A stretch of 64,000 nucleotides of DNA, from assembly GCA_046290465.1 (NCBI GenBank), contig JBKAGP010000001.1, forward strand, positions 4,064,001 to 4,128,000, in the 5' to 3' direction. Below are positions 1 through 64,000 of this stretch, piece after piece. Numbering within the stretch: the stretch's first letter is position 1; each line of letters starts with the position of its first letter. The notes below the pieces were generated by a model. That model searched no databases. It was not told the origin of the DNA and saw only the letters and a list, made by a program, of their open reading frames with translations. The DNA is from Planctomycetota bacterium. Lineage in GTDB: Bacteria > Planctomycetota > UBA1135 > UBA2386. A program made the position numbers and the translations under genes.

Positions 1-2
1 CC

Positions 3-866
3 TGCGCGTTCTTCGACGCGCAGGGTCTCGACCTCGAGCTGATCCTCGTCAACGACGGCAGCCGCGATCGCAGCTGGCAGGTGATCGCCGAGAAGGCGCG
101 CCAGGACCGGCGCATCGTCGCGATCGACCTGCTGCGCAACAGTGGCCAGCACACCGCCAACTACTGCGGCTTCCAGCACGCGACCGGCGACTTCGTGGTC
201 ACGATGGACGACGACCTGCAGAACCCACCCGAGGAGATCGCGCACCTGATCGGCAAGGCCGCCGAAGGGCACGACCTGGTGATGGGCCGCTTCCGCCAGA
301 AGCGCCATTCGCTGTTCCGCCGCTGGGGCAGCGACCTGATCCTGACGATCAACCGCCGCATCTTCCACCAGCCAAGGGACCTGGTGGCGAGCAACTTCCG
401 CCTGATCCGGCGCGACGTGGTCGACCGCATCTGCGGCTACCGGACGGCCTTTCCGTACATCACCGGCCTGGCGCTGATGTTCGCGCACAGCCCGGCCAAC
501 GTCGACGTCGAGCACCACCCCCGCGCGGTCGGCCAGAGCAACTACAGCCTGCTGCGCATCGTCACGCTGGTGATGCGCATCCTGTTCAGCTACTCGTCGT
601 TCCCGCTGCGCTTCGTCGCCACCACCGGCGTCGTCGTCGCCGCCGGCAGCTTTGCGCTCGGTTCGTTCTACATCGTCAAGAGCCTGTTCGGTAACGTCGC
701 GGTCGCCGGTTGGACGACGCTCGTGGTGTTGCTGTCGTTCTTCAACGGCGTGACGCTGATGATCCTCGGCATGCTCGGCGAATACGTGATCCGCCTGCTC
801 CAACAAACCTCGACCGACCGCGGCTACCACGTCCGCCAGATCGTGACGCGTGACAGCGACTCCTGA
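3..866 (+). CDS. Glycosyltransferase family 2, ArnC/GtrB-like polyprenol-phosphate glycosyltransferase (5' truncated by window edge)
   Basis: Frame is open from base 3 (ELILVNDGSRD). Contains RNSGQH, the DxD motif TMDDDLQNPP, HHPRxxGxSNY and two C-terminal TM helices. Confidence 0.9.
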   Translation, partial: CAFFDAQGLDLELILVNDGSRDRSWQVIAEKARQDRRIVAIDLLRNSGQHTANYCGFQHATGDFVVTMDDDLQNPPEEIAHLIGKAAEGHDLVMGRFRQKRHSLFRRWGSDLILTINRRIFHQPRDLVASNFRLIRRDVVDRICGYRTAFPYITGLALMFAHSPANVDVEHHPRAVGQSNYSLLRIVTLVMRILFSYSSFPLRFVATTGVVVAAGSFALGSFYIVKSLFGNVAVAGWTTLVVLLSFFNGVTLMILGMLGEYVIRLLQQTSTDRGYHVRQIVTRDSDS

Positions 867-1641
867 GCACTTCTTCGTCGTCGGCGCGCAGCGATCGGGC
901 ACGACCTATCTCCACCGCGCACTCGAGGCGCACCCGGAGATCGAGATGGCGAGCCCGGCGCGGCCGGAGCCCAAGTACTTCCTCGCGCGCGACCATCGCG
1001 AAGGCGACCGCGCGGACTACGAACGGCGGTTCTTCGACGCAGCGTGCCGCGCCAGGGTGCGCGGCGAGAAGTCGACCAGCTACCTCGGATCGGAGCTGGC
1101 TGCGCGGCGCATCCACGCGGCCTACCCCGACGCCCGCATCGTGATGGTGCTGCGCGAGCCGGTCGCGCGCGCGCTGTCCAACCACCGCTTCAGCACCGAG
1201 CACGGCTTCGAAACGCTGCCGGCCTGGGAGGCGTTCGAGCGCGAGGAGGAGCGGCGCGACGCCTACGACGCGTCGGCGGTGTCGGCGTCGCCGTTCGCCT
1301 ACCTGCAGCGCAGTCGCTACATCGACTCGGTGCAGGTCTACGAACGGATCTTCGGCCGGGCGCGGCTGTGCATCCTGCTCTACGAACAGCTGATCGCCAG
1401 CATCGCACCGCTGCAGCGCCTCTACGGCTTCCTCGGCGTCGACCCGACGTTCGCAGCGCCGCGCCGCGGCGAGATCGTCAACGCGACGCCCGAACCGACC
1501 AGCTGGCTGACCGACGAGCAGCGTCGCCTGCTGCAACGACGATTCCGCGTGCCCAACGAGCAGTTGGCGAGCCGCTACGGCCTCGACCTGTCGTGTTGGG
1601 AGACGTCGCGCGACGTCGCCCGACACGCGGACGCCACGTGA
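850..1641 (+). CDS. Sulfotransferase family protein
   Basis: 5'-PSB-like FVVGAQRSGTTYL, EPKYF, GEKSTSY and 3'-PB-like LREPVARALS. Confidence 0.9.
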   Translation: MTATPEHFFVVGAQRSGTTYLHRALEAHPEIEMASPARPEPKYFLARDHREGDRADYERRFFDAACRARVRGEKSTSYLGSELAARRIHAAYPDARIVMVLREPVARALSNHRFSTEHGFETLPAWEAFEREEERRDAYDASAVSASPFAYLQRSRYIDSVQVYERIFGRARLCILLYEQLIASIAPLQRLYGFLGVDPTFAAPRRGEIVNATPEPTSWLTDEQRRLLQRRFRVPNEQLASRYGLDLSCWETSRDVARHADAT

Positions 1642-3194
1642 TGCGCACGGCGGTTGCGATCAGCGTGCTCGCGTTCGCGCTGCTGGCGGCGGGCATGTTC
1701 GTGACGCAGGCATCCAACTGGCACGTCATCGGCGGCTCCGACAACGCGTTCCTGGCCGAGTGCCTCGACAACATCGCCGAACGCGGCCTGCCCTACACGT
1801 CGGTCAACCGGGCGTCGCACCGCTACATCACGTTGCTGCACGACTTCGCCGAGGTCGACGACTTCTCGGAGGCGGTGGCGCCGGCGCCGCCGCACGAGAT
1901 CAACCAGTTCCATCGTCACAGCTACGTGGCGCTGTACCTGCTGGCGCCGTTCACGAAGTGGTTCGATCCGGCGATGGTGCTGACCGCGGCGAAGACGCTG
2001 TCGCTGACCGCGCTGGTCGCGCTCGGCTTCGTGCTGTTGCTGCGCCGCTCCGGCAGGCCGTGGCATGCCCTGGCGTTCGCCGCGCTGGTCGTCGCGCACC
2101 CGTTCTTCATGCACTGCCTGAGCTGGCAGGTCTACGTCGACTTCCTGTTCCTGCCGGCCGGCTTCCTGCTGTGCATCGGCCTGCGAACTCGGCCCGGCTC
2201 CTGGTCGACGCTGCTGCTGGCCCTGCTGTGCTGCCTGGTCTGCGAGAAGTTCATCTTCGTCACCGCGCTGCTGACCGGCACGTTCGCACTGCTGTTCCAC
2301 CGCGGCAGGACCCGCAGGTCGATGGTGTATGCGGCCGGCGGCCTGCTCGTGCTGTTCCTGGTCGTGTCGCGAACGGCGCGGTGGATCGAGCCGGACTACT
2401 CGGTGCGGCCACACTACCAGTATGGAACCTGGCTCGAGATCCTGCTGAGCGCCGGCTCGCTGCGCAACTCGGCCACGCTGCTGTTCGTCAGCTTCGCCGT
2501 CTACGTGCCGCTGCTGCTGCGTGACCGGCGACTGATCGCGCTGCTGCTGGTCGCGCTGCTGCCCAACCTGCTCGGCTCGGTCGGCGGTGCCGAGAAGATC
2601 GGCTGGCCGACGCACTACCACATCACCTACTTCCCGGTGCTCGCCTTTGCGCTCTACGAGGCGCTGGCGCTGCGCGCGCGCGACGGCGGCGCCCGCTCGC
2701 CGGCCGGCATGCTCGCCTTCGGGTCGGGGCTGCTGCTGGCCACCTGCCATCCGCTGGTCGTCGACGTGCGCAACGTGCCCGACGGATGGCAGACCTCGAC
2801 CAGCTCGCAGTGGTTCGTGCTGCAGTGCGCCGAGGTCCAGCAGCGGCACGCGGCGTCCGAGCCGACGCTCGCGCACCTGCGCGCGCTCGCCGAGAAGGTC
2901 CCGGCAGGCTCCAGGCTGTCGGTATCGGCCAACCTCGCGACCACGCTCTATCCGGGCCGCTCGCTCGACTTCTTCCCGATCGGCATCGAGCAGGCCGACC
3001 TGCTGGTGCTGTACGCGACCGACTACCGACGCGACGAGCGAGGCGTGAGCCTGGTGCTGCCGCCGTTCTCGACGGACGAACAGGCGAACCGACGCTTCGC
3101 ACGGTTCGTGCAGGAGCGCAGTTCCGAGCGCTTCGACCTCGACCGGCCCGAGGCCTTCGGACCGTGGCTGCTGTTCTCGCGCCGCACCGACTGA
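1641..3194 (+). CDS. Polytopic membrane protein, GT-C/DUF2079-like
   Basis: ATG overlaps the upstream stop (TGATG). About 10 hydrophobic segments, an N-terminal periplasmic loop with FHRHSY, and a C-terminal soluble domain. Confidence 0.6.
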   Translation: MRTAVAISVLAFALLAAGMFVTQASNWHVIGGSDNAFLAECLDNIAERGLPYTSVNRASHRYITLLHDFAEVDDFSEAVAPAPPHEINQFHRHSYVALYLLAPFTKWFDPAMVLTAAKTLSLTALVALGFVLLLRRSGRPWHALAFAALVVAHPFFMHCLSWQVYVDFLFLPAGFLLCIGLRTRPGSWSTLLLALLCCLVCEKFIFVTALLTGTFALLFHRGRTRRSMVYAAGGLLVLFLVVSRTARWIEPDYSVRPHYQYGTWLEILLSAGSLRNSATLLFVSFAVYVPLLLRDRRLIALLLVALLPNLLGSVGGAEKIGWPTHYHITYFPVLAFALYEALALRARDGGARSPAGMLAFGSGLLLATCHPLVVDVRNVPDGWQTSTSSQWFVLQCAEVQQRHAASEPTLAHLRALAEKVPAGSRLSVSANLATTLYPGRSLDFFPIGIEQADLLVLYATDYRRDERGVSLVLPPFSTDEQANRRFARFVQERSSERFDLDRPEAFGPWLLFSRRTD

Positions 3195-3198
3195 CGCG

Positions 3199-3765
3199 CT
3201 ACTCGATGCGCTCGAACTCGAGGTAGGTCCGCAGCCCCTGCATCACCCGCAGGCCGCCGTGGATCGGCTCGATGCGCCGCACCTCCTGCTTGCCGTCGGC
3301 CGCGAAGTGCAGGTCGCCCTCGCTGTCGGTGAACCAGTCGAGCCGCGCCGTGGTGCGCATGCCGTCCCGCACCTCGCGCCATTCGCGCACCGCCGAGTGC
3401 ACCAGCGGGTGCTGCTCCTCCGGCCCCGACGATGCCAGGTTCAAGAACAGGTGGCGGCCGGTCAGCGCCAGGTAGCCCTTGCTCGGCTTGGCGTCGGGGA
3501 TGCCGTTGATGACGCGCCGCGTCAGCTTGTAGACGCCCTCGTACGGGTGGCGCTTCGGCTTGCCGGGGATTGGCTTCTGGCTGGCCTCGGTGCGGGACGG
3601 TTGCTGCCCGGCTGGCTTCGCGGCCGGCTGTGGCTCCTGCTGGGGGTCCTGCTGGGGGTCCTGCTGCGGAGCCGGCTGGGGGGCCGGCTTCGGGTCCTGC
3701 AACGACACGCCGGCGGTCAGGCAGAGCAACAACAGGGTCGACGTCGTTCGCATGGTGATCCTCAT
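3199..3765 (-). CDS. Exported hypothetical protein with a Pro/Gln-rich linker
   Basis: ATGA coupling with the upstream gene, signal peptide (TLLLLCLTAG), PQQD repeats, then a beta-rich domain. Confidence 0.7.
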   Translation of the reverse strand: MRITMRTTSTLLLLCLTAGVSLQDPKPAPQPAPQQDPQQDPQQEPQPAAKPAGQQPSRTEASQKPIPGKPKRHPYEGVYKLTRRVINGIPDAKPSKGYLALTGRHLFLNLASSGPEEQHPLVHSAVREWREVRDGMRTTARLDWFTDSEGDLHFAADGKQEVRRIEPIHGGLRVMQGLRTYLEFERIE

Positions 3766-4952
3766 CGTTCGAGCACGATCTCGACGCGTTCGTAGGTGCG
3801 CCCGGCCTCGAGGTCGAGCGTGCGCGCCGACAGCCACGGCTTGGCGCGGCGTCGTTTGGGCTGCCACTGCGCGACCAGGCGATCCTGGCCGGGCAGCACG
3901 TTCTGCAGTTCGAAGGCGCCGTCGTCGTCGGTGCGCACGGCGCGCTGCCGGCCGAACCACACCAGCGCACGGGGCATCGGCTCGAGGTTCTCGCCGAGCA
4001 CGCGGCCGCGCACGATCGCCCCGCGCACCACGCGCACCTCGATCTCACCGTCGCGTTCGGTGCGCACGTCGGTCTGTGCCGCGAGCGGCGGCAGGCCGTA
4101 GACCACGATGCGGGCCTCGACGTCCGGCGGGATGTGGTCGAACACGAACGTGCCGTCGTCGGCTGGCCGCGCCTCGACGCCCGGCAGGCCGCGCGCGAGC
4201 AGCAGCAGGTCGGCAGGCTTCAGGTCGACGCCTTGCTCGACGACCACCCGGCCGCGCCGCGGCGGCACCCGCGTCATCGTCAGGATCGCACGTTCGCCAG
4301 CGTGCTCGGACAGCGCCTCGATGCGCTGGTGCACCAGCTCGAAGCCCGGAGCGCGCAACCGCAGGCCGAGCGCATCGAGCTCGCCGTCGAATCCGGACAC
4401 GGTGAAGTGGCCCTGCTCGTCGGTGCGCGTGCGCGCGAGATCGACGCCGTGTTCGCCACCGCCCATCACGACCACCTCGGCGTCGGCGATCGGCAGGTAG
4501 CCGTCGCACCGCCAACCCATGCACCAGTACTGCAGCGGCTCGCCGACGCGCCCGCTGAGCGTCGTCGGGGCGCGCAGCTCGATCGTCGGCGGCTGCTTGC
4601 CGAGCTCCACGTAGGCAAACCCCGCGCCGACGCCTTCGCCCTGGTAGCGCAGCACGCTGCGCTCGGGCACCAGGTCGCTGCCGACCGTCAGCGCGTCGCC
4701 GCCGGTGAGCGTGGTGGTGCCGAGCGGCGGCGGCGGCGACGGCGCGGCGAACGCCATCTGCTCCGGGAAGAACGTCAGCTCCAGCTCGGGCATCGCGGCG
4801 ACGTGCGCGAAGCCGATGGTGACGTGCCGTTCGGCGTAGTAGCGCATCCCGTACCACGCGCCGGCGCAAGCGGCGGCGAGCGCCAGCACGATTGCGAACG
4901 GCCGCCACCGGCGCGGCGGCGGGGTCCTTCGTCGAGGTCGAGGGGTTGCCAC
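3762..4952 (-). CDS. Membrane-anchored carboxypeptidase-regulatory-like domain protein
   Basis: N-terminal TM helix and repeated GRV...P...A.V...RTDxxGxF motifs. GTG start chosen 7 nt after a TATCGT -10. Confidence 0.7.
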   Translation of the reverse strand: MATPRPRRRTPPPRRWRPFAIVLALAAACAGAWYGMRYYAERHVTIGFAHVAAMPELELTFFPEQMAFAAPSPPPPLGTTTLTGGDALTVGSDLVPERSVLRYQGEGVGAGFAYVELGKQPPTIELRAPTTLSGRVGEPLQYWCMGWRCDGYLPIADAEVVVMGGGEHGVDLARTRTDEQGHFTVSGFDGELDALGLRLRAPGFELVHQRIEALSEHAGERAILTMTRVPPRRGRVVVEQGVDLKPADLLLLARGLPGVEARPADDGTFVFDHIPPDVEARIVVYGLPPLAAQTDVRTERDGEIEVRVVRGAIVRGRVLGENLEPMPRALVWFGRQRAVRTDDDGAFELQNVLPGQDRLVAQWQPKRRRAKPWLSARTLDLEAGRTYERVEIVLER

Positions 4953-4981
4953 GGCACAGACGATACCGTTCGCTGCCATCC

Positions 4982-5479
4982 ATGTGGATCTACCTGCTCC
5001 GCCACGGCATCGCCGAAGACCACCGGCCGGATCGACCGGACGAGGACCGCGAGCTCACCGACGAGGGCAGAAAGCGCCTGCAGCGTGCCGGTGGGACCTG
5101 GAAGCAGCTCGTGCACACGCCGGACGTCGTGATGACGAGCCCGCTGAAGCGCGCGCGCCAGACCGCGGACGTGTTCGCCGACGCGATCGGGTTCGACGGC
5201 GACCTGCACGTCGACGCCGGTCTGGTGCCGAGCGCGATGACGACCCAGGCGATGACCCTGCTCGAGGGCGAGATGCTGGCGCAGACCGACAGCGTGGTCG
5301 TGATCGGCCATGAGCCCCACCTCGGCTACCTGCTCGGCATGCTGCTGACCGGCAACCCGGGCCTGTCGATCCCGCTCAAGAAGGGCATGATCGTCGGCGT
5401 GCAGACCGAGACGCCGACCAGCCTGATCGCGAGCCTGCGCTTCGCGATCGGCCAGAAGGCCGCCGCGAAGCTCGGCTAG
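4982..5479 (+). CDS. sixA: Phosphohistidine phosphatase SixA
   Basis: LLRHGIAE, RELTDEG, SPLKRARQTA and VIGHEPHL motifs. Confidence 0.9.
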   Translation: MWIYLLRHGIAEDHRPDRPDEDRELTDEGRKRLQRAGGTWKQLVHTPDVVMTSPLKRARQTADVFADAIGFDGDLHVDAGLVPSAMTTQAMTLLEGEMLAQTDSVVVIGHEPHLGYLLGMLLTGNPGLSIPLKKGMIVGVQTETPTSLIASLRFAIGQKAAAKLG

Positions 5480-5645
5480 TGGGCAAAGCCCCGTCCGCAC
5501 GCGCACACGCCGCTTCCGCGATCACGGTCAGCAGCGCGTCCACTACATGGACGCGCTCCTAGCGGGCAAAGCCCCGCCCGCACGCATACACGCCGCTTCC
5601 GCGATCAGGGTTGGCAGCGCGTCCACTTCATGGACGCGCTCCTAG
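5476..5645. repeat. 83-bp tandem duplication, each unit with a REP-like palindrome
   Basis: Units start at 5476 and 5559 and are bounded by CTAG. Each contains AGCGCGTCCA-N5-TGGACGCGCT. Confidence 0.9.
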
Positions 5646-5674
5646 AGGACTGGTAGCGATCGACGCGCGCGGGA

Positions 5675-8638
5675 TCACCGGCGCACGGGCAGCAGCTTGA
5701 GGCCTTCGATCGGAACCGTGCCGACGTCGACGAAGCCGCAGTCGAACGTGCCGCGCTCGCGACCTTCGTAGCCGATCATCAGCTCGGCGCGGAAGCGGCC
5801 TGCGGTCAGGTCGTCGGTCGAGAAGCTGCCGTCGTCGCCGATGCCATCGCCCCCGGCGCGCCGCTCCTTGCTCGGGTCGGCGGGGTCGATGCGATAGAAG
5901 GTCAGGTAGCGCCAGCGGCCCTTGTCCTCGATCGCCGACAGGTCGACGGTGCCGCGCACCATCAGCTTGGCCTTGAGCTGGATGCGCAGGCCGGTCGCCG
6001 GCGCCGACGAACGCACCTCGAGGTTGTCGACGCGCGCCTCGTAGCGGCCGTCGTCGGTGCCGCCCTCGGCGCGGATCGTCCAGATGCCCTCGGCGACGTC
6101 CTCGAACCGGAACGTGCCGTCGTCGTTGGTCGAGCCGAACTTGCGCGCCCGGCCGTCGCGGCCGTTCTCGCCGAGGTTGGCCTCCGCGCGCAGGAAGATC
6201 TTGCCGGCGGGGCTGCCGTCCGGCAGGTAGACGGTGCCGCTGATCGTCGACGTGTAGATGTCGACGGTCAGTTCGCGCGGCTCTCCCTCCGCGAGTTCGA
6301 CGTTCTCCGAGTAGAGGCTCTGGCCCGGCCCGACGAACAGGCCGCCCTCGCCGCCGATCACCGACACCGTGCCGCGACCGGCCGAGACGATGCCGAGATC
6401 GAAGCGGCCGCGGTCGTCGACCTCGCCGGCGAAGCGGTTGCCGTTGATGCGCGCGACGACCGTGTAGCCGCTGGCGACGCGACCGTTGACGGTCACCGAT
6501 CCGGTCAGGTTGGCGGTCGGACCTTCGAGCGGCTTGTCGCCGACCTCGAGGCGGACCTCGGCGGTCGCGCCCGAGACGACCTCGACGCGCTCGTCCGGCA
6601 CGTTGGAGTCGATGTACATCGCCTGCGCGATCTCGAAGATCGCACCGGGCGAACGCAGCGTGTCGAGCGACTTGACCGCGCCGACCCAGTACTCACCGGG
6701 CTGCAGGTTGCGCACCTCGAACGTGCCGTCGAGGCCGGCCGTGATCATCTGCGGCACGCCTTCGAGCGGTCCGCGCGGGCCGCCGCTGCGGCGCCGCATC
6801 AGCGCGACAGTGAACTTGCCGGGCAGCGGCGCCTTGCCGTTCTCGCTGAGCACGCCGCGCAGCGTGCCGGGCTCGACCAGCGTCAGCACGACTTCCTGGT
6901 CCCGCTCGACCTCTCCGTGCACGACACCCCAGCGCGGGTGCTCGGCGCTGACGCGCAGGCTCGAGGCCTGCACCTGGTCGATCTGCTTGACGCCATTCTC
7001 GTCGGTGCGGCCGCAGTTGACCGGCATCTCGACGACCCGGTCCCCGCGCGCCTCGGCGAAGATCGCGACGTTCTTGATCGGCAGCTGGTCCTGGTTGACG
7101 ACGCGAACGGTGAAGCGGTCGGGCGCCTTCAGCTTGACGACGACCGACGCGTCCTTCTCGCTGAGGTCGAACACCGCCGAACCGTTGGCCTGGCCTTCGA
7201 CCATCGCCAACACCGTGTAGGTGCCCTTGTGCAGGTCGGTGATCTGCCACTGGCCGTCGTCGATGCGCTTCATGCGACCGTCGAGCTGGACCGGCGGGGC
7301 GAACCCGAGCAGGTATCGCTCGGCCGCGCCGTCGCCCTTGCGTCCGCGCAGCAGGCGGAACTCGGCCTGCTCGGCGGGCGAACCGTCGGCCGTCTCGACC
7401 GTGACGGTCGCCGAGTACATCGCCGGCAGCGTGACGATCACGTCGTTGTTGATCGACTGCGGCTCGGCCACGACCCAGGCGTGCTTCGGCGAACGGCGCG
7501 CGGCGACGGTCACCTTGCCGGGAGAGAACCCGGTGCCGTCGATCTCGCCGTCGGCATTGGTCTCGCCGAGCATCTGCGCGAGGTCCAACGGCGCGAACGG
7601 CAGCGTCGAGCCGGCCGCGACCTCGGCGCCCGCGATCGGGTCGCCCTTCTCGTCGAGCACCTTGGCGTAGAGCTCCTCGCCGAGCCGCATGCCGATGCGC
7701 CCGACGTTCTTCTCCTGGCCGGCGCGCACCAGCACGCTGTCCTTGACGTGCGACAGGTAGCTCTTGGCGGTGACCGCAAGCATGTTGCTGCCGGGCATCA
7801 CGCCGACCAGCCGGAAGCTGCCGTCGGCGGCCGAGCGCGTCGTCGGGATCGGGAACTCGTCGAAGATGCGCTTCACCCACGGCGGCATCGGCAGCACGTG
7901 CACCGGCGCGCGCGGTTCGCGGATCAGGATCGCGCCCTCGGGGTCGAAGCGCTCGGCCGGGAAGAACCGCGCCAGCGCGCCAGGGATGTCGGCCGCGCGC
8001 ACCAGCGCTCCCGGCATCGGGTTGCCGTCGGCGTCGAGCACGATGCCGGTGATGACACCGGCGTCGTTGAGCACGACGTCGCCGAGGTCGACGATCTCGC
8101 CGGGCGACGGCGTCTTGGTCAGCACCATGTGCGTCGGCGCGTCGGTGCCGATGCCGGCGAACATCAGGTAGACGCCGCGCGGCCACACGCCGGTGATCTC
8201 GAAGCGGCCGTCGTCGCCGGTCTGCGCCTCGCCGGCGACCAGCTGCGGTTCGAACTCGGGGGCGTCTCCGAACAGATCGCCCTGGATCTGCAGCACCGAG
8301 TCCATCGCGCCGCGATAGATGCGCACGCCAGTGGCCGGCACCGGCGCCTTCTTGTGGTCGACGACGCGGCCGCGGAAGCCACACAGGCCGGCGCGGATGT
8401 CCGGATCGTCGAGCAGCGGGTTACCGCGCGTCGTCACCGCCTCGCGCACGATCGTGTCGCCGGCCGGGTCGACCTCGGCCTTGGCGGCCAGTTGCTCGGC
8501 GTCGACCGGGCCTTCGATCTCGGGCTGGGTGCCGGGCCCCGGCGGCGGGGGTGCGGCCGAGCCGCCGAGCAGCCACCAGAGGCCGCCGGCGATTGCGGCG
8601 AGGAGGAGGATCAGGGCAAAGACGAGCGAACGCTGCAT
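5675..8638 (-). CDS. Large membrane-anchored carboxypeptidase-regulatory-like domain protein (~987 aa)
   Basis: MQRSLVFALILLL TM anchor followed by many GRVVD/GIVLD...GxPxxGA.V beta-sandwich repeats. Confidence 0.8.
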   Translation of the reverse strand: MQRSLVFALILLLAAIAGGLWWLLGGSAAPPPPGPGTQPEIEGPVDAEQLAAKAEVDPAGDTIVREAVTTRGNPLLDDPDIRAGLCGFRGRVVDHKKAPVPATGVRIYRGAMDSVLQIQGDLFGDAPEFEPQLVAGEAQTGDDGRFEITGVWPRGVYLMFAGIGTDAPTHMVLTKTPSPGEIVDLGDVVLNDAGVITGIVLDADGNPMPGALVRAADIPGALARFFPAERFDPEGAILIREPRAPVHVLPMPPWVKRIFDEFPIPTTRSAADGSFRLVGVMPGSNMLAVTAKSYLSHVKDSVLVRAGQEKNVGRIGMRLGEELYAKVLDEKGDPIAGAEVAAGSTLPFAPLDLAQMLGETNADGEIDGTGFSPGKVTVAARRSPKHAWVVAEPQSINNDVIVTLPAMYSATVTVETADGSPAEQAEFRLLRGRKGDGAAERYLLGFAPPVQLDGRMKRIDDGQWQITDLHKGTYTVLAMVEGQANGSAVFDLSEKDASVVVKLKAPDRFTVRVVNQDQLPIKNVAIFAEARGDRVVEMPVNCGRTDENGVKQIDQVQASSLRVSAEHPRWGVVHGEVERDQEVVLTLVEPGTLRGVLSENGKAPLPGKFTVALMRRRSGGPRGPLEGVPQMITAGLDGTFEVRNLQPGEYWVGAVKSLDTLRSPGAIFEIAQAMYIDSNVPDERVEVVSGATAEVRLEVGDKPLEGPTANLTGSVTVNGRVASGYTVVARINGNRFAGEVDDRGRFDLGIVSAGRGTVSVIGGEGGLFVGPGQSLYSENVELAEGEPRELTVDIYTSTISGTVYLPDGSPAGKIFLRAEANLGENGRDGRARKFGSTNDDGTFRFEDVAEGIWTIRAEGGTDDGRYEARVDNLEVRSSAPATGLRIQLKAKLMVRGTVDLSAIEDKGRWRYLTFYRIDPADPSKERRAGGDGIGDDGSFSTDDLTAGRFRAELMIGYEGRERGTFDCGFVDVGTVPIEGLKLLPVRR

Positions 8639-8725
8639 GGCAACTCCGAGGGGGACCTGGCTGCTGTGGCCGAACCGTTCCCGATCCTGCCGCAATTCGT
8701 GGCCCGGTGGGCAGAACGGCGCCGA

Positions 8726-9271
8726 TCAGCCGGGACGGCGAGCCCGCCACATCGCGATGCTGGCCAGCACGATCGCGTGGTCGATCTCGCCGCGCCGGAC
8801 CAGGTCGTCGAGTTCGGCTTCGGGCACCTTGACGACCTCGAGATCCTCACCGAGATCCTGCTGCAGTTCGCCGACGTGGGTGCAGCCGCTGGCCAGGAAC
8901 ACGTGGCAGCGGTTGCTCATCATCGCGGGGTTGGGGTTGTTGTCGCCGAGCGCGATCCACTCGGCAGCCTCGTGGCCGGTCTCCTCGCGCAGCTCGCGCA
9001 CGGCGGCCTGCAGCGGGTCGGTCTCGTGCGGGTCGATCAGGCCGCCGGGCAGTTCGAGGGAGACGCGTTCGCTGCCGTGGCGCCACTGCCGCACGAAGAT
9101 CAGTTCGCCGGCGGCGGTGACCGGCACGATGTTGACCCAGTCGGGCGTGTCGATCAGGAAGAACGGGATCTCGACGCCCGTGCGCGGCGAGCGCTGCCGC
9201 GAGCGGCGCACGGTGAACACGAGGTGGCGCGCGAGGATCTCGTCGCCGAGCTTCTCCCAGGGTCTGGTCAT
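8726..9271 (-). CDS. NUDIX hydrolase (ADP-ribose pyrophosphatase-like)
   Basis: Nudix box GGLIDPHETDPLQAAVRELREETG, plus VRQWRH and NPA motifs. Confidence 0.9.
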   Translation of the reverse strand: MTRPWEKLGDEILARHLVFTVRRSRQRSPRTGVEIPFFLIDTPDWVNIVPVTAAGELIFVRQWRHGSERVSLELPGGLIDPHETDPLQAAVRELREETGHEAAEWIALGDNNPNPAMMSNRCHVFLASGCTHVGELQQDLGEDLEVVKVPEAELDDLVRRGEIDHAIVLASIAMWRARRPG

Positions 9272-10926
9272 CGTCCGAGTTCGAGTCCCTTGACCCGCTG
9301 GCCGGCGACCGCGGTCACCGACAGCGAACGGTCGGACTGGTCGTTGAGGGTGAGCGTGCCGGCTCCGAAGTTGGTCGTCTCGAGCACGAACGCGCCCGCC
9401 GAGTCGGTGGTCGTCACGTCGGTCAGCTCGAGCGTGCCGCCTTCGAGCACGCGGCGGCCCGGCATGCCGGTCGCGGTCGACTGGTTCGCGGGCCGCCAGC
9501 GCACGGATGCGTTGGCGAGCGGAAAGCCGTTGGCCCCGAAGGCCACGCCTTCGATCGTCGCGGTCAGACCGTGCTCGACGCGCACTTCGGTGAGCGCCGG
9601 CAGCAGGTCGTAGTTGGCGAACGCCGCACCCGGATCGACCAGCTCGGCGTAGGTGACGTGCCGCGGCGCCTGCACGATCAGGCGCGCCGCGATGCTGCCG
9701 GCCGCCTGCAGCTCGAAGGTCCCGTCGGCGGCCGTTCGCGCGGTGATCGCGCCACCGCCGGCGACCTGCCAGATCAGCGTCGCGCCGGCGATCGGCTGCA
9801 GGCCCGGCCGCGATCTCACGCAACCGCGCAGCGGGGTGCGCTGCAGCGGCTCGAGCCGGATCCGCTGGTCGTCGGACGGGACCGCGACACGCTCGACGGC
9901 GACCGGCTTGTGCACGGCATGGCGGACCAGCAGCGTGCGCGGGCCGCGCGGCAGCGGACCGATCGTGAACACGCCGTCGTCCCCGGTTGTCGCCTCGAGG
10001 CCGAGCGGATCGCCGCCCTGGATCGTGACGTTGGCAGCCGCGAGCGGCGCGCTGGCGGTGTCCATCACCACGCCGCTGACGAAGGCGCCGGCGACCATGC
10101 GCACGACCTGCACCGGCGGCTCCGGCCCGAGGCGGACGTCGACGTCCATGGTCGCGACCAGACCGGTCGTGGTCGCCGCCTCGAGCCGGTAGGCGCCCGA
10201 CGCGACGAAGCGAACCGCCAGCGCTGCGTCGGTCGCGTGGTAGACGTGGCGGTCCTCTGCGCCTGCGTGCACGTGCTGGTCGCGGCTGACTTCCTTCGCG
10301 GCCATCATCAGGTGCTCGGACCAGGCGCGCAGCTCGATCTGGTCGAGCGTCGAGACCCGCACGTTGTCGACCAGCTGCGCGTCCGGCGCCGGGCGCAACC
10401 GCACCGACACGTCGGCCACCGGGTCGCCGGCGGCATCGACGAACGCGAAGCGACGCACCGTGGACCAGGCGTCGGTGAGCATGCGCACGACCAGCGGATT
10501 CTGTTCGTCGCTGCCGAGCCGCGCCGGCGCCAGCCGCATCAGGTAGCCATCGCGGACCACGGCCAGCTGCGCCGCCTCTCCGAGCGGCACGAGCGCGATG
10601 CCCTGCTCGTCGGTGAACGCGAGGTCGGCGCCGGTCAGCAGCCGCCGCACGATCGCGCCTGGGACCGGACGTTCGCTGCGGTGGTCGATCACCCGGAGGC
10701 AGACGGTCGGCCGATCGGCCAGCTCGCCGGGATCGATCTCGACGGCATCACGGTTGGTCGCGACGACGCCCTCGGGCAACTCGCCGACGGCTTCCCGTTG
10801 GCCGTCGCCTGCCGACGAGACGTCGCCACCGCCCGGCGGCAGCGACGTTTCGGAACCCGACTGCATCAGCCAGTAGCCGGCGCCTGCCAGCACGAGCAAC
10901 GTCAACAGCAACAGCGCGGCACGCAT
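9268..10926 (-). CDS. Membrane-anchored carboxypeptidase-regulatory-like domain protein
   Basis: N-terminal TM and repeated SGVV..DT..PL..A.V / TTxxDGxF motifs. Confidence 0.75.
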   Translation of the reverse strand: MRAALLLLTLLVLAGAGYWLMQSGSETSLPPGGGDVSSAGDGQREAVGELPEGVVATNRDAVEIDPGELADRPTVCLRVIDHRSERPVPGAIVRRLLTGADLAFTDEQGIALVPLGEAAQLAVVRDGYLMRLAPARLGSDEQNPLVVRMLTDAWSTVRRFAFVDAAGDPVADVSVRLRPAPDAQLVDNVRVSTLDQIELRAWSEHLMMAAKEVSRDQHVHAGAEDRHVYHATDAALAVRFVASGAYRLEAATTTGLVATMDVDVRLGPEPPVQVVRMVAGAFVSGVVMDTASAPLAAANVTIQGGDPLGLEATTGDDGVFTIGPLPRGPRTLLVRHAVHKPVAVERVAVPSDDQRIRLEPLQRTPLRGCVRSRPGLQPIAGATLIWQVAGGGAITARTAADGTFELQAAGSIAARLIVQAPRHVTYAELVDPGAAFANYDLLPALTEVRVEHGLTATIEGVAFGANGFPLANASVRWRPANQSTATGMPGRRVLEGGTLELTDVTTTDSAGAFVLETTNFGAGTLTLNDQSDRSLSVTAVAGQRVKGLELGR

Positions 10927-10967
10927 CACAGGCGCGCGAGCATACCGCGGCCTATGATCCTCGACGC

Positions 10968-12590
10968 ATGTCCTCGACGAACGCACGGATGCACCCGCTG
11001 CTCGCCGCCCTGCTGTGGATCCCCTGGGGCATCCTGCTCGCGCTGGCGCTGTGCGCCGTCGTGTGGTTCGTGTATGCGGTCAGCCAGCGCCTCTTGTATC
11101 CGCACGAGCTCGAGTGGATGGAGGGCGCGCTCGCCGACCACGCCTCGCGGGTCGCCGACGGCCTGCCGCTCTACTGCGAGCCGACCGCGGAGCACGTGCC
11201 GTTCCTCTACTCGCCGCTGCTGTTCTGGCTCGGCGCGCTCGGCATGAAGCTGGGCATCGACGGCATCGTCGCGCTGCGGCTGGTCGCCGTCGGGTTCTCG
11301 GTCAGCAGCGCGATGCTGATCGGCCACTGGGTGCGCGTCGAGTCCAGGCAGCTGGTGCCCGGCTTGGTCGCGACCGGCATGTTCCTCGCGGGCTACGGCT
11401 GGCTGGCGTGGTGGTTCGACCTGGCGCGCAACGACTCGCTGTTCGTGTTCTTGTCGCTGTCGACCGCCTACCAGCTGCGCCACGGCGGCGAACGGCGCTG
11501 GCTGTGGGCCGGCCTGCTGGCCGCGGTCGCGCTGCTCGCCAAGCAGTCCGCGCTGATGTGGCTGCCGGCCGTCGGCGTCGGCTGCCTGTGCTGGAACTGG
11601 CGCGTCGCGGTGAAGTTCGGCGTGACCAGCGCGGTCGCGATGGCCGCGTCGGTCGGTGCGCTGCACCTGGTGTCCGACGGCTGGTCGACGTTCTACCTGT
11701 TCGAGATGCCGAGCCACCACGGCATCGTCGGTGACCGCAAGCTCGGCTTCTGGACCGAGGACCTGGTGCCGATCGTGCCGCTGCTGGTTCTCTCCCTGCT
11801 GGGCTTCGTCGGCTACGTGCGCTTCCGACCGCGGGAGGCGCTGTTCTTCGCGTCGGTCGGTGCCGGCAGCCTCGTGACCTCGTATCTGTCGCGCATGCAC
11901 GTCGGCGGCTTCGACAACGTGATGATGTACGTGTTTGCCGGCGCCTGCCTGCTGGGCGCCTCGGCGAACGGCGGGCTCGCCCGCCACCGCGTCGACGTGC
12001 TCTGGCTGCGCGTGCTCGCGCCGCTGCTGCTGCTCGGCCAGTTTGGCTGGCTCGGCTACGAGGCATGGCATCGCGGCACGTCGACGCTGCTGCCGTCCGA
12101 CGCGCATCGCAAGGCGCACGACGAGCTGCGCACGCTGGTCGAACGGCAGGACGGTCCGGTGTGGATCCCGGCCCACGGCCACATCGCCTACCGCGCGGGC
12201 AAGGGCACCGGCGCGCACGGCCAGGCGATCTTCGACGTCATGCAGCTGCTGCCGAAGTTGCCCAACGGCATGTTCGACCTGGCCGCGCTGACCGACGACG
12301 CCAAGCTCGCGCACCTGCCCGAACGCGGCCGGCTCGCGCTGCACGCCGTCATGACCAACACGACCGAGGCCTTGGCCGAGCGCCACTTCGCCGCGCTGGT
12401 GATCGACGAGATCGGCGCCGGCGTCTTTCCGGTGCTGTTCGCCGCCGGCCTGGTCGGCCCCGACGGCCGCTTCGGAACCGCCGACGACCCCTACGTCCGC
12501 CGCCCCGGCCCCGCCATCGCGAACCCCACCGCGATCAAGCCCCTGCTCGGCTTCGACGTGCACACCCCCTACCTGATGCAGCGAAAGTAG
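10968..12590 (+). CDS. GT-C (ArnT/PMT, GT39-like) membrane glycosyltransferase
   Basis: LEWMEG, LYSPL, LARNDSL and AKQS motifs with many TM helices. Confidence 0.7.
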   Translation: MSSTNARMHPLLAALLWIPWGILLALALCAVVWFVYAVSQRLLYPHELEWMEGALADHASRVADGLPLYCEPTAEHVPFLYSPLLFWLGALGMKLGIDGIVALRLVAVGFSVSSAMLIGHWVRVESRQLVPGLVATGMFLAGYGWLAWWFDLARNDSLFVFLSLSTAYQLRHGGERRWLWAGLLAAVALLAKQSALMWLPAVGVGCLCWNWRVAVKFGVTSAVAMAASVGALHLVSDGWSTFYLFEMPSHHGIVGDRKLGFWTEDLVPIVPLLVLSLLGFVGYVRFRPREALFFASVGAGSLVTSYLSRMHVGGFDNVMMYVFAGACLLGASANGGLARHRVDVLWLRVLAPLLLLGQFGWLGYEAWHRGTSTLLPSDAHRKAHDELRTLVERQDGPVWIPAHGHIAYRAGKGTGAHGQAIFDVMQLLPKLPNGMFDLAALTDDAKLAHLPERGRLALHAVMTNTTEALAERHFAALVIDEIGAGVFPVLFAAGLVGPDGRFGTADDPYVRRPGPAIANPTAIKPLLGFDVHTPYLMQRK

Positions 12591-12677
12591 CGGTACGGTT
12601 CGCGGTTCATCCTCCAACGTTCGCGGGCGCGAGCGCCCGCGAACGTTGGAGGATGAACCGCGATCGTACCGCTACTT
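12585..12677. repeat. Long near-perfect inverted repeat (REPIN-like doublet)
   Basis: ~45-bp arms, AAGTAGCGGTACGG..CATCCTCCAACGTTCGCGGGCGC and its reverse complement, around a 2-nt loop. Confidence 0.9.
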
Positions 12678-12712
12678 CGCGCATCCGGGGTGGGGCCGGC
12701 GAAGGGCTGCGG

Positions 12713-14293
12713 GTGGGTGCGTTCGTCGAGGCGTTGCGGCAGGTTGCGGGCGAGGAGGCCGGCGAACGGCGCTGGGTGTTCGTTCCGTATGACCAACTGC
12801 ACGATGCGATCGGGCCGCTGGCGCAGGAGCCGGCCGACGAACTCGGGATCGTGATGATCGAGAGCCGCGCCAAGGCCGGCCGCCGCCCCTACCACAAGCA
12901 GAAGCTCGCGCTCGTGCTCGCCAACATGCGGCACTTCGCGCTCGAGCAGGCCGAGCGCGGCGTCGCGGTGCGCTACGTCGATGCCGGCGACGACGACTAC
13001 GCCACGACGCTGGGCGGACTGCACGGCGAGCTCGGCACGATCGGGGTGATGCGGCCGGCGGAGCTGGAGCTGCGGCAGGAGCTGCAGCCGCTGTTCGCCA
13101 ACGGCGAGCTGGAGGAGCTGCCGCACGAAGGCTGGCTGACGACCGGGGACGACTTCGGCGCGATCAAGGGACCGCCGTGGCGCATGGACGCCTTCTACCG
13201 GCAGGTCCGCAAGCGCACCGGCATCCTGATGGAGGACGGCAAGCCGGTCGGCGGCAAGTTCAGCTTCGACGCCGACAACCGCGAACGGTGGGACGGTGAG
13301 CCGGCGGCGCCGCCGCTGCCGACGTTCGAGGTCGACGACGTCACCCGCGAGGTCTGCCAACTGGTGGAGCGCACGTTCGGCGACCACCCCGGGGAGCTGC
13401 GGCCCGAGCACCTGCCGGCGACCCGCGACGACGCCGAACGCATGTGGGCGTGGGCGCTCGACGAGTGCATGGTGCACTTCGGGCCCTACGAGGACGCGAT
13501 GTCGACGAAGTCGACCAACCTGTTCCACACGCGCGTCTCGCCGCTGCTCAGCCTGCACCGCCTGCTGCCGCAGCGCGTCGTCGACGACGTCGTCGCCGCC
13601 GACCTGCCGCTCAACAGCAAGGAGGGCTTCGTGCGCCAGGTGCTCGGCTGGCGCGAGTTCGTGCGGCACGTGCACGAGACGACCGACGGCTTCCGGGACC
13701 TGGACGACAACGTGCTGCAGGGTGACGTCGACCTGCCGCCGGTGTTCTGGGGCGGCAAGCCGTCGGGGCTGCACTGCCTCGACCGCGTCGTCGACGACGT
13801 CTGGCGCGAGGCCTACAGCCACCACATCACGCGGCTGATGATCCTCGGCAACCTCGCGACGCTGATCGGCGTGTCGCCGCGGCAGCTCAGCGACTGGTTC
13901 TGGGTCGCCTATGCCGACGCCTACGACTGGGTCGTCGAACCCAACGTGCTCGCGATGGCGACCTACGGCGTCGGCGAGCTGATGACGACCAAGCCCTACG
14001 TCGCCGGCAGCGCCTACATCGCCAAGATGAGCGACTACTGCAAGTCGTGCGCGTTCCACCCGAAGAAGACGTGCCCGATCACGCGGCTCTACTGGGCGTT
14101 CTTGTCACGCAACGCCGAACGGCTGGACGGCAACCAGCGTATCGCGATGCCGCTGCGCAGCCTCGAAAAGCGCAAGGCCGACGAGGTGAAGCTCGACGCG
14201 GCGACGGCGACGTGGGTGCGTTCGCGATTGGCGAAGGGTGACGAACTGCGCGTGGACGACGCGCCGGCGAATGCCGACGCGCGGCGCGGGTAG
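12713..14293 (+). CDS. Cryptochrome/photolyase, FeS-BCP (PhrB/CryB-type (6-4) photolyase) class
   Basis: DQL, HKQKLxLV..NMRHF, PVGGKFSFDADNR, FGPYEDAM, EGFVRQVLGWREF, HHITRLM and TKPY. Four Cys (GLHCL; YCKSC...TCP) fit a 4Fe-4S cluster. Start is approximate. Confidence 0.92.
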   Translation: MGAFVEALRQVAGEEAGERRWVFVPYDQLHDAIGPLAQEPADELGIVMIESRAKAGRRPYHKQKLALVLANMRHFALEQAERGVAVRYVDAGDDDYATTLGGLHGELGTIGVMRPAELELRQELQPLFANGELEELPHEGWLTTGDDFGAIKGPPWRMDAFYRQVRKRTGILMEDGKPVGGKFSFDADNRERWDGEPAAPPLPTFEVDDVTREVCQLVERTFGDHPGELRPEHLPATRDDAERMWAWALDECMVHFGPYEDAMSTKSTNLFHTRVSPLLSLHRLLPQRVVDDVVAADLPLNSKEGFVRQVLGWREFVRHVHETTDGFRDLDDNVLQGDVDLPPVFWGGKPSGLHCLDRVVDDVWREAYSHHITRLMILGNLATLIGVSPRQLSDWFWVAYADAYDWVVEPNVLAMATYGVGELMTTKPYVAGSAYIAKMSDYCKSCAFHPKKTCPITRLYWAFLSRNAERLDGNQRIAMPLRSLEKRKADEVKLDAATATWVRSRLAKGDELRVDDAPANADARRG

Positions 14294-14438
14294 ATTCGGC
14301 GGCCCCCGCGGACGCGGGGCGCGCCATGCTCCGCACGACCACCCTCCCGTGCTGCTCGCTGCGGCCGCCGCCGCACGGGTGCCGTCACACGCCTACGACC
14401 CGTTGACGAGCAGCAACGGGGATCCGCGCGGGTCGAAA

Positions 14439-14472
14439 GTTGGAGGATGAACCGCGTACCGTACGGCTACTT
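14439..14472. repeat. Single copy of the repeat arm found at 12585-12677
   Basis: GTTGGAGGATGAACCGCGTACCGTACGGCTACTT versus GTTGGAGGATGAACCGCGATCGTACCGCTACTT. Confidence 0.85.
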
Positions 14473-14910
14473 TCAGAGGTTGGCGAGGGCGGTCTGGACG
14501 GTCTTGCCGTCGGCGAGGCCCTTGTAGCGGGACATCCACTCCTTCATGAAGCGGCCCTTGTCCTTGGGGCCCTCGAAGCCGATCTCGGCGGCGATCTCGC
14601 GGACCTTGGCGTCGACCTCGTCGGGCGTCATCTGCTTGGGCAGGTAGCCCTGGATCATCTCGATCTCCTTCTGCTCGTTGGCCGCGATCTCGTCGCGGCC
14701 GGCGGCGGTGGCCTGATCGATGGTGTCGTTGCGCGTCTTGACGGCCTTCTGCAGCACCGCGAGCTCGGCCTCGTCCGAGAGCTCGCCCTCGGCTTCGACC
14801 TTCTTCTTGATGTCGCTGATGATCATGCGCAGCACGGTGAGCTTGTCCTTCTCACCGGCCTTCATCGCCGTCTTGACGTCGGCGGTGAGCTTGTCGAGGT
14901 AGCTGCCCAT
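14473..14910 (-). CDS. yqeY: GatB/YqeY domain protein
   Basis: DVKTAMKAGEKDKLTVLRM and EIEMIQGYLPKQM motifs. Confidence 0.9.
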   Translation of the reverse strand: MGSYLDKLTADVKTAMKAGEKDKLTVLRMIISDIKKKVEAEGELSDEAELAVLQKAVKTRNDTIDQATAAGRDEIAANEQKEIEMIQGYLPKQMTPDEVDAKVREIAAEIGFEGPKDKGRFMKEWMSRYKGLADGKTVQTALANL

Positions 14911-17462
14911 CAGTCCTTCTTCTCCCCGTTGTCCCGGTCGTCGGTGGTGCTGTCTTCAGTGGTGCTGTCGTCGGAGCCCTTGTCGTCGGAACCGGCCGGC
15001 GCGTCGCCGCCTGCCACCGGCTCTTCCTGCGGGATGCGCGCGACGCTGACCAGCTTGTCGCCCTCGCGCAGCGAGATGCAGCGCACGCCCTGGGTGTTGC
15101 GGCCGATGACGCTGATGTCGCCGGCCTCGGTGCGAACGATCTGGCCGTCCTTGGTGATCATCATCACCTCGTCCTCGTCGGTGACGCCGAGCAGGTTGAC
15201 GACCTTGCCGTTCCGCTCGGTGGCGCGGATGTCGATGATGCCCTTGCCGCCACGCGTCTGCGAACGGTACTCCTCGACCTTGGTGCGCTTGCCGTAGCCG
15301 TTCTCGCAGATGGTCATCAGCGTGCCGCTGCCGTCGGTGACGACCATGTCGCAGACCGCGTCGCCCTCGTCGAGCTTGATGCCGCGCACACCGACGGCGC
15401 TGCGACCCATGGCGCGCGCGCCGTCCTCGTCGAAGCGGATCGACATGCCGTTCTTGGTGCCCAGCACGATGTGATCACCCTTGCGGCAGATGTTGACGCC
15501 GACCAGCGAGTCGCCGTCGTCGAGGCCGAGCGCGATGATGCCGCCGGCGCGCGGACGGCTGTAGGCACTGAGCGCGGTCTTCTTGATCAGGCCCTTGCGG
15601 CTGGCGCTGATCAGGAAGCGCTCGTCGTCGAACTTGTCGACGCGCAGGATGCCGGTGATCTTCTCACCTTCCTGCGTCTCGACGACGTTGATCAACGCGC
15701 GGCCCTTGGCGGTCCGGCCGTAGCTCGGCAGCTCGTAGACCTTCTTCCAGTAGACGCGGCCGCGGTCGGTGAAGAACAGCAGGTAGTCGTGCGTCGACGC
15801 GACGAACAGGTTCCACAGGAAGTCGCCCTCCTTGAAGTCCGCGCCGCTGACGCCCTTGCCGCCGCGACCCTGCGTCCGGTACTGATCGAGCGCGGTGCGC
15901 TTGATGTAGCCCTGGTGCGTGCAGGTCACGACCATCATCTCCTCGGGGATGAGGTCCTCGGCGATGAAGTTGCCGACCTCCTCGTCGCTGATAACGGTGC
16001 GGCGCTCGTCGCCGTACTGCTCGACCATCTCCTTGAGGTCCTGGCGCATCAGCCCGAACAGCACTTCGCGGTCGTTGAGGATCGTCTTGTAGTAGGCGAT
16101 CTTCTCCATGACCTCGGCGTGCTCGGCCTCCAGCTTCTCGATCTCGAGGCCGGTGAGCTGCGACAGGCGCATGCTCAGGATGGCGCGCGACTGGATGTCG
16201 CTGAGCTCGAAGCGCGCGATCAGGCGCTGCCGCGCCTCGTCGGTGTTGGCCGACGACTTGATGATCTCGATGACCTCGTCGATGTTCGCGACGGCCAGTC
16301 GCAGGCCTTCGAGGATGTGCAGCCGTTCTTCGGCCTTGCGCAGCAGGTAGCGGGTGCGGCGCCGGATCACGTCGATGCGGTGATCGCGGTGGCACTCGAG
16401 CATCTGCTTGAAGCCGAGCGTGCGCGGGCGGCCGTCGACGATCGCCAGGTTGATGATCGAGAACGTGCTCTGCAGCGGCGACATCTTGAACAGCTTGTTC
16501 AAGGTCACCATCTCGTCCTCGACCGCCTTCTTCAGCTCGACGACGAGGCGCAGGCCGACGCGGTCGTTGGACTCGTCGTTGACGTCGCTGATCGTGTCGA
16601 TCTGCTGCGTCTTCACGAGGTGCTGGATGCGCTCCAGGATCGTGGTCGTCTTGATCTGGTACGGGACCTCGGTGAAGACCAGCTGCTTGCGGCCCTTCTT
16701 CTCCTCGAGGTGGTACTTGGCGCGGCAGGTGACCGAGCCGCGGCCGCTCGCGTACGCGTTGCGGATGCCGCTGCGGCCCATGATCGTGCCGCCGGTCGGG
16801 AAGTCGGGCCCCTTCACGATCTCGAGCAGTTCGTCGAGCGTGATGTCCGGCTTGCTGTAGAGCTTGTCGAGCGCGGTCGCGACCTCACGCAGGTTGTGCG
16901 GCGCGAGGCTGGCGGCCATGCCGACGGCGATGCCGGTCGAGCCGTTGCAGATCAGGTTGGGGAAGCGGGCCGGCAGCACGACCGGCTGCATGCGCGTGCC
17001 GTCGTAGTTCTCGACGAGGTCGACGGTCTCCTTGTCGAGGTCCTCCAGCATGTGCGTCGCCGGGTAGCCGAGACGCGCCTCCGTGTATCGCATCGCCGCC
17101 GGCGGACTGCCGTCGATCGCGCCGAAGTTGCCCTGGCTGTCGACCATCGGGTAGCGCGTCGTGAACGGCTGCGCCATGCCGACCAGCGTCGGGTAGACCA
17201 CCGATTCGCCGTGCGGGTGGTAGTTGCCGGACGTGTCGCCGCAGATCTTGGCGCACTTGCGGTGCTTGCTCCGCGGGCCGAGATTGAGGTCGTTCATCGC
17301 GACCAGCACGCGCCGCTGACTCGGCTTGAGACCGTCCCGCGCATCCGGCAGAGCGCGCGAGAGGATGACGCTCATCGAGTAGTTGAGGTAGCTCTCGCGC
17401 ATCTCCCGCTCGAGCAGGAGGTCGGTGATGCGGCCGCCGTCGGGCGGGGTCGTGTCGGTCAT
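14910..17462 (-). CDS. gyrA: DNA gyrase subunit A
   Basis: RALPDARDGLKP, YHPHG, active-site AAMRYTE, GyrA-box QGRGGKG and C-terminal beta-pinwheel repeats. Confidence 0.97.
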   Translation of the reverse strand: MTDTTPPDGGRITDLLLEREMRESYLNYSMSVILSRALPDARDGLKPSQRRVLVAMNDLNLGPRSKHRKCAKICGDTSGNYHPHGESVVYPTLVGMAQPFTTRYPMVDSQGNFGAIDGSPPAAMRYTEARLGYPATHMLEDLDKETVDLVENYDGTRMQPVVLPARFPNLICNGSTGIAVGMAASLAPHNLREVATALDKLYSKPDITLDELLEIVKGPDFPTGGTIMGRSGIRNAYASGRGSVTCRAKYHLEEKKGRKQLVFTEVPYQIKTTTILERIQHLVKTQQIDTISDVNDESNDRVGLRLVVELKKAVEDEMVTLNKLFKMSPLQSTFSIINLAIVDGRPRTLGFKQMLECHRDHRIDVIRRRTRYLLRKAEERLHILEGLRLAVANIDEVIEIIKSSANTDEARQRLIARFELSDIQSRAILSMRLSQLTGLEIEKLEAEHAEVMEKIAYYKTILNDREVLFGLMRQDLKEMVEQYGDERRTVISDEEVGNFIAEDLIPEEMMVVTCTHQGYIKRTALDQYRTQGRGGKGVSGADFKEGDFLWNLFVASTHDYLLFFTDRGRVYWKKVYELPSYGRTAKGRALINVVETQEGEKITGILRVDKFDDERFLISASRKGLIKKTALSAYSRPRAGGIIALGLDDGDSLVGVNICRKGDHIVLGTKNGMSIRFDEDGARAMGRSAVGVRGIKLDEGDAVCDMVVTDGSGTLMTICENGYGKRTKVEEYRSQTRGGKGIIDIRATERNGKVVNLLGVTDEDEVMMITKDGQIVRTEAGDISVIGRNTQGVRCISLREGDKLVSVARIPQEEPVAGGDAPAGSDDKGSDDSTTEDSTTDDRDNGEKKD

Positions 17463-17612
17463 GTTCGGGCGGGGTCCTGGCTGGGATCGGCTGCGGAAAG
17501 GACCCATTGTTCCGCCCGCTGGCTACCGCTTCAACATTGCTGCCGTTCCTGTACGATGCTCGCGCCCCCACCGTCGGGGGGAGCCTAGAAACCGCCTACC
17601 GGAGCCCCACTT

Positions 17613-18446
17613 TTGTTCGACAAGAGCGTCATCATCCTGGTCGTTTCCCGCGAGATCCTGGAGGGGTCCGTGGTGGACCGCAACGCGGCCTTCATCGCCA
17701 ACCGGATCGACGACATCGGCTACCGCGTACGCACCATCCAGGTCTGTGACCGGGTCGAGGCCGAGATGGTCGCGACCATGACCTGGGCGCTGGGCCAGAA
17801 GCCGACGTTCGTGCTGGTCACGGGCGGCATGGGCCCCAACTGGGACGACAACACCCGCGCCTGCCTGGCCAAGGCCGCCGGCCTCGAGCTGATCGAGAAC
17901 GAGCAGGCCAAGGCATACGTGCAGAACGCCTACCGCCGGCTGTTCGCCAAGCAGGTCGTCGGCAACCCGGACCTGACCGAGGCGCGCCAGGGCATGGCGA
18001 TGCTGCCCAAGGGCGCCAAGTGCTACGAGAACACGGTCGGCAGCGCGCCGGCGGTGCAGCTCGACGTCGACAAGACCACGGTGTTCCTGCTGCCGGGCGT
18101 GCCGGCCGAGATGCAGCGCTTCTTCACCGCGCACGTGATGCCGGTGATGGCGGCCGCCGGCCCCGACACCGTGCGCGGCGAACGCGCCGTCGACTACCAC
18201 GGCCACGACGAGTCGTCGATCAGCCGGGTGCTCGCGGACGTCAGCAAGATGCACCCGGAGATCAGCATCCGCACGCGCGTGCAGGGCACCGAGATGGCCC
18301 GCACGATCCGGATCGTGCTGGTCGCCGAGCAGGACGACGCCGTGCAGCTCAACGAGCTGCTCGAGAAGGCCGAACAGGACCTGCGCGACCGCCTCGGGCT
18401 GGAGTTCGACACGCCGCCGACCGACGCGTCGCGCCTTGGCGACTAG
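17613..18446 (+). CDS. CinA-like molybdopterin-binding (COG1058-type) protein without the C-terminal PncC domain
   Basis: EILEGSVVDRNA, TGGMGPNWDDNT, NTVGSAP and LPGVPAEM motifs. Confidence 0.8.
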   Translation: MFDKSVIILVVSREILEGSVVDRNAAFIANRIDDIGYRVRTIQVCDRVEAEMVATMTWALGQKPTFVLVTGGMGPNWDDNTRACLAKAAGLELIENEQAKAYVQNAYRRLFAKQVVGNPDLTEARQGMAMLPKGAKCYENTVGSAPAVQLDVDKTTVFLLPGVPAEMQRFFTAHVMPVMAAAGPDTVRGERAVDYHGHDESSISRVLADVSKMHPEISIRTRVQGTEMARTIRIVLVAEQDDAVQLNELLEKAEQDLRDRLGLEFDTPPTDASRLGD

Positions 18447-19488
18447 CGGCTTCGCACCGCGCCTGCTGGGCTGGTTCGACCGCGCCCGGCGGGACCTGCC
18501 GTGGCGCCGCACGCGGGACCCGTGGGCGATCTGGGTCAGCGAGATCATGCTGCAGCAGACGCGCGTCGAGGCGGTGCGCGCGCCGTTCGAGCGGTTCCTG
18601 GCGCGCTACCCGACGCCCGCCGCGTTCGCCGCGGCCAGCGACGACGAGGTCATGGTCGCGTGGCGCGGCCTGGGCTACTACCGGCGGGCGCGGCTGCTGC
18701 GCGACGGTGCCCGCAGGGTCGCCGAGGTGCACGACGGGGTCGTTCCGGACACGGTCGACGAGCTGCGCGAGCTGCCCGGGATCGGGCCCTACACGCTCGG
18801 GGCGGTGGCCTCGATCGCGTTCGGGCACGGCCAGCCGGCCGTCGACGGCAACGTCGAACGGGTGGTGTCGCGGCACCGCGGTCTCGCCGAGCCGATCGGG
18901 ACCACCAGGGCCCGCAAGGCGATCGGCGCGCAGGTGCTGGCCTGGATGGACCGGGCACGCGCCGGCGACTTCAACCAGGCGATGATGGAGCTCGGCGCGA
19001 CGGTCTGCACGCCGACCTCCCCCGCCTGCGACGGCTGCCCGGTCGGCAGCGACTGCATCGCGATGCGTGACGGGCGGACCGCCGAGCTGCCGGTCAAGAA
19101 GGCGCCGCGAAAGGCCGTCGACGTGATCGCCCGCGCCGTCGTGATCGCACGCGGCGGCGAGGTGCTGGGCTACCGGGTCCCGGACGACCAGCCCAATGCG
19201 GGGCAGGTCGACCTGCCCGGCCCAGGTGTGCTGTGTGACTGCGACCCGGAGGACCTGGCGGCCGCCGTGCGCGAGCGGTTCGGCGCCGAGATCCGGGTCC
19301 GAGAGCCGCTCGCGGCCGTTCGGCATGCGATCACCCACCACCGCATCAGCCTGCACGCGCACGCGGCGGAACTCCGGAAACGGGGACGGCTACGGTGGTT
19401 TGCGCGGGACGCGCAGACGCCGTGGACGACCCCGGCGCGCAAGGTGTTCGCCAAGACCTTCCTGGACTCGGGCGCCCCGGAGGCGTGA
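18436..19488 (+). CDS. mutY: A/G-specific adenine glycosylase MutY
   Basis: RDLPWR, WVSEIMLQQT, GLGYYRRA, LPGIGPYT, VDGNVERV and FeS loop CTPTSPACDGCPVGSDC. Confidence 0.95.
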   Translation: MATSGFAPRLLGWFDRARRDLPWRRTRDPWAIWVSEIMLQQTRVEAVRAPFERFLARYPTPAAFAAASDDEVMVAWRGLGYYRRARLLRDGARRVAEVHDGVVPDTVDELRELPGIGPYTLGAVASIAFGHGQPAVDGNVERVVSRHRGLAEPIGTTRARKAIGAQVLAWMDRARAGDFNQAMMELGATVCTPTSPACDGCPVGSDCIAMRDGRTAELPVKKAPRKAVDVIARAVVIARGGEVLGYRVPDDQPNAGQVDLPGPGVLCDCDPEDLAAAVRERFGAEIRVREPLAAVRHAITHHRISLHAHAAELRKRGRLRWFARDAQTPWTTPARKVFAKTFLDSGAPEA

Positions 19489-19564
19489 ACCCGCGCCGCG
19501 ACCTCGCTATCGTGGTTGCCCCTCGATTGCAGCAACAACCCACTCCGACGCAGAGGAACGAACT

Positions 19565-20338
19565 ATGGGCCTGATGGATGGAAAGAACGTCGTGATCTTC
19601 GGCGTCGCGAACAAGCGCTCGATCGCCTGGGGCATCGCCCAGGCCCTGGTGCGCGAGGGCGCGAACCTGGCACTCGGCTACCAGAACGAACGCATGGGCG
19701 ACGCCGTCAAGAAGCTGGCGGGCGACCTCGAGCGTCCACCGCTCCTGCTGCCGTGCGACGTCACCGTCGACGGCGACATCGACCGCTTCTTCGAGGCGCT
19801 CGGCAAGGAGTGGGACGGCATCGACGGGATGGTGCACTCGATCGCGTTCGCCAAGCGCGAAGAGCTGGGCGGCAACTTCCGTGACACCTCGTGGGACGGC
19901 TACGCGCTCGCGCAACAGGTCAGCGCGTGGTCGCTGATCGGCCTCACCAAGGGTGCGCTGCCGATGATGGAAGGCCGCAACGCCAGCGTCGTCTGCTTGA
20001 GCTACTACGGCGCCGAGAAGGTCGTCACCAACTACAACGTCATGGGCGTCGCCAAGGCCGCGCTCGAGTCGTCGACCCGCTACCTGGCCAACGACGTCGG
20101 CCCGCACGGCGTGCGCGTCAACGCGATCTCGGCCGGCCCGATCAAGACCGTCTCGGCGATGGGCGTCGGCGACTTCGGCTCGCTACTCGACTCGATGGCG
20201 CAGAAGGCGCCGCTCCGCCGCAACGTCGACCAGGCCGACGTCGGCAACACCGCCGCGTTCTTGCTGTCCCCGCTCAGCAACGGCGTCACCGGCCAGGTGA
20301 TCTACGTCGACGCCGGCTACAGCATCCTCGGCATCTGA
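19565..20338 (+). CDS. fabI: Enoyl-ACP reductase FabI
   Basis: GVANKRSIAWGIA, HSIAFA, YNVMGVAKAALE and NAISAGPIKT motifs. Confidence 0.96.
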   Translation: MGLMDGKNVVIFGVANKRSIAWGIAQALVREGANLALGYQNERMGDAVKKLAGDLERPPLLLPCDVTVDGDIDRFFEALGKEWDGIDGMVHSIAFAKREELGGNFRDTSWDGYALAQQVSAWSLIGLTKGALPMMEGRNASVVCLSYYGAEKVVTNYNVMGVAKAALESSTRYLANDVGPHGVRVNAISAGPIKTVSAMGVGDFGSLLDSMAQKAPLRRNVDQADVGNTAAFLLSPLSNGVTGQVIYVDAGYSILGI

Positions 20339-20345
20339 CCCCGGC

Positions 20346-20405
20346 CCGTAGGTTTGGGGCCCGTAAGTTCGGGGTCCGTAAGTTCGGGGTCCGTAGGTTC
20401 GGTTC
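20346..20405. repeat. 15-bp tandem repeat x4 (CCGTARGTTCGGGGT consensus)
   Basis: Units at 20346, 20361, 20376 and 20391. Confidence 0.85.
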
Positions 20406-20560
20406 CGCGACGAGACCTCACGGACCGACCGCCCCGGCGCCGTCGGAACGCGCCCGCGTTCGCGGTGCGAACGTCTGGCGCCGCGACGAGACCCGACGGA
20501 CCAAACGCCGCGGCGCCGGTGAGACGCGCCGGCGTGGGTGCGAAAGCCTGGTTCCGCGGC
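20405..20560. repeat. Degenerate ~76-bp tandem duplication
   Basis: CCGCGACGAGACC..ACGGACC...CGGCGCCG...GGTGCGAA..CTGG occurs at 20405 and 20481. Confidence 0.7.
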
Positions 20561-20652
20561 CGACCCCTACGAATCACGCACCCCGGCGCCAGTGACCGCG
20601 CCCGCGTTGGTGGTCCGTGGGTTTGGCTCCCGGAACCGAACGTGCGGACCGG

Positions 20653-21813
20653 TCAGGGGGTGGTTTGGGTGAGCCAGCGTTGGATGCGTTGGCGTTCGTC
20701 GCGGGAGAGGTCGCCGCGGGTGGCGTCGGCGTCGAGGAGGCGCTGCAGCAGGCGGCGCGCCTGCTCGGACTCGCCCTTCTCGGCGGCCAGGGTGGCGAGG
20801 TTGAGCAGGCTGCCGGTATGGCTCGGCTCGCGCTCGAGCGCCGCCAGGTAGGACGCCTCGGCCAGCTCCGGCTGCCCCAACCCGGTCGCGACGATGCCCA
20901 GGCGGAAACGCGCCTCGGCGCTGTCGGGGAACCGGTCGGCGACCGAGCGCAGGTGGTCCAGCGCCTGCTGCTCGAGCCCTGCAACCTCCCGATCGCGCGC
21001 GGCCCCGTCCTTGCTCGGCTTGAGGCGTGCCAACTCGGCGGCTCGCAGCGTCGCGGTGGCGATCGCGAGCGCCGCGTCCTCGTCACCGGGCGCCAGCTCG
21101 ACGCAGCGCGCGAACGCCTGCGCCGCCTGCTGGGCGTCCGTCTGTGCCTGCTGGTAGGGCACCGGCACGCCCTGCGGCGTGCGCGCGATCGACAGCAGCG
21201 ACGCGCCGAGCCGGAACTGCGCGGTCGCATCGTCCGGCCGCAGGGAGACATAGGCACGCAGGTGAGGCAGCGCGGCGCGCTCTTCGCCCAGTTCGTAGCG
21301 GTAGGTGCCGGCGATTCCGAGCAGCGCGGCCTTCTCGGCGGCCGGCGCCTCCCGGCAGCGCTCCAGCGCGTCTTCGGCGGCCTTGGCCGCAGCGCTCATG
21401 TGTCCGGATTCGGCCAGGAACACGGCGTGCATCCAGCCGACGAACGCGTCGGCGGGCGCCAGCTGCCGGGCGAGCGCCAGCTGCGCCTCGCCGCGCCGCA
21501 TCCCGAACCACTCGATCGGGTCCTGCTGCGCCGCCTCCTGCAGGCGGACCATGCCCAGCACGGCTCTGGCCCGAGCCGAGCGCGGGTTGGTGGCCAACAC
21601 CCGCGCGGCGATCGCCTCGGCCTCGCCGTAGCGACGACGAACCACGGCGTCGATCGCGGCCTGCTCGAATTCCTGACACTGCTCGCGCACATCGTCGGCG
21701 AGTTCCACGATCGCCAACGAGTCGATCGAGACCTTCTCCGGGTCGGGCGCGACGCCGGCACAACCCGACAGCAGCAGCAACACGGACGGACCGATCCGAC
21801 ACCACAGACGCAT
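20653..21813 (-). CDS. TPR-repeat lipoprotein
   Basis: Lipobox LSGC and multiple TPR-like Ala/Leu helical repeats. Confidence 0.8.
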   Translation of the reverse strand: MRLWCRIGPSVLLLLSGCAGVAPDPEKVSIDSLAIVELADDVREQCQEFEQAAIDAVVRRRYGEAEAIAARVLATNPRSARARAVLGMVRLQEAAQQDPIEWFGMRRGEAQLALARQLAPADAFVGWMHAVFLAESGHMSAAAKAAEDALERCREAPAAEKAALLGIAGTYRYELGEERAALPHLRAYVSLRPDDATAQFRLGASLLSIARTPQGVPVPYQQAQTDAQQAAQAFARCVELAPGDEDAALAIATATLRAAELARLKPSKDGAARDREVAGLEQQALDHLRSVADRFPDSAEARFRLGIVATGLGQPELAEASYLAALEREPSHTGSLLNLATLAAEKGESEQARRLLQRLLDADATRGDLSRDERQRIQRWLTQTTP

Positions 21814-21863
21814 GCGCCCATCATCGTCTGGCCTGCCCCGAACGGAAAGCTACGCTTCGTCTC

Positions 21864-22783
21864 ATGGTGCGCATTGCCGCCGACATCACCTGGCTGGTCG
21901 GACGAACCCCTCTGGTAGATCTCTCCCGGCTCTCGCCGCCGGGCACCCGCGTCGTGGGCAAGCTCGACGCCTGGAACCCCTCGGGCAGCAACAAGGACCG
22001 CGCCGCGCTGGGGATGATCGAGCACGCCCGCCGCAGCGGCTTCCTCGTCGACGGCGGCACGATCGTCGAGTGCAGCAGCGGCGACCTCGGCTTGGCGATC
22101 GCGACCATCGGCCGGCGTCTCGGCTACCGGGTCATCCTGACGATGCCGCAGAGCGTCGCCCCCGCGCGCCGCAACCTGCTGACCGCCGTCGGCGCCGAGG
22201 TCGAGGTCACGCCCGAGGCCGACGGCATGCGCGGCGCGATGAACCGCGCCGAGCAGCTCGCCCGCAGCGTCGACGGCGCCGTCTGCCTGCAGGCGTTCAC
22301 CAATCGGTCCAACGCGAGGGTGCACGCCGAGACGACGGCACGCGAGATCTGGGAGGACACCGACGGGCAGGTCGACACCGTCGTCGTGCCCGTCGGCACC
22401 GGCGGCACGGCGGCCGGCTGCGCCGAGTTCTTCCGCGACCGCGGCGTCCGGGTCATCGGCGTGCAACCGGCCACCAGCGCCGTGCTGACCGGTGGTTCGC
22501 CGGGCGTTCACAACATCCCGGGCCTCGGTGCCGGCTTCATCCCCGACATCCTCTCGCCGGATGCGCTCGACGAGATCCTCGACGTGCGCGACGAGGATGC
22601 GCGCGCGGCGACCCAACGGCTGATGCGCGAGGAGTCGCTGCTGCTGGGACCGGCCAGCGGCGCCGTGCTGCACGCGGCGCTCGAGCTGGCGGCCCGCAGC
22701 GAACTCGCCGGCAAGATGGTGGTCGCCGTCCTCCCGGACGCGGCCGAACGCAACATCGAACATTGGATGCCCGACAGCCCGTC

Positions 22784-22787
<4 letters not shown>
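21864..22787 (+). CDS. Cysteine synthase family PLP-dependent enzyme (divergent CysK-like)
   Basis: GRTPLV, NPSGSNKDR (PLP Lys), GTGGT and HNIPGLGAGFIP. Substrate loop reads SSGDL rather than TSGNT. Confidence 0.8.
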
Positions 22788-23791
<1,004 letters not shown>

Positions 23792-23920
23792 CACGTTTCA
23801 AACGAACCGATTTATTTACGAGAACGCTGACACCTTCGGGGGTCCTGCGGTCTCGAGGGCCGGCGCGCCACAAAAAACTGCACGCGCTTGGAAAGTTCCG
23901 GCCCCTCGTTCGTCTACTAG

Positions 23921-24051
23921 AGAAGCATGGGACGAGTGGTCCCGACCGCCCGGCGCTGTTACCGCAGCGCTGATTCGAGAGGGCAAACTTGAGCGGTCGG
24001 GACCTTCGTGGCCGACGATTCTGGGAGAGAATCGTCGGCCACTCTTTTTTT
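23921..24051 (+). ncRNA. Candidate structured small RNA
   Basis: 12-bp stem (23938-23949 with 23993-24004) encloses an inner hairpin and is followed by an intrinsic terminator. ECF-like promoter upstream. Confidence 0.45.
24008..24051 (+). terminator. Rho-independent terminator
   Basis: GTGGCCGACGATTCT-GGGAG-AGAATCGTCGGCCAC followed by TCTTTTTTT. Confidence 0.85.
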
Positions 24052-24156
24052 CAACCCCCCCCGGGCCTTCATCCCAGCGGCGATTTACCCCAGCCGCAAA
24101 CACCTGCCAACTCTCGCACTTGGCCTCCGTCCATGGCTGGCGCATCATGCGGCGAG

Positions 24157-24480
24157 ATGAACACGGATCAGGAGTTCCTTCAGGTTGCCGAGAAGCTGAT
24201 GCAGGACCTGCTCGGCAAGTTCGACACGTTCGACCCGGACGAGCTCGAGGCCGACGCGGCCGCCGGGGTCATCAAGATGACGTTCGCGAGCGGTGGAGCG
24301 TGTGTGCTCAACCGCCAGACCGCCGCACACCAGATCTGGCTCGCCGAAGGCGCCACTGCCTGGCACTTCGAGCTGGACGCCGATTCGGGCCAGTGGATGG
24401 ACACCAAGGGCCGCGGGGCGCTGACGGCCGTGCTGTCAGAGGTCCTGACGAAGCGGCTCGGGCGGCCGGTCCAGATCTGA
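24157..24480 (+). CDS. cyaY: Frataxin-like iron donor CyaY
   Basis: MNTDQEF, GVIKMTF and VLNRQTAAHQIWLA..AWHF; ~107 aa and acidic. Confidence 0.88.
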   Translation: MNTDQEFLQVAEKLMQDLLGKFDTFDPDELEADAAAGVIKMTFASGGACVLNRQTAAHQIWLAEGATAWHFELDADSGQWMDTKGRGALTAVLSEVLTKRLGRPVQI

Positions 24481-24542
24481 GCGGCCGCTCCTCGGCCAGG
24501 ATCCGGCCACGCTCCGGCAGGGCTGCCTCAGGCGGGGCAGCC

Positions 24543-25796
24543 TCAGGCGGACCGCACGCCCGACGAGCGCGGGAACCGCATCCGGAACGTGGTGCCACGA
24601 CCGGCCTCGCTGTCGACCTGGATGATGCCGTTGCTGCCGCGCACGTAGCGTGCGACGGCGGTCAGGCCCAGACCGGTGCCCTGGCCGACCGGCTTGGTCG
24701 TGAAGTATGGATCGAAGATCCGCTCCTGCACTTCTCTCGGCATGCCCGGTCCGGTGTCGGAGACCTCGATCCAGACCTGGTGGCGGTCGCTGCCACACCG
24801 CAACGTGATCGCCCCCTCGCCGTCGATCGCCTGCTTGGCGTTGATGACCAGGTTCCAGAGGGCGTGCACCAGACCGTTGGGATTGACCTGGACGAGCGGC
24901 GCTTCCGACGGCGCCTCACAGGTCGCCTGGATGCCGCTCGGCAGCACCCGCTGCGCCTGCACGTGGAACTGCCGCAGGATCTCGGACAGGTCGCACGCCG
25001 TGTTGGTGCCTTCGTCCGGGTGCGCCATCCGCATCAGCTGATCGAGCAGCGGCTGCGTCTGCTGCAGGGTCTCCTCGATCATCGTCAGGCGACGCCGACG
25101 CTCGTCATCGTCCGACATGTTGCCGAGCGTGACGTGCCCGAGCAGCACCTGGAACGTGTTGCGCAGCTGGTGGCACACGAGGCCGGCGAGGTCCCCCACC
25201 GTCTCGACGCGCAGCGCGTGGCGCAGCAGCTTCTCGCGGTGTCGCAGCGCGCGGCTCGACTCGAAGTTCTTGCGGCGCTGTGACTCGGCGGTCATCAGCG
25301 CCATGAACACCAGCCGGTTGAGGATCGCCCCGGCCAGCGCCGACGCCAGCGACACCGCGGTCAGGCTGATCGCATGCACCCAGGCATCCGGCAGCGTCTC
25401 GGGCCGGACCGACGAACCCGGCGCGAACCACGTCGCCAGCAACATGGCGGTCACCGCGACCATCGTCATGCTCAGGCCCGCGATCACGCCAAGGCACGTC
25501 GTCGCCAACAGCGACAGCACCGGGTGCAGGTACCACGCCGGGCTGAACACGCCGCGCGGCCAGTTGGCCAGGATCGTCAGCGTGAACATCGCCAGGAACA
25601 GCAGCGTCGCCGCGTACTGCATGCGATGACGCCGCCAACCGAGCCACGCCAGGAAGAACACCGGCGCCGACGCCAGCGCCGGCAAGGCTCCGCTCCACGG
25701 CAGGTCGGTCGTCCACAGGCCGCCGTCGACGAACAGGCAGCCGACCCCGAAACCGGTCGCCGCAATCGCCATCGCTAGCGACGCCCAGCGGATCAC
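24543..25796 (-). CDS. Membrane sensor histidine kinase (start uncertain)
   Basis: ~6 TM helices, H-box LAGLVCHQLRN, NLVINAKQA, DTGPGM and FDPYFTTKPVGQGTGLGL. Confidence 0.88.
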   Translation of the reverse strand: MIRWASLAMAIAATGFGVGCLFVDGGLWTTDLPWSGALPALASAPVFFLAWLGWRRHRMQYAATLLFLAMFTLTILANWPRGVFSPAWYLHPVLSLLATTCLGVIAGLSMTMVAVTAMLLATWFAPGSSVRPETLPDAWVHAISLTAVSLASALAGAILNRLVFMALMTAESQRRKNFESSRALRHREKLLRHALRVETVGDLAGLVCHQLRNTFQVLLGHVTLGNMSDDDERRRRLTMIEETLQQTQPLLDQLMRMAHPDEGTNTACDLSEILRQFHVQAQRVLPSGIQATCEAPSEAPLVQVNPNGLVHALWNLVINAKQAIDGEGAITLRCGSDRHQVWIEVSDTGPGMPREVQERIFDPYFTTKPVGQGTGLGLTAVARYVRGSNGIIQVDSEAGRGTTFRMRFPRSSGVRSA

Positions 25797-25930
25797 CAGC
25801 GACAGGCTGGAGACGACCGGGAGTCGGGTGCTCGTGAGGAACCCGAACAGGGTTTCCTCTGACAGTTGGACCTGGACGCGCAAGGCGTCGGCATTGTAGA
25901 TGGGCGCATGGCCCCGCCGCCACTCTTCTG

Positions 25931-26572
25931 CTACGGCCGCAGCTCGGGCTCGGGCGCCTCGCAGACGACCTCGACGGGCGTGCCGGTGATCGGATGTGCG
26001 AGCTTGAGGCTCCATGAGTGCAGCATGACCCTGGGGTAACGCTCACCGGGACGCGCGCGGTAGCCGTACTTCCTGTCCCCGGCGACGGGGCAGCCAAGTG
26101 CGGCGAGGTGGACGCGGATCTGGTTGCGTCGCCCCGTCTCCAAGCGACAACGAACCAGGCTGCCGCGTCCCCGACGCGCCACGGTCGCATAGTGGGTGAC
26201 GGCACGTCGGCCGCCCCGACGAACGACCCGCACGATTCCGTCCGGTCCTTCTTCCAGGTGGCTCTCGATGCAGCCAGACTCCGGTGAGGGCACAGCCGTC
26301 GTCAGGGCCAAGTAGTCCCGTTCGGCTGCGTGGTCACGGAACGTCCGGTCGAGCCCTCGCTGTGCGTGCTCGTCGAACGCGAACGCCAGGCACCCGGTGG
26401 TGTATTCGTCGAGCCGGTGCACGGCGATCACCCGTTGCCCGAGCTGCTTCGTAAGCATGTCCACCAGGCAGGGTTCGGTACGGCCCGCGGCGGGCACGAC
26501 GAGCACCCCGGCGGGCTTGTGCACGATCAGCAGGTGATCGTCACGGTGCAGAACGGCGACCTCTCTCGGCAT
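25931..26572 (-). CDS. RluA family pseudouridine synthase
   Basis: HKPAG, HRLDEYTTG, LETGRRNQIRVHL, GDRKYG and LH motifs. Confidence 0.92.
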   Translation of the reverse strand: MPREVAVLHRDDHLLIVHKPAGVLVVPAAGRTEPCLVDMLTKQLGQRVIAVHRLDEYTTGCLAFAFDEHAQRGLDRTFRDHAAERDYLALTTAVPSPESGCIESHLEEGPDGIVRVVRRGGRRAVTHYATVARRGRGSLVRCRLETGRRNQIRVHLAALGCPVAGDRKYGYRARPGERYPRVMLHSWSLKLAHPITGTPVEVVCEAPEPELRP

Positions 26573-26594
26573 CGCAGCCGACGATCGGTGCCGC

Positions 26595-27869
26595 CTAGTG
26601 CAGGCGCAAGTGGTACTGCTGGATCTTGCGGTAGAGGGTCGCGCGCCCGATGCCGAGCAGCTGCGCAGCGCGGCGCACGTTGCCCTTGGTGGCCTGCAGC
26701 GCGCGGCCGAGCAGGAACTTCTCTTCGTCCTCGAACGGACGGATGCAGTCCTCGGTCAGCTCGACCTCATCGGCCTTGGCGTTGCCGGTCGCCGAAGCGG
26801 CCGGCGCGGCGGTCGGCGCCGCACCGCTGCTGGCGGGAGCCATGAGCTGGTCGCGGTCGATCGGCGCACCACCGGCGAGCATCTGCCCGCGGCGGATGGT
26901 CGCTTCGAGCTGCGCGACGTTGCCAGGCCACTGCATGCTTTCGAGCAGCATGCGGGCGGCCGGCGTGAAGCCCTGGTGGTTGCGACCCGACGCCGGAACG
27001 CCCGAGTCGAGGATCGCGTCGGCCAGCGTCTGGATGTCGTCGACCCGTTCGTGCAGCCCCGGCACCATGATCGGGAACGCGTGCAGCCGGTAGAACAGGT
27101 CCTCGCGGAACGCACCGCGCGCGACCAGCTCCGGGATGTGGGCCGACGTCGTCGTGATCAGTCGCACCAGCGACGGCGCGCGCGACGTCGAGCGCTCCTT
27201 GAGGTGCTTGACCAGCGCAGCCTGCGCGTTGGCGGGCAGCTGGTCGACGGCCTCGAGCACGAAGGTCGTCTGCGGGTTGCCGGCGATCGTCTTGGTGAGC
27301 TCGTCGGCGGACAGCGTCGCGCAGTCCTTGACGACGATCGTCTGGTCGGCACGGCGGCTCTTGAGGTGGATGGCCCGCGCGGCCAGCGACTTGCCCGAAC
27401 CGACCGGGCCTTCGATCAGCACGGTCGCGTCGCAATCGGCAGCGCGCGAGACGGCGCTCTGCAGGCGACGCATGACCGGCGTGCTGCCGACGAGCGCGGA
27501 ACCGCTGCGGATGCCCTCGACGAGGGCCTCGAGTTCGGCGACGCGCGCGCTCTTCTGCGCCAGCTCCACCGCGACGGCGGCGAGACCGGCGATCGTGTCC
27601 TGACCCAGGTCGGCGTCGTCGTCGACGCGCAGCACCGGCACGGTCACGCCGGCAGGGACGTCCGCAGCCATCGCCTCGTGACAGAAGATCACGTCGACGG
27701 GCTGTTCGACCGAGCCTTCGACCAGCGCGTTCCAGCTGGTGTACGGCACGGCCTCGTGGCCGGCCTGCTCGACGGCGGTCGTCAGTTCGTCGCTGCCTTG
27801 CGGCGAAACCAACCCGATACGCGCGGTCGCGCGCACCGAGTTCTCATTCCCGATCAGTGCGATGGTCAT
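26595..27869 (-). CDS. Atypical NtrC/Fis-family enhancer-binding protein lacking GAFTGA
   Basis: VLIEGPVGSGKS, FREDLFYRL, WPGNV and C-terminal Fis HTH (GNVRRAAQLLGIGRATLYRKI). The GAFTGA loop is absent. Confidence 0.85.
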   Translation of the reverse strand: MTIALIGNENSVRATARIGLVSPQGSDELTTAVEQAGHEAVPYTSWNALVEGSVEQPVDVIFCHEAMAADVPAGVTVPVLRVDDDADLGQDTIAGLAAVAVELAQKSARVAELEALVEGIRSGSALVGSTPVMRRLQSAVSRAADCDATVLIEGPVGSGKSLAARAIHLKSRRADQTIVVKDCATLSADELTKTIAGNPQTTFVLEAVDQLPANAQAALVKHLKERSTSRAPSLVRLITTTSAHIPELVARGAFREDLFYRLHAFPIMVPGLHERVDDIQTLADAILDSGVPASGRNHQGFTPAARMLLESMQWPGNVAQLEATIRRGQMLAGGAPIDRDQLMAPASSGAAPTAAPAASATGNAKADEVELTEDCIRPFEDEEKFLLGRALQATKGNVRRAAQLLGIGRATLYRKIQQYHLRLH

Positions 27870-27995
27870 GCCTTGTCCCAGCCAGGGATCGGCATTCGGA
27901 AGCCTGCCGGTAAAGGCGGCTTGCGCATCGCGCTGGGGGATTCCCCGATGCGCCCATCTGCGCAAGGCGGGGAAAGGCCCGACGCCGCGGGCAGA

Positions 27996-28415
27996 TCAGC
28001 CGTCGATCAGGCGGCGCGACAGCTCGTCGAAATCGATGGTCTCGAGCTCGTCCTGGGTGATCGGCTTCATGCCGCGGAACTTGCGGTACTCCTCGATCGA
28101 GGTCAGCTCGACGTAGTCGCGGGCGGTCATCAGCTTGCCGTCCGCGTCGCGACGCTGCGTCTGCTTGTTGTTCTGCGTCTTGTCGAGCGTCTGCTTGGCA
28201 CGGTGGCAGATCGAGAGCGTGTTCTCGAGGTTGCCGCGGATCTTGGTGAGCCGGTCCTCGTTGGCGCCAGGAGTGTCCATGCTCTTGGTGATCTTGGCGA
28301 TCGCGACCTCGAGCACGGCGATCAGACAGTTCAGCTTCGTCGTCAGGCGGGTGCGGTACTCGGCAGAGCCGAGGGCCTCGGGAAGCTTGGGAGTGTTGTT
28401 CTGTTCGGCGTCCAT
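27996..28415 (-). CDS. Hypothetical helical/coiled-coil protein
   Basis: RBS AGAGAGG, genome-like codon usage, 139 aa. Confidence 0.75.
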   Translation of the reverse strand: MDAEQNNTPKLPEALGSAEYRTRLTTKLNCLIAVLEVAIAKITKSMDTPGANEDRLTKIRGNLENTLSICHRAKQTLDKTQNNKQTQRRDADGKLMTARDYVELTSIEEYRKFRGMKPITQDELETIDFDELSRRLIDG

Positions 28416-28443
28416 TCAGTGAACCTCTCTTTGTGTCGAGGGG

Positions 28444-28460
28444 AGCACCGCGTGTGCCAA
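28444..28460 (-). promoter_or_regulatory. Sigma-54 (-24/-12) promoter
   Basis: TTGGCACACGCGGTGCT (GG-N10-GC) ~30 nt upstream of the 28415 start. Confidence 0.7.
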
Positions 28461-28689
28461 CTCCTGTCGAGAACGTGAACACGCCGTGACACGGGGAGAG
28501 GTCACGGACAGGCAGCCCGCCGGTGCGGCGTGGCGTCGCAGATTCGCGACGGTCCCGGTCGCATCCGCCGGACGGCGACGCATGGATGCGACGATCTGGG
28601 AGCGGTTGGCGGCAAGCCGTGCGGCCAGAGAGGTCGGAGCACAGCCCGGTAGCGCGGCGGTGCGATGCGCGGAGGTGCGGCGCCCGGAA

Positions 28690-28794
28690 CCCAGTTGCCC
28701 GATGCCCAGTTGCACGGAGCCCAGTTGCACGGAGCCCAGTTGGCCGATGCCCAGTTGCCCGGAATCCAGCAGCCAGGAGCCCAGCAGCCAGAAA
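28690..28794. repeat. 15-bp tandem repeat x7 (CCCAGTTGCNCGGAG-like)
   Basis: Units every 15 bp from 28690, immediately downstream of the RseB-like gene. Confidence 0.85.
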
Positions 28795-28795
28795 C

Positions 28796-29893
28796 TCAGT
28801 TGCTCAGCGCCTGGCGGTAGATCGTGCGCGCAACGTCGTCGAGGCGCGTCAACGAGCCGCGTCCGGCGACGTGGAAGCTGACACCGTTGTCCCAGAACAC
28901 CAGCGCGCTGACCGCCGGATCGCGGAAGCGGCCGATGGTGTTGGCCGCGGTGCCGGGCAAGCCCTGGAACGGGTTCACCACGTTGACCGTCTGCACGACC
29001 ATGAACTGGTCGATGCCATCGGTGTAGCTCATCACCAGCTTGGCCCGGGCGTTGATCGGGTCCTGGTGGACCTCGACCGACTCGAGCCCGTAGTCGCCGA
29101 CCACGCTCAGGATGTCCGGATCGATCAGGCCGGTCGGGCTGCCGAGGAACGTCTGCGCCGACGCGAAGTCCGGCATCGGCGTGATGACCTGGCTCGGCGC
29201 CATCGCGGTCATGTTCTGCACGCCCGACGTGAATTGCACGGCCTCGATCTCGGCGAAGATCTTGAGCTGGTTGTCGAACTCGGCGACGAACAGCGGGACG
29301 TTGGTCAAGCCGTCGATGTCGACGACCCAGATGGCCTTGTCGACCGTGTTGGGGAACACGACCATCCGCCGCGCGATGCGGCCGGCGCGCACGACCTGGC
29401 CGAAGTCGTGCAGCGTGTAGTTGTTGCCGGCGCGCAGCAGGTCGCGCACCTGGAACGAACCGTGGCGGAAGAACAGCGAGCCGAAGCGCGCGTAGGTCTG
29501 CTGCCACTCGAGGCTGAGCTGCGAGCCCGCGGGCTCACCCTCGACGCCGAGGAAGGTGATCGAGAACTGCGGCTTGTGCGTGCCGTTCGCGACGACCTGG
29601 AGCTGCTCCCGGACGGTGACGACATTGCCGCCGTCGGTGCGGAAGCGGCGGAACTGCTCGACCGTGTAGTCCTCCTGGAGCACGGCCTGGCCGATCGACT
29701 GCAGCGTCGGGATCGAGGATCCGCCCGACTTGGTCTTGCTCAGCGTCGAATTCTGCGACGTCGAGCCAGGCCCCTGCCTCTGGCCCTGCCCCCGCAGACC
29801 GTCCGCGCCCGCCGTGATCACGGCGACCGTCAGCAGCATACAAGTCAGCCAATGGGCGACTTGCGCTCGGAACGTCTGGGGGGAGGGCGACAC
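28796..29893 (-). CDS. MucB/RseB-like periplasmic sigma-E regulator (start uncertain, possibly 29839)
   Basis: Signal peptide; RAGRIARRMVVFP..DK..WVVDID...VPL and YTDGI..F.V resemble RseB. Third gene after the ECF sigma and anti-sigma. Confidence 0.6.
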   Translation of the reverse strand: MSPSPQTFRAQVAHWLTCMLLTVAVITAGADGLRGQGQRQGPGSTSQNSTLSKTKSGGSSIPTLQSIGQAVLQEDYTVEQFRRFRTDGGNVVTVREQLQVVANGTHKPQFSITFLGVEGEPAGSQLSLEWQQTYARFGSLFFRHGSFQVRDLLRAGNNYTLHDFGQVVRAGRIARRMVVFPNTVDKAIWVVDIDGLTNVPLFVAEFDNQLKIFAEIEAVQFTSGVQNMTAMAPSQVITPMPDFASAQTFLGSPTGLIDPDILSVVGDYGLESVEVHQDPINARAKLVMSYTDGIDQFMVVQTVNVVNPFQGLPGTAANTIGRFRDPAVSALVFWDNGVSFHVAGRGSLTRLDDVARTIYRQALSN

Positions 29894-29959
29894 GAGAGAG
29901 ACGGGCGAACTGTAAACGAGACGAAAACGAGGTGGGGTTGCCTTTGGCAGTTGCCGGGA

Positions 29960-30553
29960 TCAATTCCGTCCACCGCGTCGTGCATGAACGAACGGGATGT
30001 CGGGAGCTTCTCCCAGCTCCATAAAGACGATCGGAGCTTCCTCTTTGGTTCCCTCGGAAACCGTAATCATTCCCAGCACAGCAGCTGCGGCGGCGCCGGC
30101 CAGCAACAGGGGCCACCGACGAGGCTTCTGGCTGCGTGCAACGCTACCCGCGGAGACCTCGTCCAGGATCGTGCGGCGCACGTCCGACCAGGCCTCTGCC
30201 GACGGCGATTCGGGACGCCGGACGAGCTCGCGTGCGAGCTCGGAGTCGATCAGCGAGTCCTCCCACTGCGGCGCGTCGACCTGCTGGGGCGCCGGAGCGG
30301 CGTCGAGCCACTCGGCGACCGGCCCCTGCTCGGCCATCTCGACCGCGCGTTCGTAGACGCCTTCGAGCATGGCCTTACTGGCGAGCTCGGCAGGCACCGG
30401 AGGGCGGGCAGCGACGAAGGCGCCGAGCGCGGCCGGCGCCGCCAGCCGCGCAGAGCAGAACGAACACGACGCGACGTGCCCGGCGGCCTCGGTCGAATCG
30501 GGGTCGCGCAGCACCGCGCGACAGGTCTCATGGATTTGGGGACGAAGGCTCAT
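29960..30553 (-). CDS. Zinc-binding anti-sigma factor
   Basis: HVASCSFC (HxxxCxxC) plus a single TM helix; ATGA-coupled to the ECF sigma. Confidence 0.8.
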   Translation of the reverse strand: MSLRPQIHETCRAVLRDPDSTEAAGHVASCSFCSARLAAPAALGAFVAARPPVPAELASKAMLEGVYERAVEMAEQGPVAEWLDAAPAPQQVDAPQWEDSLIDSELARELVRRPESPSAEAWSDVRRTILDEVSAGSVARSQKPRRWPLLLAGAAAAAVLGMITVSEGTKEEAPIVFMELGEAPDIPFVHARRGGRN

Positions 30554-31221
30554 CCGACTCCTCCTACGGGATCCTGATCGTCAGGATCGCCCGGTGCGTC
30601 CCCCGTGGCATCCTGTGCATCGAGCTTGCGGCTGACGTCCAGGTGCGGGAAACGGGTGCGAACGGTGTGTTCGAGAGCGAGGTGGGCACGCGCGAGGCGT
30701 GACTTGACCGTTCCCATCGACACGTCGAGGGTTGCGGCCAGATCCTCGTACGACATCTCCTCGAGATAGCGCAGCGCCAGGATGGCGCGCAGCTTCGGGC
30801 TGAGCTTCGAGATCGCGAGCTGGACCTGGTCGCCCACCTCGTGCACGGCGGCCACGTCACGCGGCCCGAGCGACTCGTCGACCATGTCGACCCGGTTCTC
30901 CTGGTCGGAGAGCAAGGTCGGGGCACGCCCCACCTTGTTGCGCCGGCGGTGGTCGATGCTGCAGTTGGCGACGATGCGGAACAGCCACGTGCTGAACAGC
31001 GAGTTGCCCTTGAAGCTGCCGAGCTTGCGGAACAGCAGCGCGAAGCTCTCCTGCACGATGTCGAGCGCATCCGACTGGTTGCCGGAGATCCGGAATGCGA
31101 TCGCGTAGACGCGCTCCCGGTAGCGGTTGAACAGGACCTCGAACGCCTGGTGGAAGCCCTCGCTGTCGGGGTTCCGACAGGCAGCTACCAGCTCGGCATC
31201 GGGGTCGCGCAAGAGTTCCAC
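30550..31221 (-). CDS. ECF RNA polymerase sigma factor (RpoE-like)
   Basis: DAELV, DALDIVQESF, FSTWLFRIVAN and SYEDLA..LDVSMGTVKSRLARA. Confidence 0.93.
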   Translation of the reverse strand: MELLRDPDAELVAACRNPDSEGFHQAFEVLFNRYRERVYAIAFRISGNQSDALDIVQESFALLFRKLGSFKGNSLFSTWLFRIVANCSIDHRRRNKVGRAPTLLSDQENRVDMVDESLGPRDVAAVHEVGDQVQLAISKLSPKLRAILALRYLEEMSYEDLAATLDVSMGTVKSRLARAHLALEHTVRTRFPHLDVSRKLDAQDATGDAPGDPDDQDPVGGVG

Positions 31222-31345
31222 GAGTCTTCGACGTGCCGAGCCCGGCCGGGGGTTCCGTCGAAATCGGGTCAGACGTCACAAACGCCTGATCGAGGCCGGG
31301 TTAGCGAGGGGGTCGCGCCGACCGGCGCCGACCGTTCGAAGGTAG

Positions 31346-32269
31346 CTAGTTGCCGCCGATGAGCTCGGTGCCACCGGGAATCGTGATCGTCCAACCGACC
31401 GACTGGCTGCAGCTGCTGTCGCACTCGAGGTCGTTGGCGTCCTCGCAGTCGGCCGCGGTCACGATGTAGGTCGTGCCGGCGGGGCCGACGGTGTCCTCTT
31501 CCAGCGTCAGCACACAGACACGGTTGGACTCGATGCTCATCGAGCTGGAGGTCGACGGGATCGGGCTCAGCGTCTGGATGACGTAGCGGCCATCGCCGAA
31601 CGGGATCAACGTGGCCAGGCCCGCGGGGCCGGGGATCAGCTTCTGGCCGTTGGACAGCTGCTGCCCTTCGACGGTGGTCTCGGCCCAAATCGTGCACGGC
31701 GAGACCGACTGCAGGATCGACTCGTCGACCAACGGGATCGACAGCTGCACCCAGATGCCGTCCTCGGGGGTCACGCGCTCGCGGTAGACCACGCCGGAGG
31801 CTGCAAAGATGTTGAGCGGGAAGCGCACACCCGGCCATTCGGGGCGCTCCAGCCAGGTCTCGAACGAGTGGATCGAGTTGATCCCAGGGTTGGTCGCGCC
31901 GCCCGCCGGCATCACGCGGTGGAAGACGTGCATCCACGTCAGCGGGTCGCCCGAGCCCGGCGTCGGTCCGGTGATCACCAGACGCATCTGCTGGTCGGCG
32001 GGCAGCGGCGCGTTTCCGGAGCGCGGATTCCCCCCTTCGATCACTTCTACGAAGTCGGGGACCTGATCGCCGTCGGTGTCGGGGTTGGTGCTGTTGGTCA
32101 GCACGACCCACTCGACGACGTCGGGCAGGAAATCACCATCCGTATCGATATCGGCGACGGTCTGGCCACTGCCACCCGTTGCCGCCACCGATTGGCCTGG
32201 CTCCGACCATGCGACGAAGGCCGTCGCAAGTCCGCTAGCCACCAGAAGGAGGGAGAACTTTCGCTGCAT
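31346..32269 (-). CDS. Exported protein with Ca-binding DxDxDG repeats and a Cys-containing C-terminus
   Basis: Signal peptide MQRKFSLLLV, DTDGDFLPD and DTDGDQVPD repeats, four Cys near the C-terminus. Confidence 0.7.
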   Translation of the reverse strand: MQRKFSLLLVASGLATAFVAWSEPGQSVAATGGSGQTVADIDTDGDFLPDVVEWVVLTNSTNPDTDGDQVPDFVEVIEGGNPRSGNAPLPADQQMRLVITGPTPGSGDPLTWMHVFHRVMPAGGATNPGINSIHSFETWLERPEWPGVRFPLNIFAASGVVYRERVTPEDGIWVQLSIPLVDESILQSVSPCTIWAETTVEGQQLSNGQKLIPGPAGLATLIPFGDGRYVIQTLSPIPSTSSSMSIESNRVCVLTLEEDTVGPAGTTYIVTAADCEDANDLECDSSCSQSVGWTITIPGGTELIGGN

Positions 32270-32481
32270 CAGGGACGCTGGGATGCCTGAACTAGCTGAG
32301 AGGGGTCTCGGGGTTTCAAGCAGCCTGGGTAGTAGATTCAACCACCACGGGGGTCTTCAGGCAAGCCAGGGAACGCCGTGGATCGTGCGGAATCCCTACC
32401 TAGACGGAGAAAGCTCGACCCTGCCCACGGGAGTCCCGTCGTTGTCTTTCGGAGTGTGGCCCGATAAGACCGGTGTTTCGC

Positions 32482-32558
32482 GCACCCGTAGCTCAGCTGG
32501 ATAGAGCGACGGTCTCCGAAGCCGTAGGTCAGAGGTTCGACTCCTCTCGGGTGCGCCA
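32482..32558 (+). tRNA. tRNA-Arg(CCG)
   Basis: Cloverleaf GCACCCG..CGGGTGC-G-CCA, D-loop AGCTGGATA, anticodon loop CT-CCG-AA, T-loop GGTTCGACTCC. Confidence 0.97.
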
Positions 32559-32642
32559 GTTTCCGCGCTCCACCTCCGCCGGAGCAGGGCGCCGTTTTTG
32601 GTTCGGCGAAAGTATTTGGTTCGGCGAAACCGGGAGCCCGAC

Positions 32643-34385
32643 GTGCCGACGCTCGCATTCCACATCGACGTCACCCGCCCCGCCCAGCGCGAACTGCACG
32701 TGCGCGCCACGTGGACGACCGACGCCGGCGGCGAGGTCGAGTTCTTCCTGCCGACCTGGACCCCGGGGAGCTACCTGCTGCGCGAGTACTCGCGCCACGT
32801 GTCGCGGGTGCAGGCCTTCGAGCCCGGCACCGACCGCGAGCTCGCCTGCCGCAAGACCGCCAAGAACCGCTGGGTCGCCGCGACCGCCGGCGGCGGCGTC
32901 GAGCTGCGCTACCGCGTCTACGCGCACGAGCTGACGGTTCGCACCGCGGACGTCGATGCGTCGCACGCCTACTGGAACCACACGTGCCTGTTGCTGTGGC
33001 CGCGCGAGCACCGCAACGTGCCGGCGGAGCTGGTCGTCGACTACCCGCCCAACTGGTCGCTGAGCTGCAGCCTGCCGTCCCACGTCGAGCCCGAACTGGA
33101 GCACAAGCGCTGCACGCTGCACGCGCGCGACCTCGACGACGCGCTCGACGCGCCGGTGCTGATCGGCACCACGCAGCGGGTCGAGTGGCAGGTCGACGGC
33201 GTGCCGCACGCGATCGAGCTCGACGGCCTCGGCTCGGTGTCGCCGCCGCCGACACTCGCGAGCGACCTCGAAGCGATCACGCGCACCGCCGCGGCGGTGT
33301 TCGGTGGGCAGCTGCCGTACGAGAGCTACCTGTTCCAGGCGTTGTTCGCCGGCGAAGGCTACGGCGGCCTCGAGCACCGCAACTCGTCGACGCTGCTGAT
33401 GCCGCGCACGTCGCTGACGACCGACAAGGGCTACCGCGACTTCCTTGGCCTCGCCGCGCACGAGCTGTTCCACGCGTGGAACGTCAAGCGAATGCGACCG
33501 GTCGAGTTCTGGGACTACGACTACGAGCAGGAGAACTACACCAGGCTGCTCTGGGTCATGGAGGGCTGGACCGCCTACTACGACGACCTGCTGGTGGTGC
33601 GCGCCGGCCTGATGAGCCACAAGGACTACCTCGCCACGATGGCGAAGAACCTGCAGGGCATGCGCTCGTCGCCGGGCCGCTTCGAGCTGAGTCTGGAGGA
33701 GTCGAGCTTCGACGCCTGGATCCGGCTGTATCGCCCCGACGAGAACACGCGCAACTCGTCGCAGAACTACTACGGCAACGGCGCCGTCGCGGCGCTGTGC
33801 CTCGACCTCGGCATCCGCCGCGCGACCTCGGGCGAGAAGAGCCTCGACGACGTGATGCAGCAGCTGTGGCGGGACTCGTACGAGAACGGTCGCGGCTACG
33901 AACTCGAGGACGTGCACCGCGCAATCACGCAGGTCGGCGGCGAGGCGCTGATCGAGCCGTTGCGCCAGCTGGTCACCGGCCCGCTCGACCCCGAACTGGA
34001 CGAGGTGCTGGTCGACGTCGGCGTCAAGGTCGAAGCCAACGATGCCGGCAAGCCGTACCTCGGTGTCGCGCTCAAGGGTGGGTCGACCAAGGTCGCTTCG
34101 GTCACGCGCGGCGGCCCGGCCTACGACGCGGGGGTCGCTCCGGACGACGAACTGCTCGCCATGCAGAACCTGCGCGTCACCAGTGGCAACTGGCAGGCGA
34201 TCCTGGCCGCGATCGCGCACGTCGACCAACCGTTCGAACTGCTGGTCGCGAGGCGTGGCGTCATCCGTTCGCTCGAGGTCACCCCCTCGGCGAGCCCCGG
34301 CACGATCAAGCTGGCCGCCAATCAGGACGCGACCGAGCCACAGGTCGCCGCACGCAACGCCTGGCTCGGCGCGGAAGCCGACTGA
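32643..34385 (+). CDS. M61 glycyl aminopeptidase with PDZ domain
   Basis: PTWTPGSYLLRE, GGLEHRNS, HELFHAWNVKR, EGWTAYY and a C-terminal PDZ domain. Confidence 0.93.
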   Translation: MPTLAFHIDVTRPAQRELHVRATWTTDAGGEVEFFLPTWTPGSYLLREYSRHVSRVQAFEPGTDRELACRKTAKNRWVAATAGGGVELRYRVYAHELTVRTADVDASHAYWNHTCLLLWPREHRNVPAELVVDYPPNWSLSCSLPSHVEPELEHKRCTLHARDLDDALDAPVLIGTTQRVEWQVDGVPHAIELDGLGSVSPPPTLASDLEAITRTAAAVFGGQLPYESYLFQALFAGEGYGGLEHRNSSTLLMPRTSLTTDKGYRDFLGLAAHELFHAWNVKRMRPVEFWDYDYEQENYTRLLWVMEGWTAYYDDLLVVRAGLMSHKDYLATMAKNLQGMRSSPGRFELSLEESSFDAWIRLYRPDENTRNSSQNYYGNGAVAALCLDLGIRRATSGEKSLDDVMQQLWRDSYENGRGYELEDVHRAITQVGGEALIEPLRQLVTGPLDPELDEVLVDVGVKVEANDAGKPYLGVALKGGSTKVASVTRGGPAYDAGVAPDDELLAMQNLRVTSGNWQAILAAIAHVDQPFELLVARRGVIRSLEVTPSASPGTIKLAANQDATEPQVAARNAWLGAEAD

Positions 34386-34553
34386 TCTGCGCGGCCGCGG
34401 CGCTGGCTGCTGCTGGGGCCTCTGCTCGCCAATCCGCGCGAGCACCCTTGCCTGGCAGGTCTGCCGGCAGGTTCGCCGACGTCTTCGCGAGCACCTTCGA
34501 GGACCCTGGGAACCAGAGAGGACCCGTCGGGAAAGGCCGCTCGCAGCGGCGCG

Positions 34554-34808
34554 TCAGCCGAGCGAACTGTGCGTGCCGTCGCAGTAGGGGGCATTGCGGC
34601 TCTTGCCGCATGCACACCAGACCACCGTGCGCGGTTCGTCGAACACGACCTTGATCGGGGTCACGTCGGAATCGCGGTGTGTGCCGTCACACAGCGGGTA
34701 GGAGCTGCTCCGCTGGCATCGACACCAGGCGTGCTTGCCGGCGCCACACCGATCGACGAACGGGCCCTTGAGGACACGTCCGGGAGGTTGAGGACGGGAG
34801 TCGGTCAC
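34554..34808 (-). CDS. Tandem CDGSH iron-sulfur domain protein
   Basis: WCRCQRSSSYPLCDGTH and WCACGKSRNAPYCDGTH. Confidence 0.9.
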   Translation of the reverse strand: MTDSRPQPPGRVLKGPFVDRCGAGKHAWCRCQRSSSYPLCDGTHRDSDVTPIKVVFDEPRTVVWCACGKSRNAPYCDGTHSSLG

Positions 34809-35030
34809 ACTCCCGTTCTACAACCTCCCGGCGGTCGAGTAGCAAGAGCTACCAAGCAATGGTTGCAGTCGGTTCCGCGGCTTCGGCGAGGAAGCCACGG
34901 AGTCAGAAGAAGGTGAGAGAAGCCCCCTCGACGCTGGCCCACCGAGGTAGGCCCACCGAGGCGGTCCGCCGCCGGCGGGCCGCCGACTCGTGGGGGAGTG
35001 GCATCGAGGATGAAAAGGGATGAGGGTCGG

Positions 35031-35657
35031 TCAGCGGAACTTGCGGATGACGCCGCGCACGACGCCGCGAAGCTGCACGCGGTTGGTGAACAGTGGCTCC
35101 ATCTCGCTGTTCGCCGGCTGCAGGCGGATCATGCCGTTGGACTCGCGGTAGAAGCGCTTCAGGGTCGCCTCCTCGTCCTCGAGGATCGCGACGACGATGT
35201 CGCCGTCGTTGGCGGTCTCGCGACGCTCGACCACGACCAGGTCGCCGTCGTCGATGTGGTCCTCGATCATCGACTTGCCCTTGACCCGCAGCAGGTAGAT
35301 GCGGTCCCCGGTCGGAACCAGGTCGGTCAGGCTCATGTCCTCGCGATCTTCGAGCACGTCGATCGGGCGGCCGGCCGCAATCGATCCGAGCAGCGGCAGG
35401 CTCGGGATCGGATCCTCGTGCTGGTCCATCTCCTCGGCATCCGGGTCGTAGAGGATCGCCACCGCGCGCGCCTTAGCGCGGTCGCGGTGGATGGCGCCCT
35501 TCTTGGTCAGCTGGTTGAGGTGCTCGTGGATCGTGATCTTGCTGACCCCGAGCGCCTGGGCGGCCTCGTCCAGCGTCGGGGCGATGCCGTTCTCCTTCCG
35601 GTAGTCGCGGAAGTAGCGCAGCACGCGGATCTGCTTCTCAGTGAGCATCAGGTTCAT
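35031..35657 (-). CDS. lexA: SOS repressor LexA
   Basis: LTEKQ wHTH start, cleavage site IAAG, catalytic GKSM (Ser) and TLKR (Lys), LQPAN. Confidence 0.96.
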   Translation of the reverse strand: MNLMLTEKQIRVLRYFRDYRKENGIAPTLDEAAQALGVSKITIHEHLNQLTKKGAIHRDRAKARAVAILYDPDAEEMDQHEDPIPSLPLLGSIAAGRPIDVLEDREDMSLTDLVPTGDRIYLLRVKGKSMIEDHIDDGDLVVVERRETANDGDIVVAILEDEEATLKRFYRESNGMIRLQPANSEMEPLFTNRVQLRGVVRGVIRKFR

Positions 35658-35711
35658 TGCAGCTCTCCAGTCAGGAACGCGGGCGTCCGAGGACGGACGG
35701 CCTCCCGAACG

Positions 35712-36185
35712 TCACGCGAACATCGCGAGGGCCAGGAAGGTGATGATCATCATACAAGCACCGAACAACTCGAACGCATGCCGAATCCGGTTTCGCGCAA
35801 ACGAATCCCCGGCCTTGGCCTGCCTCGGCGGCTCGAGTTCTCGCACGACCCGCGGGCGGACCGGCTGCGGCCTGCCCGCCACCTTCGGCAGCGCCTCGTC
35901 GACCCACACCGTGGTCCGGCGGCCTCGGCGCACCTTGGTGCTAACCTCGCTCCAGGAAGCTGCTTGGCCTCGCTTCGCGGGCTCGACGACGGCCGCCCCC
36001 CAGCGCACGCGCTGGTTGGTCGCCGGACGGGTCGCCGGGCCCGTGCTGGTGCTCCGCGCCGCGCCACCCACCGCTCCCGCGGCTCGGCTGGCCGTCGTGC
36101 TGGCAGCGGTGCTGGCGGTCAGGCGCCGGCTGGCCTGGCGGGTCGAAGTGGTGAGGGGAAGCGTCTGCTGGCTGATCGTGACCAT
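35712..36185 (-). CDS. Basic low-complexity protein with a C-terminal TM helix, upstream of lexA
   Basis: RBS (AGGA), upstream sigma-70 promoter, hydrophobic C-terminus LFGACMMIITFLALAMFA. Confidence 0.6.
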   Translation of the reverse strand: MVTISQQTLPLTTSTRQASRRLTASTAASTTASRAAGAVGGAARSTSTGPATRPATNQRVRWGAAVVEPAKRGQAASWSEVSTKVRRGRRTTVWVDEALPKVAGRPQPVRPRVVRELEPPRQAKAGDSFARNRIRHAFELFGACMMIITFLALAMFA

Positions 36186-36231
36186 GTCTGGGTCCTGCCT
36201 GTAGGGTTTCGTTCGCGCTTTGTTTGGCTCG

Positions 36232-36259
36232 AAGTTAGCTCGATGTTCAGATCTGTCAA
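36232..36259 (-). promoter_or_regulatory. Sigma-70 promoter of the ORF-lexA unit
   Basis: TTGACA-16 bp-TAACTT in an AT-rich intergenic region with an upstream A-tract. Confidence 0.7.
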
Positions 36260-36394
36260 CAACACCGTTCGGGTTTTTTTAGGTCCTCCGTTGAGCGGGG
36301 CTTCGGCGGCAATGGGGCGCAAGCCGAAATACCGACCGGGCGGAGCTGTTCTCTGCTCGTCATGCAGCGCCGTGCTGTTCGGAAGAACCTGCCG

Positions 36395-36943
36395 ATGGAA
36401 CGCCCCACGGACCACCTGAAGGACGACCACGTCGTGGCCGCCCGCGCGGTGCGTTGTCTGGCGGCGATCGCCCGGCAGGTGCGCCACGGGGACCCGTTCC
36501 CGGCGGACGACACGGCGACCGTGCTGCGCTTCCTGCGCGAGTGGGTCGTCGCCGTGCACATGCGCAAGGAGGACGAGGTCCTGGGTCCGGCGGTCGCGAT
36601 GCGTGGCGACGAACGGTCGGCGGAGATCGTCGGCGAGCTGTTCCGGCTGCACGAGGAGATCGCCGAACTGCTGCACTACCTGGTCCTGTTCTGGGAGCCG
36701 CTCGGCGAGCTGACGACCGAAGAACGGAGCGGCTTCGCCGAGACCGTCGACGCGCTGGTCGCACGCCTCGAGCGGCGCCAGGAGCTCGAGGAGAGCGGGC
36801 TGTTTCCGGCGTGCGATCGCTACGTGCCGGCCGACGACCAGCTGCACTGGATCGAGGAGTTCGCGCAGCTCGAGATCGAGCGCGGCACCCGCGCGGCGTG
36901 GGCGGACCAGATCCAGTCGCTCGCAACCCGCTGGCTGAGCTGA
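36395..36943 (+). CDS. Hemerythrin-like (HHE) domain protein
   Basis: LKDDH, HMRKEDEVL, LHEE and EESGLFP motifs. Confidence 0.75.
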   Translation: MERPTDHLKDDHVVAARAVRCLAAIARQVRHGDPFPADDTATVLRFLREWVVAVHMRKEDEVLGPAVAMRGDERSAEIVGELFRLHEEIAELLHYLVLFWEPLGELTTEERSGFAETVDALVARLERRQELEESGLFPACDRYVPADDQLHWIEEFAQLEIERGTRAAWADQIQSLATRWLS

Positions 36944-37101
36944 GCCTGCGCGCACCCGCGCAGTTCGTGTCCGGCCGGAACTTGTCCCGCCGCCGAAGCC
37001 GCGCAGAATGGGGGTGCGAACCAACGCCGCGAAGGTCACGGGCCGGTCAGCCCGCGCGCGCGTCAGCGTGCCCCTGCGCGGCCAACAGAGAAGCCTCCCG
37101 C

Positions 37102-37761
37102 ATGATCCTCAAACTCGAGCGCCCCCTCGTCTTCCTCGACTTCGAAACCACCGGACTGGACGTCAAGCACGACCGGATCCTCGAACTGGCGTTCATCCGC
37201 CTGCTCCCCGACGGCACGCGCGAGGAGATGGTCCAGCGCATCAACCCGGGCATCGAGGTCAGCAAGACCGCGGCCAAGGTCACCGGCATCCACTCCAACG
37301 ACGCGATGGGCCTGTTCTGGGGGCCGCCGCTGAAGAAGGTCGGCGACAAGCTGCTCGAGTTCCTCGGCGACAGCGACATCGCCGGCTTCAACCAGATCAA
37401 CTACGACATGCCCCTGTGGCGCAACGAGTGCAAGCGCCACGACATTCCCTACGAGGAGGGCAGCCGCGCCCAGGTCGACGTGAAGGTCATCTTCAACGTC
37501 TGCGAGAAGACCTGGGACCGCTTCCTGATGGGGCCGCGCAACCTCTCGGCCGCCGTGCGCCACTACTGCGGCCGCGAGCTCGAGGGGGCGCACGCCGCCG
37601 AGCACGACACCCACGCGACCATCGACGTGCTGCTCGCCCAGCTCGAACGCCACCCCGAACTGCCGCGCGACGTGAAGGGCCTCAGCGACTTCTGCCTGCG
37701 CAACAGCGACGAGAACCGCGACGACGAGCCGAGCGAGATGACCGGCGGCGCGGGCCTGTGA
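37102..37761 (+). CDS. DEDDh 3'-5' exonuclease (DnaQ/epsilon-like)
   Basis: FLDFETTG, GFNQINYD and AHAAEHDT motifs. Confidence 0.9.
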   Translation: MILKLERPLVFLDFETTGLDVKHDRILELAFIRLLPDGTREEMVQRINPGIEVSKTAAKVTGIHSNDAMGLFWGPPLKKVGDKLLEFLGDSDIAGFNQINYDMPLWRNECKRHDIPYEEGSRAQVDVKVIFNVCEKTWDRFLMGPRNLSAAVRHYCGRELEGAHAAEHDTHATIDVLLAQLERHPELPRDVKGLSDFCLRNSDENRDDEPSEMTGGAGL

Positions 37762-38198
37762 GCTGGTCGACGCGTCTTCGCTACCGCTTCGGCGACATCG
37801 ACGACGCGGGCATCGCCTACTACCCCAAGCTGCTGCACTACTTCCACCAGGCCTTCGAGGACTGGTGGAGCGACGCGCTCGGGCACCCGTACCCCAAGCT
37901 GCTGCACGAAGACCAGCTCGGCTTTCCAGCCGTCAAGATCGAGGCCGAGTTCTTCGCGCCGATCGCGTATGGCGACGAGCCGGACGTGCACCTGGGCGTG
38001 CTGCACATGGGCACGTCGTCGGTGACGTTCGCGTTCTGGATGACGGTGGGGGACGAGCCGCGCCCGCGCTGCCGCGCGAAGATCACGACCGCCGCCGTGC
38101 ACATGGTCGAACGCACCAAGCTCGCGCTGCCGGAGAACTGGCGCGAGCGGTTCGCGTCGTTCGCGATGGACGAAGCGGACTACCCGAGCGGGCGGTAG
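37758..38198 (+). CDS. Acyl-CoA thioesterase (4HBT/hotdog fold)
   Basis: RFGDIDDAGIAYY motif; GTGA overlap with the upstream gene. Confidence 0.88.
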   Translation: MSWSTRLRYRFGDIDDAGIAYYPKLLHYFHQAFEDWWSDALGHPYPKLLHEDQLGFPAVKIEAEFFAPIAYGDEPDVHLGVLHMGTSSVTFAFWMTVGDEPRPRCRAKITTAAVHMVERTKLALPENWRERFASFAMDEADYPSGR

Positions 38199-38490
38199 GT
38201 GGTGCAGGGCGGGGGATTCCGAGGCAGCCTGGCGGGATCGGCGCCAAGCAGTCGCAAGCAAGCTCGACGTGTCATGCGAACGACTCCCGCTCGGAAGCCA
38301 GGCACGATGTCCTTCTCTTCATCGGTGTCCCGCCACATTTTGACTACGTGGGCTTGGCAGCCTGCAATCAGGTACGCCATTTTCTTCGCTGCCTGACTGC
38401 AGATGACGGCAGCCCTCGTGCACGATGGCGTGGATGCCGCGTGGGCGCGCAAGGCAGCCGTTGTTGGGATCTCTGTGCGCGCCGCCCATC

Positions 38491-39228
38491 ATGAAGCAAC
38501 CCACCAGCCGGACGAGCGTCGCCTTCGCACTCGCCCTCGTCGTGCTCGTCGCCAACCGGCTGCGCGGCGACATCCCGGGCTACCGCGACCTGCACATCTG
38601 GCTGCTCACGGAAGTGCACGTGCTCGCGGCCCAGGCCGTCGGGCCGCTGATCCTGGTCGTCGCGTCGCTGCTGCTGGCGCGCTTCGCGGCCGGCGCAGGC
38701 AACGCCACGCGCGCGCTCGGCCTGCGCGCGCCGGTCGGCAAGGGTCTGCTGCTCGGCTTCGTGATCGGCCTGCCGATGCTGCTGCAGGCGCCGTTCTCGT
38801 CGAACGGCTTTGCGTTCACGGTCGAGCAGCTGCACGCGATCGTCACGGCGCCGTTCAACGAAGAGGTGTTCTTCCGCGGCATGCTGGTGCTCGTGCCGGT
38901 CTACGTCGGTGGCCGGCGCTTCTGGCCGTTCGCGATCGGCGCGGGGCTCTTGTTCGGATCGGTGCACGTGCCGTGGGACGACCGCATCGGCATGCAGTAC
39001 TTCGCCACGTTCGCCGCGACGGCGGCCGGCGGCATCTGGTACGCGTGGCTGCTGCGCTGCTTCGACCGCAACCTGTGGTTGACGATCTCGCTGCACGCGA
39101 CGATGAACGCGGCGTGGGCGCTGTTCGACGTGTCCGACGACGCCGCCGGCGGGCTGTGGCCCAACGTCGGCCGCGGCCTGACGATCGCGCTCGGCACGGT
39201 GCTCGCCCTGCGCCGCTCCCGCAACTAG
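38491..39228 (+). CDS. CPBP (CAAX/Abi) intramembrane metalloprotease
   Basis: EEVFFRG, FGSVH and HATMN motifs. Confidence 0.9.
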   Translation: MKQPTSRTSVAFALALVVLVANRLRGDIPGYRDLHIWLLTEVHVLAAQAVGPLILVVASLLLARFAAGAGNATRALGLRAPVGKGLLLGFVIGLPMLLQAPFSSNGFAFTVEQLHAIVTAPFNEEVFFRGMLVLVPVYVGGRRFWPFAIGAGLLFGSVHVPWDDRIGMQYFATFAATAAGGIWYAWLLRCFDRNLWLTISLHATMNAAWALFDVSDDAAGGLWPNVGRGLTIALGTVLALRRSRN

Positions 39229-40457
39229 CGGATGACCGGTCGCGAACGACGCCGCTGCTGCTCGTAGACGAGCTGGTTCTGCTCGGCGAAGCGCTTGTCC
39301 GTCAGCGTGAACAAGAACGCCACCACCTCGTCGACCTGTGCGTCGGTCAGCTCCAGCTTCTGGATCTGCGGGTCCTGCCAGGTGTTCTTGTTGCCGCCGT
39401 CGTTGTAGTGCTCGACCACGTCCCACAGCGTCGCCATCGAACCGTCGTGCATGTACGGCGCGGTCAGCGCGACGTTGCGCAGCGGCGCGGTGCGGAACGC
39501 GCCGACCTGGTACTCGAGCTTGCTGATCAGCGCGCGCCCGAGCTCACCGTAGCTGCCGACGATCTCCGCCATGTCCGCCGACGACGGGTCGCGATCGCGC
39601 GCGCGCACCTTGGGAAACGCCTCGCGGCCGATCGCCTGGTGGTCGTGCCGGTCGAAGCCGACGCCGACGTTGTGGAAGTTGCCGTCCGACAGCAGCGGCT
39701 CGCGCAGGCTGATCGGATGGCACGACGTGCAGTGCTCGCGAAACACCTCCATGCCGGCCTTGGCCTGCTCGGAGATCGCATCGTCGTCGCCGGCGCGGAA
39801 CGCATCGAACGGAGCGTCCAGGAACACCAACGTGCGCTGGAACGCCGCCAGCGCGCGCGCGATGTCGTCGAACTGCGGCTCGCGCCCGTAGGCCAGTTCG
39901 AACAGCAGCACGTATTCCTCGACCTCGCGAACTCGCGTGACGACGGCAGCCTTGTCCGGCATGCCCATTTCGTGCGGGTTGAGGATCGGCGCGGCGGCCT
40001 GTTCTTCGAGCGTCTGCACGCGCCCGTCCCAGAACAGCCGCTTCTGCAGCGCCGCGTTCATCACCGACGGCGCGTTGCGCGGCACCACCTGGCCGCCAAC
40101 GCCGATCGACGTGCGCCGCGGCTCGGCGAAGCCGTGCTCGGGATCGTGGCAGCTCGCGCACGAGAGCGTGCGGTCCTTGGACAGTCGCTTGTCGAAGAAC
40201 AGCAGCTGGCCGAGACCGACCCGCGTGACGTCCGGCTCGTTGCCCTTCGGCGCCATCCCGAATGCGCCGCGGTAGTAGCTCCACTGCTCCTTGGCGATGC
40301 CGGGCGGGGTCGCCGTCCAGCCGGCCTCGGGCTCGAGCTGCGCCAGTGCGCGCAGCATCTGCGCGGTCTTGGTGCGGACGACGGATGGTTCGGTCTGCGC
40401 ACAGACGGTCGTCGTCAGCAGCACGGCGGCGCACCAGGAACGGATCATGCCCGCCAT
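39225..40457 (-). CDS. Di-heme cytochrome c peroxidase / MauG-family protein
   Basis: Signal peptide, LFFDKRLS..CASCH, FWDGR, CTSCH and FRTAPLRNVALTAPYMHDG. Confidence 0.9.
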   Translation of the reverse strand: MAGMIRSWCAAVLLTTTVCAQTEPSVVRTKTAQMLRALAQLEPEAGWTATPPGIAKEQWSYYRGAFGMAPKGNEPDVTRVGLGQLLFFDKRLSKDRTLSCASCHDPEHGFAEPRRTSIGVGGQVVPRNAPSVMNAALQKRLFWDGRVQTLEEQAAAPILNPHEMGMPDKAAVVTRVREVEEYVLLFELAYGREPQFDDIARALAAFQRTLVFLDAPFDAFRAGDDDAISEQAKAGMEVFREHCTSCHPISLREPLLSDGNFHNVGVGFDRHDHQAIGREAFPKVRARDRDPSSADMAEIVGSYGELGRALISKLEYQVGAFRTAPLRNVALTAPYMHDGSMATLWDVVEHYNDGGNKNTWQDPQIQKLELTDAQVDEVVAFLFTLTDKRFAEQNQLVYEQQRRRSRPVIR

Positions 40458-40470
40458 GGTAGCGCCTGCC

Positions 40471-42150
40471 TCAGTGCTTGTGCGGCGCCAGCGCGATCCG
40501 GACCGGCACGCCGCGCTGGATCCTGACGACCTCGGTGGCCTCCACCTCGCCGTCGACGACGCGCATCGCCATCCCGTACCACCCGCCGCCGGGCACGCCA
40601 CGGATCGCCACGCGGCCGTGCTCACCGGAGAACGCCACCAGCGAGGCGTTGCCGGTCGCCGATGCCGCGACGATGTCGGCGTCGGTGTCGTTCATGCCGA
40701 AGATCGTGATCCACGCGCCCGGGCACGGCTGGTCGTCGCCATCGACGACCTCGATCTCGAACGCGTCGTGCTTGCCGGTCTGCAGCGCCACCTCGGTGGC
40801 CTTGCCATCGACCTCGTGGATCGCAAACCCGGCCGCACCCGAGTTCGCGACCAGCACCAGCTGGCCCGGTGGCAGCGACGCGAAGCAGAAGCGACCGCCG
40901 TGGTCGGCGTAGGTGACCCACAAGGGATCGCCGCGGTCCACGTAGGCCTGCTGCCGCGAGCGCGCCGTGATCCGCGCACCGGCCAGCGGCACGCCATTGG
41001 TGTCGACGATCGCGCCGCGCAGCGAGCGCGGGGCGACCGTGAGCCGGCCACCAGCCTTTGGCGGCAAGAACGGCACGTGCCGGCCGTCGATCTCGACGAA
41101 GCCGATGCAGTCCGGGCCGAGACCTTCTCCGCCCAGCGTCGCGACCCCGCGGTCGTCGGTGCGGGTCCAGTGTTGCAGCGGCGGATGGCCCCGATCTCCG
41201 TAGCGCCACAGCACGCGACGATCCGCCATCGGCCGACCGTCGTGCACCAAGGTGACCGAGAGCGCCGGCGCCGGCTGCAGTTCGAACGTCATCAGGCCGT
41301 CCACCGGGTCGCCATGCGCCAGACGGCGGCCCGACGCCGCCACGAGCAGCCGATCCCGCCGCGCCGCGACGACGAAGCGGCCCCGTTCGTCGGTGCGTGC
41401 TTCGCCGCCGAGCCGGAAGCTCTCGAACACGCGCGCTCCGACGATCGGCGCCCCTGCCGGGTCGCGCACGATGCCTTCGACGAGCGGTCGTTGCTTGGCC
41501 CGCAGCTCGAGCGTGCGGCAGCGCCGCAACGGCATCATCAGGCCACCGTCGAGCAGCAGCCACGAGCGATCCACCGCCACCGGGATCAGGTACGGCTCCC
41601 AGAACGGCTCCTGCAGGTAGGCACTCGGAAACGCGCAGCGCCAGCGCCCGTCGCCGTCCGTCGTCAGGCGGTGCCGCGTGATCGGCGAACCGCAGCCGCG
41701 GTGCCGCGCCCAGGTCTGCTCGAACGGCTCGAGCGCCAGTTCGAACCCTGCCAGCGGCGCTCCGGATTCGTCCTTCACGACGCCGCCGACCCACGGCGTC
41801 TCGATCAGCTCCAGTTCGCAGAACCCGCCGGCCATGACCGGAAACCGGCGCATGCTCATCGACGCACCATCTGCTGTCGCAGCGATCAGTTCGAACGGGC
41901 CCGCGACCGGCAGCTTGCCGCGGAAGCGACCGCGTCGGTCCGTCGTCAGGACCTCGGTGGCGACCCCGCCGTCGGCCAGCGTGTAGCCGCAGAGCCCCGG
42001 CAGTTCGGGATGCACCCGCCAGCGCACGGTGACGGCGACGTCGGCCCGCGGTGCACGATCGGCAGCGCGCACGATTCCTGCCAGTTCGAACTGCTGCGCA
42101 GCTGGCGCGGTCGCGACCAGCAGCGCCGCGATGAGGCCGCGGAGACGCAT
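40471..42150 (-). CDS. Exported carboxypeptidase-regulatory-like domain protein
   Basis: Signal peptide and repeated GVVKD/GIVRD..G.P..GA and TDxxGRF motifs. Confidence 0.7.
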   Translation of the reverse strand: MRLRGLIAALLVATAPAAQQFELAGIVRAADRAPRADVAVTVRWRVHPELPGLCGYTLADGGVATEVLTTDRRGRFRGKLPVAGPFELIAATADGASMSMRRFPVMAGGFCELELIETPWVGGVVKDESGAPLAGFELALEPFEQTWARHRGCGSPITRHRLTTDGDGRWRCAFPSAYLQEPFWEPYLIPVAVDRSWLLLDGGLMMPLRRCRTLELRAKQRPLVEGIVRDPAGAPIVGARVFESFRLGGEARTDERGRFVVAARRDRLLVAASGRRLAHGDPVDGLMTFELQPAPALSVTLVHDGRPMADRRVLWRYGDRGHPPLQHWTRTDDRGVATLGGEGLGPDCIGFVEIDGRHVPFLPPKAGGRLTVAPRSLRGAIVDTNGVPLAGARITARSRQQAYVDRGDPLWVTYADHGGRFCFASLPPGQLVLVANSGAAGFAIHEVDGKATEVALQTGKHDAFEIEVVDGDDQPCPGAWITIFGMNDTDADIVAASATGNASLVAFSGEHGRVAIRGVPGGGWYGMAMRVVDGEVEATEVVRIQRGVPVRIALAPHKH

Positions 42151-42175
42151 CCCGACACGGTATGGTGGATCGCGC

Positions 42176-44173
42176 ATGCCCGCCACCAAGCCACTGCTCG
42201 CAGGGATCGGCTCGGCGCTGTTCGTGCTGACCCTGCTGGGCGTGTTGATCGTGCAGCAGGCACGGCGCGACGCCCGCGCCGCGATGGTCGAGCAGCTCGA
42301 CGCCGCGCGCGTGCGCCTCGAGGGCGCGCTCTACGAACGGCTCAACATGGTGCGCGGACTCGCCGCCTTCGTGCGGACCCACGAGACGTTCTCGGACGAG
42401 CAGTTCCAGCGGTTCGCGCTGGCGCTCGAAGGGGACCGCAAGGGCATCCTGAGCCTGCAGCTCGCGCCGGACGCCGTCGTCACCTACCTCACGCACGAGG
42501 ACCGCAACCAGAAGGCACGTGGTCACGACCTGCTCGCCGACCCGACGCGGCGTGCGCTGGTCGAGCGCGCCATCGACAACCGCGAGTATTTCCTCGCCGG
42601 CCCGTTGCAGCTCGTGCAGGGTGGCATCGCGCTGATCAGCCGCCTGCCGATCTTCCTGCCGGATGCCAGCGCCGCGACCGGCGACCGCTTCTGGGGGTTC
42701 TCGACGATCCTGCTCGAGGTCGGGCCGCTGCTCGCCGAGGCCGGCATCGACGAACAGCACACCTCGCTCGAGTTCGCGGTGCGCGGAACCGACGGACGCG
42801 GCCGCGACGGCGACGTGTTCTTCGGGGACGAGCAACTGTTCGTCGCGCCGCAGGCAGCGGTCGACGTCGCGATCCCCAACGGCAGATGGGTGCTGGCCGC
42901 GCGCCGACGCGATTCCGCGTTCGCCGCGTCGTTCGGTTCGCCGCTGCTCTGGCTCGGTGCCGTCGCGATGGCGCTGCTGCTCGGCGGCCTGGTGTTGGTG
43001 CAGCTACAGCGGCCGCTGCAGCTGCAGGCCGCCGCCGATCGCGCCGTGAAGGCGCTCGAGGAGAGCCAGGAGCAGCTGCGCCAGGCGCAGAAGATGGAGT
43101 CGATCGGGCACCTGACCGGCGGCGTCGCGCACGACTTCAACAACCTGCTGGCGATCATCGGCGGCGGCATCGAGCTGGCGCTGATGGATGCGACCGACGA
43201 CGAACAGCGCGACGCGCTCACGCAGGCGATGTCGGCGACCAAGCGCGGCGCGCGGTTGACCCAGTCGCTGATGGCGTTTGCGCGCAAACAGCGGCTCGCG
43301 CCGGTCGAGACCGACCTCAACGACCTGATCCGCAACAACCGATCGATGCTCACAGCCAGCATCGGCGAGGCGATCGAACTGCGCCTGCAGCTCGCCGCGC
43401 CGTTGCACCATGCGCTGGTGGACCCCAACCAGCTGCACACCGCGCTGCTCAACCTGGCGATCAACGCCCGCGATGCGATGCCCGACGGCGGCGTGCTGAC
43501 GATCGCGACGCGCGAGCTGCCCGAAGAGGACCGCGTCGAGGTGTCGGTCACCGACACCGGGGAAGGCATGAGCGACGACGTGCGCGAACGCGTGTTCGAG
43601 CCGTTCTTCACGACCAAGCCGGTCGGCAAGGGATCCGGCCTCGGCCTCAGCATGGTCTACGGCCTGATGCAGCAGTCCGGCGGCGACATCGTCGTCGACA
43701 GCGAGCCGGGCGTCGGCACGGTCGTACGCATGCGGCTGCCGAAGGCGCGCAGCTCGACGCCGAAGGAGCAGACGCCGTATCCCGAGACCTATGCCGACCT
43801 GCCGCAGGCGCGCGGCGAGACCGTGCTGCTGACCGAGGACGACGCCGGCGTTCGCCGGATCATGGTCCGCCAGCTGCAGCGGCTCGGCTACCACGTGCTT
43901 GAGGCCGAGGACGCAGCCAGCGCGCGCAAACGGCTCGACGACGGCCCGGTGGACGTGCTGTTGACCGACGTCGTGCTCGGCAACGGCCCCGACGGCTACG
44001 CGCTCGGCGCCGAGGTGCGCCGAGACCACCCATCGATGGCCGTGCTCTACGCGTCGGGCAACCACCGCTCCACCGGCAAGCCGTCACACGACGACGCGGT
44101 GCTGCTGCGCAAGCCGGTCGCGACGCCGGAGCTCGCCCGCGCGCTGCGCGCCGCCATCGACCAGCGCGGCTGA
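42176..44173 (+). CDS. CHASE-domain hybrid histidine kinase
   Basis: CHASE motif (GPLQLVQGG..LISRLPIF..FWG), AHDFNNLL, FTTKPVGKGSGLGL and receiver domain (EDD..LTDV..SG..KP). Confidence 0.93.
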   Translation: MPATKPLLAGIGSALFVLTLLGVLIVQQARRDARAAMVEQLDAARVRLEGALYERLNMVRGLAAFVRTHETFSDEQFQRFALALEGDRKGILSLQLAPDAVVTYLTHEDRNQKARGHDLLADPTRRALVERAIDNREYFLAGPLQLVQGGIALISRLPIFLPDASAATGDRFWGFSTILLEVGPLLAEAGIDEQHTSLEFAVRGTDGRGRDGDVFFGDEQLFVAPQAAVDVAIPNGRWVLAARRRDSAFAASFGSPLLWLGAVAMALLLGGLVLVQLQRPLQLQAAADRAVKALEESQEQLRQAQKMESIGHLTGGVAHDFNNLLAIIGGGIELALMDATDDEQRDALTQAMSATKRGARLTQSLMAFARKQRLAPVETDLNDLIRNNRSMLTASIGEAIELRLQLAAPLHHALVDPNQLHTALLNLAINARDAMPDGGVLTIATRELPEEDRVEVSVTDTGEGMSDDVRERVFEPFFTTKPVGKGSGLGLSMVYGLMQQSGGDIVVDSEPGVGTVVRMRLPKARSSTPKEQTPYPETYADLPQARGETVLLTEDDAGVRRIMVRQLQRLGYHVLEAEDAASARKRLDDGPVDVLLTDVVLGNGPDGYALGAEVRRDHPSMAVLYASGNHRSTGKPSHDDAVLLRKPVATPELARALRAAIDQRG

Positions 44174-44208
44174 GTCGCCACGTCGGCGACGCGGCATGCG
44201 GCCGTCGC

Positions 44209-44970
44209 CTACAGCGTGAACTCGCGCGGGAAGAACCTGGTCGGCGACCGCGACTGCACGCCGAACACGTGCTCGACGTTGTCCGGTGCCAACGCCTGTT
44301 CGGGCGCGTCGTCGGCGAACAGCCGGCCGTCGTGCAGCAGCACCGCCCGGTCGCAGTGCGGGGCGAACAGGTTGAGGTCGTGGCTCGCGACCAGGATGCC
44401 GTGGCCGTCGTCGGCGAGCCGGCGCAGCAGCCGCACCAGCTGCAGCGCGTGCTCGAGGTCGAGGTTGTTGGTCGGTTCGTCGAGCAGCAGCAGCCTGGCC
44501 TCGGTGGCGAGCGCGCGCGCGACGGCGACGCGCCGCTGTTCGCCGCCGGACAACGTGGTGACCGCACGGTTGGCGAACGCACCGGCATCCAGCAGCACCA
44601 GCGCCCGCTCGATCGCGGCGTGGTCCTCGGGCCGCAGCGCCTCGCTGCGGCCGCGGTGGGGGTGCCGTCCCATCGTCACCAGCTCCCGGCCGGTGAAGTC
44701 GAACGGCACGTCGGTGTCCTGCGGCACGAACGCCAGCTCGCGCGCCCGCGCCCGCGGCTCCCAGGCCGCCAGCGGTTTGCCGCCGAGCTGCGCGCTGCCC
44801 GCGTCGGGCTGCAGGGCTCCGACCATGCAGCGCAGGATCGTGCTCTTGCCGGCGCCGTTGCGGCCGGCGAGCAGCACGAGTTCTCCCGGCGCGATCTCGA
44901 GCGAGACGCCGTGCAGGACCGTTCGCTGGCCGAGCTGCACCGACAGCATGTTGGCGACGACCGAGGTCAC
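44209..44970 (-). CDS. Iron-chelate/cobalamin ABC transporter ATP-binding protein
   Basis: GRNGAGKST, LSGGEQRR, LLDEPT and SHDLN motifs. Confidence 0.92.
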   Translation of the reverse strand: MTSVVANMLSVQLGQRTVLHGVSLEIAPGELVLLAGRNGAGKSTILRCMVGALQPDAGSAQLGGKPLAAWEPRARARELAFVPQDTDVPFDFTGRELVTMGRHPHRGRSEALRPEDHAAIERALVLLDAGAFANRAVTTLSGGEQRRVAVARALATEARLLLLDEPTNNLDLEHALQLVRLLRRLADDGHGILVASHDLNLFAPHCDRAVLLHDGRLFADDAPEQALAPDNVEHVFGVQSRSPTRFFPREFTL

Positions 44971-45983
44971 AGCGCCACTCCCCGACGCTGCCGCGCCAGC
45001 AGGTACAAGAAGTACGGTGCGCCCGCGACCGCGGTGACGACGCCGAGCCGCAGGTTCCACTCGGCCGGCGCGACGCGGCAACCGAGGTCGCTGACGACCA
45101 TCAGCACCGCCCCGAGCAGCGCCGCCGTCGGCAGCAGCACGCGGTGCGCGGGGCCGACCAGCAGGCGTGCGAGGTGCGGCACGATCAAGCCGACGAACGC
45201 GATGCCGCCGCTGTTGGCCACCGTCGTCGCCGTCAGGCCGCAGGCGAACCAGACCAGCGTGCGGCGGGCGCGCTGGGCGTCGACGCCGAGGCTGTGGGCG
45301 CTGTCGTCGCGCAGCGTCAGCAGGTCGAGTTCGCGGGCGCGCGGCCAGACCATCAGTGCAAACAGCAGGAAGCCGCCAGCCGTGATCCAGGCGTGCTGCC
45401 ACGTGCGCGCGTCGAGCCCGCCCATCAGCCAGAACAGCACGCGCGAGCTGGCGGTGTAGTTGTCGAACGCGAACGTGACCACGAACGACGTCAGCGCGCC
45501 GAACAGCGTGTTGAGCGCGATGCCGGCGAGCAGCAGGTTGGCGACGGTGAAGCGGCCGTGTGAGCCGGCGAGCACGAACACCAGCGACGTCACGCCGACC
45601 GCGCCCGCCAGCGCGAACAGCGGCGTCATCACGACGCCGAGGTCGGCCCAGCCGAACACGATCGCCAGCGCGCCGCCGAACGCGGCCCCGGCGGCGGTGC
45701 CGATGATGTCGGGCGAAGCCAGCGGGTTGCGGAAGGTGGCCTGCATGACCGTGCCGGCGAGCGCGAGCGCGGCGCCGCCGAAGGTCGCGACCAGCACCCG
45801 CGGCGTGCGGATCGTGCCGAGCACGAAGCGGTCGGCGGCGTCCGGCGCGTCGGTCAGGCCGGTCCACGAGAGCAACCACGCAAACAAGGCGTCGAGGCCG
45901 GGGCGTTCGCGTGCGAGTCCCAGGTGCAGCAACGAGACCGCGACCAGCACGGCGACCAACAGCAGCGGCAGGCGGCGCTTCAC
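44967..45983 (-). CDS. FecCD/BtuC family ABC permease
   Basis: RTPR, QATFRNPLASP and IAFVGLIVPH motifs. Confidence 0.92.
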   Translation of the reverse strand: MKRRLPLLLVAVLVAVSLLHLGLARERPGLDALFAWLLSWTGLTDAPDAADRFVLGTIRTPRVLVATFGGAALALAGTVMQATFRNPLASPDIIGTAAGAAFGGALAIVFGWADLGVVMTPLFALAGAVGVTSLVFVLAGSHGRFTVANLLLAGIALNTLFGALTSFVVTFAFDNYTASSRVLFWLMGGLDARTWQHAWITAGGFLLFALMVWPRARELDLLTLRDDSAHSLGVDAQRARRTLVWFACGLTATTVANSGGIAFVGLIVPHLARLLVGPAHRVLLPTAALLGAVLMVVSDLGCRVAPAEWNLRLGVVTAVAGAPYFLYLLARQRRGVAL

Positions 45984-46855
45984 GGGGCCTTCCACTCCCG
46001 CAGCTGCTTCTGCACGAACGCCGCGGCCTCGACCAGATGGTGCGACGTGGTGCTCAGCAGCGGCCCCGGCACGAACAGCAGCCGTTCGTTCTGCACGCAC
46101 GGCAGCAGGTCGAGACCCGGGAACTGCTGCATCCACTCCGGCACGCCCTGCCCCGGCTCCCCGGCGAGCACGATCGCATCGGGCCGCCACGCGAGCACCT
46201 CCTCGATGTCGAGCTTGCGGAACGCGCCGACGCCGTGCTCGGCGGCGACGTTGGTCGCGCCGGCCGCGCGCGCGACCGCGTCGAACAGCGAGGCCTCACC
46301 GTAGGTGTGCAGCGCCCCGTCGAGGCTCATCAGCCGCCACGCCGGCAGGTCGCGGCCGGCCGCCTCGACCTGCTGCAGCCGCTGCCGCATCGCGGTCGCG
46401 ACCGCACCGAGCTGCTCGTCGAGGTGGGTCACGCGACCCATCGTGCGCAGGTTCGCCTCGATGTCGTCGAAGCCGTGCGGGTCACGCGTGCGGACCACCG
46501 GCACGCCCGCCGCGGCCAGCAGCGCCAGCGTCTCGGCGCGCGTGTAGGCGTCGACCAGCACCAGGTCCGGGTCGACCGACAGCAGCTGCTCCGGCGTCGC
46601 GCCGACCAGCGGCACGCCGCGCGCGCGGTCCGCGACCAGCGAGTAGCCGGGGTCGGCCGCAAACGCGTGGGCCCCGGCCAGCCGTTCGTCGGGCAGCACG
46701 CCGAGCAGCGACTCCGCGGCCAGCACCGAGGCGGCTACGACGCGTCGGGGCGCGACCGCCGGACGCCACGAAGGCTCCTGCCACGGCTGTGCCTCGGTGC
46801 AGCCCACGAGCACGGTGAGGGCAACCGGGGCGAGCACGGACGTTCGGAGGGCCAC
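45980..46855 (-). CDS. Type III (BtuF/FhuD-like) substrate-binding lipoprotein
   Basis: Lipobox LVGC, RRVVA, EQLLSVDPDLV and EEVLAWRPD motifs. Confidence 0.85.
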   Translation of the reverse strand: MALRTSVLAPVALTVLVGCTEAQPWQEPSWRPAVAPRRVVAASVLAAESLLGVLPDERLAGAHAFAADPGYSLVADRARGVPLVGATPEQLLSVDPDLVLVDAYTRAETLALLAAAGVPVVRTRDPHGFDDIEANLRTMGRVTHLDEQLGAVATAMRQRLQQVEAAGRDLPAWRLMSLDGALHTYGEASLFDAVARAAGATNVAAEHGVGAFRKLDIEEVLAWRPDAIVLAGEPGQGVPEWMQQFPGLDLLPCVQNERLLFVPGPLLSTTSHHLVEAAAFVQKQLREWKAP

Positions 46856-46923
46856 GCGGCCATCATGGCCCGCGGCGACGGCCCCGCAATCAAAACAGCG
46901 TCGCGCCGGCTTTGGAGCTCGAC

Positions 46924-48150
46924 TCAGCGACCGCCGTCGCCTTCGCCCTCGGGCAGCCCGAACGAAGCCGGCAGCTCTTCCTTGCCCTTGGTCTGCTCCG
47001 ACCACGGCGCGTTCTTGAGCGTGATCGGGCCGACTTCGCGCAGTTCGTCCGTGCGGCGGTGCTGCACCACCAGCGTGCAGGTGTCTCCGCCGAGTCGCGA
47101 GCTGACCAGCATCTGGAAGTGCGGACCGTTCAGGACGTCGACGCCGTCGACCTTCATGATGACGTCGCCCTTCTTGAGACCGGCTTCCGCGGCTGCGCCC
47201 TCCTTGGGCGTGCCGGCGATCTTGGCGCCGGGTCCGAGGTGCGACGTCGCCAGCTGCACCCCGAGCCAGGCGCGCTGCAGGATGTCGCCTTCCTTCATCC
47301 GTTCGATCAGCGGCTGGATGTCGGCGATCGTCGTCGCGAAGCCGATGCCCGAGTCGTACCACTCGACGCCGGCGTTGCGCCCCGACGGCGACAGCGGCAC
47401 GGCGATGCCGAGCACGCGACCGTGGATGTCGACGACCGCGCCGCCGTAGTTGGCCGGCGAGGTGTAGGCGTCGATCTGCAGCGCGCGTCCGAACAGGCGC
47501 TGCTTCGCACTGACGATGCCGAGGTGCACGGTCGGCTCCTCCTGCGCGAACGTGCGGCCGAGCGCGAAGGCCCATTGTCCGACCTTGACGTCCTTCGGGT
47601 GCACGAACGTCGGCACCGGCAGATCCTCGGCGTCGATCTTGACCAGCGCGATGCCGCGGCTGGTGTCCTCGCCGACGCGCTCCGCGTGGAACGTGCCGAC
47701 CTTTGGCACCGTGATCAGCACGGTCGTCGGATCGAGGTTGAGCGCGAAGCGCGAGATCATGATCCAGCCGTCGGAGGTCAGGATGATGCCCGACGTCTTG
47801 CCCTGCGCCTGCTTGAAGCCGCCGGCGACCAGCGGGAGCTTCTTCTTCTTCTTGTCCTTCTTGTCCTTCTTGTCGTCCTTCTTGTCACCGTCGTCGGGGT
47901 CCCCTTCCGGGTCCTCCTTCTTGGGCTTCGGCTTGGGACGCGGCTTCGGCGGCGCGGGGCCGTCCATCGGTCCGTCCTTGCCCATCAGCCGGCGCGTGCC
48001 GCCGAACGTCTCGACGGTGACCACGAACGGCCCCGCCTTCTTCAGCGCCGCCTGCAGCACCGGCTCGAGCTCGAGGAACTCGTCCAGGTTGCCCTGCTGC
48101 GCGCACAGCGGCAGCGACAGACCCAACAACACGATGGTCGAACGCAGCAT
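46924..48150 (-). CDS. S1C/HtrA-like protease homolog with PDZ, catalytic triad absent
   Basis: SGIILTSDGWIMISRF (no His), DTSRGIA (no Asp), SPANYGG (Ser->Tyr), followed by PDZ. Confidence 0.85.
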   Translation of the reverse strand: MLRSTIVLLGLSLPLCAQQGNLDEFLELEPVLQAALKKAGPFVVTVETFGGTRRLMGKDGPMDGPAPPKPRPKPKPKKEDPEGDPDDGDKKDDKKDKKDKKKKKLPLVAGGFKQAQGKTSGIILTSDGWIMISRFALNLDPTTVLITVPKVGTFHAERVGEDTSRGIALVKIDAEDLPVPTFVHPKDVKVGQWAFALGRTFAQEEPTVHLGIVSAKQRLFGRALQIDAYTSPANYGGAVVDIHGRVLGIAVPLSPSGRNAGVEWYDSGIGFATTIADIQPLIERMKEGDILQRAWLGVQLATSHLGPGAKIAGTPKEGAAAEAGLKKGDVIMKVDGVDVLNGPHFQMLVSSRLGGDTCTLVVQHRRTDELREVGPITLKNAPWSEQTKGKEELPASFGLPEGEGDGGR

Positions 48151-49223
48151 CACTTCTTCGGCTCCTCGGCGAGCGTCATGTCGCCGGTCATCACGCGGGT
48201 GCCGCGCTTCCACATCACCTTGACCGTGTCGCCCGGCTTGTACTTCTCGAGCACGCGACGGAACTCGTTGCAGCTGCGCACCGAGAAGTCGTCGACGCGC
48301 ACGATCATGTCGTCGATACGCAGGCCGAGCTCGCGACCCGGGGACTTGCGCTTGACGCGCTCGACGTAGGCCGGTGGCGACTTGCGGCCGGCGGACTCGA
48401 ACAGCGTGATGCCGGTCCACACCGGCACGACCTCCGCCTCGACCTCGTCGCGCTCCTTGCCGTGCACCATCTGTTCGAGGTAGGGCAGCAGGTCGCGCGA
48501 CGGGATCGCTGCCGACAGCATGGTGTTGGTCTCCTTGCTGTCGAGCAGGCGCATGTTGAGCCCGATCCAGCGACCGTCGAGCGTGAACAGCCCGCCGCCG
48601 TAGTGGCCGGGGTTGTTGCAGGCATCGGTCAGGATGATGTCGCCGTCGTACCTGACGTCAGCCATGCGGTAGCGCAGCGCCGTGTTGGCGGTGCCGACCA
48701 CGACGCCGAACGTCGCGCTGACCTTCTCGGAGAACTCCGCGAGTCGGAAGCAGTTGCCGAGGCTGACGACGAACTGGCCGTTGCGGAACCGCGCCTGCTC
48801 CTCGCTCGGCGGCCACAGCGGCTGCAGCTTGCCGTCGACCTCCTCCGGGTCGATCTTGAGGATCCGTACGCCGAGCTTCTCGTCGGCGGCGAACAGCGTG
48901 GCCTCGTGCACCGAACCGTCGTAGAGCACGACCCGGGTGCGATCCTTCTGCAGCAGGATCTGGTCCAGCGTCAGGATGTGGCCGCGCTCGCTGATAACGA
49001 TGCCGGTCGCGTAGGCCTTGATCGTCGCCAGACCCGACGCGCCGTGGATCTTGACGATGCTCGGCAGCAGCTTGTCGATGGTCTTCTCGACCTGCGTCTT
49101 CGGCTTGCGCTCCGCGAACGAGTAGGCCTTGCCGAAGTCGTTCTTCGCCGCCTTGGGATCCTGCTGCGCTGAGATGGTGGCGGCGAGCGAGGCCGCGAGC
49201 ACGAACGTCAGGGTGCGCATCAT
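48150..49223 (-). CDS. S1C/HtrA-like protease homolog with PDZ, catalytic triad absent
   Basis: TGIVISERGHILTLDQ (no His), DEKLGV (no Asp), NPGHYGG (Ser->Tyr), followed by PDZ. Confidence 0.85.
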   Translation of the reverse strand: MMRTLTFVLAASLAATISAQQDPKAAKNDFGKAYSFAERKPKTQVEKTIDKLLPSIVKIHGASGLATIKAYATGIVISERGHILTLDQILLQKDRTRVVLYDGSVHEATLFAADEKLGVRILKIDPEEVDGKLQPLWPPSEEQARFRNGQFVVSLGNCFRLAEFSEKVSATFGVVVGTANTALRYRMADVRYDGDIILTDACNNPGHYGGGLFTLDGRWIGLNMRLLDSKETNTMLSAAIPSRDLLPYLEQMVHGKERDEVEAEVVPVWTGITLFESAGRKSPPAYVERVKRKSPGRELGLRIDDMIVRVDDFSVRSCNEFRRVLEKYKPGDTVKVMWKRGTRVMTGDMTLAEEPKK

Positions 49224-51043
49224 TCGTTCCCCCTCTCGAACCACGAGGCCTCGGGCGCACCCGAGGCGCGCTTGCCCGCCGACCAGCCGGTCTCGAGTTC
49301 GCCGTCGGCGACCACGCGCAGCTTGTGGCCGAGCACGTAGTGCGCGACGCGCTTGCGACGCAGCGGGTCGCGGAACACGAACCCCGCCGGCGTGCCGTCC
49401 AGCAGGAACCACGCCTCGCACTCGCCGTCGCCCGGCAGTTCGAAGCGATAGCCTGCCTTGCCGTGCACGTGCACGCCACCGAGCAGCAGCGCGTCCTCCA
49501 GCCGTTCGGCCACGGCGGCGCGCGGCCATAGCAGCGGGTTGCCGACCAGTTCGCGGCGCAGCCGTTCGCGTTCGCCGACGGTCAGGTCACGGGTCTCGCC
49601 GTCGACCCGCGCAAAGCCGCTGTCGGGGCCGGTGCGCACGTAGACGTCGTCGCCGATCTCGAGGCGCAGCTGGTCGCCGAAGGCGACGGCGCGGATCCTG
49701 GTGCCGTCGGGACCGCGCCGCGTCCACTGCACCGCGACCTCCTCGCCGCCACCGTCGCTGCCATCCTCGCTGCCATCCTCGCTGGACGGCCAGCGCGCGA
49801 CGATCTGGTCCTTCGCGATGCGACGATCGATGCGGCTACCGAGGCGCGCGTCGTCGCCGGTGCCGTCGCGGCTCGAACCGGTGTCGAGCATGGTCAACTT
49901 GACGGTGACCTCGCGCTCGTCGCCGAACCCGCCGGACTCGAGCGCCGGGCGGTGGCGCAGCGTCACCCAGGCCCCGGCCGGCAGCACGCCGACCATCGTC
50001 GCCAGCTGGTTGGCCGAACGCACCTCGATGCCGTTGAACTGCGTGATCTCGTCGCCGAGACCGATGCCGGCGGCCGCCGTCACCGAGTCCTTGAACATCT
50101 GCTGCACGAACACACCACGCCGGTGCTCCTTGCCCTCGCGCGAGGTCATGAACCAGGCGCTCATGTCGAGGGTGCCGTGCTCGGCGTGACGACCAGAGAC
50201 CAGGTCCCCGAGGAAGTTGTTGATCTGGTTCGACGCGATCGCAAAGCCGACCCCGACGTTGACGCGGCCGCGGTCGCCGATCGAGATGCGGCCGTTGATG
50301 CCGATGACCTGGCCCTGCTCGTTGAACAGCGGCCCGCCGGAGTTGCCCGGGTTGACCGGCGCGTCGACCTGGATGCAGTCCGGGTAGACGAGCATGCGGT
50401 TGCCCTGGCCTTCCTGGTAGCGGTGCGTGCCCGAGACGATCCCGAACGTCACCGTCGGCGTGAAGTCCGTCGCCAGCAAGAACGGGTTGCCCATCGCGAA
50501 CACGGTCTCGCCGACCAGCACCGCGTCGCTGTCGCCGAGTTCGCAGTAGGGCCAGGTCTGGCCCTCCTCCTTGGGCAGCAGGCGGACGACGGCGAGGTCG
50601 CTGCCGGGATCGATGCCCAGCACCACGCCTTCGTAGAGGCGGCCGTCGGGCAGCCCGATCTTCTTGTTCTTGTAGTGCGCCTTGCCGCTCGGCTGGTGCT
50701 CGCGCTGCCAGCGCTCCTTCCACTTCGCGACGAACTCCGCCTCCTCGTCACTGCCGCCGGGCGTCTTGCTGCGCCACTCCTCGAGCACCTCTGCCGGCGG
50801 CTCCGGCGGCTCGGGCAGCTTGTAGTCCTTGTCCGGCTGGCCGACGACGTGGTAGTTGGTCAGCAGGAAGCCGGCGGGGTCGATGATCACGCCGCTGCCG
50901 CCGCCGGGCGAGTCCATCGACATGACCGAGCAGACGGCCTGGGCGCAGCGGTCGATCACGGCGACGCGGCGAGCCTCGCTCGCGACCACGGCGTCGATCG
51001 GGTCCTGCATCGCGCAGGATGCGAGTACGGCGAGCAACATCAT
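49220..51043 (-). CDS. S1C/HtrA-like serine protease with PDZ and a C-terminal extension, triad intact
   Basis: LTNYHVV, DPGSDLAV and NPGNSGGPL motifs; possible lipobox LASC. Confidence 0.9.
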   Translation of the reverse strand: MMLLAVLASCAMQDPIDAVVASEARRVAVIDRCAQAVCSVMSMDSPGGGSGVIIDPAGFLLTNYHVVGQPDKDYKLPEPPEPPAEVLEEWRSKTPGGSDEEAEFVAKWKERWQREHQPSGKAHYKNKKIGLPDGRLYEGVVLGIDPGSDLAVVRLLPKEEGQTWPYCELGDSDAVLVGETVFAMGNPFLLATDFTPTVTFGIVSGTHRYQEGQGNRMLVYPDCIQVDAPVNPGNSGGPLFNEQGQVIGINGRISIGDRGRVNVGVGFAIASNQINNFLGDLVSGRHAEHGTLDMSAWFMTSREGKEHRRGVFVQQMFKDSVTAAAGIGLGDEITQFNGIEVRSANQLATMVGVLPAGAWVTLRHRPALESGGFGDEREVTVKLTMLDTGSSRDGTGDDARLGSRIDRRIAKDQIVARWPSSEDGSEDGSDGGGEEVAVQWTRRGPDGTRIRAVAFGDQLRLEIGDDVYVRTGPDSGFARVDGETRDLTVGERERLRRELVGNPLLWPRAAVAERLEDALLLGGVHVHGKAGYRFELPGDGECEAWFLLDGTPAGFVFRDPLRRKRVAHYVLGHKLRVVADGELETGWSAGKRASGAPEASWFERGNE

Positions 51044-51095
51044 GTCTTTGGTCGGGGCAGCGGGGGGCCCCTGTGGGTAGGTCTACTTCTGCAAG

Positions 51096-52313
51096 CTACC
51101 TCTGCACGACGCGGGCGTTCGCGAACGCGCAGAAGTCGCCGAGGTCGTAGTTCTTGCCGAAGTCGACCTCGATGGTGAGGGTCTTGGCCTTGTCGAGCGC
51201 GACGCGCAGCGCTTCGGGCTTCTGTTCGCGAAGCATCGGCTCGGACTCGAACACCTGCTTGCCGTCGACGTGCACGCGGAAGATCGCGTGCGCCGCCGGC
51301 CCGCCGCGGTCGTCGATGCCGATCATCGCCTCGAACACGTCGAAGCGGCCGTCGAGCGCGTAGGTCAGCCGCGTGTGCGGCACCAGGCCGATCCCACGTT
51401 CGAACTTCTGGCCGGCGAGCTCGAAGCCGGGGCCGGCGACCGAGCGGTTGTTGTGCCAGGGCCAGGTACGGTCGAAGGCCGGCGTCTGCTCGACCTTCGG
51501 CTGCAGGTCGGCGAGCCAGACGAGCTTGTCGCTCGACACCTCGAGCTTGTGCAGGCGGCTGATCGGCACGTCGAGCACGCAGCCTTCGTCCAGGCGACAG
51601 CGCACGCGGTCGGTCATGCTCAGCAGCTTGCCCTCGATGCGCTCGCCGGTCGTCAAGGCGACGACCGTGCGCGGGCGCGGCTGGCGGTTCGGTGCAAAGC
51701 CGGTGTTGGTCCCGAAGACGATCCCGGCGAGGCCGTCGAGCTCGAACTCGTACTCGTCCCCGCGCAGCAGGAAGTCGATCGCCTTCTCGCGCATCGCCGT
51801 CACCGTCACCTGCGAGCGCTGGGCCTGCCCGTCGCGCACGACGTAGATCAGGTCCTCGTTGGCGGGCGGCTCGGCCAGGTCCTGGTTGAACAGGGTCGGC
51901 TGCGGGCGCATCAGGCCGCCGTGACGCACCGCGCGCACGGTGCTGATCGGCAGCTCGAGCTTGGCGGCGCACGGCAGCTGGACGATCACCATCGACGGCT
52001 TGCCGTCGCCACCGGCGCGGCCGCTCAGCCGCTTGGCCGGCAGTTCGGTGCCGGAGCGCAGCCAGACGCGGTGTTCGACGCGAACGTTGCGGGCGCTGGC
52101 GCCCTCCCGTTCGAACGTCACCAGCTCGGCGACGTCGATGACGGTCTCGCCATCGTCACCGCGAACGGTCACCTTGCCGTCCTCGGCGACCGTGACCGCG
52201 CCGGTCAGCGCACGACCGTCGATCGTGCGGACCGTGCCGGTTGCCTGTGCGGGCGCCGCTGCGCAGAGCAGCGCGCCGCACGCGGCGAGAAGTACCGTCG
52301 GAAAGGCGTTCAC
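51096..52313 (-). CDS. NPCBM/NEW2 domain exported protein
   Basis: Signal peptide; C-terminal WLADL..NRSV..G..FERGIG..F.A.IGIDD..F.V.VDG..FANARV. Confidence 0.85.
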   Translation of the reverse strand: MNAFPTVLLAACGALLCAAAPAQATGTVRTIDGRALTGAVTVAEDGKVTVRGDDGETVIDVAELVTFEREGASARNVRVEHRVWLRSGTELPAKRLSGRAGGDGKPSMVIVQLPCAAKLELPISTVRAVRHGGLMRPQPTLFNQDLAEPPANEDLIYVVRDGQAQRSQVTVTAMREKAIDFLLRGDEYEFELDGLAGIVFGTNTGFAPNRQPRPRTVVALTTGERIEGKLLSMTDRVRCRLDEGCVLDVPISRLHKLEVSSDKLVWLADLQPKVEQTPAFDRTWPWHNNRSVAGPGFELAGQKFERGIGLVPHTRLTYALDGRFDVFEAMIGIDDRGGPAAHAIFRVHVDGKQVFESEPMLREQKPEALRVALDKAKTLTIEVDFGKNYDLGDFCAFANARVVQR

Positions 52314-53362
52314 TTGCGGTCGGCCTTACCGAGCTTCTTGTAGTACTCCTCGAGCATCTTCTGGTACTGCGGCGGCATCGTGTTCTGCACGTCCGCCATG
52401 ATCTTCTTGCGCTCGCTGTCGCGCATGTCGCCCCAGCGGTCGGCCAGCGACGGGCGCTTCTTCAGATCGCCGACGTTGCCTTCGCCGCCCGGCAGCGCGC
52501 TGTTGGCGGCCGGGTTGCTCGACGGACCGTTGCCCGAAGGCGCGCCCGAGGACTGGTTCTCCATCTCTTCGAACATCTCGATGAGCTCCTCGAGCTCCTC
52601 GATGTAGGTCTCCTGGTCGAGCTGCAGGGGCTTGTCGGTCTTGTTCTTGCCGAGGTCGCGCTCGGTCTTCTTCATGCCGTCCGCGAGCATGTGCAGGCGG
52701 CTCTCGCGCTGGCGCTCGAGCTCGAGCAGACGCTGGTGGGCGGCCGAACGCAGGCGTTCGCTGGCGTTGGGGAACCAGGCCAGGAAGGCGCGGAAGCGCG
52801 GGATCGCGGCGTCGATCATCGGGATCTCCGCCAGCGACTGCGCATAGAAGTAGGCCGCCTCGCCGTCGAGCGGCGTGCAGTTGAGGTTGTGCGTCAGGTA
52901 CTCGTTGAGCACCTCGATCGCGCGCTCCGGGTCGTTGCTGTCGAGGAACAGCCGCGCCAGGTGGTAGCGCACGTGCGCCTGCAGGACCGGCGACTTGGTG
53001 TTCACCAGCACCTGCGTGAGCAGCAACGCGGCCTTCGGGTCGCGGTCGTAGGCCGCGGTGACTGCTTCGTCGAGCTTCGGGAACACCTTGCGCATCAGGT
53101 CGTCGGCGGCGCGCGCGGCGCCGATCTCCTCGACCTCCTCCGCGAACGTCTTGACCTGCAGCTCGGTACCGCCCAGCTCGCGCGCGGCCTTCTCGAACCG
53201 GGCCTGATCGAAGGGCAGGAACGGGTTCTGCACCTGGATCGGCGGGACCGCCGGGAGGTGGGCCTCCGGACGGATGCCCTCGCCTGGCAGCTCGATCTGG
53301 GCGCGCACGCCGGCGGCGAGCGCACCCAGCGCGAGCAGCGCGAGGATGGACGGTGACTTCAT
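52310..53362 (-). CDS. Exported TPR-like protein with a conserved WGxM...P..Y...EEYY tail
   Basis: Signal peptide, TPR-like helices and C-terminal RWGDMRDSERKK...PPQYQKMLEEYYKKL. Confidence 0.75.
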   Translation of the reverse strand: MKSPSILALLALGALAAGVRAQIELPGEGIRPEAHLPAVPPIQVQNPFLPFDQARFEKAARELGGTELQVKTFAEEVEEIGAARAADDLMRKVFPKLDEAVTAAYDRDPKAALLLTQVLVNTKSPVLQAHVRYHLARLFLDSNDPERAIEVLNEYLTHNLNCTPLDGEAAYFYAQSLAEIPMIDAAIPRFRAFLAWFPNASERLRSAAHQRLLELERQRESRLHMLADGMKKTERDLGKNKTDKPLQLDQETYIEELEELIEMFEEMENQSSGAPSGNGPSSNPAANSALPGGEGNVGDLKKRPSLADRWGDMRDSERKKIMADVQNTMPPQYQKMLEEYYKKLGKADRK

Positions 53363-55398
53363 CAGTTGTCTCCTTCGTCTTCCTTGCCGAGCTTCTCGGC
53401 GAGGCGGCGCATGAGTTCCTTCACGCGACCCTGCTTCTTGGACACCTTGTCATAGTCCTCCTGCGTGGGCTTCTCGTCGCCCTTCAGCGCGTCGAGATCC
53501 TTGGTCTTCTTGTTCACGCGTTCTTGGAGGAACTTCAACATCTTGAGCTCTGCCGACACGGGCACGAGCGGCGGTTGCTTACCGCTTCAAGTACCCGTTC
53601 AACCCCCGCCTTCCTTCATCTCGATGGTGCGGCGCAGGGCGTTGATCAGCATCTCGAGGAGGTCCTCGATGTCCTTCTGGGCGCGGTTCATCCGCGGACC
53701 CGTTTCGTGCTTGCGCAGGCCGGCGGCGACATCGTGCAGCTCGTCGCGGAGCTGCTCGACCATCGGCGGGAACACCGCGGTCGTGCCGTCCTCGTCGAGC
53801 AGCTTCAGCGCGTCGATCGTCTCGAGCTCGAGTTCGGCCTCGGCTCCGGCGAGCGACTCGATCTTGCTGGCGAGCGCGGTCGGCAGCTGACCGTCGGCGG
53901 TCAGGATGTTCTGGCGCGAGCCATCGACCGTCTTGGTCATGATGGTCAGCTCACGCTGGCGCGCGAGCATCGCCGTGAAGCGCTCCTCGAGCGCGCGCAG
54001 GACCTCGTCCTGTAGCTGCTGACGCAGCTGCGCGAGGGCCTCTTCGAGCGCCTTCTTGGCGGCCTCGAGGTCTTCCTTGGCGTCCTGCTGCTTCTGCTTG
54101 GCCGGCTTGTACTCCTTGAGTTGACCGGCAGCGGCGCGCTGCTTCGGGACGGCCTGCTGGACCTTGTTCTTGCCCGGCGTCGGCTCGCCCTCGCCGCCTT
54201 CCTCACCCTGCTCCGCCTTCTCCATGTCCTTGGCGAGGGTGTCGGTGGCGTTCTTGGTCTTCTCCTGGTTCTTGGCCATCTGCTCGAACGGCAGCTTGAG
54301 CAGCTCGCGCTTGGCCTCCTCGGCCATCTCGTCGAGCTCCTTCATCGTCTGCTTGAGCGCCTCGATGGCCTGGTCCTGGTCCTTGAGCGACGGCTCGGGC
54401 TTCTTGTCGCCGAGCTGCTCCTGGGCCTTGCCCATCGACTTGGCGGCCTTGCTGGCGCTGCCGCTCGACTTGCCGGACGAAGGCGAACCCTCACTCGGCT
54501 TGGACTCGGACGGCTCGCTCGGCTTGGACTCCGACGGCTTCGACTCCGACGGCTTCGACTCCGAAGGCTTCGCCTCACCGGGCTTGGCTTCCCCGGGCTT
54601 GGCCTCACCGGGCTTCGCCTCGGCAGCCTTCGCCGCCTTGGCCGCCTCGGCGGCGGCCTTCTTGGCCTCGGCGGCCAACGCATCCGCCTTCAGCTCGGCG
54701 TCCTTCTTGTCGAGGTCGCGCAGGTCCTTGGACAACTCGTCGGTCGCGTCCTTGAGCTCACCCTCCTTCTTCTCGAGCGGCTCGGTCGCACCGGCGGCCG
54801 CATCGAGCGGGAGTTGGTTGGTCTCGTCGCGCAGGGCCTGCTGCTGGTTGAGCAGGTCCTCGGCGCGCTGACGCTGGGCCTCGATGTTCTTCAGGTGCTT
54901 CTCGAGGGCCTCGGCGCGCGCCGAGTCCTCCTTCTCCTGCTGCTGCTCCTTGGCCAGCTCGTCGACCCGGTTCTTGAAGCCCTCGAGCTGCTCGATGCGC
55001 TCGAGCAGCTTGCGCAGGTCCCCGTTGCGATTCTGCAGCAGTTCGAGCAGCGAGCGGAGGTCCTCACGAAGCTTGCCCATCAGCACCAGCGACTCGTCCC
55101 AACGCTCCTGCTTGAGCAGGGTGCCGGCCTTGTCGAGGCGCGAGTGGAGCTTCTTCTCCTGTACGAAGCGAAGGCCTGCGCCGAGCAGCTTGCTCTCCTC
55201 CGGCTCGTCCTTCTGCAGGACGACCATCAGCTTCTGCATGCGGTCGGTCAGGTCCTTGAACTTGCCCTCGGCAAGCTCCTGCTTGCTCTGGGCTGCGGCC
55301 GGCGGGTCCTGCTGCGCCTGCAGCGTCGACGCCATCGGCGTCATCGCTAGCAGCAGCAAGGCCGCCAACACGGCGATACCTCGTGAAATCATGGGCAC
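53362..55398 (-). CDS. Exported coiled-coil protein with two in-frame TGA codons; candidate UxxxU selenoprotein (~678 aa)
   Basis: ORFs 53599..55398 and 53362..53565 share a frame: GGC GGG GGT TGA ACG GGT ACT TGA AGC GGT AAG CAA CCG CCG CTC GTG. Hairpins follow each TGA, and the final stop overlaps the next ATG. Confidence 0.7.
54490..54625 (-). repeat. Intragenic 15-bp coding repeats (EAKPG x3, E[AS]KPS repeats)
   Basis: Pentapeptide repeats in the translation. Confidence 0.85.
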
Positions 55399-55478
55399 CT
55401 CAAAGGGTTGGCCCCGCTGGTGGGGCGTACGGGGCTTGGATGGGGTCTCGGACGAATGTCTCTTCGGCGTGGCTCCGA

Positions 55479-57725
55479 CTACTTCTTCTTCTTCTTGAAG
55501 AGGTTGTCCTCGCGATCCTTGATCCGGCGTTTGACGTCCTGGATCGCGTCACTCTCCAGGTTAATCACATTCCTGAGTTCTTCGAGTAGGGCAGCCAGGG
55601 TCTCGGCCTGCTCCATCGCCTTGATGATCTCGGCGAGACGGCGGCTGATATCCCGATAACCCTCTACGGCTTCCTTCCTTACGGCTTCATCACTGGAGCG
55701 GACGAAGTCGTTGACCAACCTTGCGGTGGCAGGGAAAGCCTCCTTGGCCAGCTGCTCGAGCGGCGCCGTGATCACGGCCTCGATCTGCCGGACCTTGTTC
55801 TCCTCGATCAGGCGGTTGTTCTCGAGCTCCCACAGGATGCGCTGGTAGGCCTCGCCGACGAAGCGCACGCGGCGGCCCAGCGCCTGCTGGCGGCGGGCGA
55901 ACACGCGGAACTTCGCGGTCGCCTCCTTCTGCCGGTCGCCGGCTTCCTTGGGATTGACGGTCTCGGACAGCTCGATCGTCGACGAGGCCTCCTGGTCCGC
56001 GATCTGCTGCAGCTCGTTGCGCTGCTCGACCTGTCGGCGGCGCAGCTCCTCGATCAGCTGGTCGCGCGGCACGATGCGGAACGTCATCGTCTCGCCGTAG
56101 CCCTCGTGCGGATCGCCGGGCCCGAAGTTGTCCTTCGCCGAGTAGCGCACCGAGAACAGCATGCCCGGCCGGATCGGGTTCTCCGGCGAGTTCTGGTCGC
56201 GCACCTTGTTCCAGGTGAGCAGGTCGACGCTGGCCTCCGCCTCGTAGCGCAGCGCGCTGCGCTCGAGCTGCACGTCGTAGATCGCCTTGGCGTCGGTCCA
56301 CGGCATCTCCGGCAGCGGCGTGCTGTTCTCGCCGCGACCCGGCGCCTGGTCCTCCTGGTAGCGCATCGACGCCATCACCTCGCGCAGACCGAAGTCGTCG
56401 CGCACGCGCAGCGCACCGGGGATGCGCGCCTCGTAGGTGATCGACGAGCCGATGCCGCGCAGACGGAAGTCGACGGTCGGCGACTTGTCCTCGCCGACGC
56501 GCAGCAGCAGCTTGGGCGGCGTACCGGCGCCGAGGCTGTCGTGGTCGATGACGTCGACGATCATCAGGCCCGACTCCTTGGGACGGAACTCGCCGGCGAA
56601 CGTCTGCTGGTCGTCGGCGACGGTCAGCGGGACCTTCTTGTCGTTGCCGAACAGCAGGAACGCCTGCTGCAGCGGCTTGCGGCTCTTGCCCGACACGCTC
56701 AGCATCGCGCCCGACGGCAGCCGCAGCTCGCCCTCGGTCGGCGGCACGTCGAACGGCTCGCGCTCCATGTATTCGGGCAGCGTGACGCGGATGGCGAGGT
56801 CGCCGACGGTCGGCCGCTCGACGATGCGCACCTTCAGCGTCGCCGGCAGCGAGTCGCCGCCCTGCACGCTGAGGTCGAGGTCGCTGACGACCGAGTCGAT
56901 GGTCCAGGTGAACTCGTCGTCGCCGGTCAGGCTCATCGGCTCGGTGCCGACGTCGCCGCCGACGAACTCGTAGTCGACGAACAGCTGGTCCGGCACCGGA
57001 CCGTCGACCTGCACGCGCACGGTCAGCGCGTCCCCCTGCGGCAGCCGCACCTCGCCCTCGCCGTCGACGAACGTCAAGGTCGTGTAGCGCGGCCAGTCGG
57101 TGTTGCTGAGGAACACGTTGCGCGCCGCCCAGATGCCGAGCGACTGGTGGTCGATGCCGGCCCAGGTGCCGAAGAACGCCAGCATCGCGAAGATGCCGAG
57201 GGCGAACTTGCGCACGCGCGCGGCGTCGATCGCCTGCGCGAACGGCACCGCCTGCAGGCGGTCCCGCAGGTTCTGCACGACCGCGGACTTCATCTCGCGC
57301 GACTCGATCGAGCGCGACTCGCGGGCGAGGTCCTGGTCGAACTGCAGCGAACTGATCAGCTGCTGGTCGAGCTGCGGGCACCTTCGTTCGATCGCCAGGG
57401 CGATCTCCTCGTCGCTCAGCTGCACGCGGATCGGTTGCAGCAGACGCCTCAGCACGATGCGCACGACGACGACCGCGAAGCTGCCCAGCAGCACCGCGCG
57501 GAACGCCCACTCGAGCCGCAGGAAGCGGTCGGTCAACAGCGTCGGCAGCGCGTACGCGATCAGCAGCAGCGCGATGACGCCGATGGTCTCGATGTAGAGG
57601 CCCTTGCGGACGCGGCTCTTCTGCTGCTGCAGACGTTCGCGCGCGGCCTGCAGCTCTTGCCCCAGCGTCGGCTGGCTCGGCTGCGGCGCAGGCGCCGGCT
57701 GCTCGGGGATGGTCGAGGTGCTCAT
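55479..57725 (-). CDS. Membrane protein with Ig-like and coiled-coil regions (DUF4175-like)
   Basis: Three N-terminal TM helices, AxxIE..PxL...LISSLQF, DDFGL and a coiled-coil C-terminus; ATGA coupling. Confidence 0.7.
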   Translation of the reverse strand: MSTSTIPEQPAPAPQPSQPTLGQELQAARERLQQQKSRVRKGLYIETIGVIALLLIAYALPTLLTDRFLRLEWAFRAVLLGSFAVVVVRIVLRRLLQPIRVQLSDEEIALAIERRCPQLDQQLISSLQFDQDLARESRSIESREMKSAVVQNLRDRLQAVPFAQAIDAARVRKFALGIFAMLAFFGTWAGIDHQSLGIWAARNVFLSNTDWPRYTTLTFVDGEGEVRLPQGDALTVRVQVDGPVPDQLFVDYEFVGGDVGTEPMSLTGDDEFTWTIDSVVSDLDLSVQGGDSLPATLKVRIVERPTVGDLAIRVTLPEYMEREPFDVPPTEGELRLPSGAMLSVSGKSRKPLQQAFLLFGNDKKVPLTVADDQQTFAGEFRPKESGLMIVDVIDHDSLGAGTPPKLLLRVGEDKSPTVDFRLRGIGSSITYEARIPGALRVRDDFGLREVMASMRYQEDQAPGRGENSTPLPEMPWTDAKAIYDVQLERSALRYEAEASVDLLTWNKVRDQNSPENPIRPGMLFSVRYSAKDNFGPGDPHEGYGETMTFRIVPRDQLIEELRRRQVEQRNELQQIADQEASSTIELSETVNPKEAGDRQKEATAKFRVFARRQQALGRRVRFVGEAYQRILWELENNRLIEENKVRQIEAVITAPLEQLAKEAFPATARLVNDFVRSSDEAVRKEAVEGYRDISRRLAEIIKAMEQAETLAALLEELRNVINLESDAIQDVKRRIKDREDNLFKKKKK

Positions 57726-60220
57726 AGCAGGTTGAAGCGCTTGCGCAGGATCCACTCGATCGACAGCAGCACGAGCACGAGCGTGATCGTCGGCCAGCCG
57801 TCCCAGATGGCGTGCGGGGTGCGGAAGGTGTCGGTCGCCGAACGCGACGGGATGTCGTCGAGCGCCTTGAGCAGCTCGGCGGGGGTGTCGAACAGCACGC
57901 CGCCGTTGGCGCCGGCGATCGCGGCGAGTTCGCTGCGTTCCATCGGCCCTTGCGACTCGATCTGCGCGGCGACCACCTGGAACGAGATCTCGACGGCCTT
58001 GCCGATCTTCTCGACCGGCCGCACGCGGTAGGTGCCGAGCTGGGTCGGCCGGTAGCGCAGCGAGTAGCTGCCGGGCAGCGCCTCGATCGGCACCAGCTCG
58101 ATGTTCTCGGCGGCCTCGCCCTCACGTTCGACCGAGACGACGAACGACTCGGCGATCAGCGGCTGCAGCACCTCGTCCTTGACCTCCGCGACCAGCTCGA
58201 TGGCGTCGCCGAGGTCGATCTTGTCGTCGCTGCCGAGCAGGCGCAGGCGGCTGTTGCCGGCCTGCAGTCGCCCCTCGAACAGGTAGCGGATGCCGTTGAC
58301 CCAGAACCGGTTGTAGGCGTCCTCGTAGAGCGCTCGCCAGCGGTAGGTCTCGTCGGTGCCGAGGAACAGCACGCGGCCGGCACCGAGCTTCTGGATCGCG
58401 ATGACCGGCATGTCCTTGCCGCCGACGCGGAACTCGGGGCTCGGGTGGCCGGCGAGCGACGTCGCGATCGGCTTGAGGCCCGACACCGGGAACCAGAAGT
58501 GGAAGCCCGGGATGCGCTCCCAGAGCAGGTTGCTGGTGTCCTTGTCGTCGTGCAGGCGCATCACCTTGGAGCCGATGCCGTCCATGCCGTCGGGCGTGAC
58601 GCGGTAGCGCCACGGCCGCGGGAACGCCTTGCCGAGGCCGAGCATCTTGCGCTCGGCGAACTCGACGTTGGGCATGATCGGCAGCAGGTCCGCGATCGGC
58701 TGCGTGTTGGCCGTCGGCCGCAGCGCGTCGAGCGTGTGCTGCTCGCCAGCGACCCACCAGAAGCCGCAGCCGCCCTCGACGATGTGCTTGCTGAGGTTGT
58801 CGCAGAAGCGGCGCGTGAGCTTCTCCGGATCCGGATCGATCATCACGACGACGTCGTACGGATCGAACTCGGCGCGCTCCTCGGGCAGGCGCGTGATGCG
58901 CACCTCCTCGTTGCCCTCCTGCGGGAACTTCTCGTCGGCGCTCTGCAGCCAGCAGGAGACGTCGATGGTCTTGTCGCGAATCAGCAGGTTGCGCAGGATC
59001 TGGAACTCGTGGCTCGAGCTGCCGGCGAGCAGCAGCATGCGCAGCCGTTCGCCGAGCACCTCGAGCGCGGCGGTCTTGGTGTGGCGCTCGGCGACCATCG
59101 GCTCGCCGTCCGGCGGCACGATCTCGGTGCGGTAGACGAACCGACCGGGCGCCTCGCTGGTGAGGTCCTTCCAGTTGATCGTCGCTTCCTGGCTCTGGCC
59201 GATCTGCACCTGCTGCGTGCGCACGACGGTCTCGGCGCCCTGCTCGTCGGCGCGGATCAGCCGCGCGGTGACCGCGACGCCGTCGTAGCCCTGCGAGGTG
59301 ACGGTCGCCTTCATCTCGTAGGGGTCGCGCTGGAACACCTTCGACGGCGCTTCCATGCGGGCCAGCGTGACCGTCTGGGTCTCGGACGGGTCGCCGACGC
59401 CGAGCACGAACGTGTGCGGGATCTTGCGCTGCTCGAGCAGGCGCGCGATCTCGGCGCCCTGCGGACCGGCCGTGCGGCGGCCGTCGGTGACGAACACGAC
59501 GGCGGCGATCTCGGCCGGGCGGCTCTTGTCGAGCGCGGTGCGCAGCGCGCCGCCGAGGTTGCTGGAGCGGCCGTCGGCGACCAGCTTGTCGAGATCGAGC
59601 ACCGGCACGGGCTCCTTCTCGTCCGGGTCCTTCGGCAGCGGTTCGCCGTCGGGGCCGAGCTTGGGCGGCGGCGGCGGCACGACCGGCAGCTCGCCGATGG
59701 TGCCGTCGAAGCCGTAGAGCTGCACGCGGTTCTTGGCGGCGAGCTTCTGCACCAGCGCCTGCTCGTCCTTGGCCAGCAGCGCCTTGACGAGGTCGAGGCG
59801 GGTGACCGTCGCCGGATCGTCGGCGCCGGCTTCGGTCCAGCCGACCTTGGCGCGCTGCACCTCGTCGCGGCGCCACGCATCGATGTGCGTCATCGACTGC
59901 GACGTGTCGACCAGCAGGATCGTGTGGCCTTCGCGGACCTCGCGCTTGACCGAGACCAGGTTGGGCTCGAGCAGCAGCAGGATCACGGCGAGCACCGCGA
60001 GCGTGCGCAGCGAACCGAGCACCAGCCGCTGCCAGACCTTCAGGTTCTTGCCGTCACGTCGGTAGAGGAAGCCGATCAGGATCACGGCGACCGCCATGCC
60101 CATCAGCACGAGCATGCCGAGGCCACCGGTCGGGAAGTTGGCGAACTCGAACTGCAGCTCGGAGCCGGGTTCGACCTCGATCCCGCGCCACTGCGCCAGC
60201 CATCGCAAGAAATCGTCCAT
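57722..60220 (-). CDS. Membrane-anchored vWA domain protein with a GATase-like domain
   Basis: MIDAS DTSQSM, VTDGR, GAGRV..GTDETYRWR..FW and C-terminal EWILRKR. Confidence 0.88.
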   Translation of the reverse strand: MDDFLRWLAQWRGIEVEPGSELQFEFANFPTGGLGMLVLMGMAVAVILIGFLYRRDGKNLKVWQRLVLGSLRTLAVLAVILLLLEPNLVSVKREVREGHTILLVDTSQSMTHIDAWRRDEVQRAKVGWTEAGADDPATVTRLDLVKALLAKDEQALVQKLAAKNRVQLYGFDGTIGELPVVPPPPPKLGPDGEPLPKDPDEKEPVPVLDLDKLVADGRSSNLGGALRTALDKSRPAEIAAVVFVTDGRRTAGPQGAEIARLLEQRKIPHTFVLGVGDPSETQTVTLARMEAPSKVFQRDPYEMKATVTSQGYDGVAVTARLIRADEQGAETVVRTQQVQIGQSQEATINWKDLTSEAPGRFVYRTEIVPPDGEPMVAERHTKTAALEVLGERLRMLLLAGSSSHEFQILRNLLIRDKTIDVSCWLQSADEKFPQEGNEEVRITRLPEERAEFDPYDVVVMIDPDPEKLTRRFCDNLSKHIVEGGCGFWWVAGEQHTLDALRPTANTQPIADLLPIMPNVEFAERKMLGLGKAFPRPWRYRVTPDGMDGIGSKVMRLHDDKDTSNLLWERIPGFHFWFPVSGLKPIATSLAGHPSPEFRVGGKDMPVIAIQKLGAGRVLFLGTDETYRWRALYEDAYNRFWVNGIRYLFEGRLQAGNSRLRLLGSDDKIDLGDAIELVAEVKDEVLQPLIAESFVVSVEREGEAAENIELVPIEALPGSYSLRYRPTQLGTYRVRPVEKIGKAVEISFQVVAAQIESQGPMERSELAAIAGANGGVLFDTPAELLKALDDIPSRSATDTFRTPHAIWDGWPTITLVLVLLSIEWILRKRFNLL

Positions 60221-60233
60221 CGTCAATCACCGC

Positions 60234-62561
60234 CTAGCGACGGCCGAACCTCCATGCGAGCAGCGACTCGATCAGCAGCCCCGCGAGCAGCAGCGCCGCC
60301 AGCAGCGGCCACGCCTCGCCCTCGGCGGCGGCCGCGCCGACGCCGGAGTCGTCCCGCACGAACGTGACCAGGTCGTGCACGTTGCTCGGGTACATCTTCT
60401 TGAAGCTCGCCTCGTCGAACGAGACCAGCCGGCCTTCGTCGATCGGGCCGTTGCGCGCGATCATGCGCTTCTCGGCGACGCCGTCGTGGCGCTGCAGGTC
60501 GATCTCGTAGGCGCCGCAGTGCGACAGTTCACGCAGGTCGACCAGCACCTCGAGCATCGGGTTGTCGGCCGGCTTCTGGTCGCCGTTCTGGTCGCCCCCA
60601 TTCTGGTCACCACCGTTGCCGGCTGCGTTGCCGGTGTTGGCATTGCCGGTGTTGGCATTGCCGGCGTTGGCATTGCCATCGCCTTCGCCCGCACCCGCGG
60701 CCGCCTCCGGCTTCGGCGCGACCGCGGTGAACGTGCGCTCGTCCTCGCCGGTCATCGCGCGCAGCGTGACGTCGGGACGGTAGAGGCCGGGATCGATGAG
60801 CTGACGCCAGACCCCGTCGGTGCCGAGGTTGTTGCGGCTGGGGTCGTCGCGCCGCGCCGCAAAGTGGTGCAGCTGGTGGGTCACGACCAGGAACAGGTCG
60901 GTGCTCGGCAGGTTGCACCAGAAGCGGTCGGCGGTGATCGCGAACAGCGCGACCTCGCCGCCCTTGCCGCCGAACGAACGCGTCGTCAGCATCGGCGGAC
61001 CGTCGGCGTTGCGGACCCGCGCGACGATGGCGGCCTCGTGGCCTTCGGGCTCTTCGAGCGTCAGCCAGCGCTTGACCTGCACCCAGTTGCCCAGCACCAG
61101 CTGGAACAGCTCGGCCACGCCGTCGCACATCGGATGCTCCGTCGACGCCAGGAAGGCCGGCTCGGGACGATCGGGATCGCCGTCGATCTCGCCGATCGGC
61201 AGCGGCAGCGGGCCCTGACCGTCGCGCCACAGCAGTTCGTTGTAGCGCGGCGCGTCGACCAGCGAGCCGACCGTGATCGCCAGGCCCCCGCCCGACATCA
61301 CGAACGCCTCGAGCCGCTCTGCGGCTTCCTTGGTCGGCGCCTGCACGTTGCAGAGCCAGACCATGTCGAACGCGCCGAGGTTGACCTCGTCGAAGCCCGA
61401 CTCGGTCACCACCTGCGCCTCGATGCCGGACTCCGGCACGTCCAGGGTGGCCTGCAGGAAGAACGTCTCGCCATCGTCCTCGTCGGGCTGGCCGTCGACC
61501 AGCAGCACGCGGCTCTTCTCGCGGACCTGCAGCGCCAGCGTGCGCCGGTCGTCGAACGGGAACGTGCCACCGGGCTCGAGCGTCGCCTCGACGCGGTGCG
61601 CGCCGGCGGCGTGGAACGTGTAGTCGAACGGCACCGTGACGCGTTCGCCGGGGGCGAGCTGCGGCACGTCCTGGTTGACGCTGGTCTGGCCGTCGACCTC
61701 GATCGCGACCGTCGTCGGCGCCGTCGGGTCGAGCCCGAAGTTCTTGATGTCGATGCCGAGCGTGACCGGCACCGCGGCGATCGCCAGCCGGTCCTGCAGC
61801 TTGATCTCGACGACCGCGAGGTTGTCGTGCTGCCCGCCGACGTGCAGCACGGTGACGTGCTCGCTGTCCTTGTCGAGCGAGCCGAGCCCCTTCATCAGCG
61901 CCGGCCGCGGCTTGTCGTCGGTCGTCGACCAGTCCCACGAACGGCGGTCGCCGATGACGTAGTACTCGGTGCGCGCGGCGTCCTTGACCTCCTTGCTGCG
62001 CTCGACGGCCTTCTGCATCGCCTGGCCGAGGTCGGCCGAGAGGTCGCTGACGACCATCTCCTTGAGCGCGGTGCCGGCGGTGCGGCCGAAGTTGCTGCCG
62101 ATGCGCTGGGGGGTCAGCGCCCATTTGTCCGGCGCGCTGGTGCGCACGATCGAGAACAGATCGCCGCCGCGACGCTGCGCCAGGTCGTCGGCCAGCTGCC
62201 GCGCCTTGTCCTGCGCCTTCTCGAACAGGTTCGAGCTGCCGCTGCGCTGCGTCATCGACGCGCTGTCGTCGAGGATCACCACGTGGTGGGTGCGCGAGCC
62301 GAGCAGCGCGCCGCCGCCGAGCTGCGGGCGGCTGACCAGCGACACCAGCAGCAGCACCGCCAGCACGCGCAGCAGCAGCACCAGCCACTGCTCCATGCGC
62401 AGGCGCTTGCGGTTGCGCTTCATCGCCTTGAGCAGGAACTCCATCGCCGCCCACGGCACCTTCTTGAACCGGCGCCGGTTCAGGATGTGGATGATGATCG
62501 GCACGGCCGCCAACGGCAGCGCCCACAACAGCAGCGGATTGAGGAAGGCCAATCCGATCAT
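60234..62561 (-). CDS. BatA N-terminal + vWA + CARDB-like domain protein
   Basis: FLNP...PIIIHILNRRR...WAAMEFL, LLLLLR, MIDAS DDSASM, DDRR and a C-terminal TM with IESLLA. Confidence 0.9.
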   Translation of the reverse strand: MIGLAFLNPLLLWALPLAAVPIIIHILNRRRFKKVPWAAMEFLLKAMKRNRKRLRMEQWLVLLLRVLAVLLLVSLVSRPQLGGGALLGSRTHHVVILDDSASMTQRSGSSNLFEKAQDKARQLADDLAQRRGGDLFSIVRTSAPDKWALTPQRIGSNFGRTAGTALKEMVVSDLSADLGQAMQKAVERSKEVKDAARTEYYVIGDRRSWDWSTTDDKPRPALMKGLGSLDKDSEHVTVLHVGGQHDNLAVVEIKLQDRLAIAAVPVTLGIDIKNFGLDPTAPTTVAIEVDGQTSVNQDVPQLAPGERVTVPFDYTFHAAGAHRVEATLEPGGTFPFDDRRTLALQVREKSRVLLVDGQPDEDDGETFFLQATLDVPESGIEAQVVTESGFDEVNLGAFDMVWLCNVQAPTKEAAERLEAFVMSGGGLAITVGSLVDAPRYNELLWRDGQGPLPLPIGEIDGDPDRPEPAFLASTEHPMCDGVAELFQLVLGNWVQVKRWLTLEEPEGHEAAIVARVRNADGPPMLTTRSFGGKGGEVALFAITADRFWCNLPSTDLFLVVTHQLHHFAARRDDPSRNNLGTDGVWRQLIDPGLYRPDVTLRAMTGEDERTFTAVAPKPEAAAGAGEGDGNANAGNANTGNANTGNAAGNGGDQNGGDQNGDQKPADNPMLEVLVDLRELSHCGAYEIDLQRHDGVAEKRMIARNGPIDEGRLVSFDEASFKKMYPSNVHDLVTFVRDDSGVGAAAAEGEAWPLLAALLLAGLLIESLLAWRFGRR

Positions 62562-62597
62562 CGCTTCGGTCCTGACATCTGAGGGGTCTGTTCTCGA

Positions 62598-63638
62598 TCA
62601 GCGCTGGTAGATGGGGACCAGCGCGTGGGGGAGTTGCAGGATGGTGGTGGCGACCGCGGTGCCGTAGACCGCACCGACGTTGTCGCCGCGCCAGCTACCG
62701 TCCTTGCGTTGTTGCGCGAGCAGGTACTTGCATACCTGCCGGTAGTACGTGTCCCAGTCCTCGCCGCCGCGCTGGTAGAGCGCCTGCGACCAGTAGAGGT
62801 GCGTGTAGTAGTGGTGGCCGGTCGTGTCGACCGAGACCTTCAGGTGCTTCTTGCAGAACTGCACCGCCTTGTCGACGAACGGCTGGTCGTCGTAGACGCC
62901 GGCGTTGTAGAGCACCGCCACGCCCGCCGCGGTGATCGCCGGCTGGCTGTTGGAGCCGCGCATCGCGAGCTTGTAGCAGATGCCGCCGTCGGCGTTCTGG
63001 CAGCGCTTGATGTAGTCGACCGCCTTGTCGATCGTCTTCTTGTCGCACAGGATCCCGGCCATCTTGCAGGCGCGCAGGGCCTGCACCTGCGTGACGGTGA
63101 CGCTGCCTTCGTCGTCGTTGGAGTCGGGCGTGTAGATCCAGCCGCCGGCCGACGACTGCGCCGCGGCGATCAGGTCCTCGGCCTTGTCGAGCGCGCGCTT
63201 CAGCCGCCGCTGGGTGCGCAGGTCCTGCTCCATGCCGTAGACCGACGCCAGGAACAGCGTGGCGAAGCCGTGGCCGTACATGCCGTGGTGCTCCTGGCGG
63301 CCGAGCGACAGGTAGCCGGTCTGCGGGTCGGACTTCTTCAGCAGGTAGCCGACCGCGCCACGAACCTCGCGCCAATGACGGCCGCGGGTCGGCGTCGAGC
63401 CGCTCGCGAGGAACGCCATCCCGGCGAGCCCGGTGATCGCGACCGGGTAGGTGCCGTAGCCGCCGGCGTTGCGCCAGCTGCCGTCGTTGGCCTGGTTGTT
63501 CGCCAGCCATGCGAGCCCCCGGTCGATCGCAGCCTGCACGTCGGCAGGCACCGCGCCCGACGAACGCACAGGCTCCTGCGCCAGCAGACACAACGGCAGC
63601 AGCAGCGCAGCGCCGATCGATCGGAACGGGTGGGGCAC
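62598..63638 (-). CDS. Prenyltransferase/squalene oxidase repeat protein (exported)
   Basis: AIDRGLAWLANNQANDGSW, MYGHGFATLFL, GGWIY, QNADGG and QRKDGSW (QW motifs). Confidence 0.9.
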   Translation of the reverse strand: MPHPFRSIGAALLLPLCLLAQEPVRSSGAVPADVQAAIDRGLAWLANNQANDGSWRNAGGYGTYPVAITGLAGMAFLASGSTPTRGRHWREVRGAVGYLLKKSDPQTGYLSLGRQEHHGMYGHGFATLFLASVYGMEQDLRTQRRLKRALDKAEDLIAAAQSSAGGWIYTPDSNDDEGSVTVTQVQALRACKMAGILCDKKTIDKAVDYIKRCQNADGGICYKLAMRGSNSQPAITAAGVAVLYNAGVYDDQPFVDKAVQFCKKHLKVSVDTTGHHYYTHLYWSQALYQRGGEDWDTYYRQVCKYLLAQQRKDGSWRGDNVGAVYGTAVATTILQLPHALVPIYQR

Positions 63639-63645
63639 GTCGGGA

Positions 63646-64000
63646 TCAGCGCTGGTAGATGGGGGCGTAGGCGTAGGGCAGCTGCAGGATCGTCAGCGCG
63701 ATCGCGGTGCCGTAGACGGTGCCGACGCCGTCACCCTGCCAGCTGCCGTCCTTGCGTTGCTGCTTGAGCAGGTACTTGCACGCCTGCTTGTAGTACTCGT
63801 CCCAGTCCTCGCCGCCGCGCTGGTAGAGCGCCTGCGCCCAGTAGAGGTGCGCGTAGTAGTGGTGGCCGGTGCTGTTGACCGACACCTTGATGTGCTTCTT
63901 GCAGTACTGCACCGCCTTGTCGACGAACGGCTGGTCGTCGTAGACGCCGGCGTTGTAGAGCACCGCCACACCAGCCGCCGTGATCGCCGGCCGACCGTCG
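63646..64000 (-). CDS. Second prenyltransferase/squalene oxidase repeat protein (C-terminal part; runs off the window)
   Basis: PAITAAGVAVLYNAGVYDDQPFVDKAV...QRKDGSW...PIYQR, nearly identical to the downstream paralog. Confidence 0.88.
   Translation of the reverse strand, partial: DGRPAITAAGVAVLYNAGVYDDQPFVDKAVQYCKKHIKVSVNSTGHHYYAHLYWAQALYQRGGEDWDEYYKQACKYLLKQQRKDGSWQGDGVGTVYGTAIALTILQLPYAYAPIYQR

Follow-up and report, generated by a model that had tools for sequence, protein, structure and literature searches.

We describe here a gene on the minus strand (53362..55392) of the window, that is, the 64,000-nucleotide stretch of DNA that was analysed, in which two in-frame UGA codons would be decoded as selenocysteine (Sec) by SelB and tRNA-Sec. 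To judge from comparative analysis, two open reading frames (ORFs) of 599 and 67 aa very probably constitute this single gene, whose product would be an exported, all-helical selenoprotein of 676 residues.

A probable single gene read through two UGA codons

The 599-aa ORF (53599..55398) and the 67-aa ORF (53362..53565) are in the same frame as two TGA codons of the minus strand, which reads GGT TGA ACG GGT ACT TGA AGC GGT in this region. The first TGA (53599..53601) corresponds to Sec598, hereafter the first site, and the second (53587..53589) to Sec602, the second site. An earlier reading, made from the sequence only, had proposed that one frame is split by nothing other than these two codons, and the frame was confirmed, with no frameshift. 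The read-through translation, ...KEGGG-U-TGT-U-SGKQPPLVPV..., ends at the TGA at 53364-53362, the first codon of a tandem TGA TGA that forms the true terminator (53359..53364, minus strand); its A doubles as the first letter of the ATG that opens the next ORF (52310..53362), and the second TGA follows directly in frame. The start codon is likely the ATG at 55392, because it is preceded, at 5 nt, by GAGG and the consensus of the homologues opens with M-I-x-R. From this ATG, the gene has 676 codons plus the stop. The read-through proposed in the sequence-only reading is supported, while its figures (a protein of about 678 aa, with Sec at 600 and 604) have to be corrected.

Conservation of the UGA codons among relatives

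We searched 41 related genomes, all the relatives being uncultured MAGs, and found a match in 31 of them, the best match having two TGAs in 11 genomes and one TGA in six. In total, 87 loci were scanned and 75 have the site, with two Sec in 22, one Sec in 33, only Cys in 15 and neither residue in five. A TGA occupies the first site in 54 of the 75 loci, homologues having a Cys there or nearby. The second-site TGA is found in 21 U-x3-U loci and is aligned with the second Cys of the C-x3-C homologues, which have the same register as U-x3-U. Where there is a single Sec, a Cys is almost always present within the 16 residues before L-V-P (32 of 33 loci), and the Cys forms include C-x3-C, CxC, CxxC, CC and a single Cys. 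The sequence-only reading had made the residues of homologues decisive, and they turned out to be Cys or TGA at both positions, and never Trp, apart from the five loci with neither. Out of 120 database proteins, 54 stop exactly at the site and 61 continue through it, and 59 of the latter have a Cys in the loop, in the C-x3-C arrangement in 20 of those 59. In the Atlas, the clusters retrieved for one homologue (P0010) were all from Planctomycetota and labelled “hypothetical protein”.

Within the alignment block around the site, conservation is highest in the segment 3′ of the TGAs (PLVPVSAELKML...), where the homologue consensus has many invariant columns. The relatives do not share a separate start for the downstream part, and a routine split into two genes, which was also to be considered, is not what is observed. 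Dozens of independent assemblies have these TGAs at identical alignment positions, which takes the pattern far beyond chance; two chance nonsense mutations are indeed improbable. Sequencing errors are likewise dismissed because independent assemblies show the same TGAs; for instance, contigs from three other runs span both codons with no listed difference there. One RNA-library contig of a relative also covers both TGAs; it may derive from DNA carried over into the library, and these codons would in any case be crossed by an mRNA that is polycistronic.

All the selenocysteine machinery that was looked for is present, as the genome encodes selA, selB (whose wing domain was found), selD and tRNA-Sec. 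The selD gene itself carries an in-frame TGA. Such a codon is likewise present in the only Rdx match of this genome and in 12 of its 23 AhpC/TSA matches, and SelA was detected in 40 of the 41 related genomes. TGA is a true stop codon as well, the selenoprotein gene itself ending at a tandem TGA.

Two candidate SECIS hairpins

Two adjacent hairpins lie within the ORF, downstream of the UGAs, and their positions and conservation make it somewhat probable that each of them is a SECIS element, one per UGA. Hairpin 1 (53571..53585, minus strand), made of Gly and Pro codons, consists of a 5-bp stem (GCGGU/ACCGC) capped by the loop AAGCA. The loop begins 18 nt past the first UGA, a distance fixed in 31 of 31 distinct sequences of an ungapped alignment. 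In the free RNA, pairing of 53603-53591 with 53565-53552 adds a lower stem to this hairpin. The fold of the region (MFE -32.8, z -3.3) was equalled by none of 200 shuffles. In the alignment, 92.5% of the cells are paired and two pairs covary, with a covariation score that was reached by none of 500 shuffles: one pair is U-A in 22 sequences, C-G in eight and A-U in one, and is never unpaired, and the other is C-G in 25, G-C in three and U-A in one. Compensatory changes are also seen inside the U-x3-U clade. In the single-Sec forms the loop is GGUCA or GGUCC, and a GGUC loop is also present in four known TlpA-like selenoprotein genes of this genome, whereas the AAGCA loop is not of this type. 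It is also atypical under the bSECISearch rule, which expects a G among the first two loop positions. A search of Rfam at E up to 10 over 53400-53700 returned only two chance rows.

Hairpin 2 (53547..53569, minus strand; -11.9 kcal/mol) has 8 bp with a single bulged base; its loop, CGUGUC, begins 26 nt past the second UGA, and the hairpin is contained in the codons for L-V-P-V-S-A-E-L. The tandem fold, with hairpins 1 and 2 side by side, makes up 81% of the ensemble. Hairpin 2 is common to all 19 second-site-Sec rows, and the same 27 nt are found in every second-site-Sec lineage, including three loci outside the U-x3-U clade (L066, L113 and L070) that match at 27/27 nt; among 48 background segments none matched at 27/27, the best reached 24/27, and the expected chance is about 9e-6. 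In L070, which has the second-site Sec only, hairpin 2 folds. A single origin of the second-site Sec was rejected by an AU test in which the group had been named only after the tree had been seen. Spread of the 27-nt element by recombination, instead of convergence, could produce this distribution. The fold alone is not specific, because some Cys-only homologues (L062-64, L077, L078, L083 and L026) also fold at this position, with -11.6 to -12.7 kcal/mol, and the hairpin 2 sequence is retained in five close relatives that have lost the second Sec. When the genome was scanned for a TGA followed by hairpin-2-like elements, one known Prx selenoprotein gene was found, the rest appearing to be out of frame. 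We discarded a third hairpin, located farther downstream at about 53550-53530, because it is broken in the group formed by L011-L014 and L017.

According to the mechanism that we propose, hairpin 1 would serve the first UGA and hairpin 2 the second. As the long lower stem occupies the 5′ arm of hairpin 2, the ribosome would have to open this stem for hairpin 2 to fold.

Protein features and possible role of the Sec pair

The read-through translation contains no Cys and two Sec, which, as translated, are the sole thiol- or selenol-type residues of the protein. The AlphaFold2 model is all helix (pLDDT 79.2, pTM 0.66). A likely Sec-type signal peptide of about 26 residues (55315..55392, minus strand) can be read from the translation as a hydrophobic core followed by L-Q-A before Q-Q, and the model has a helix at residues 5-15 and then disorder; the protein would thus be exported. 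A low-complexity linker of Pro/Glu/Ser/Lys repeats (54475..54606, minus strand; approximately residues 263-306) is predicted to be disordered, with pLDDT below 50 over residues 263-306. The U-x3-U pair is located in a Gly-rich loop, as had been noted from the sequence, and we propose that this loop sits between two conserved C-terminal helices. A Foldseek search of the PDB gave nothing at E <= 0.001, the best matches (E 0.18) being long helical proteins.

By the logic of the motif, a Sec pair on a flexible arm might be a redox-active diselenide or selenylsulfide centre, for which we see nearly even chances, and, with a lower probability, it could be a soft-metal site.

A Bat-like operon

The gene belongs to a minus-strand row headed by a gene for a prenyltransferase/terpene-cyclase-like alpha-alpha toroid protein (62598..63638). 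Next comes a gene (60234..62561) whose product has a BatA-type N-terminal double-TM domain (PF07584, 1.3e-18; TIGR02226, 2.9e-20), followed by a vWA domain (a weak VWA_2 match) and CARDB. Two large ORFs of 834 and 758 aa without a family match (55479..60226), whose frames were picked by tight spacing only, separate it from the selenoprotein gene. Downstream (46924..53362), 52310-53362 encodes a TPR protein and 51096-52313 a protein with an NPCBM domain, and there are three HtrA-like ORFs with Trypsin_2 and PDZ domains. The proposed BatA/vWA setting is therefore borne out by the BatA-type gene in the same row.

Bat stands for Bacteroides aerotolerance. The row resembles Bat and MoxR-DUF58-vWA operons in having a BatA-type double-TM and vWA protein together with a TPR protein, but, unlike in those operons, no MoxR gene adjoins it: in the gene-by-gene view of the window, the nearest AAA_3 match (22934-23332) is on the plus strand, some 30 kb off. 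The Sec-bearing protein may act in the envelope as one of the subunits of a Bat-like (BatA/vWA) complex. Our literature search found no selenoprotein described for Bat systems. DUF4175 (PF13779; Pfam gathering cut-off 27.3 bits) gave no hit in this protein. It gave weak matches in four of 54 homologues (17-21 bits, model positions 503-794), all under the cut-off, and these do not cover the Sec loop.

Alternative explanations

The ORFs could also be taken as two polypeptides, the first, of 597 aa, ending at the first UGA, and the 67-aa ORF being made separately or never. Gene callers do split the gene in this manner (hence the 54 of 120 database entries that end at the site), the 67-aa ORF opens with a GTG, and a truncated product may well be made when selenium is scarce. 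Nevertheless, that GTG encodes a Val within the conserved L-V-P-V motif, many relatives have GTC or ATC in its place, the codons between both TGAs are conserved in frame, full-length homologues have Cys at the TGA positions, and the part beyond the TGAs is the best conserved around the site, all of which makes two polypeptides very improbable. A decaying gene with two nonsense changes, or a sequencing or assembly error, has nothing in its favour beyond the stop codons themselves and is already contradicted by the data: in 55 of 75 loci, which come from many assemblies, TGAs fall on identical codons of the alignment, the three other runs have the same letters, and protein conservation goes on past the TGAs, with compensatory RNA changes around the site. 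We regard this reading as having practically no chance of being correct. The comparative data strictly require only that the UGAs are read through, and near-cognate tRNAs or a changed code could insert Trp, Gly, Cys or Arg instead of Sec. This also seems highly unlikely, since the gene's own end is a true tandem TGA stop, the genome combines the full Sec machinery with many canonical TGA/Cys redox genes, the aligned residues of homologues are Cys rather than Trp or Gly, and the hairpins are at SECIS-like distances.

A closer competitor accepts both Sec residues but attributes them to one SECIS, either hairpin 2, with its loop 26 and 38 nt from the two UGAs, or the long extended hairpin, hairpin 1 being left as a stabiliser or a relic. 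Families with UxxU and with UxxxxU are known, and two SECIS elements were not found described for them (PMC13188914). The atypical loop of hairpin 1 and the spread of loop distances among the SECIS elements of this genome (about 18 to 31 nt) also fit a single element. By contrast, hairpin 1 retains compensatory changes within the U-x3-U clade, its distance of 18 nt is invariant in the 31 sequences, and the exact hairpin 2 sequence follows the second-site Sec and not the first. We consequently hold a single SECIS to be possible but rather doubtful. As for the reading with one hairpin per UGA, its fullest version, in which a tandem-SECIS module has one SelB-loading hairpin for each UGA, hairpin 2 has arisen or been acquired at least three times with each second-site Sec, and a diselenide-forming pair lies on the Gly-rich arm of an exported subunit, is only tentative when all of these parts are taken jointly.

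Comparison with known selenoproteins

The textbook example of a bacterial selenoprotein gene whose SECIS lies inside the ORF and is read by SelB is that of formate dehydrogenase H in E. coli. The gene described here shares with genes of this type the in-frame UGA, the downstream in-ORF hairpin, the Cys homologues and the presence of sel genes and tRNA-Sec, but has two UGAs 12 nt apart and two adjacent candidate hairpins, and its product is not an oxidoreductase of known fold. In animal thioredoxin reductase, the redox arm is a C-terminal Gly-Cys-Sec-Gly, and eukaryotic SelL has a UxxU diselenide. The likeness consists of vicinal or nearly vicinal Cys/Sec or Sec/Sec residues on a flexible, Gly-flanked segment, and some members of the family read G-G-C-U-T-G. 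However, here the loop lies within the chain instead of forming a C-terminal tail, neither a flavoprotein nor a Trx fold is present, and the candidate SECIS elements are bacterial and lie inside the ORF.

Scans of the read-through protein with Pfam and NCBIfam gave no hit even at E up to 1, the NCBIfam models of GOS_B and GOS_C (from the 2008 GOS paper) did not hit it, and no Pfam, NCBIfam or TIGR model matched it to any of the 119 prokaryotic selenoprotein families in Table 1 of a 2026 review (PMC13188914). In agreement with the sequence-only reading, which did not recognise a described selenoprotein, the family is most likely new with respect to the published lists, as judged by a comparison with their Pfam, NCBIfam and TIGR models. 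The close spacing of two Sec, also considered unusual in that reading, is real here but has precedents, as the review includes UxxU in Prx-like proteins, the FmdB family and the metal-binding NF041115, and UxxxxU in TsoB (PMC13188914); UxxU is also reported from GOS reads (PMC2398784). Two Sec within a few residues suggest, as in those families, a diselenide or chelating pair. The proteins are, however, unrelated, the U-x3-U spacing is absent from the review table, and ours is a long, helical and presumably exported protein encoded in an envelope operon.

Significance

These results point to a selenoprotein family that is widespread but unannotated among uncultured Planctomycetota of marine and fresh waters, where gene calling systematically truncates it and labels it “hypothetical” or “chromosome segregation” protein. 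Its natural series of forms (CU, CxxU, UxxC, Ux3U, Ux4U, CxC and Cx3C) would allow the study of Sec/Cys exchange around a fixed SECIS, and the gene is a compact test case for the bacterial insertion of two Sec 12 nt apart. The Sec/Cys pair may also provide a residue-level handle on the poorly understood Bat-like envelope operons and, if the joint tandem-SECIS and diselenide reading is true, redox chemistry would for the first time be indicated in the long-enigmatic Bat/MoxR-type envelope systems.

Two in-frame UGA codons in one gene

On the minus strand, the sequence around the site reads GGT TGA ACG GGT ACT TGA AGC GGT, and direct reading places the first in-frame TGA (UGA1) at 53601-53599 and the second (UGA2) at 53589-53587. 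As the sequence-only reading had proposed, both TGAs share a single frame with the 599-aa ORF (53599..55398) and the 67-aa ORF (53362..53565), and the read-through product at the site is ...KEGGG-U-TGT-U-SGKQPPLVPVSAELKML... (U being selenocysteine, Sec). The frame terminates at a TGA (53364-53362, minus strand) whose A doubles as the A of the next ORF's ATG; a second in-frame TGA follows at once, and such a double terminator (TGA TGA, 53359-53364, minus strand) is notable in a gene where two other TGAs would be read as sense. The start codon is likely the ATG at 55392: it follows a GAGG at a distance of 5 nt, and the consensus of the homologues opens with M-I-x-R. Counted from this ATG, the protein is 676 residues long and free of Cys, and its two predicted Sec are residues 598 and 602.

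The possibility that the TGAs were sequencing errors is contradicted by contigs of three other public runs, which cover both codons and carry the same TGAs: X3 record 19 has no differences, X11 record 2 has one, at 54043, and X2 record 17 has 19, with none at the TGAs among those listed. Additionally, a 580-nt RNA-library contig from a relative that is ~93% identical spans and retains both TGAs, which is no proof of transcription or read-through.

Exchange of Sec and Cys among homologues

When the last 245 residues were searched against 41 related genomes, matches were found in 31, and the best matches had two TGAs in 11 genomes (including the own genome), one in six and none in more distant ones. 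The site could be located in 75 of 87 loci scanned from related genomes and metagenome contigs, the other 12 being too divergent or cut. Among these 75 loci, which are partly non-independent and several of which are identical, 21 have U-x3-U, one U-x4-U, 32 one Sec together with a Cys at most 16 residues before the conserved L-V-P motif (15 U-x2-C, 8 C-U, 8 C-x2-U and 1 U-x4-C), one a lone Sec, 15 only Cys, and five neither residue. Species-representative genomes, all of them uncultured Planctomycetota MAGs judging by their titles, provided 54 additional loci (site found in 50, of which 21 are new sequences); the pattern was unchanged, and a second U-x4-U form (locus L113) was added.

The same picture comes from 120 relatives of the C-terminal part among database proteins. 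Of these, 54 stop exactly at ...G-G-[G/C/H] and have therefore been clipped at the TGA by gene callers, and 61 continue through the site, 59 of them with Cys in the loop (20 C-x3-C, 18 C-x-C, 6 C-x2-C, 1 CC and 14 single Cys). Most relatives have Cys or TGA at these positions, and the C-x3-C of homologues falls in the same register as U-x3-U. Within the alignment block around the site, conservation is highest in the segment 3′ of the TGAs. Judged from the sequences, Sec/Cys exchange and conservation past the TGAs are the classical Sec/Cys signature. Gene decay to a pseudogene and a split into two genes are both ruled out by this signature across the homologues.

Cys-only homologues (database proteins P0003-P0014) have additional Cys that are absent from the window protein. 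For instance, C-x-C is found in the linker region (residues 298 and 300 of P0010), and single-loop-Cys forms have a Cys 39 residues ahead of the loop (510 and 549 of P0003), which may be an alternative partner.

Sec decoding in the host

Complete Sec machinery is encoded in the own genome, a single contig of 6.59 Mb: selA, a SelB winged-helix domain, selD, which adjoins selA and has an in-frame TGA of its own, and a tRNA-Sec with anticodon tca are all present. SelA was found in 40 of the 41 related genomes, the sole miss being a genome that is 81% complete. Sec is used heavily by this host, whose selenoproteome is large: in-frame TGAs occur in 12 of 23 AhpC/TSA profile matches and in the single Rdx (SelW-like) match, all of them candidates, and four TlpA-like selenoprotein paralogues have in common a SECIS stem of 7 bp whose GGUC loop lies 31 nt past the UGA (example regions of this selenoproteome on the contig, G000:C1, are 1208067-1208456, 2767479-2767847, 5113871-5114230 and 3102914-3103126). 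No formate dehydrogenase alpha subunit (FdhA) scored above the cut-off in this genome. At G000:C1:4452296-4452383, ARAGORN also reported an unassigned 88-nt tRNA whose anticodon has four bases (gatc).

A candidate SECIS for the first UGA

From just before UGA1, a stretch of 85 nt forms a long hairpin (MFE -32.8 kcal/mol, z = -3.3), and none of 200 shuffles folded as well. In its apical part, hairpin 1 (53585-53571, minus strand), GCGGU pairs with ACCGC around the loop AAGCA. When 31 distinct first-site-Sec sequences are aligned without gaps, the loop starts 18 nt past the UGA in every case and 92.5% of cells pair, a share that drops to 27-77% in slid controls. One covarying pair (U-A 22, C-G 8, A-U 1) is unpaired in none; another is C-G in 25, G-C in three, U-A in one and other in two. 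The covariation score was equalled by none of 500 shuffles, several changes fall on synonymous positions of Ser, Gly and Pro codons, and RNAalifold recovered the same stem from 17 sequences. Single-Sec forms have a near-invariant 6-bp stem with the loop GGUCA or GGUCC, and in this GGUC they resemble the four TlpA-like genes.

As the stem consists of Gly (GGN) and Pro (CCN) codons, it is also found in the Cys-only locus L020, and the site was therefore pre-adapted. GGN and CCN being complementary, the G-G-G-Q-P-P codons form this stem in L020, L059 and other Cys-only loci, and folding is likewise possible for the L-V-P-x-S-A-E-L codons of some Cys-only forms. It seems that coding-sequence hairpins already there were recruited as SECIS elements. 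In L136, a locus from genome contigs, C-U lies one residue further upstream, the stem is GCGGC/GCCGC, and the GGUCC loop is kept 18 nt past the UGA; as this locus indicates, the candidate SECIS shifts register along with Sec.

Proposed decoding of the second UGA

Only 2 nt separate UGA2 from hairpin 1, and the mRNA channel of the ribosome limits how near a hairpin can stand to a UGA; because of this gap, hairpin 1 is presumably too near UGA2 to act in the usual way. Directly after it lies hairpin 2 (53569-53547, minus strand), which has 8 bp with one bulge and whose loop, CGUGUC, starts 26 nt past UGA2, the same distance as in the selD of this genome. With the lower stem removed, two tandem hairpins make up 81% of the ensemble of the 44 nt past UGA2. 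The hairpin 2 element is found in all 19 distinct rows with second-site Sec, and in one variant (A to C) the bulge is shifted and 8 bp are retained.

Either each UGA is served by one of the two adjacent hairpins, or a single SECIS is common to both. Against the latter, the three lineages with second-site Sec outside the U-x3-U clade (L066, L113 and L070, to which L124 is identical) all match the element at 27 of 27 nt; the best of 48 distinct background segments reaches 24/27, and the chance expectation is ~9e-6 under background codon use with codons assumed independent. A tree of 83 distinct rows, from which the loop was left out, requires at least eight changes of the second-site state, and an AU test rejects one clade for second-site Sec (delta lnL 415, p 3.6e-121), this group having been named after the tree was seen. 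The element could have spread by recombination. L070 has Sec at the second site only, and its hairpin 2 folds; its closest relative, L121 (93% identical), is Cys-only and has four synonymous differences within the element. Some Cys-only forms also fold at the hairpin 2 position, with other loops, and the element persists in five close relatives after loss of their second Sec; in L049/L060 and L046/L047, two further lineages of this kind, it is gone. Because of these caveats, we lean only slightly towards one hairpin for each UGA, and consider a single SECIS less likely.

The protein and its operon

An AlphaFold2 model (54 aligned sequences; pLDDT 79.2, pTM 0.66) is all-helical, with a disordered repeat linker at residues 263-306 and the Sec loop (595-611) between helices 566-594 and 612-635. 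A Foldseek search of the PDB with this model gave no relative, and Pfam and NCBIfam scans of the protein gave no match; DUF4175 matched 4 of 54 homologues below threshold, away from the Sec loop. Judged by its sequence, the N-terminus resembles a Sec-type signal peptide.

The minus-strand gene order is a prenyltransferase-like toroid protein, a BatA-type protein (double TM, vWA and CARDB), two large ORFs without assigned family, the gene with the two UGAs, a TPR protein, an NPCBM protein and, downstream of the operon, three HtrA-like Trypsin_2+PDZ ORFs (46924-51043), of which only 49220-51043 has strong DegP/HtrA NCBIfam scores. No MoxR gene adjoins this row; the nearest MoxR-type AAA_3 ATPase (22934-23332, plus strand, in an open frame of 704 aa) is ~30 kb off on the opposite strand, and eight AAA_3 genes score above the cut-off genome-wide.

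Apart from the Sec pair, which lies in a Gly-rich loop, the protein has no thiol- or selenol-type residue. Relatives differ in the spacing of the pair, from x0 to x4, and His is often beside Sec (G-H-U). Our tentative first choice is that the pair would act as a flexible redox arm, much like the Gly-Cys-Sec-Gly tail of thioredoxin reductase; a soft-metal site is a less probable second choice.

Relation to described selenoproteins

This is very probably a real selenoprotein family, apparently undescribed so far: in agreement with the initial impression, no coiled-coil or Bat-operon protein is among the 119 prokaryotic families in Table 1 of a 2026 review (PMC13188914). Two Sec so close together are indeed unusual but not unprecedented, as this table includes UxxU and UxxxxU families. 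The accessible portions of the BSepDB (PMC13326102), deep-Sep (PMC12013277) and GOS (PMC2398784) papers mention neither Planctomycetes nor the present family, and our literature search found no paper linking selenocysteine to aerotolerance or BatA. The arrangement of two UGAs and two hairpins is unusual and deserves experiment.
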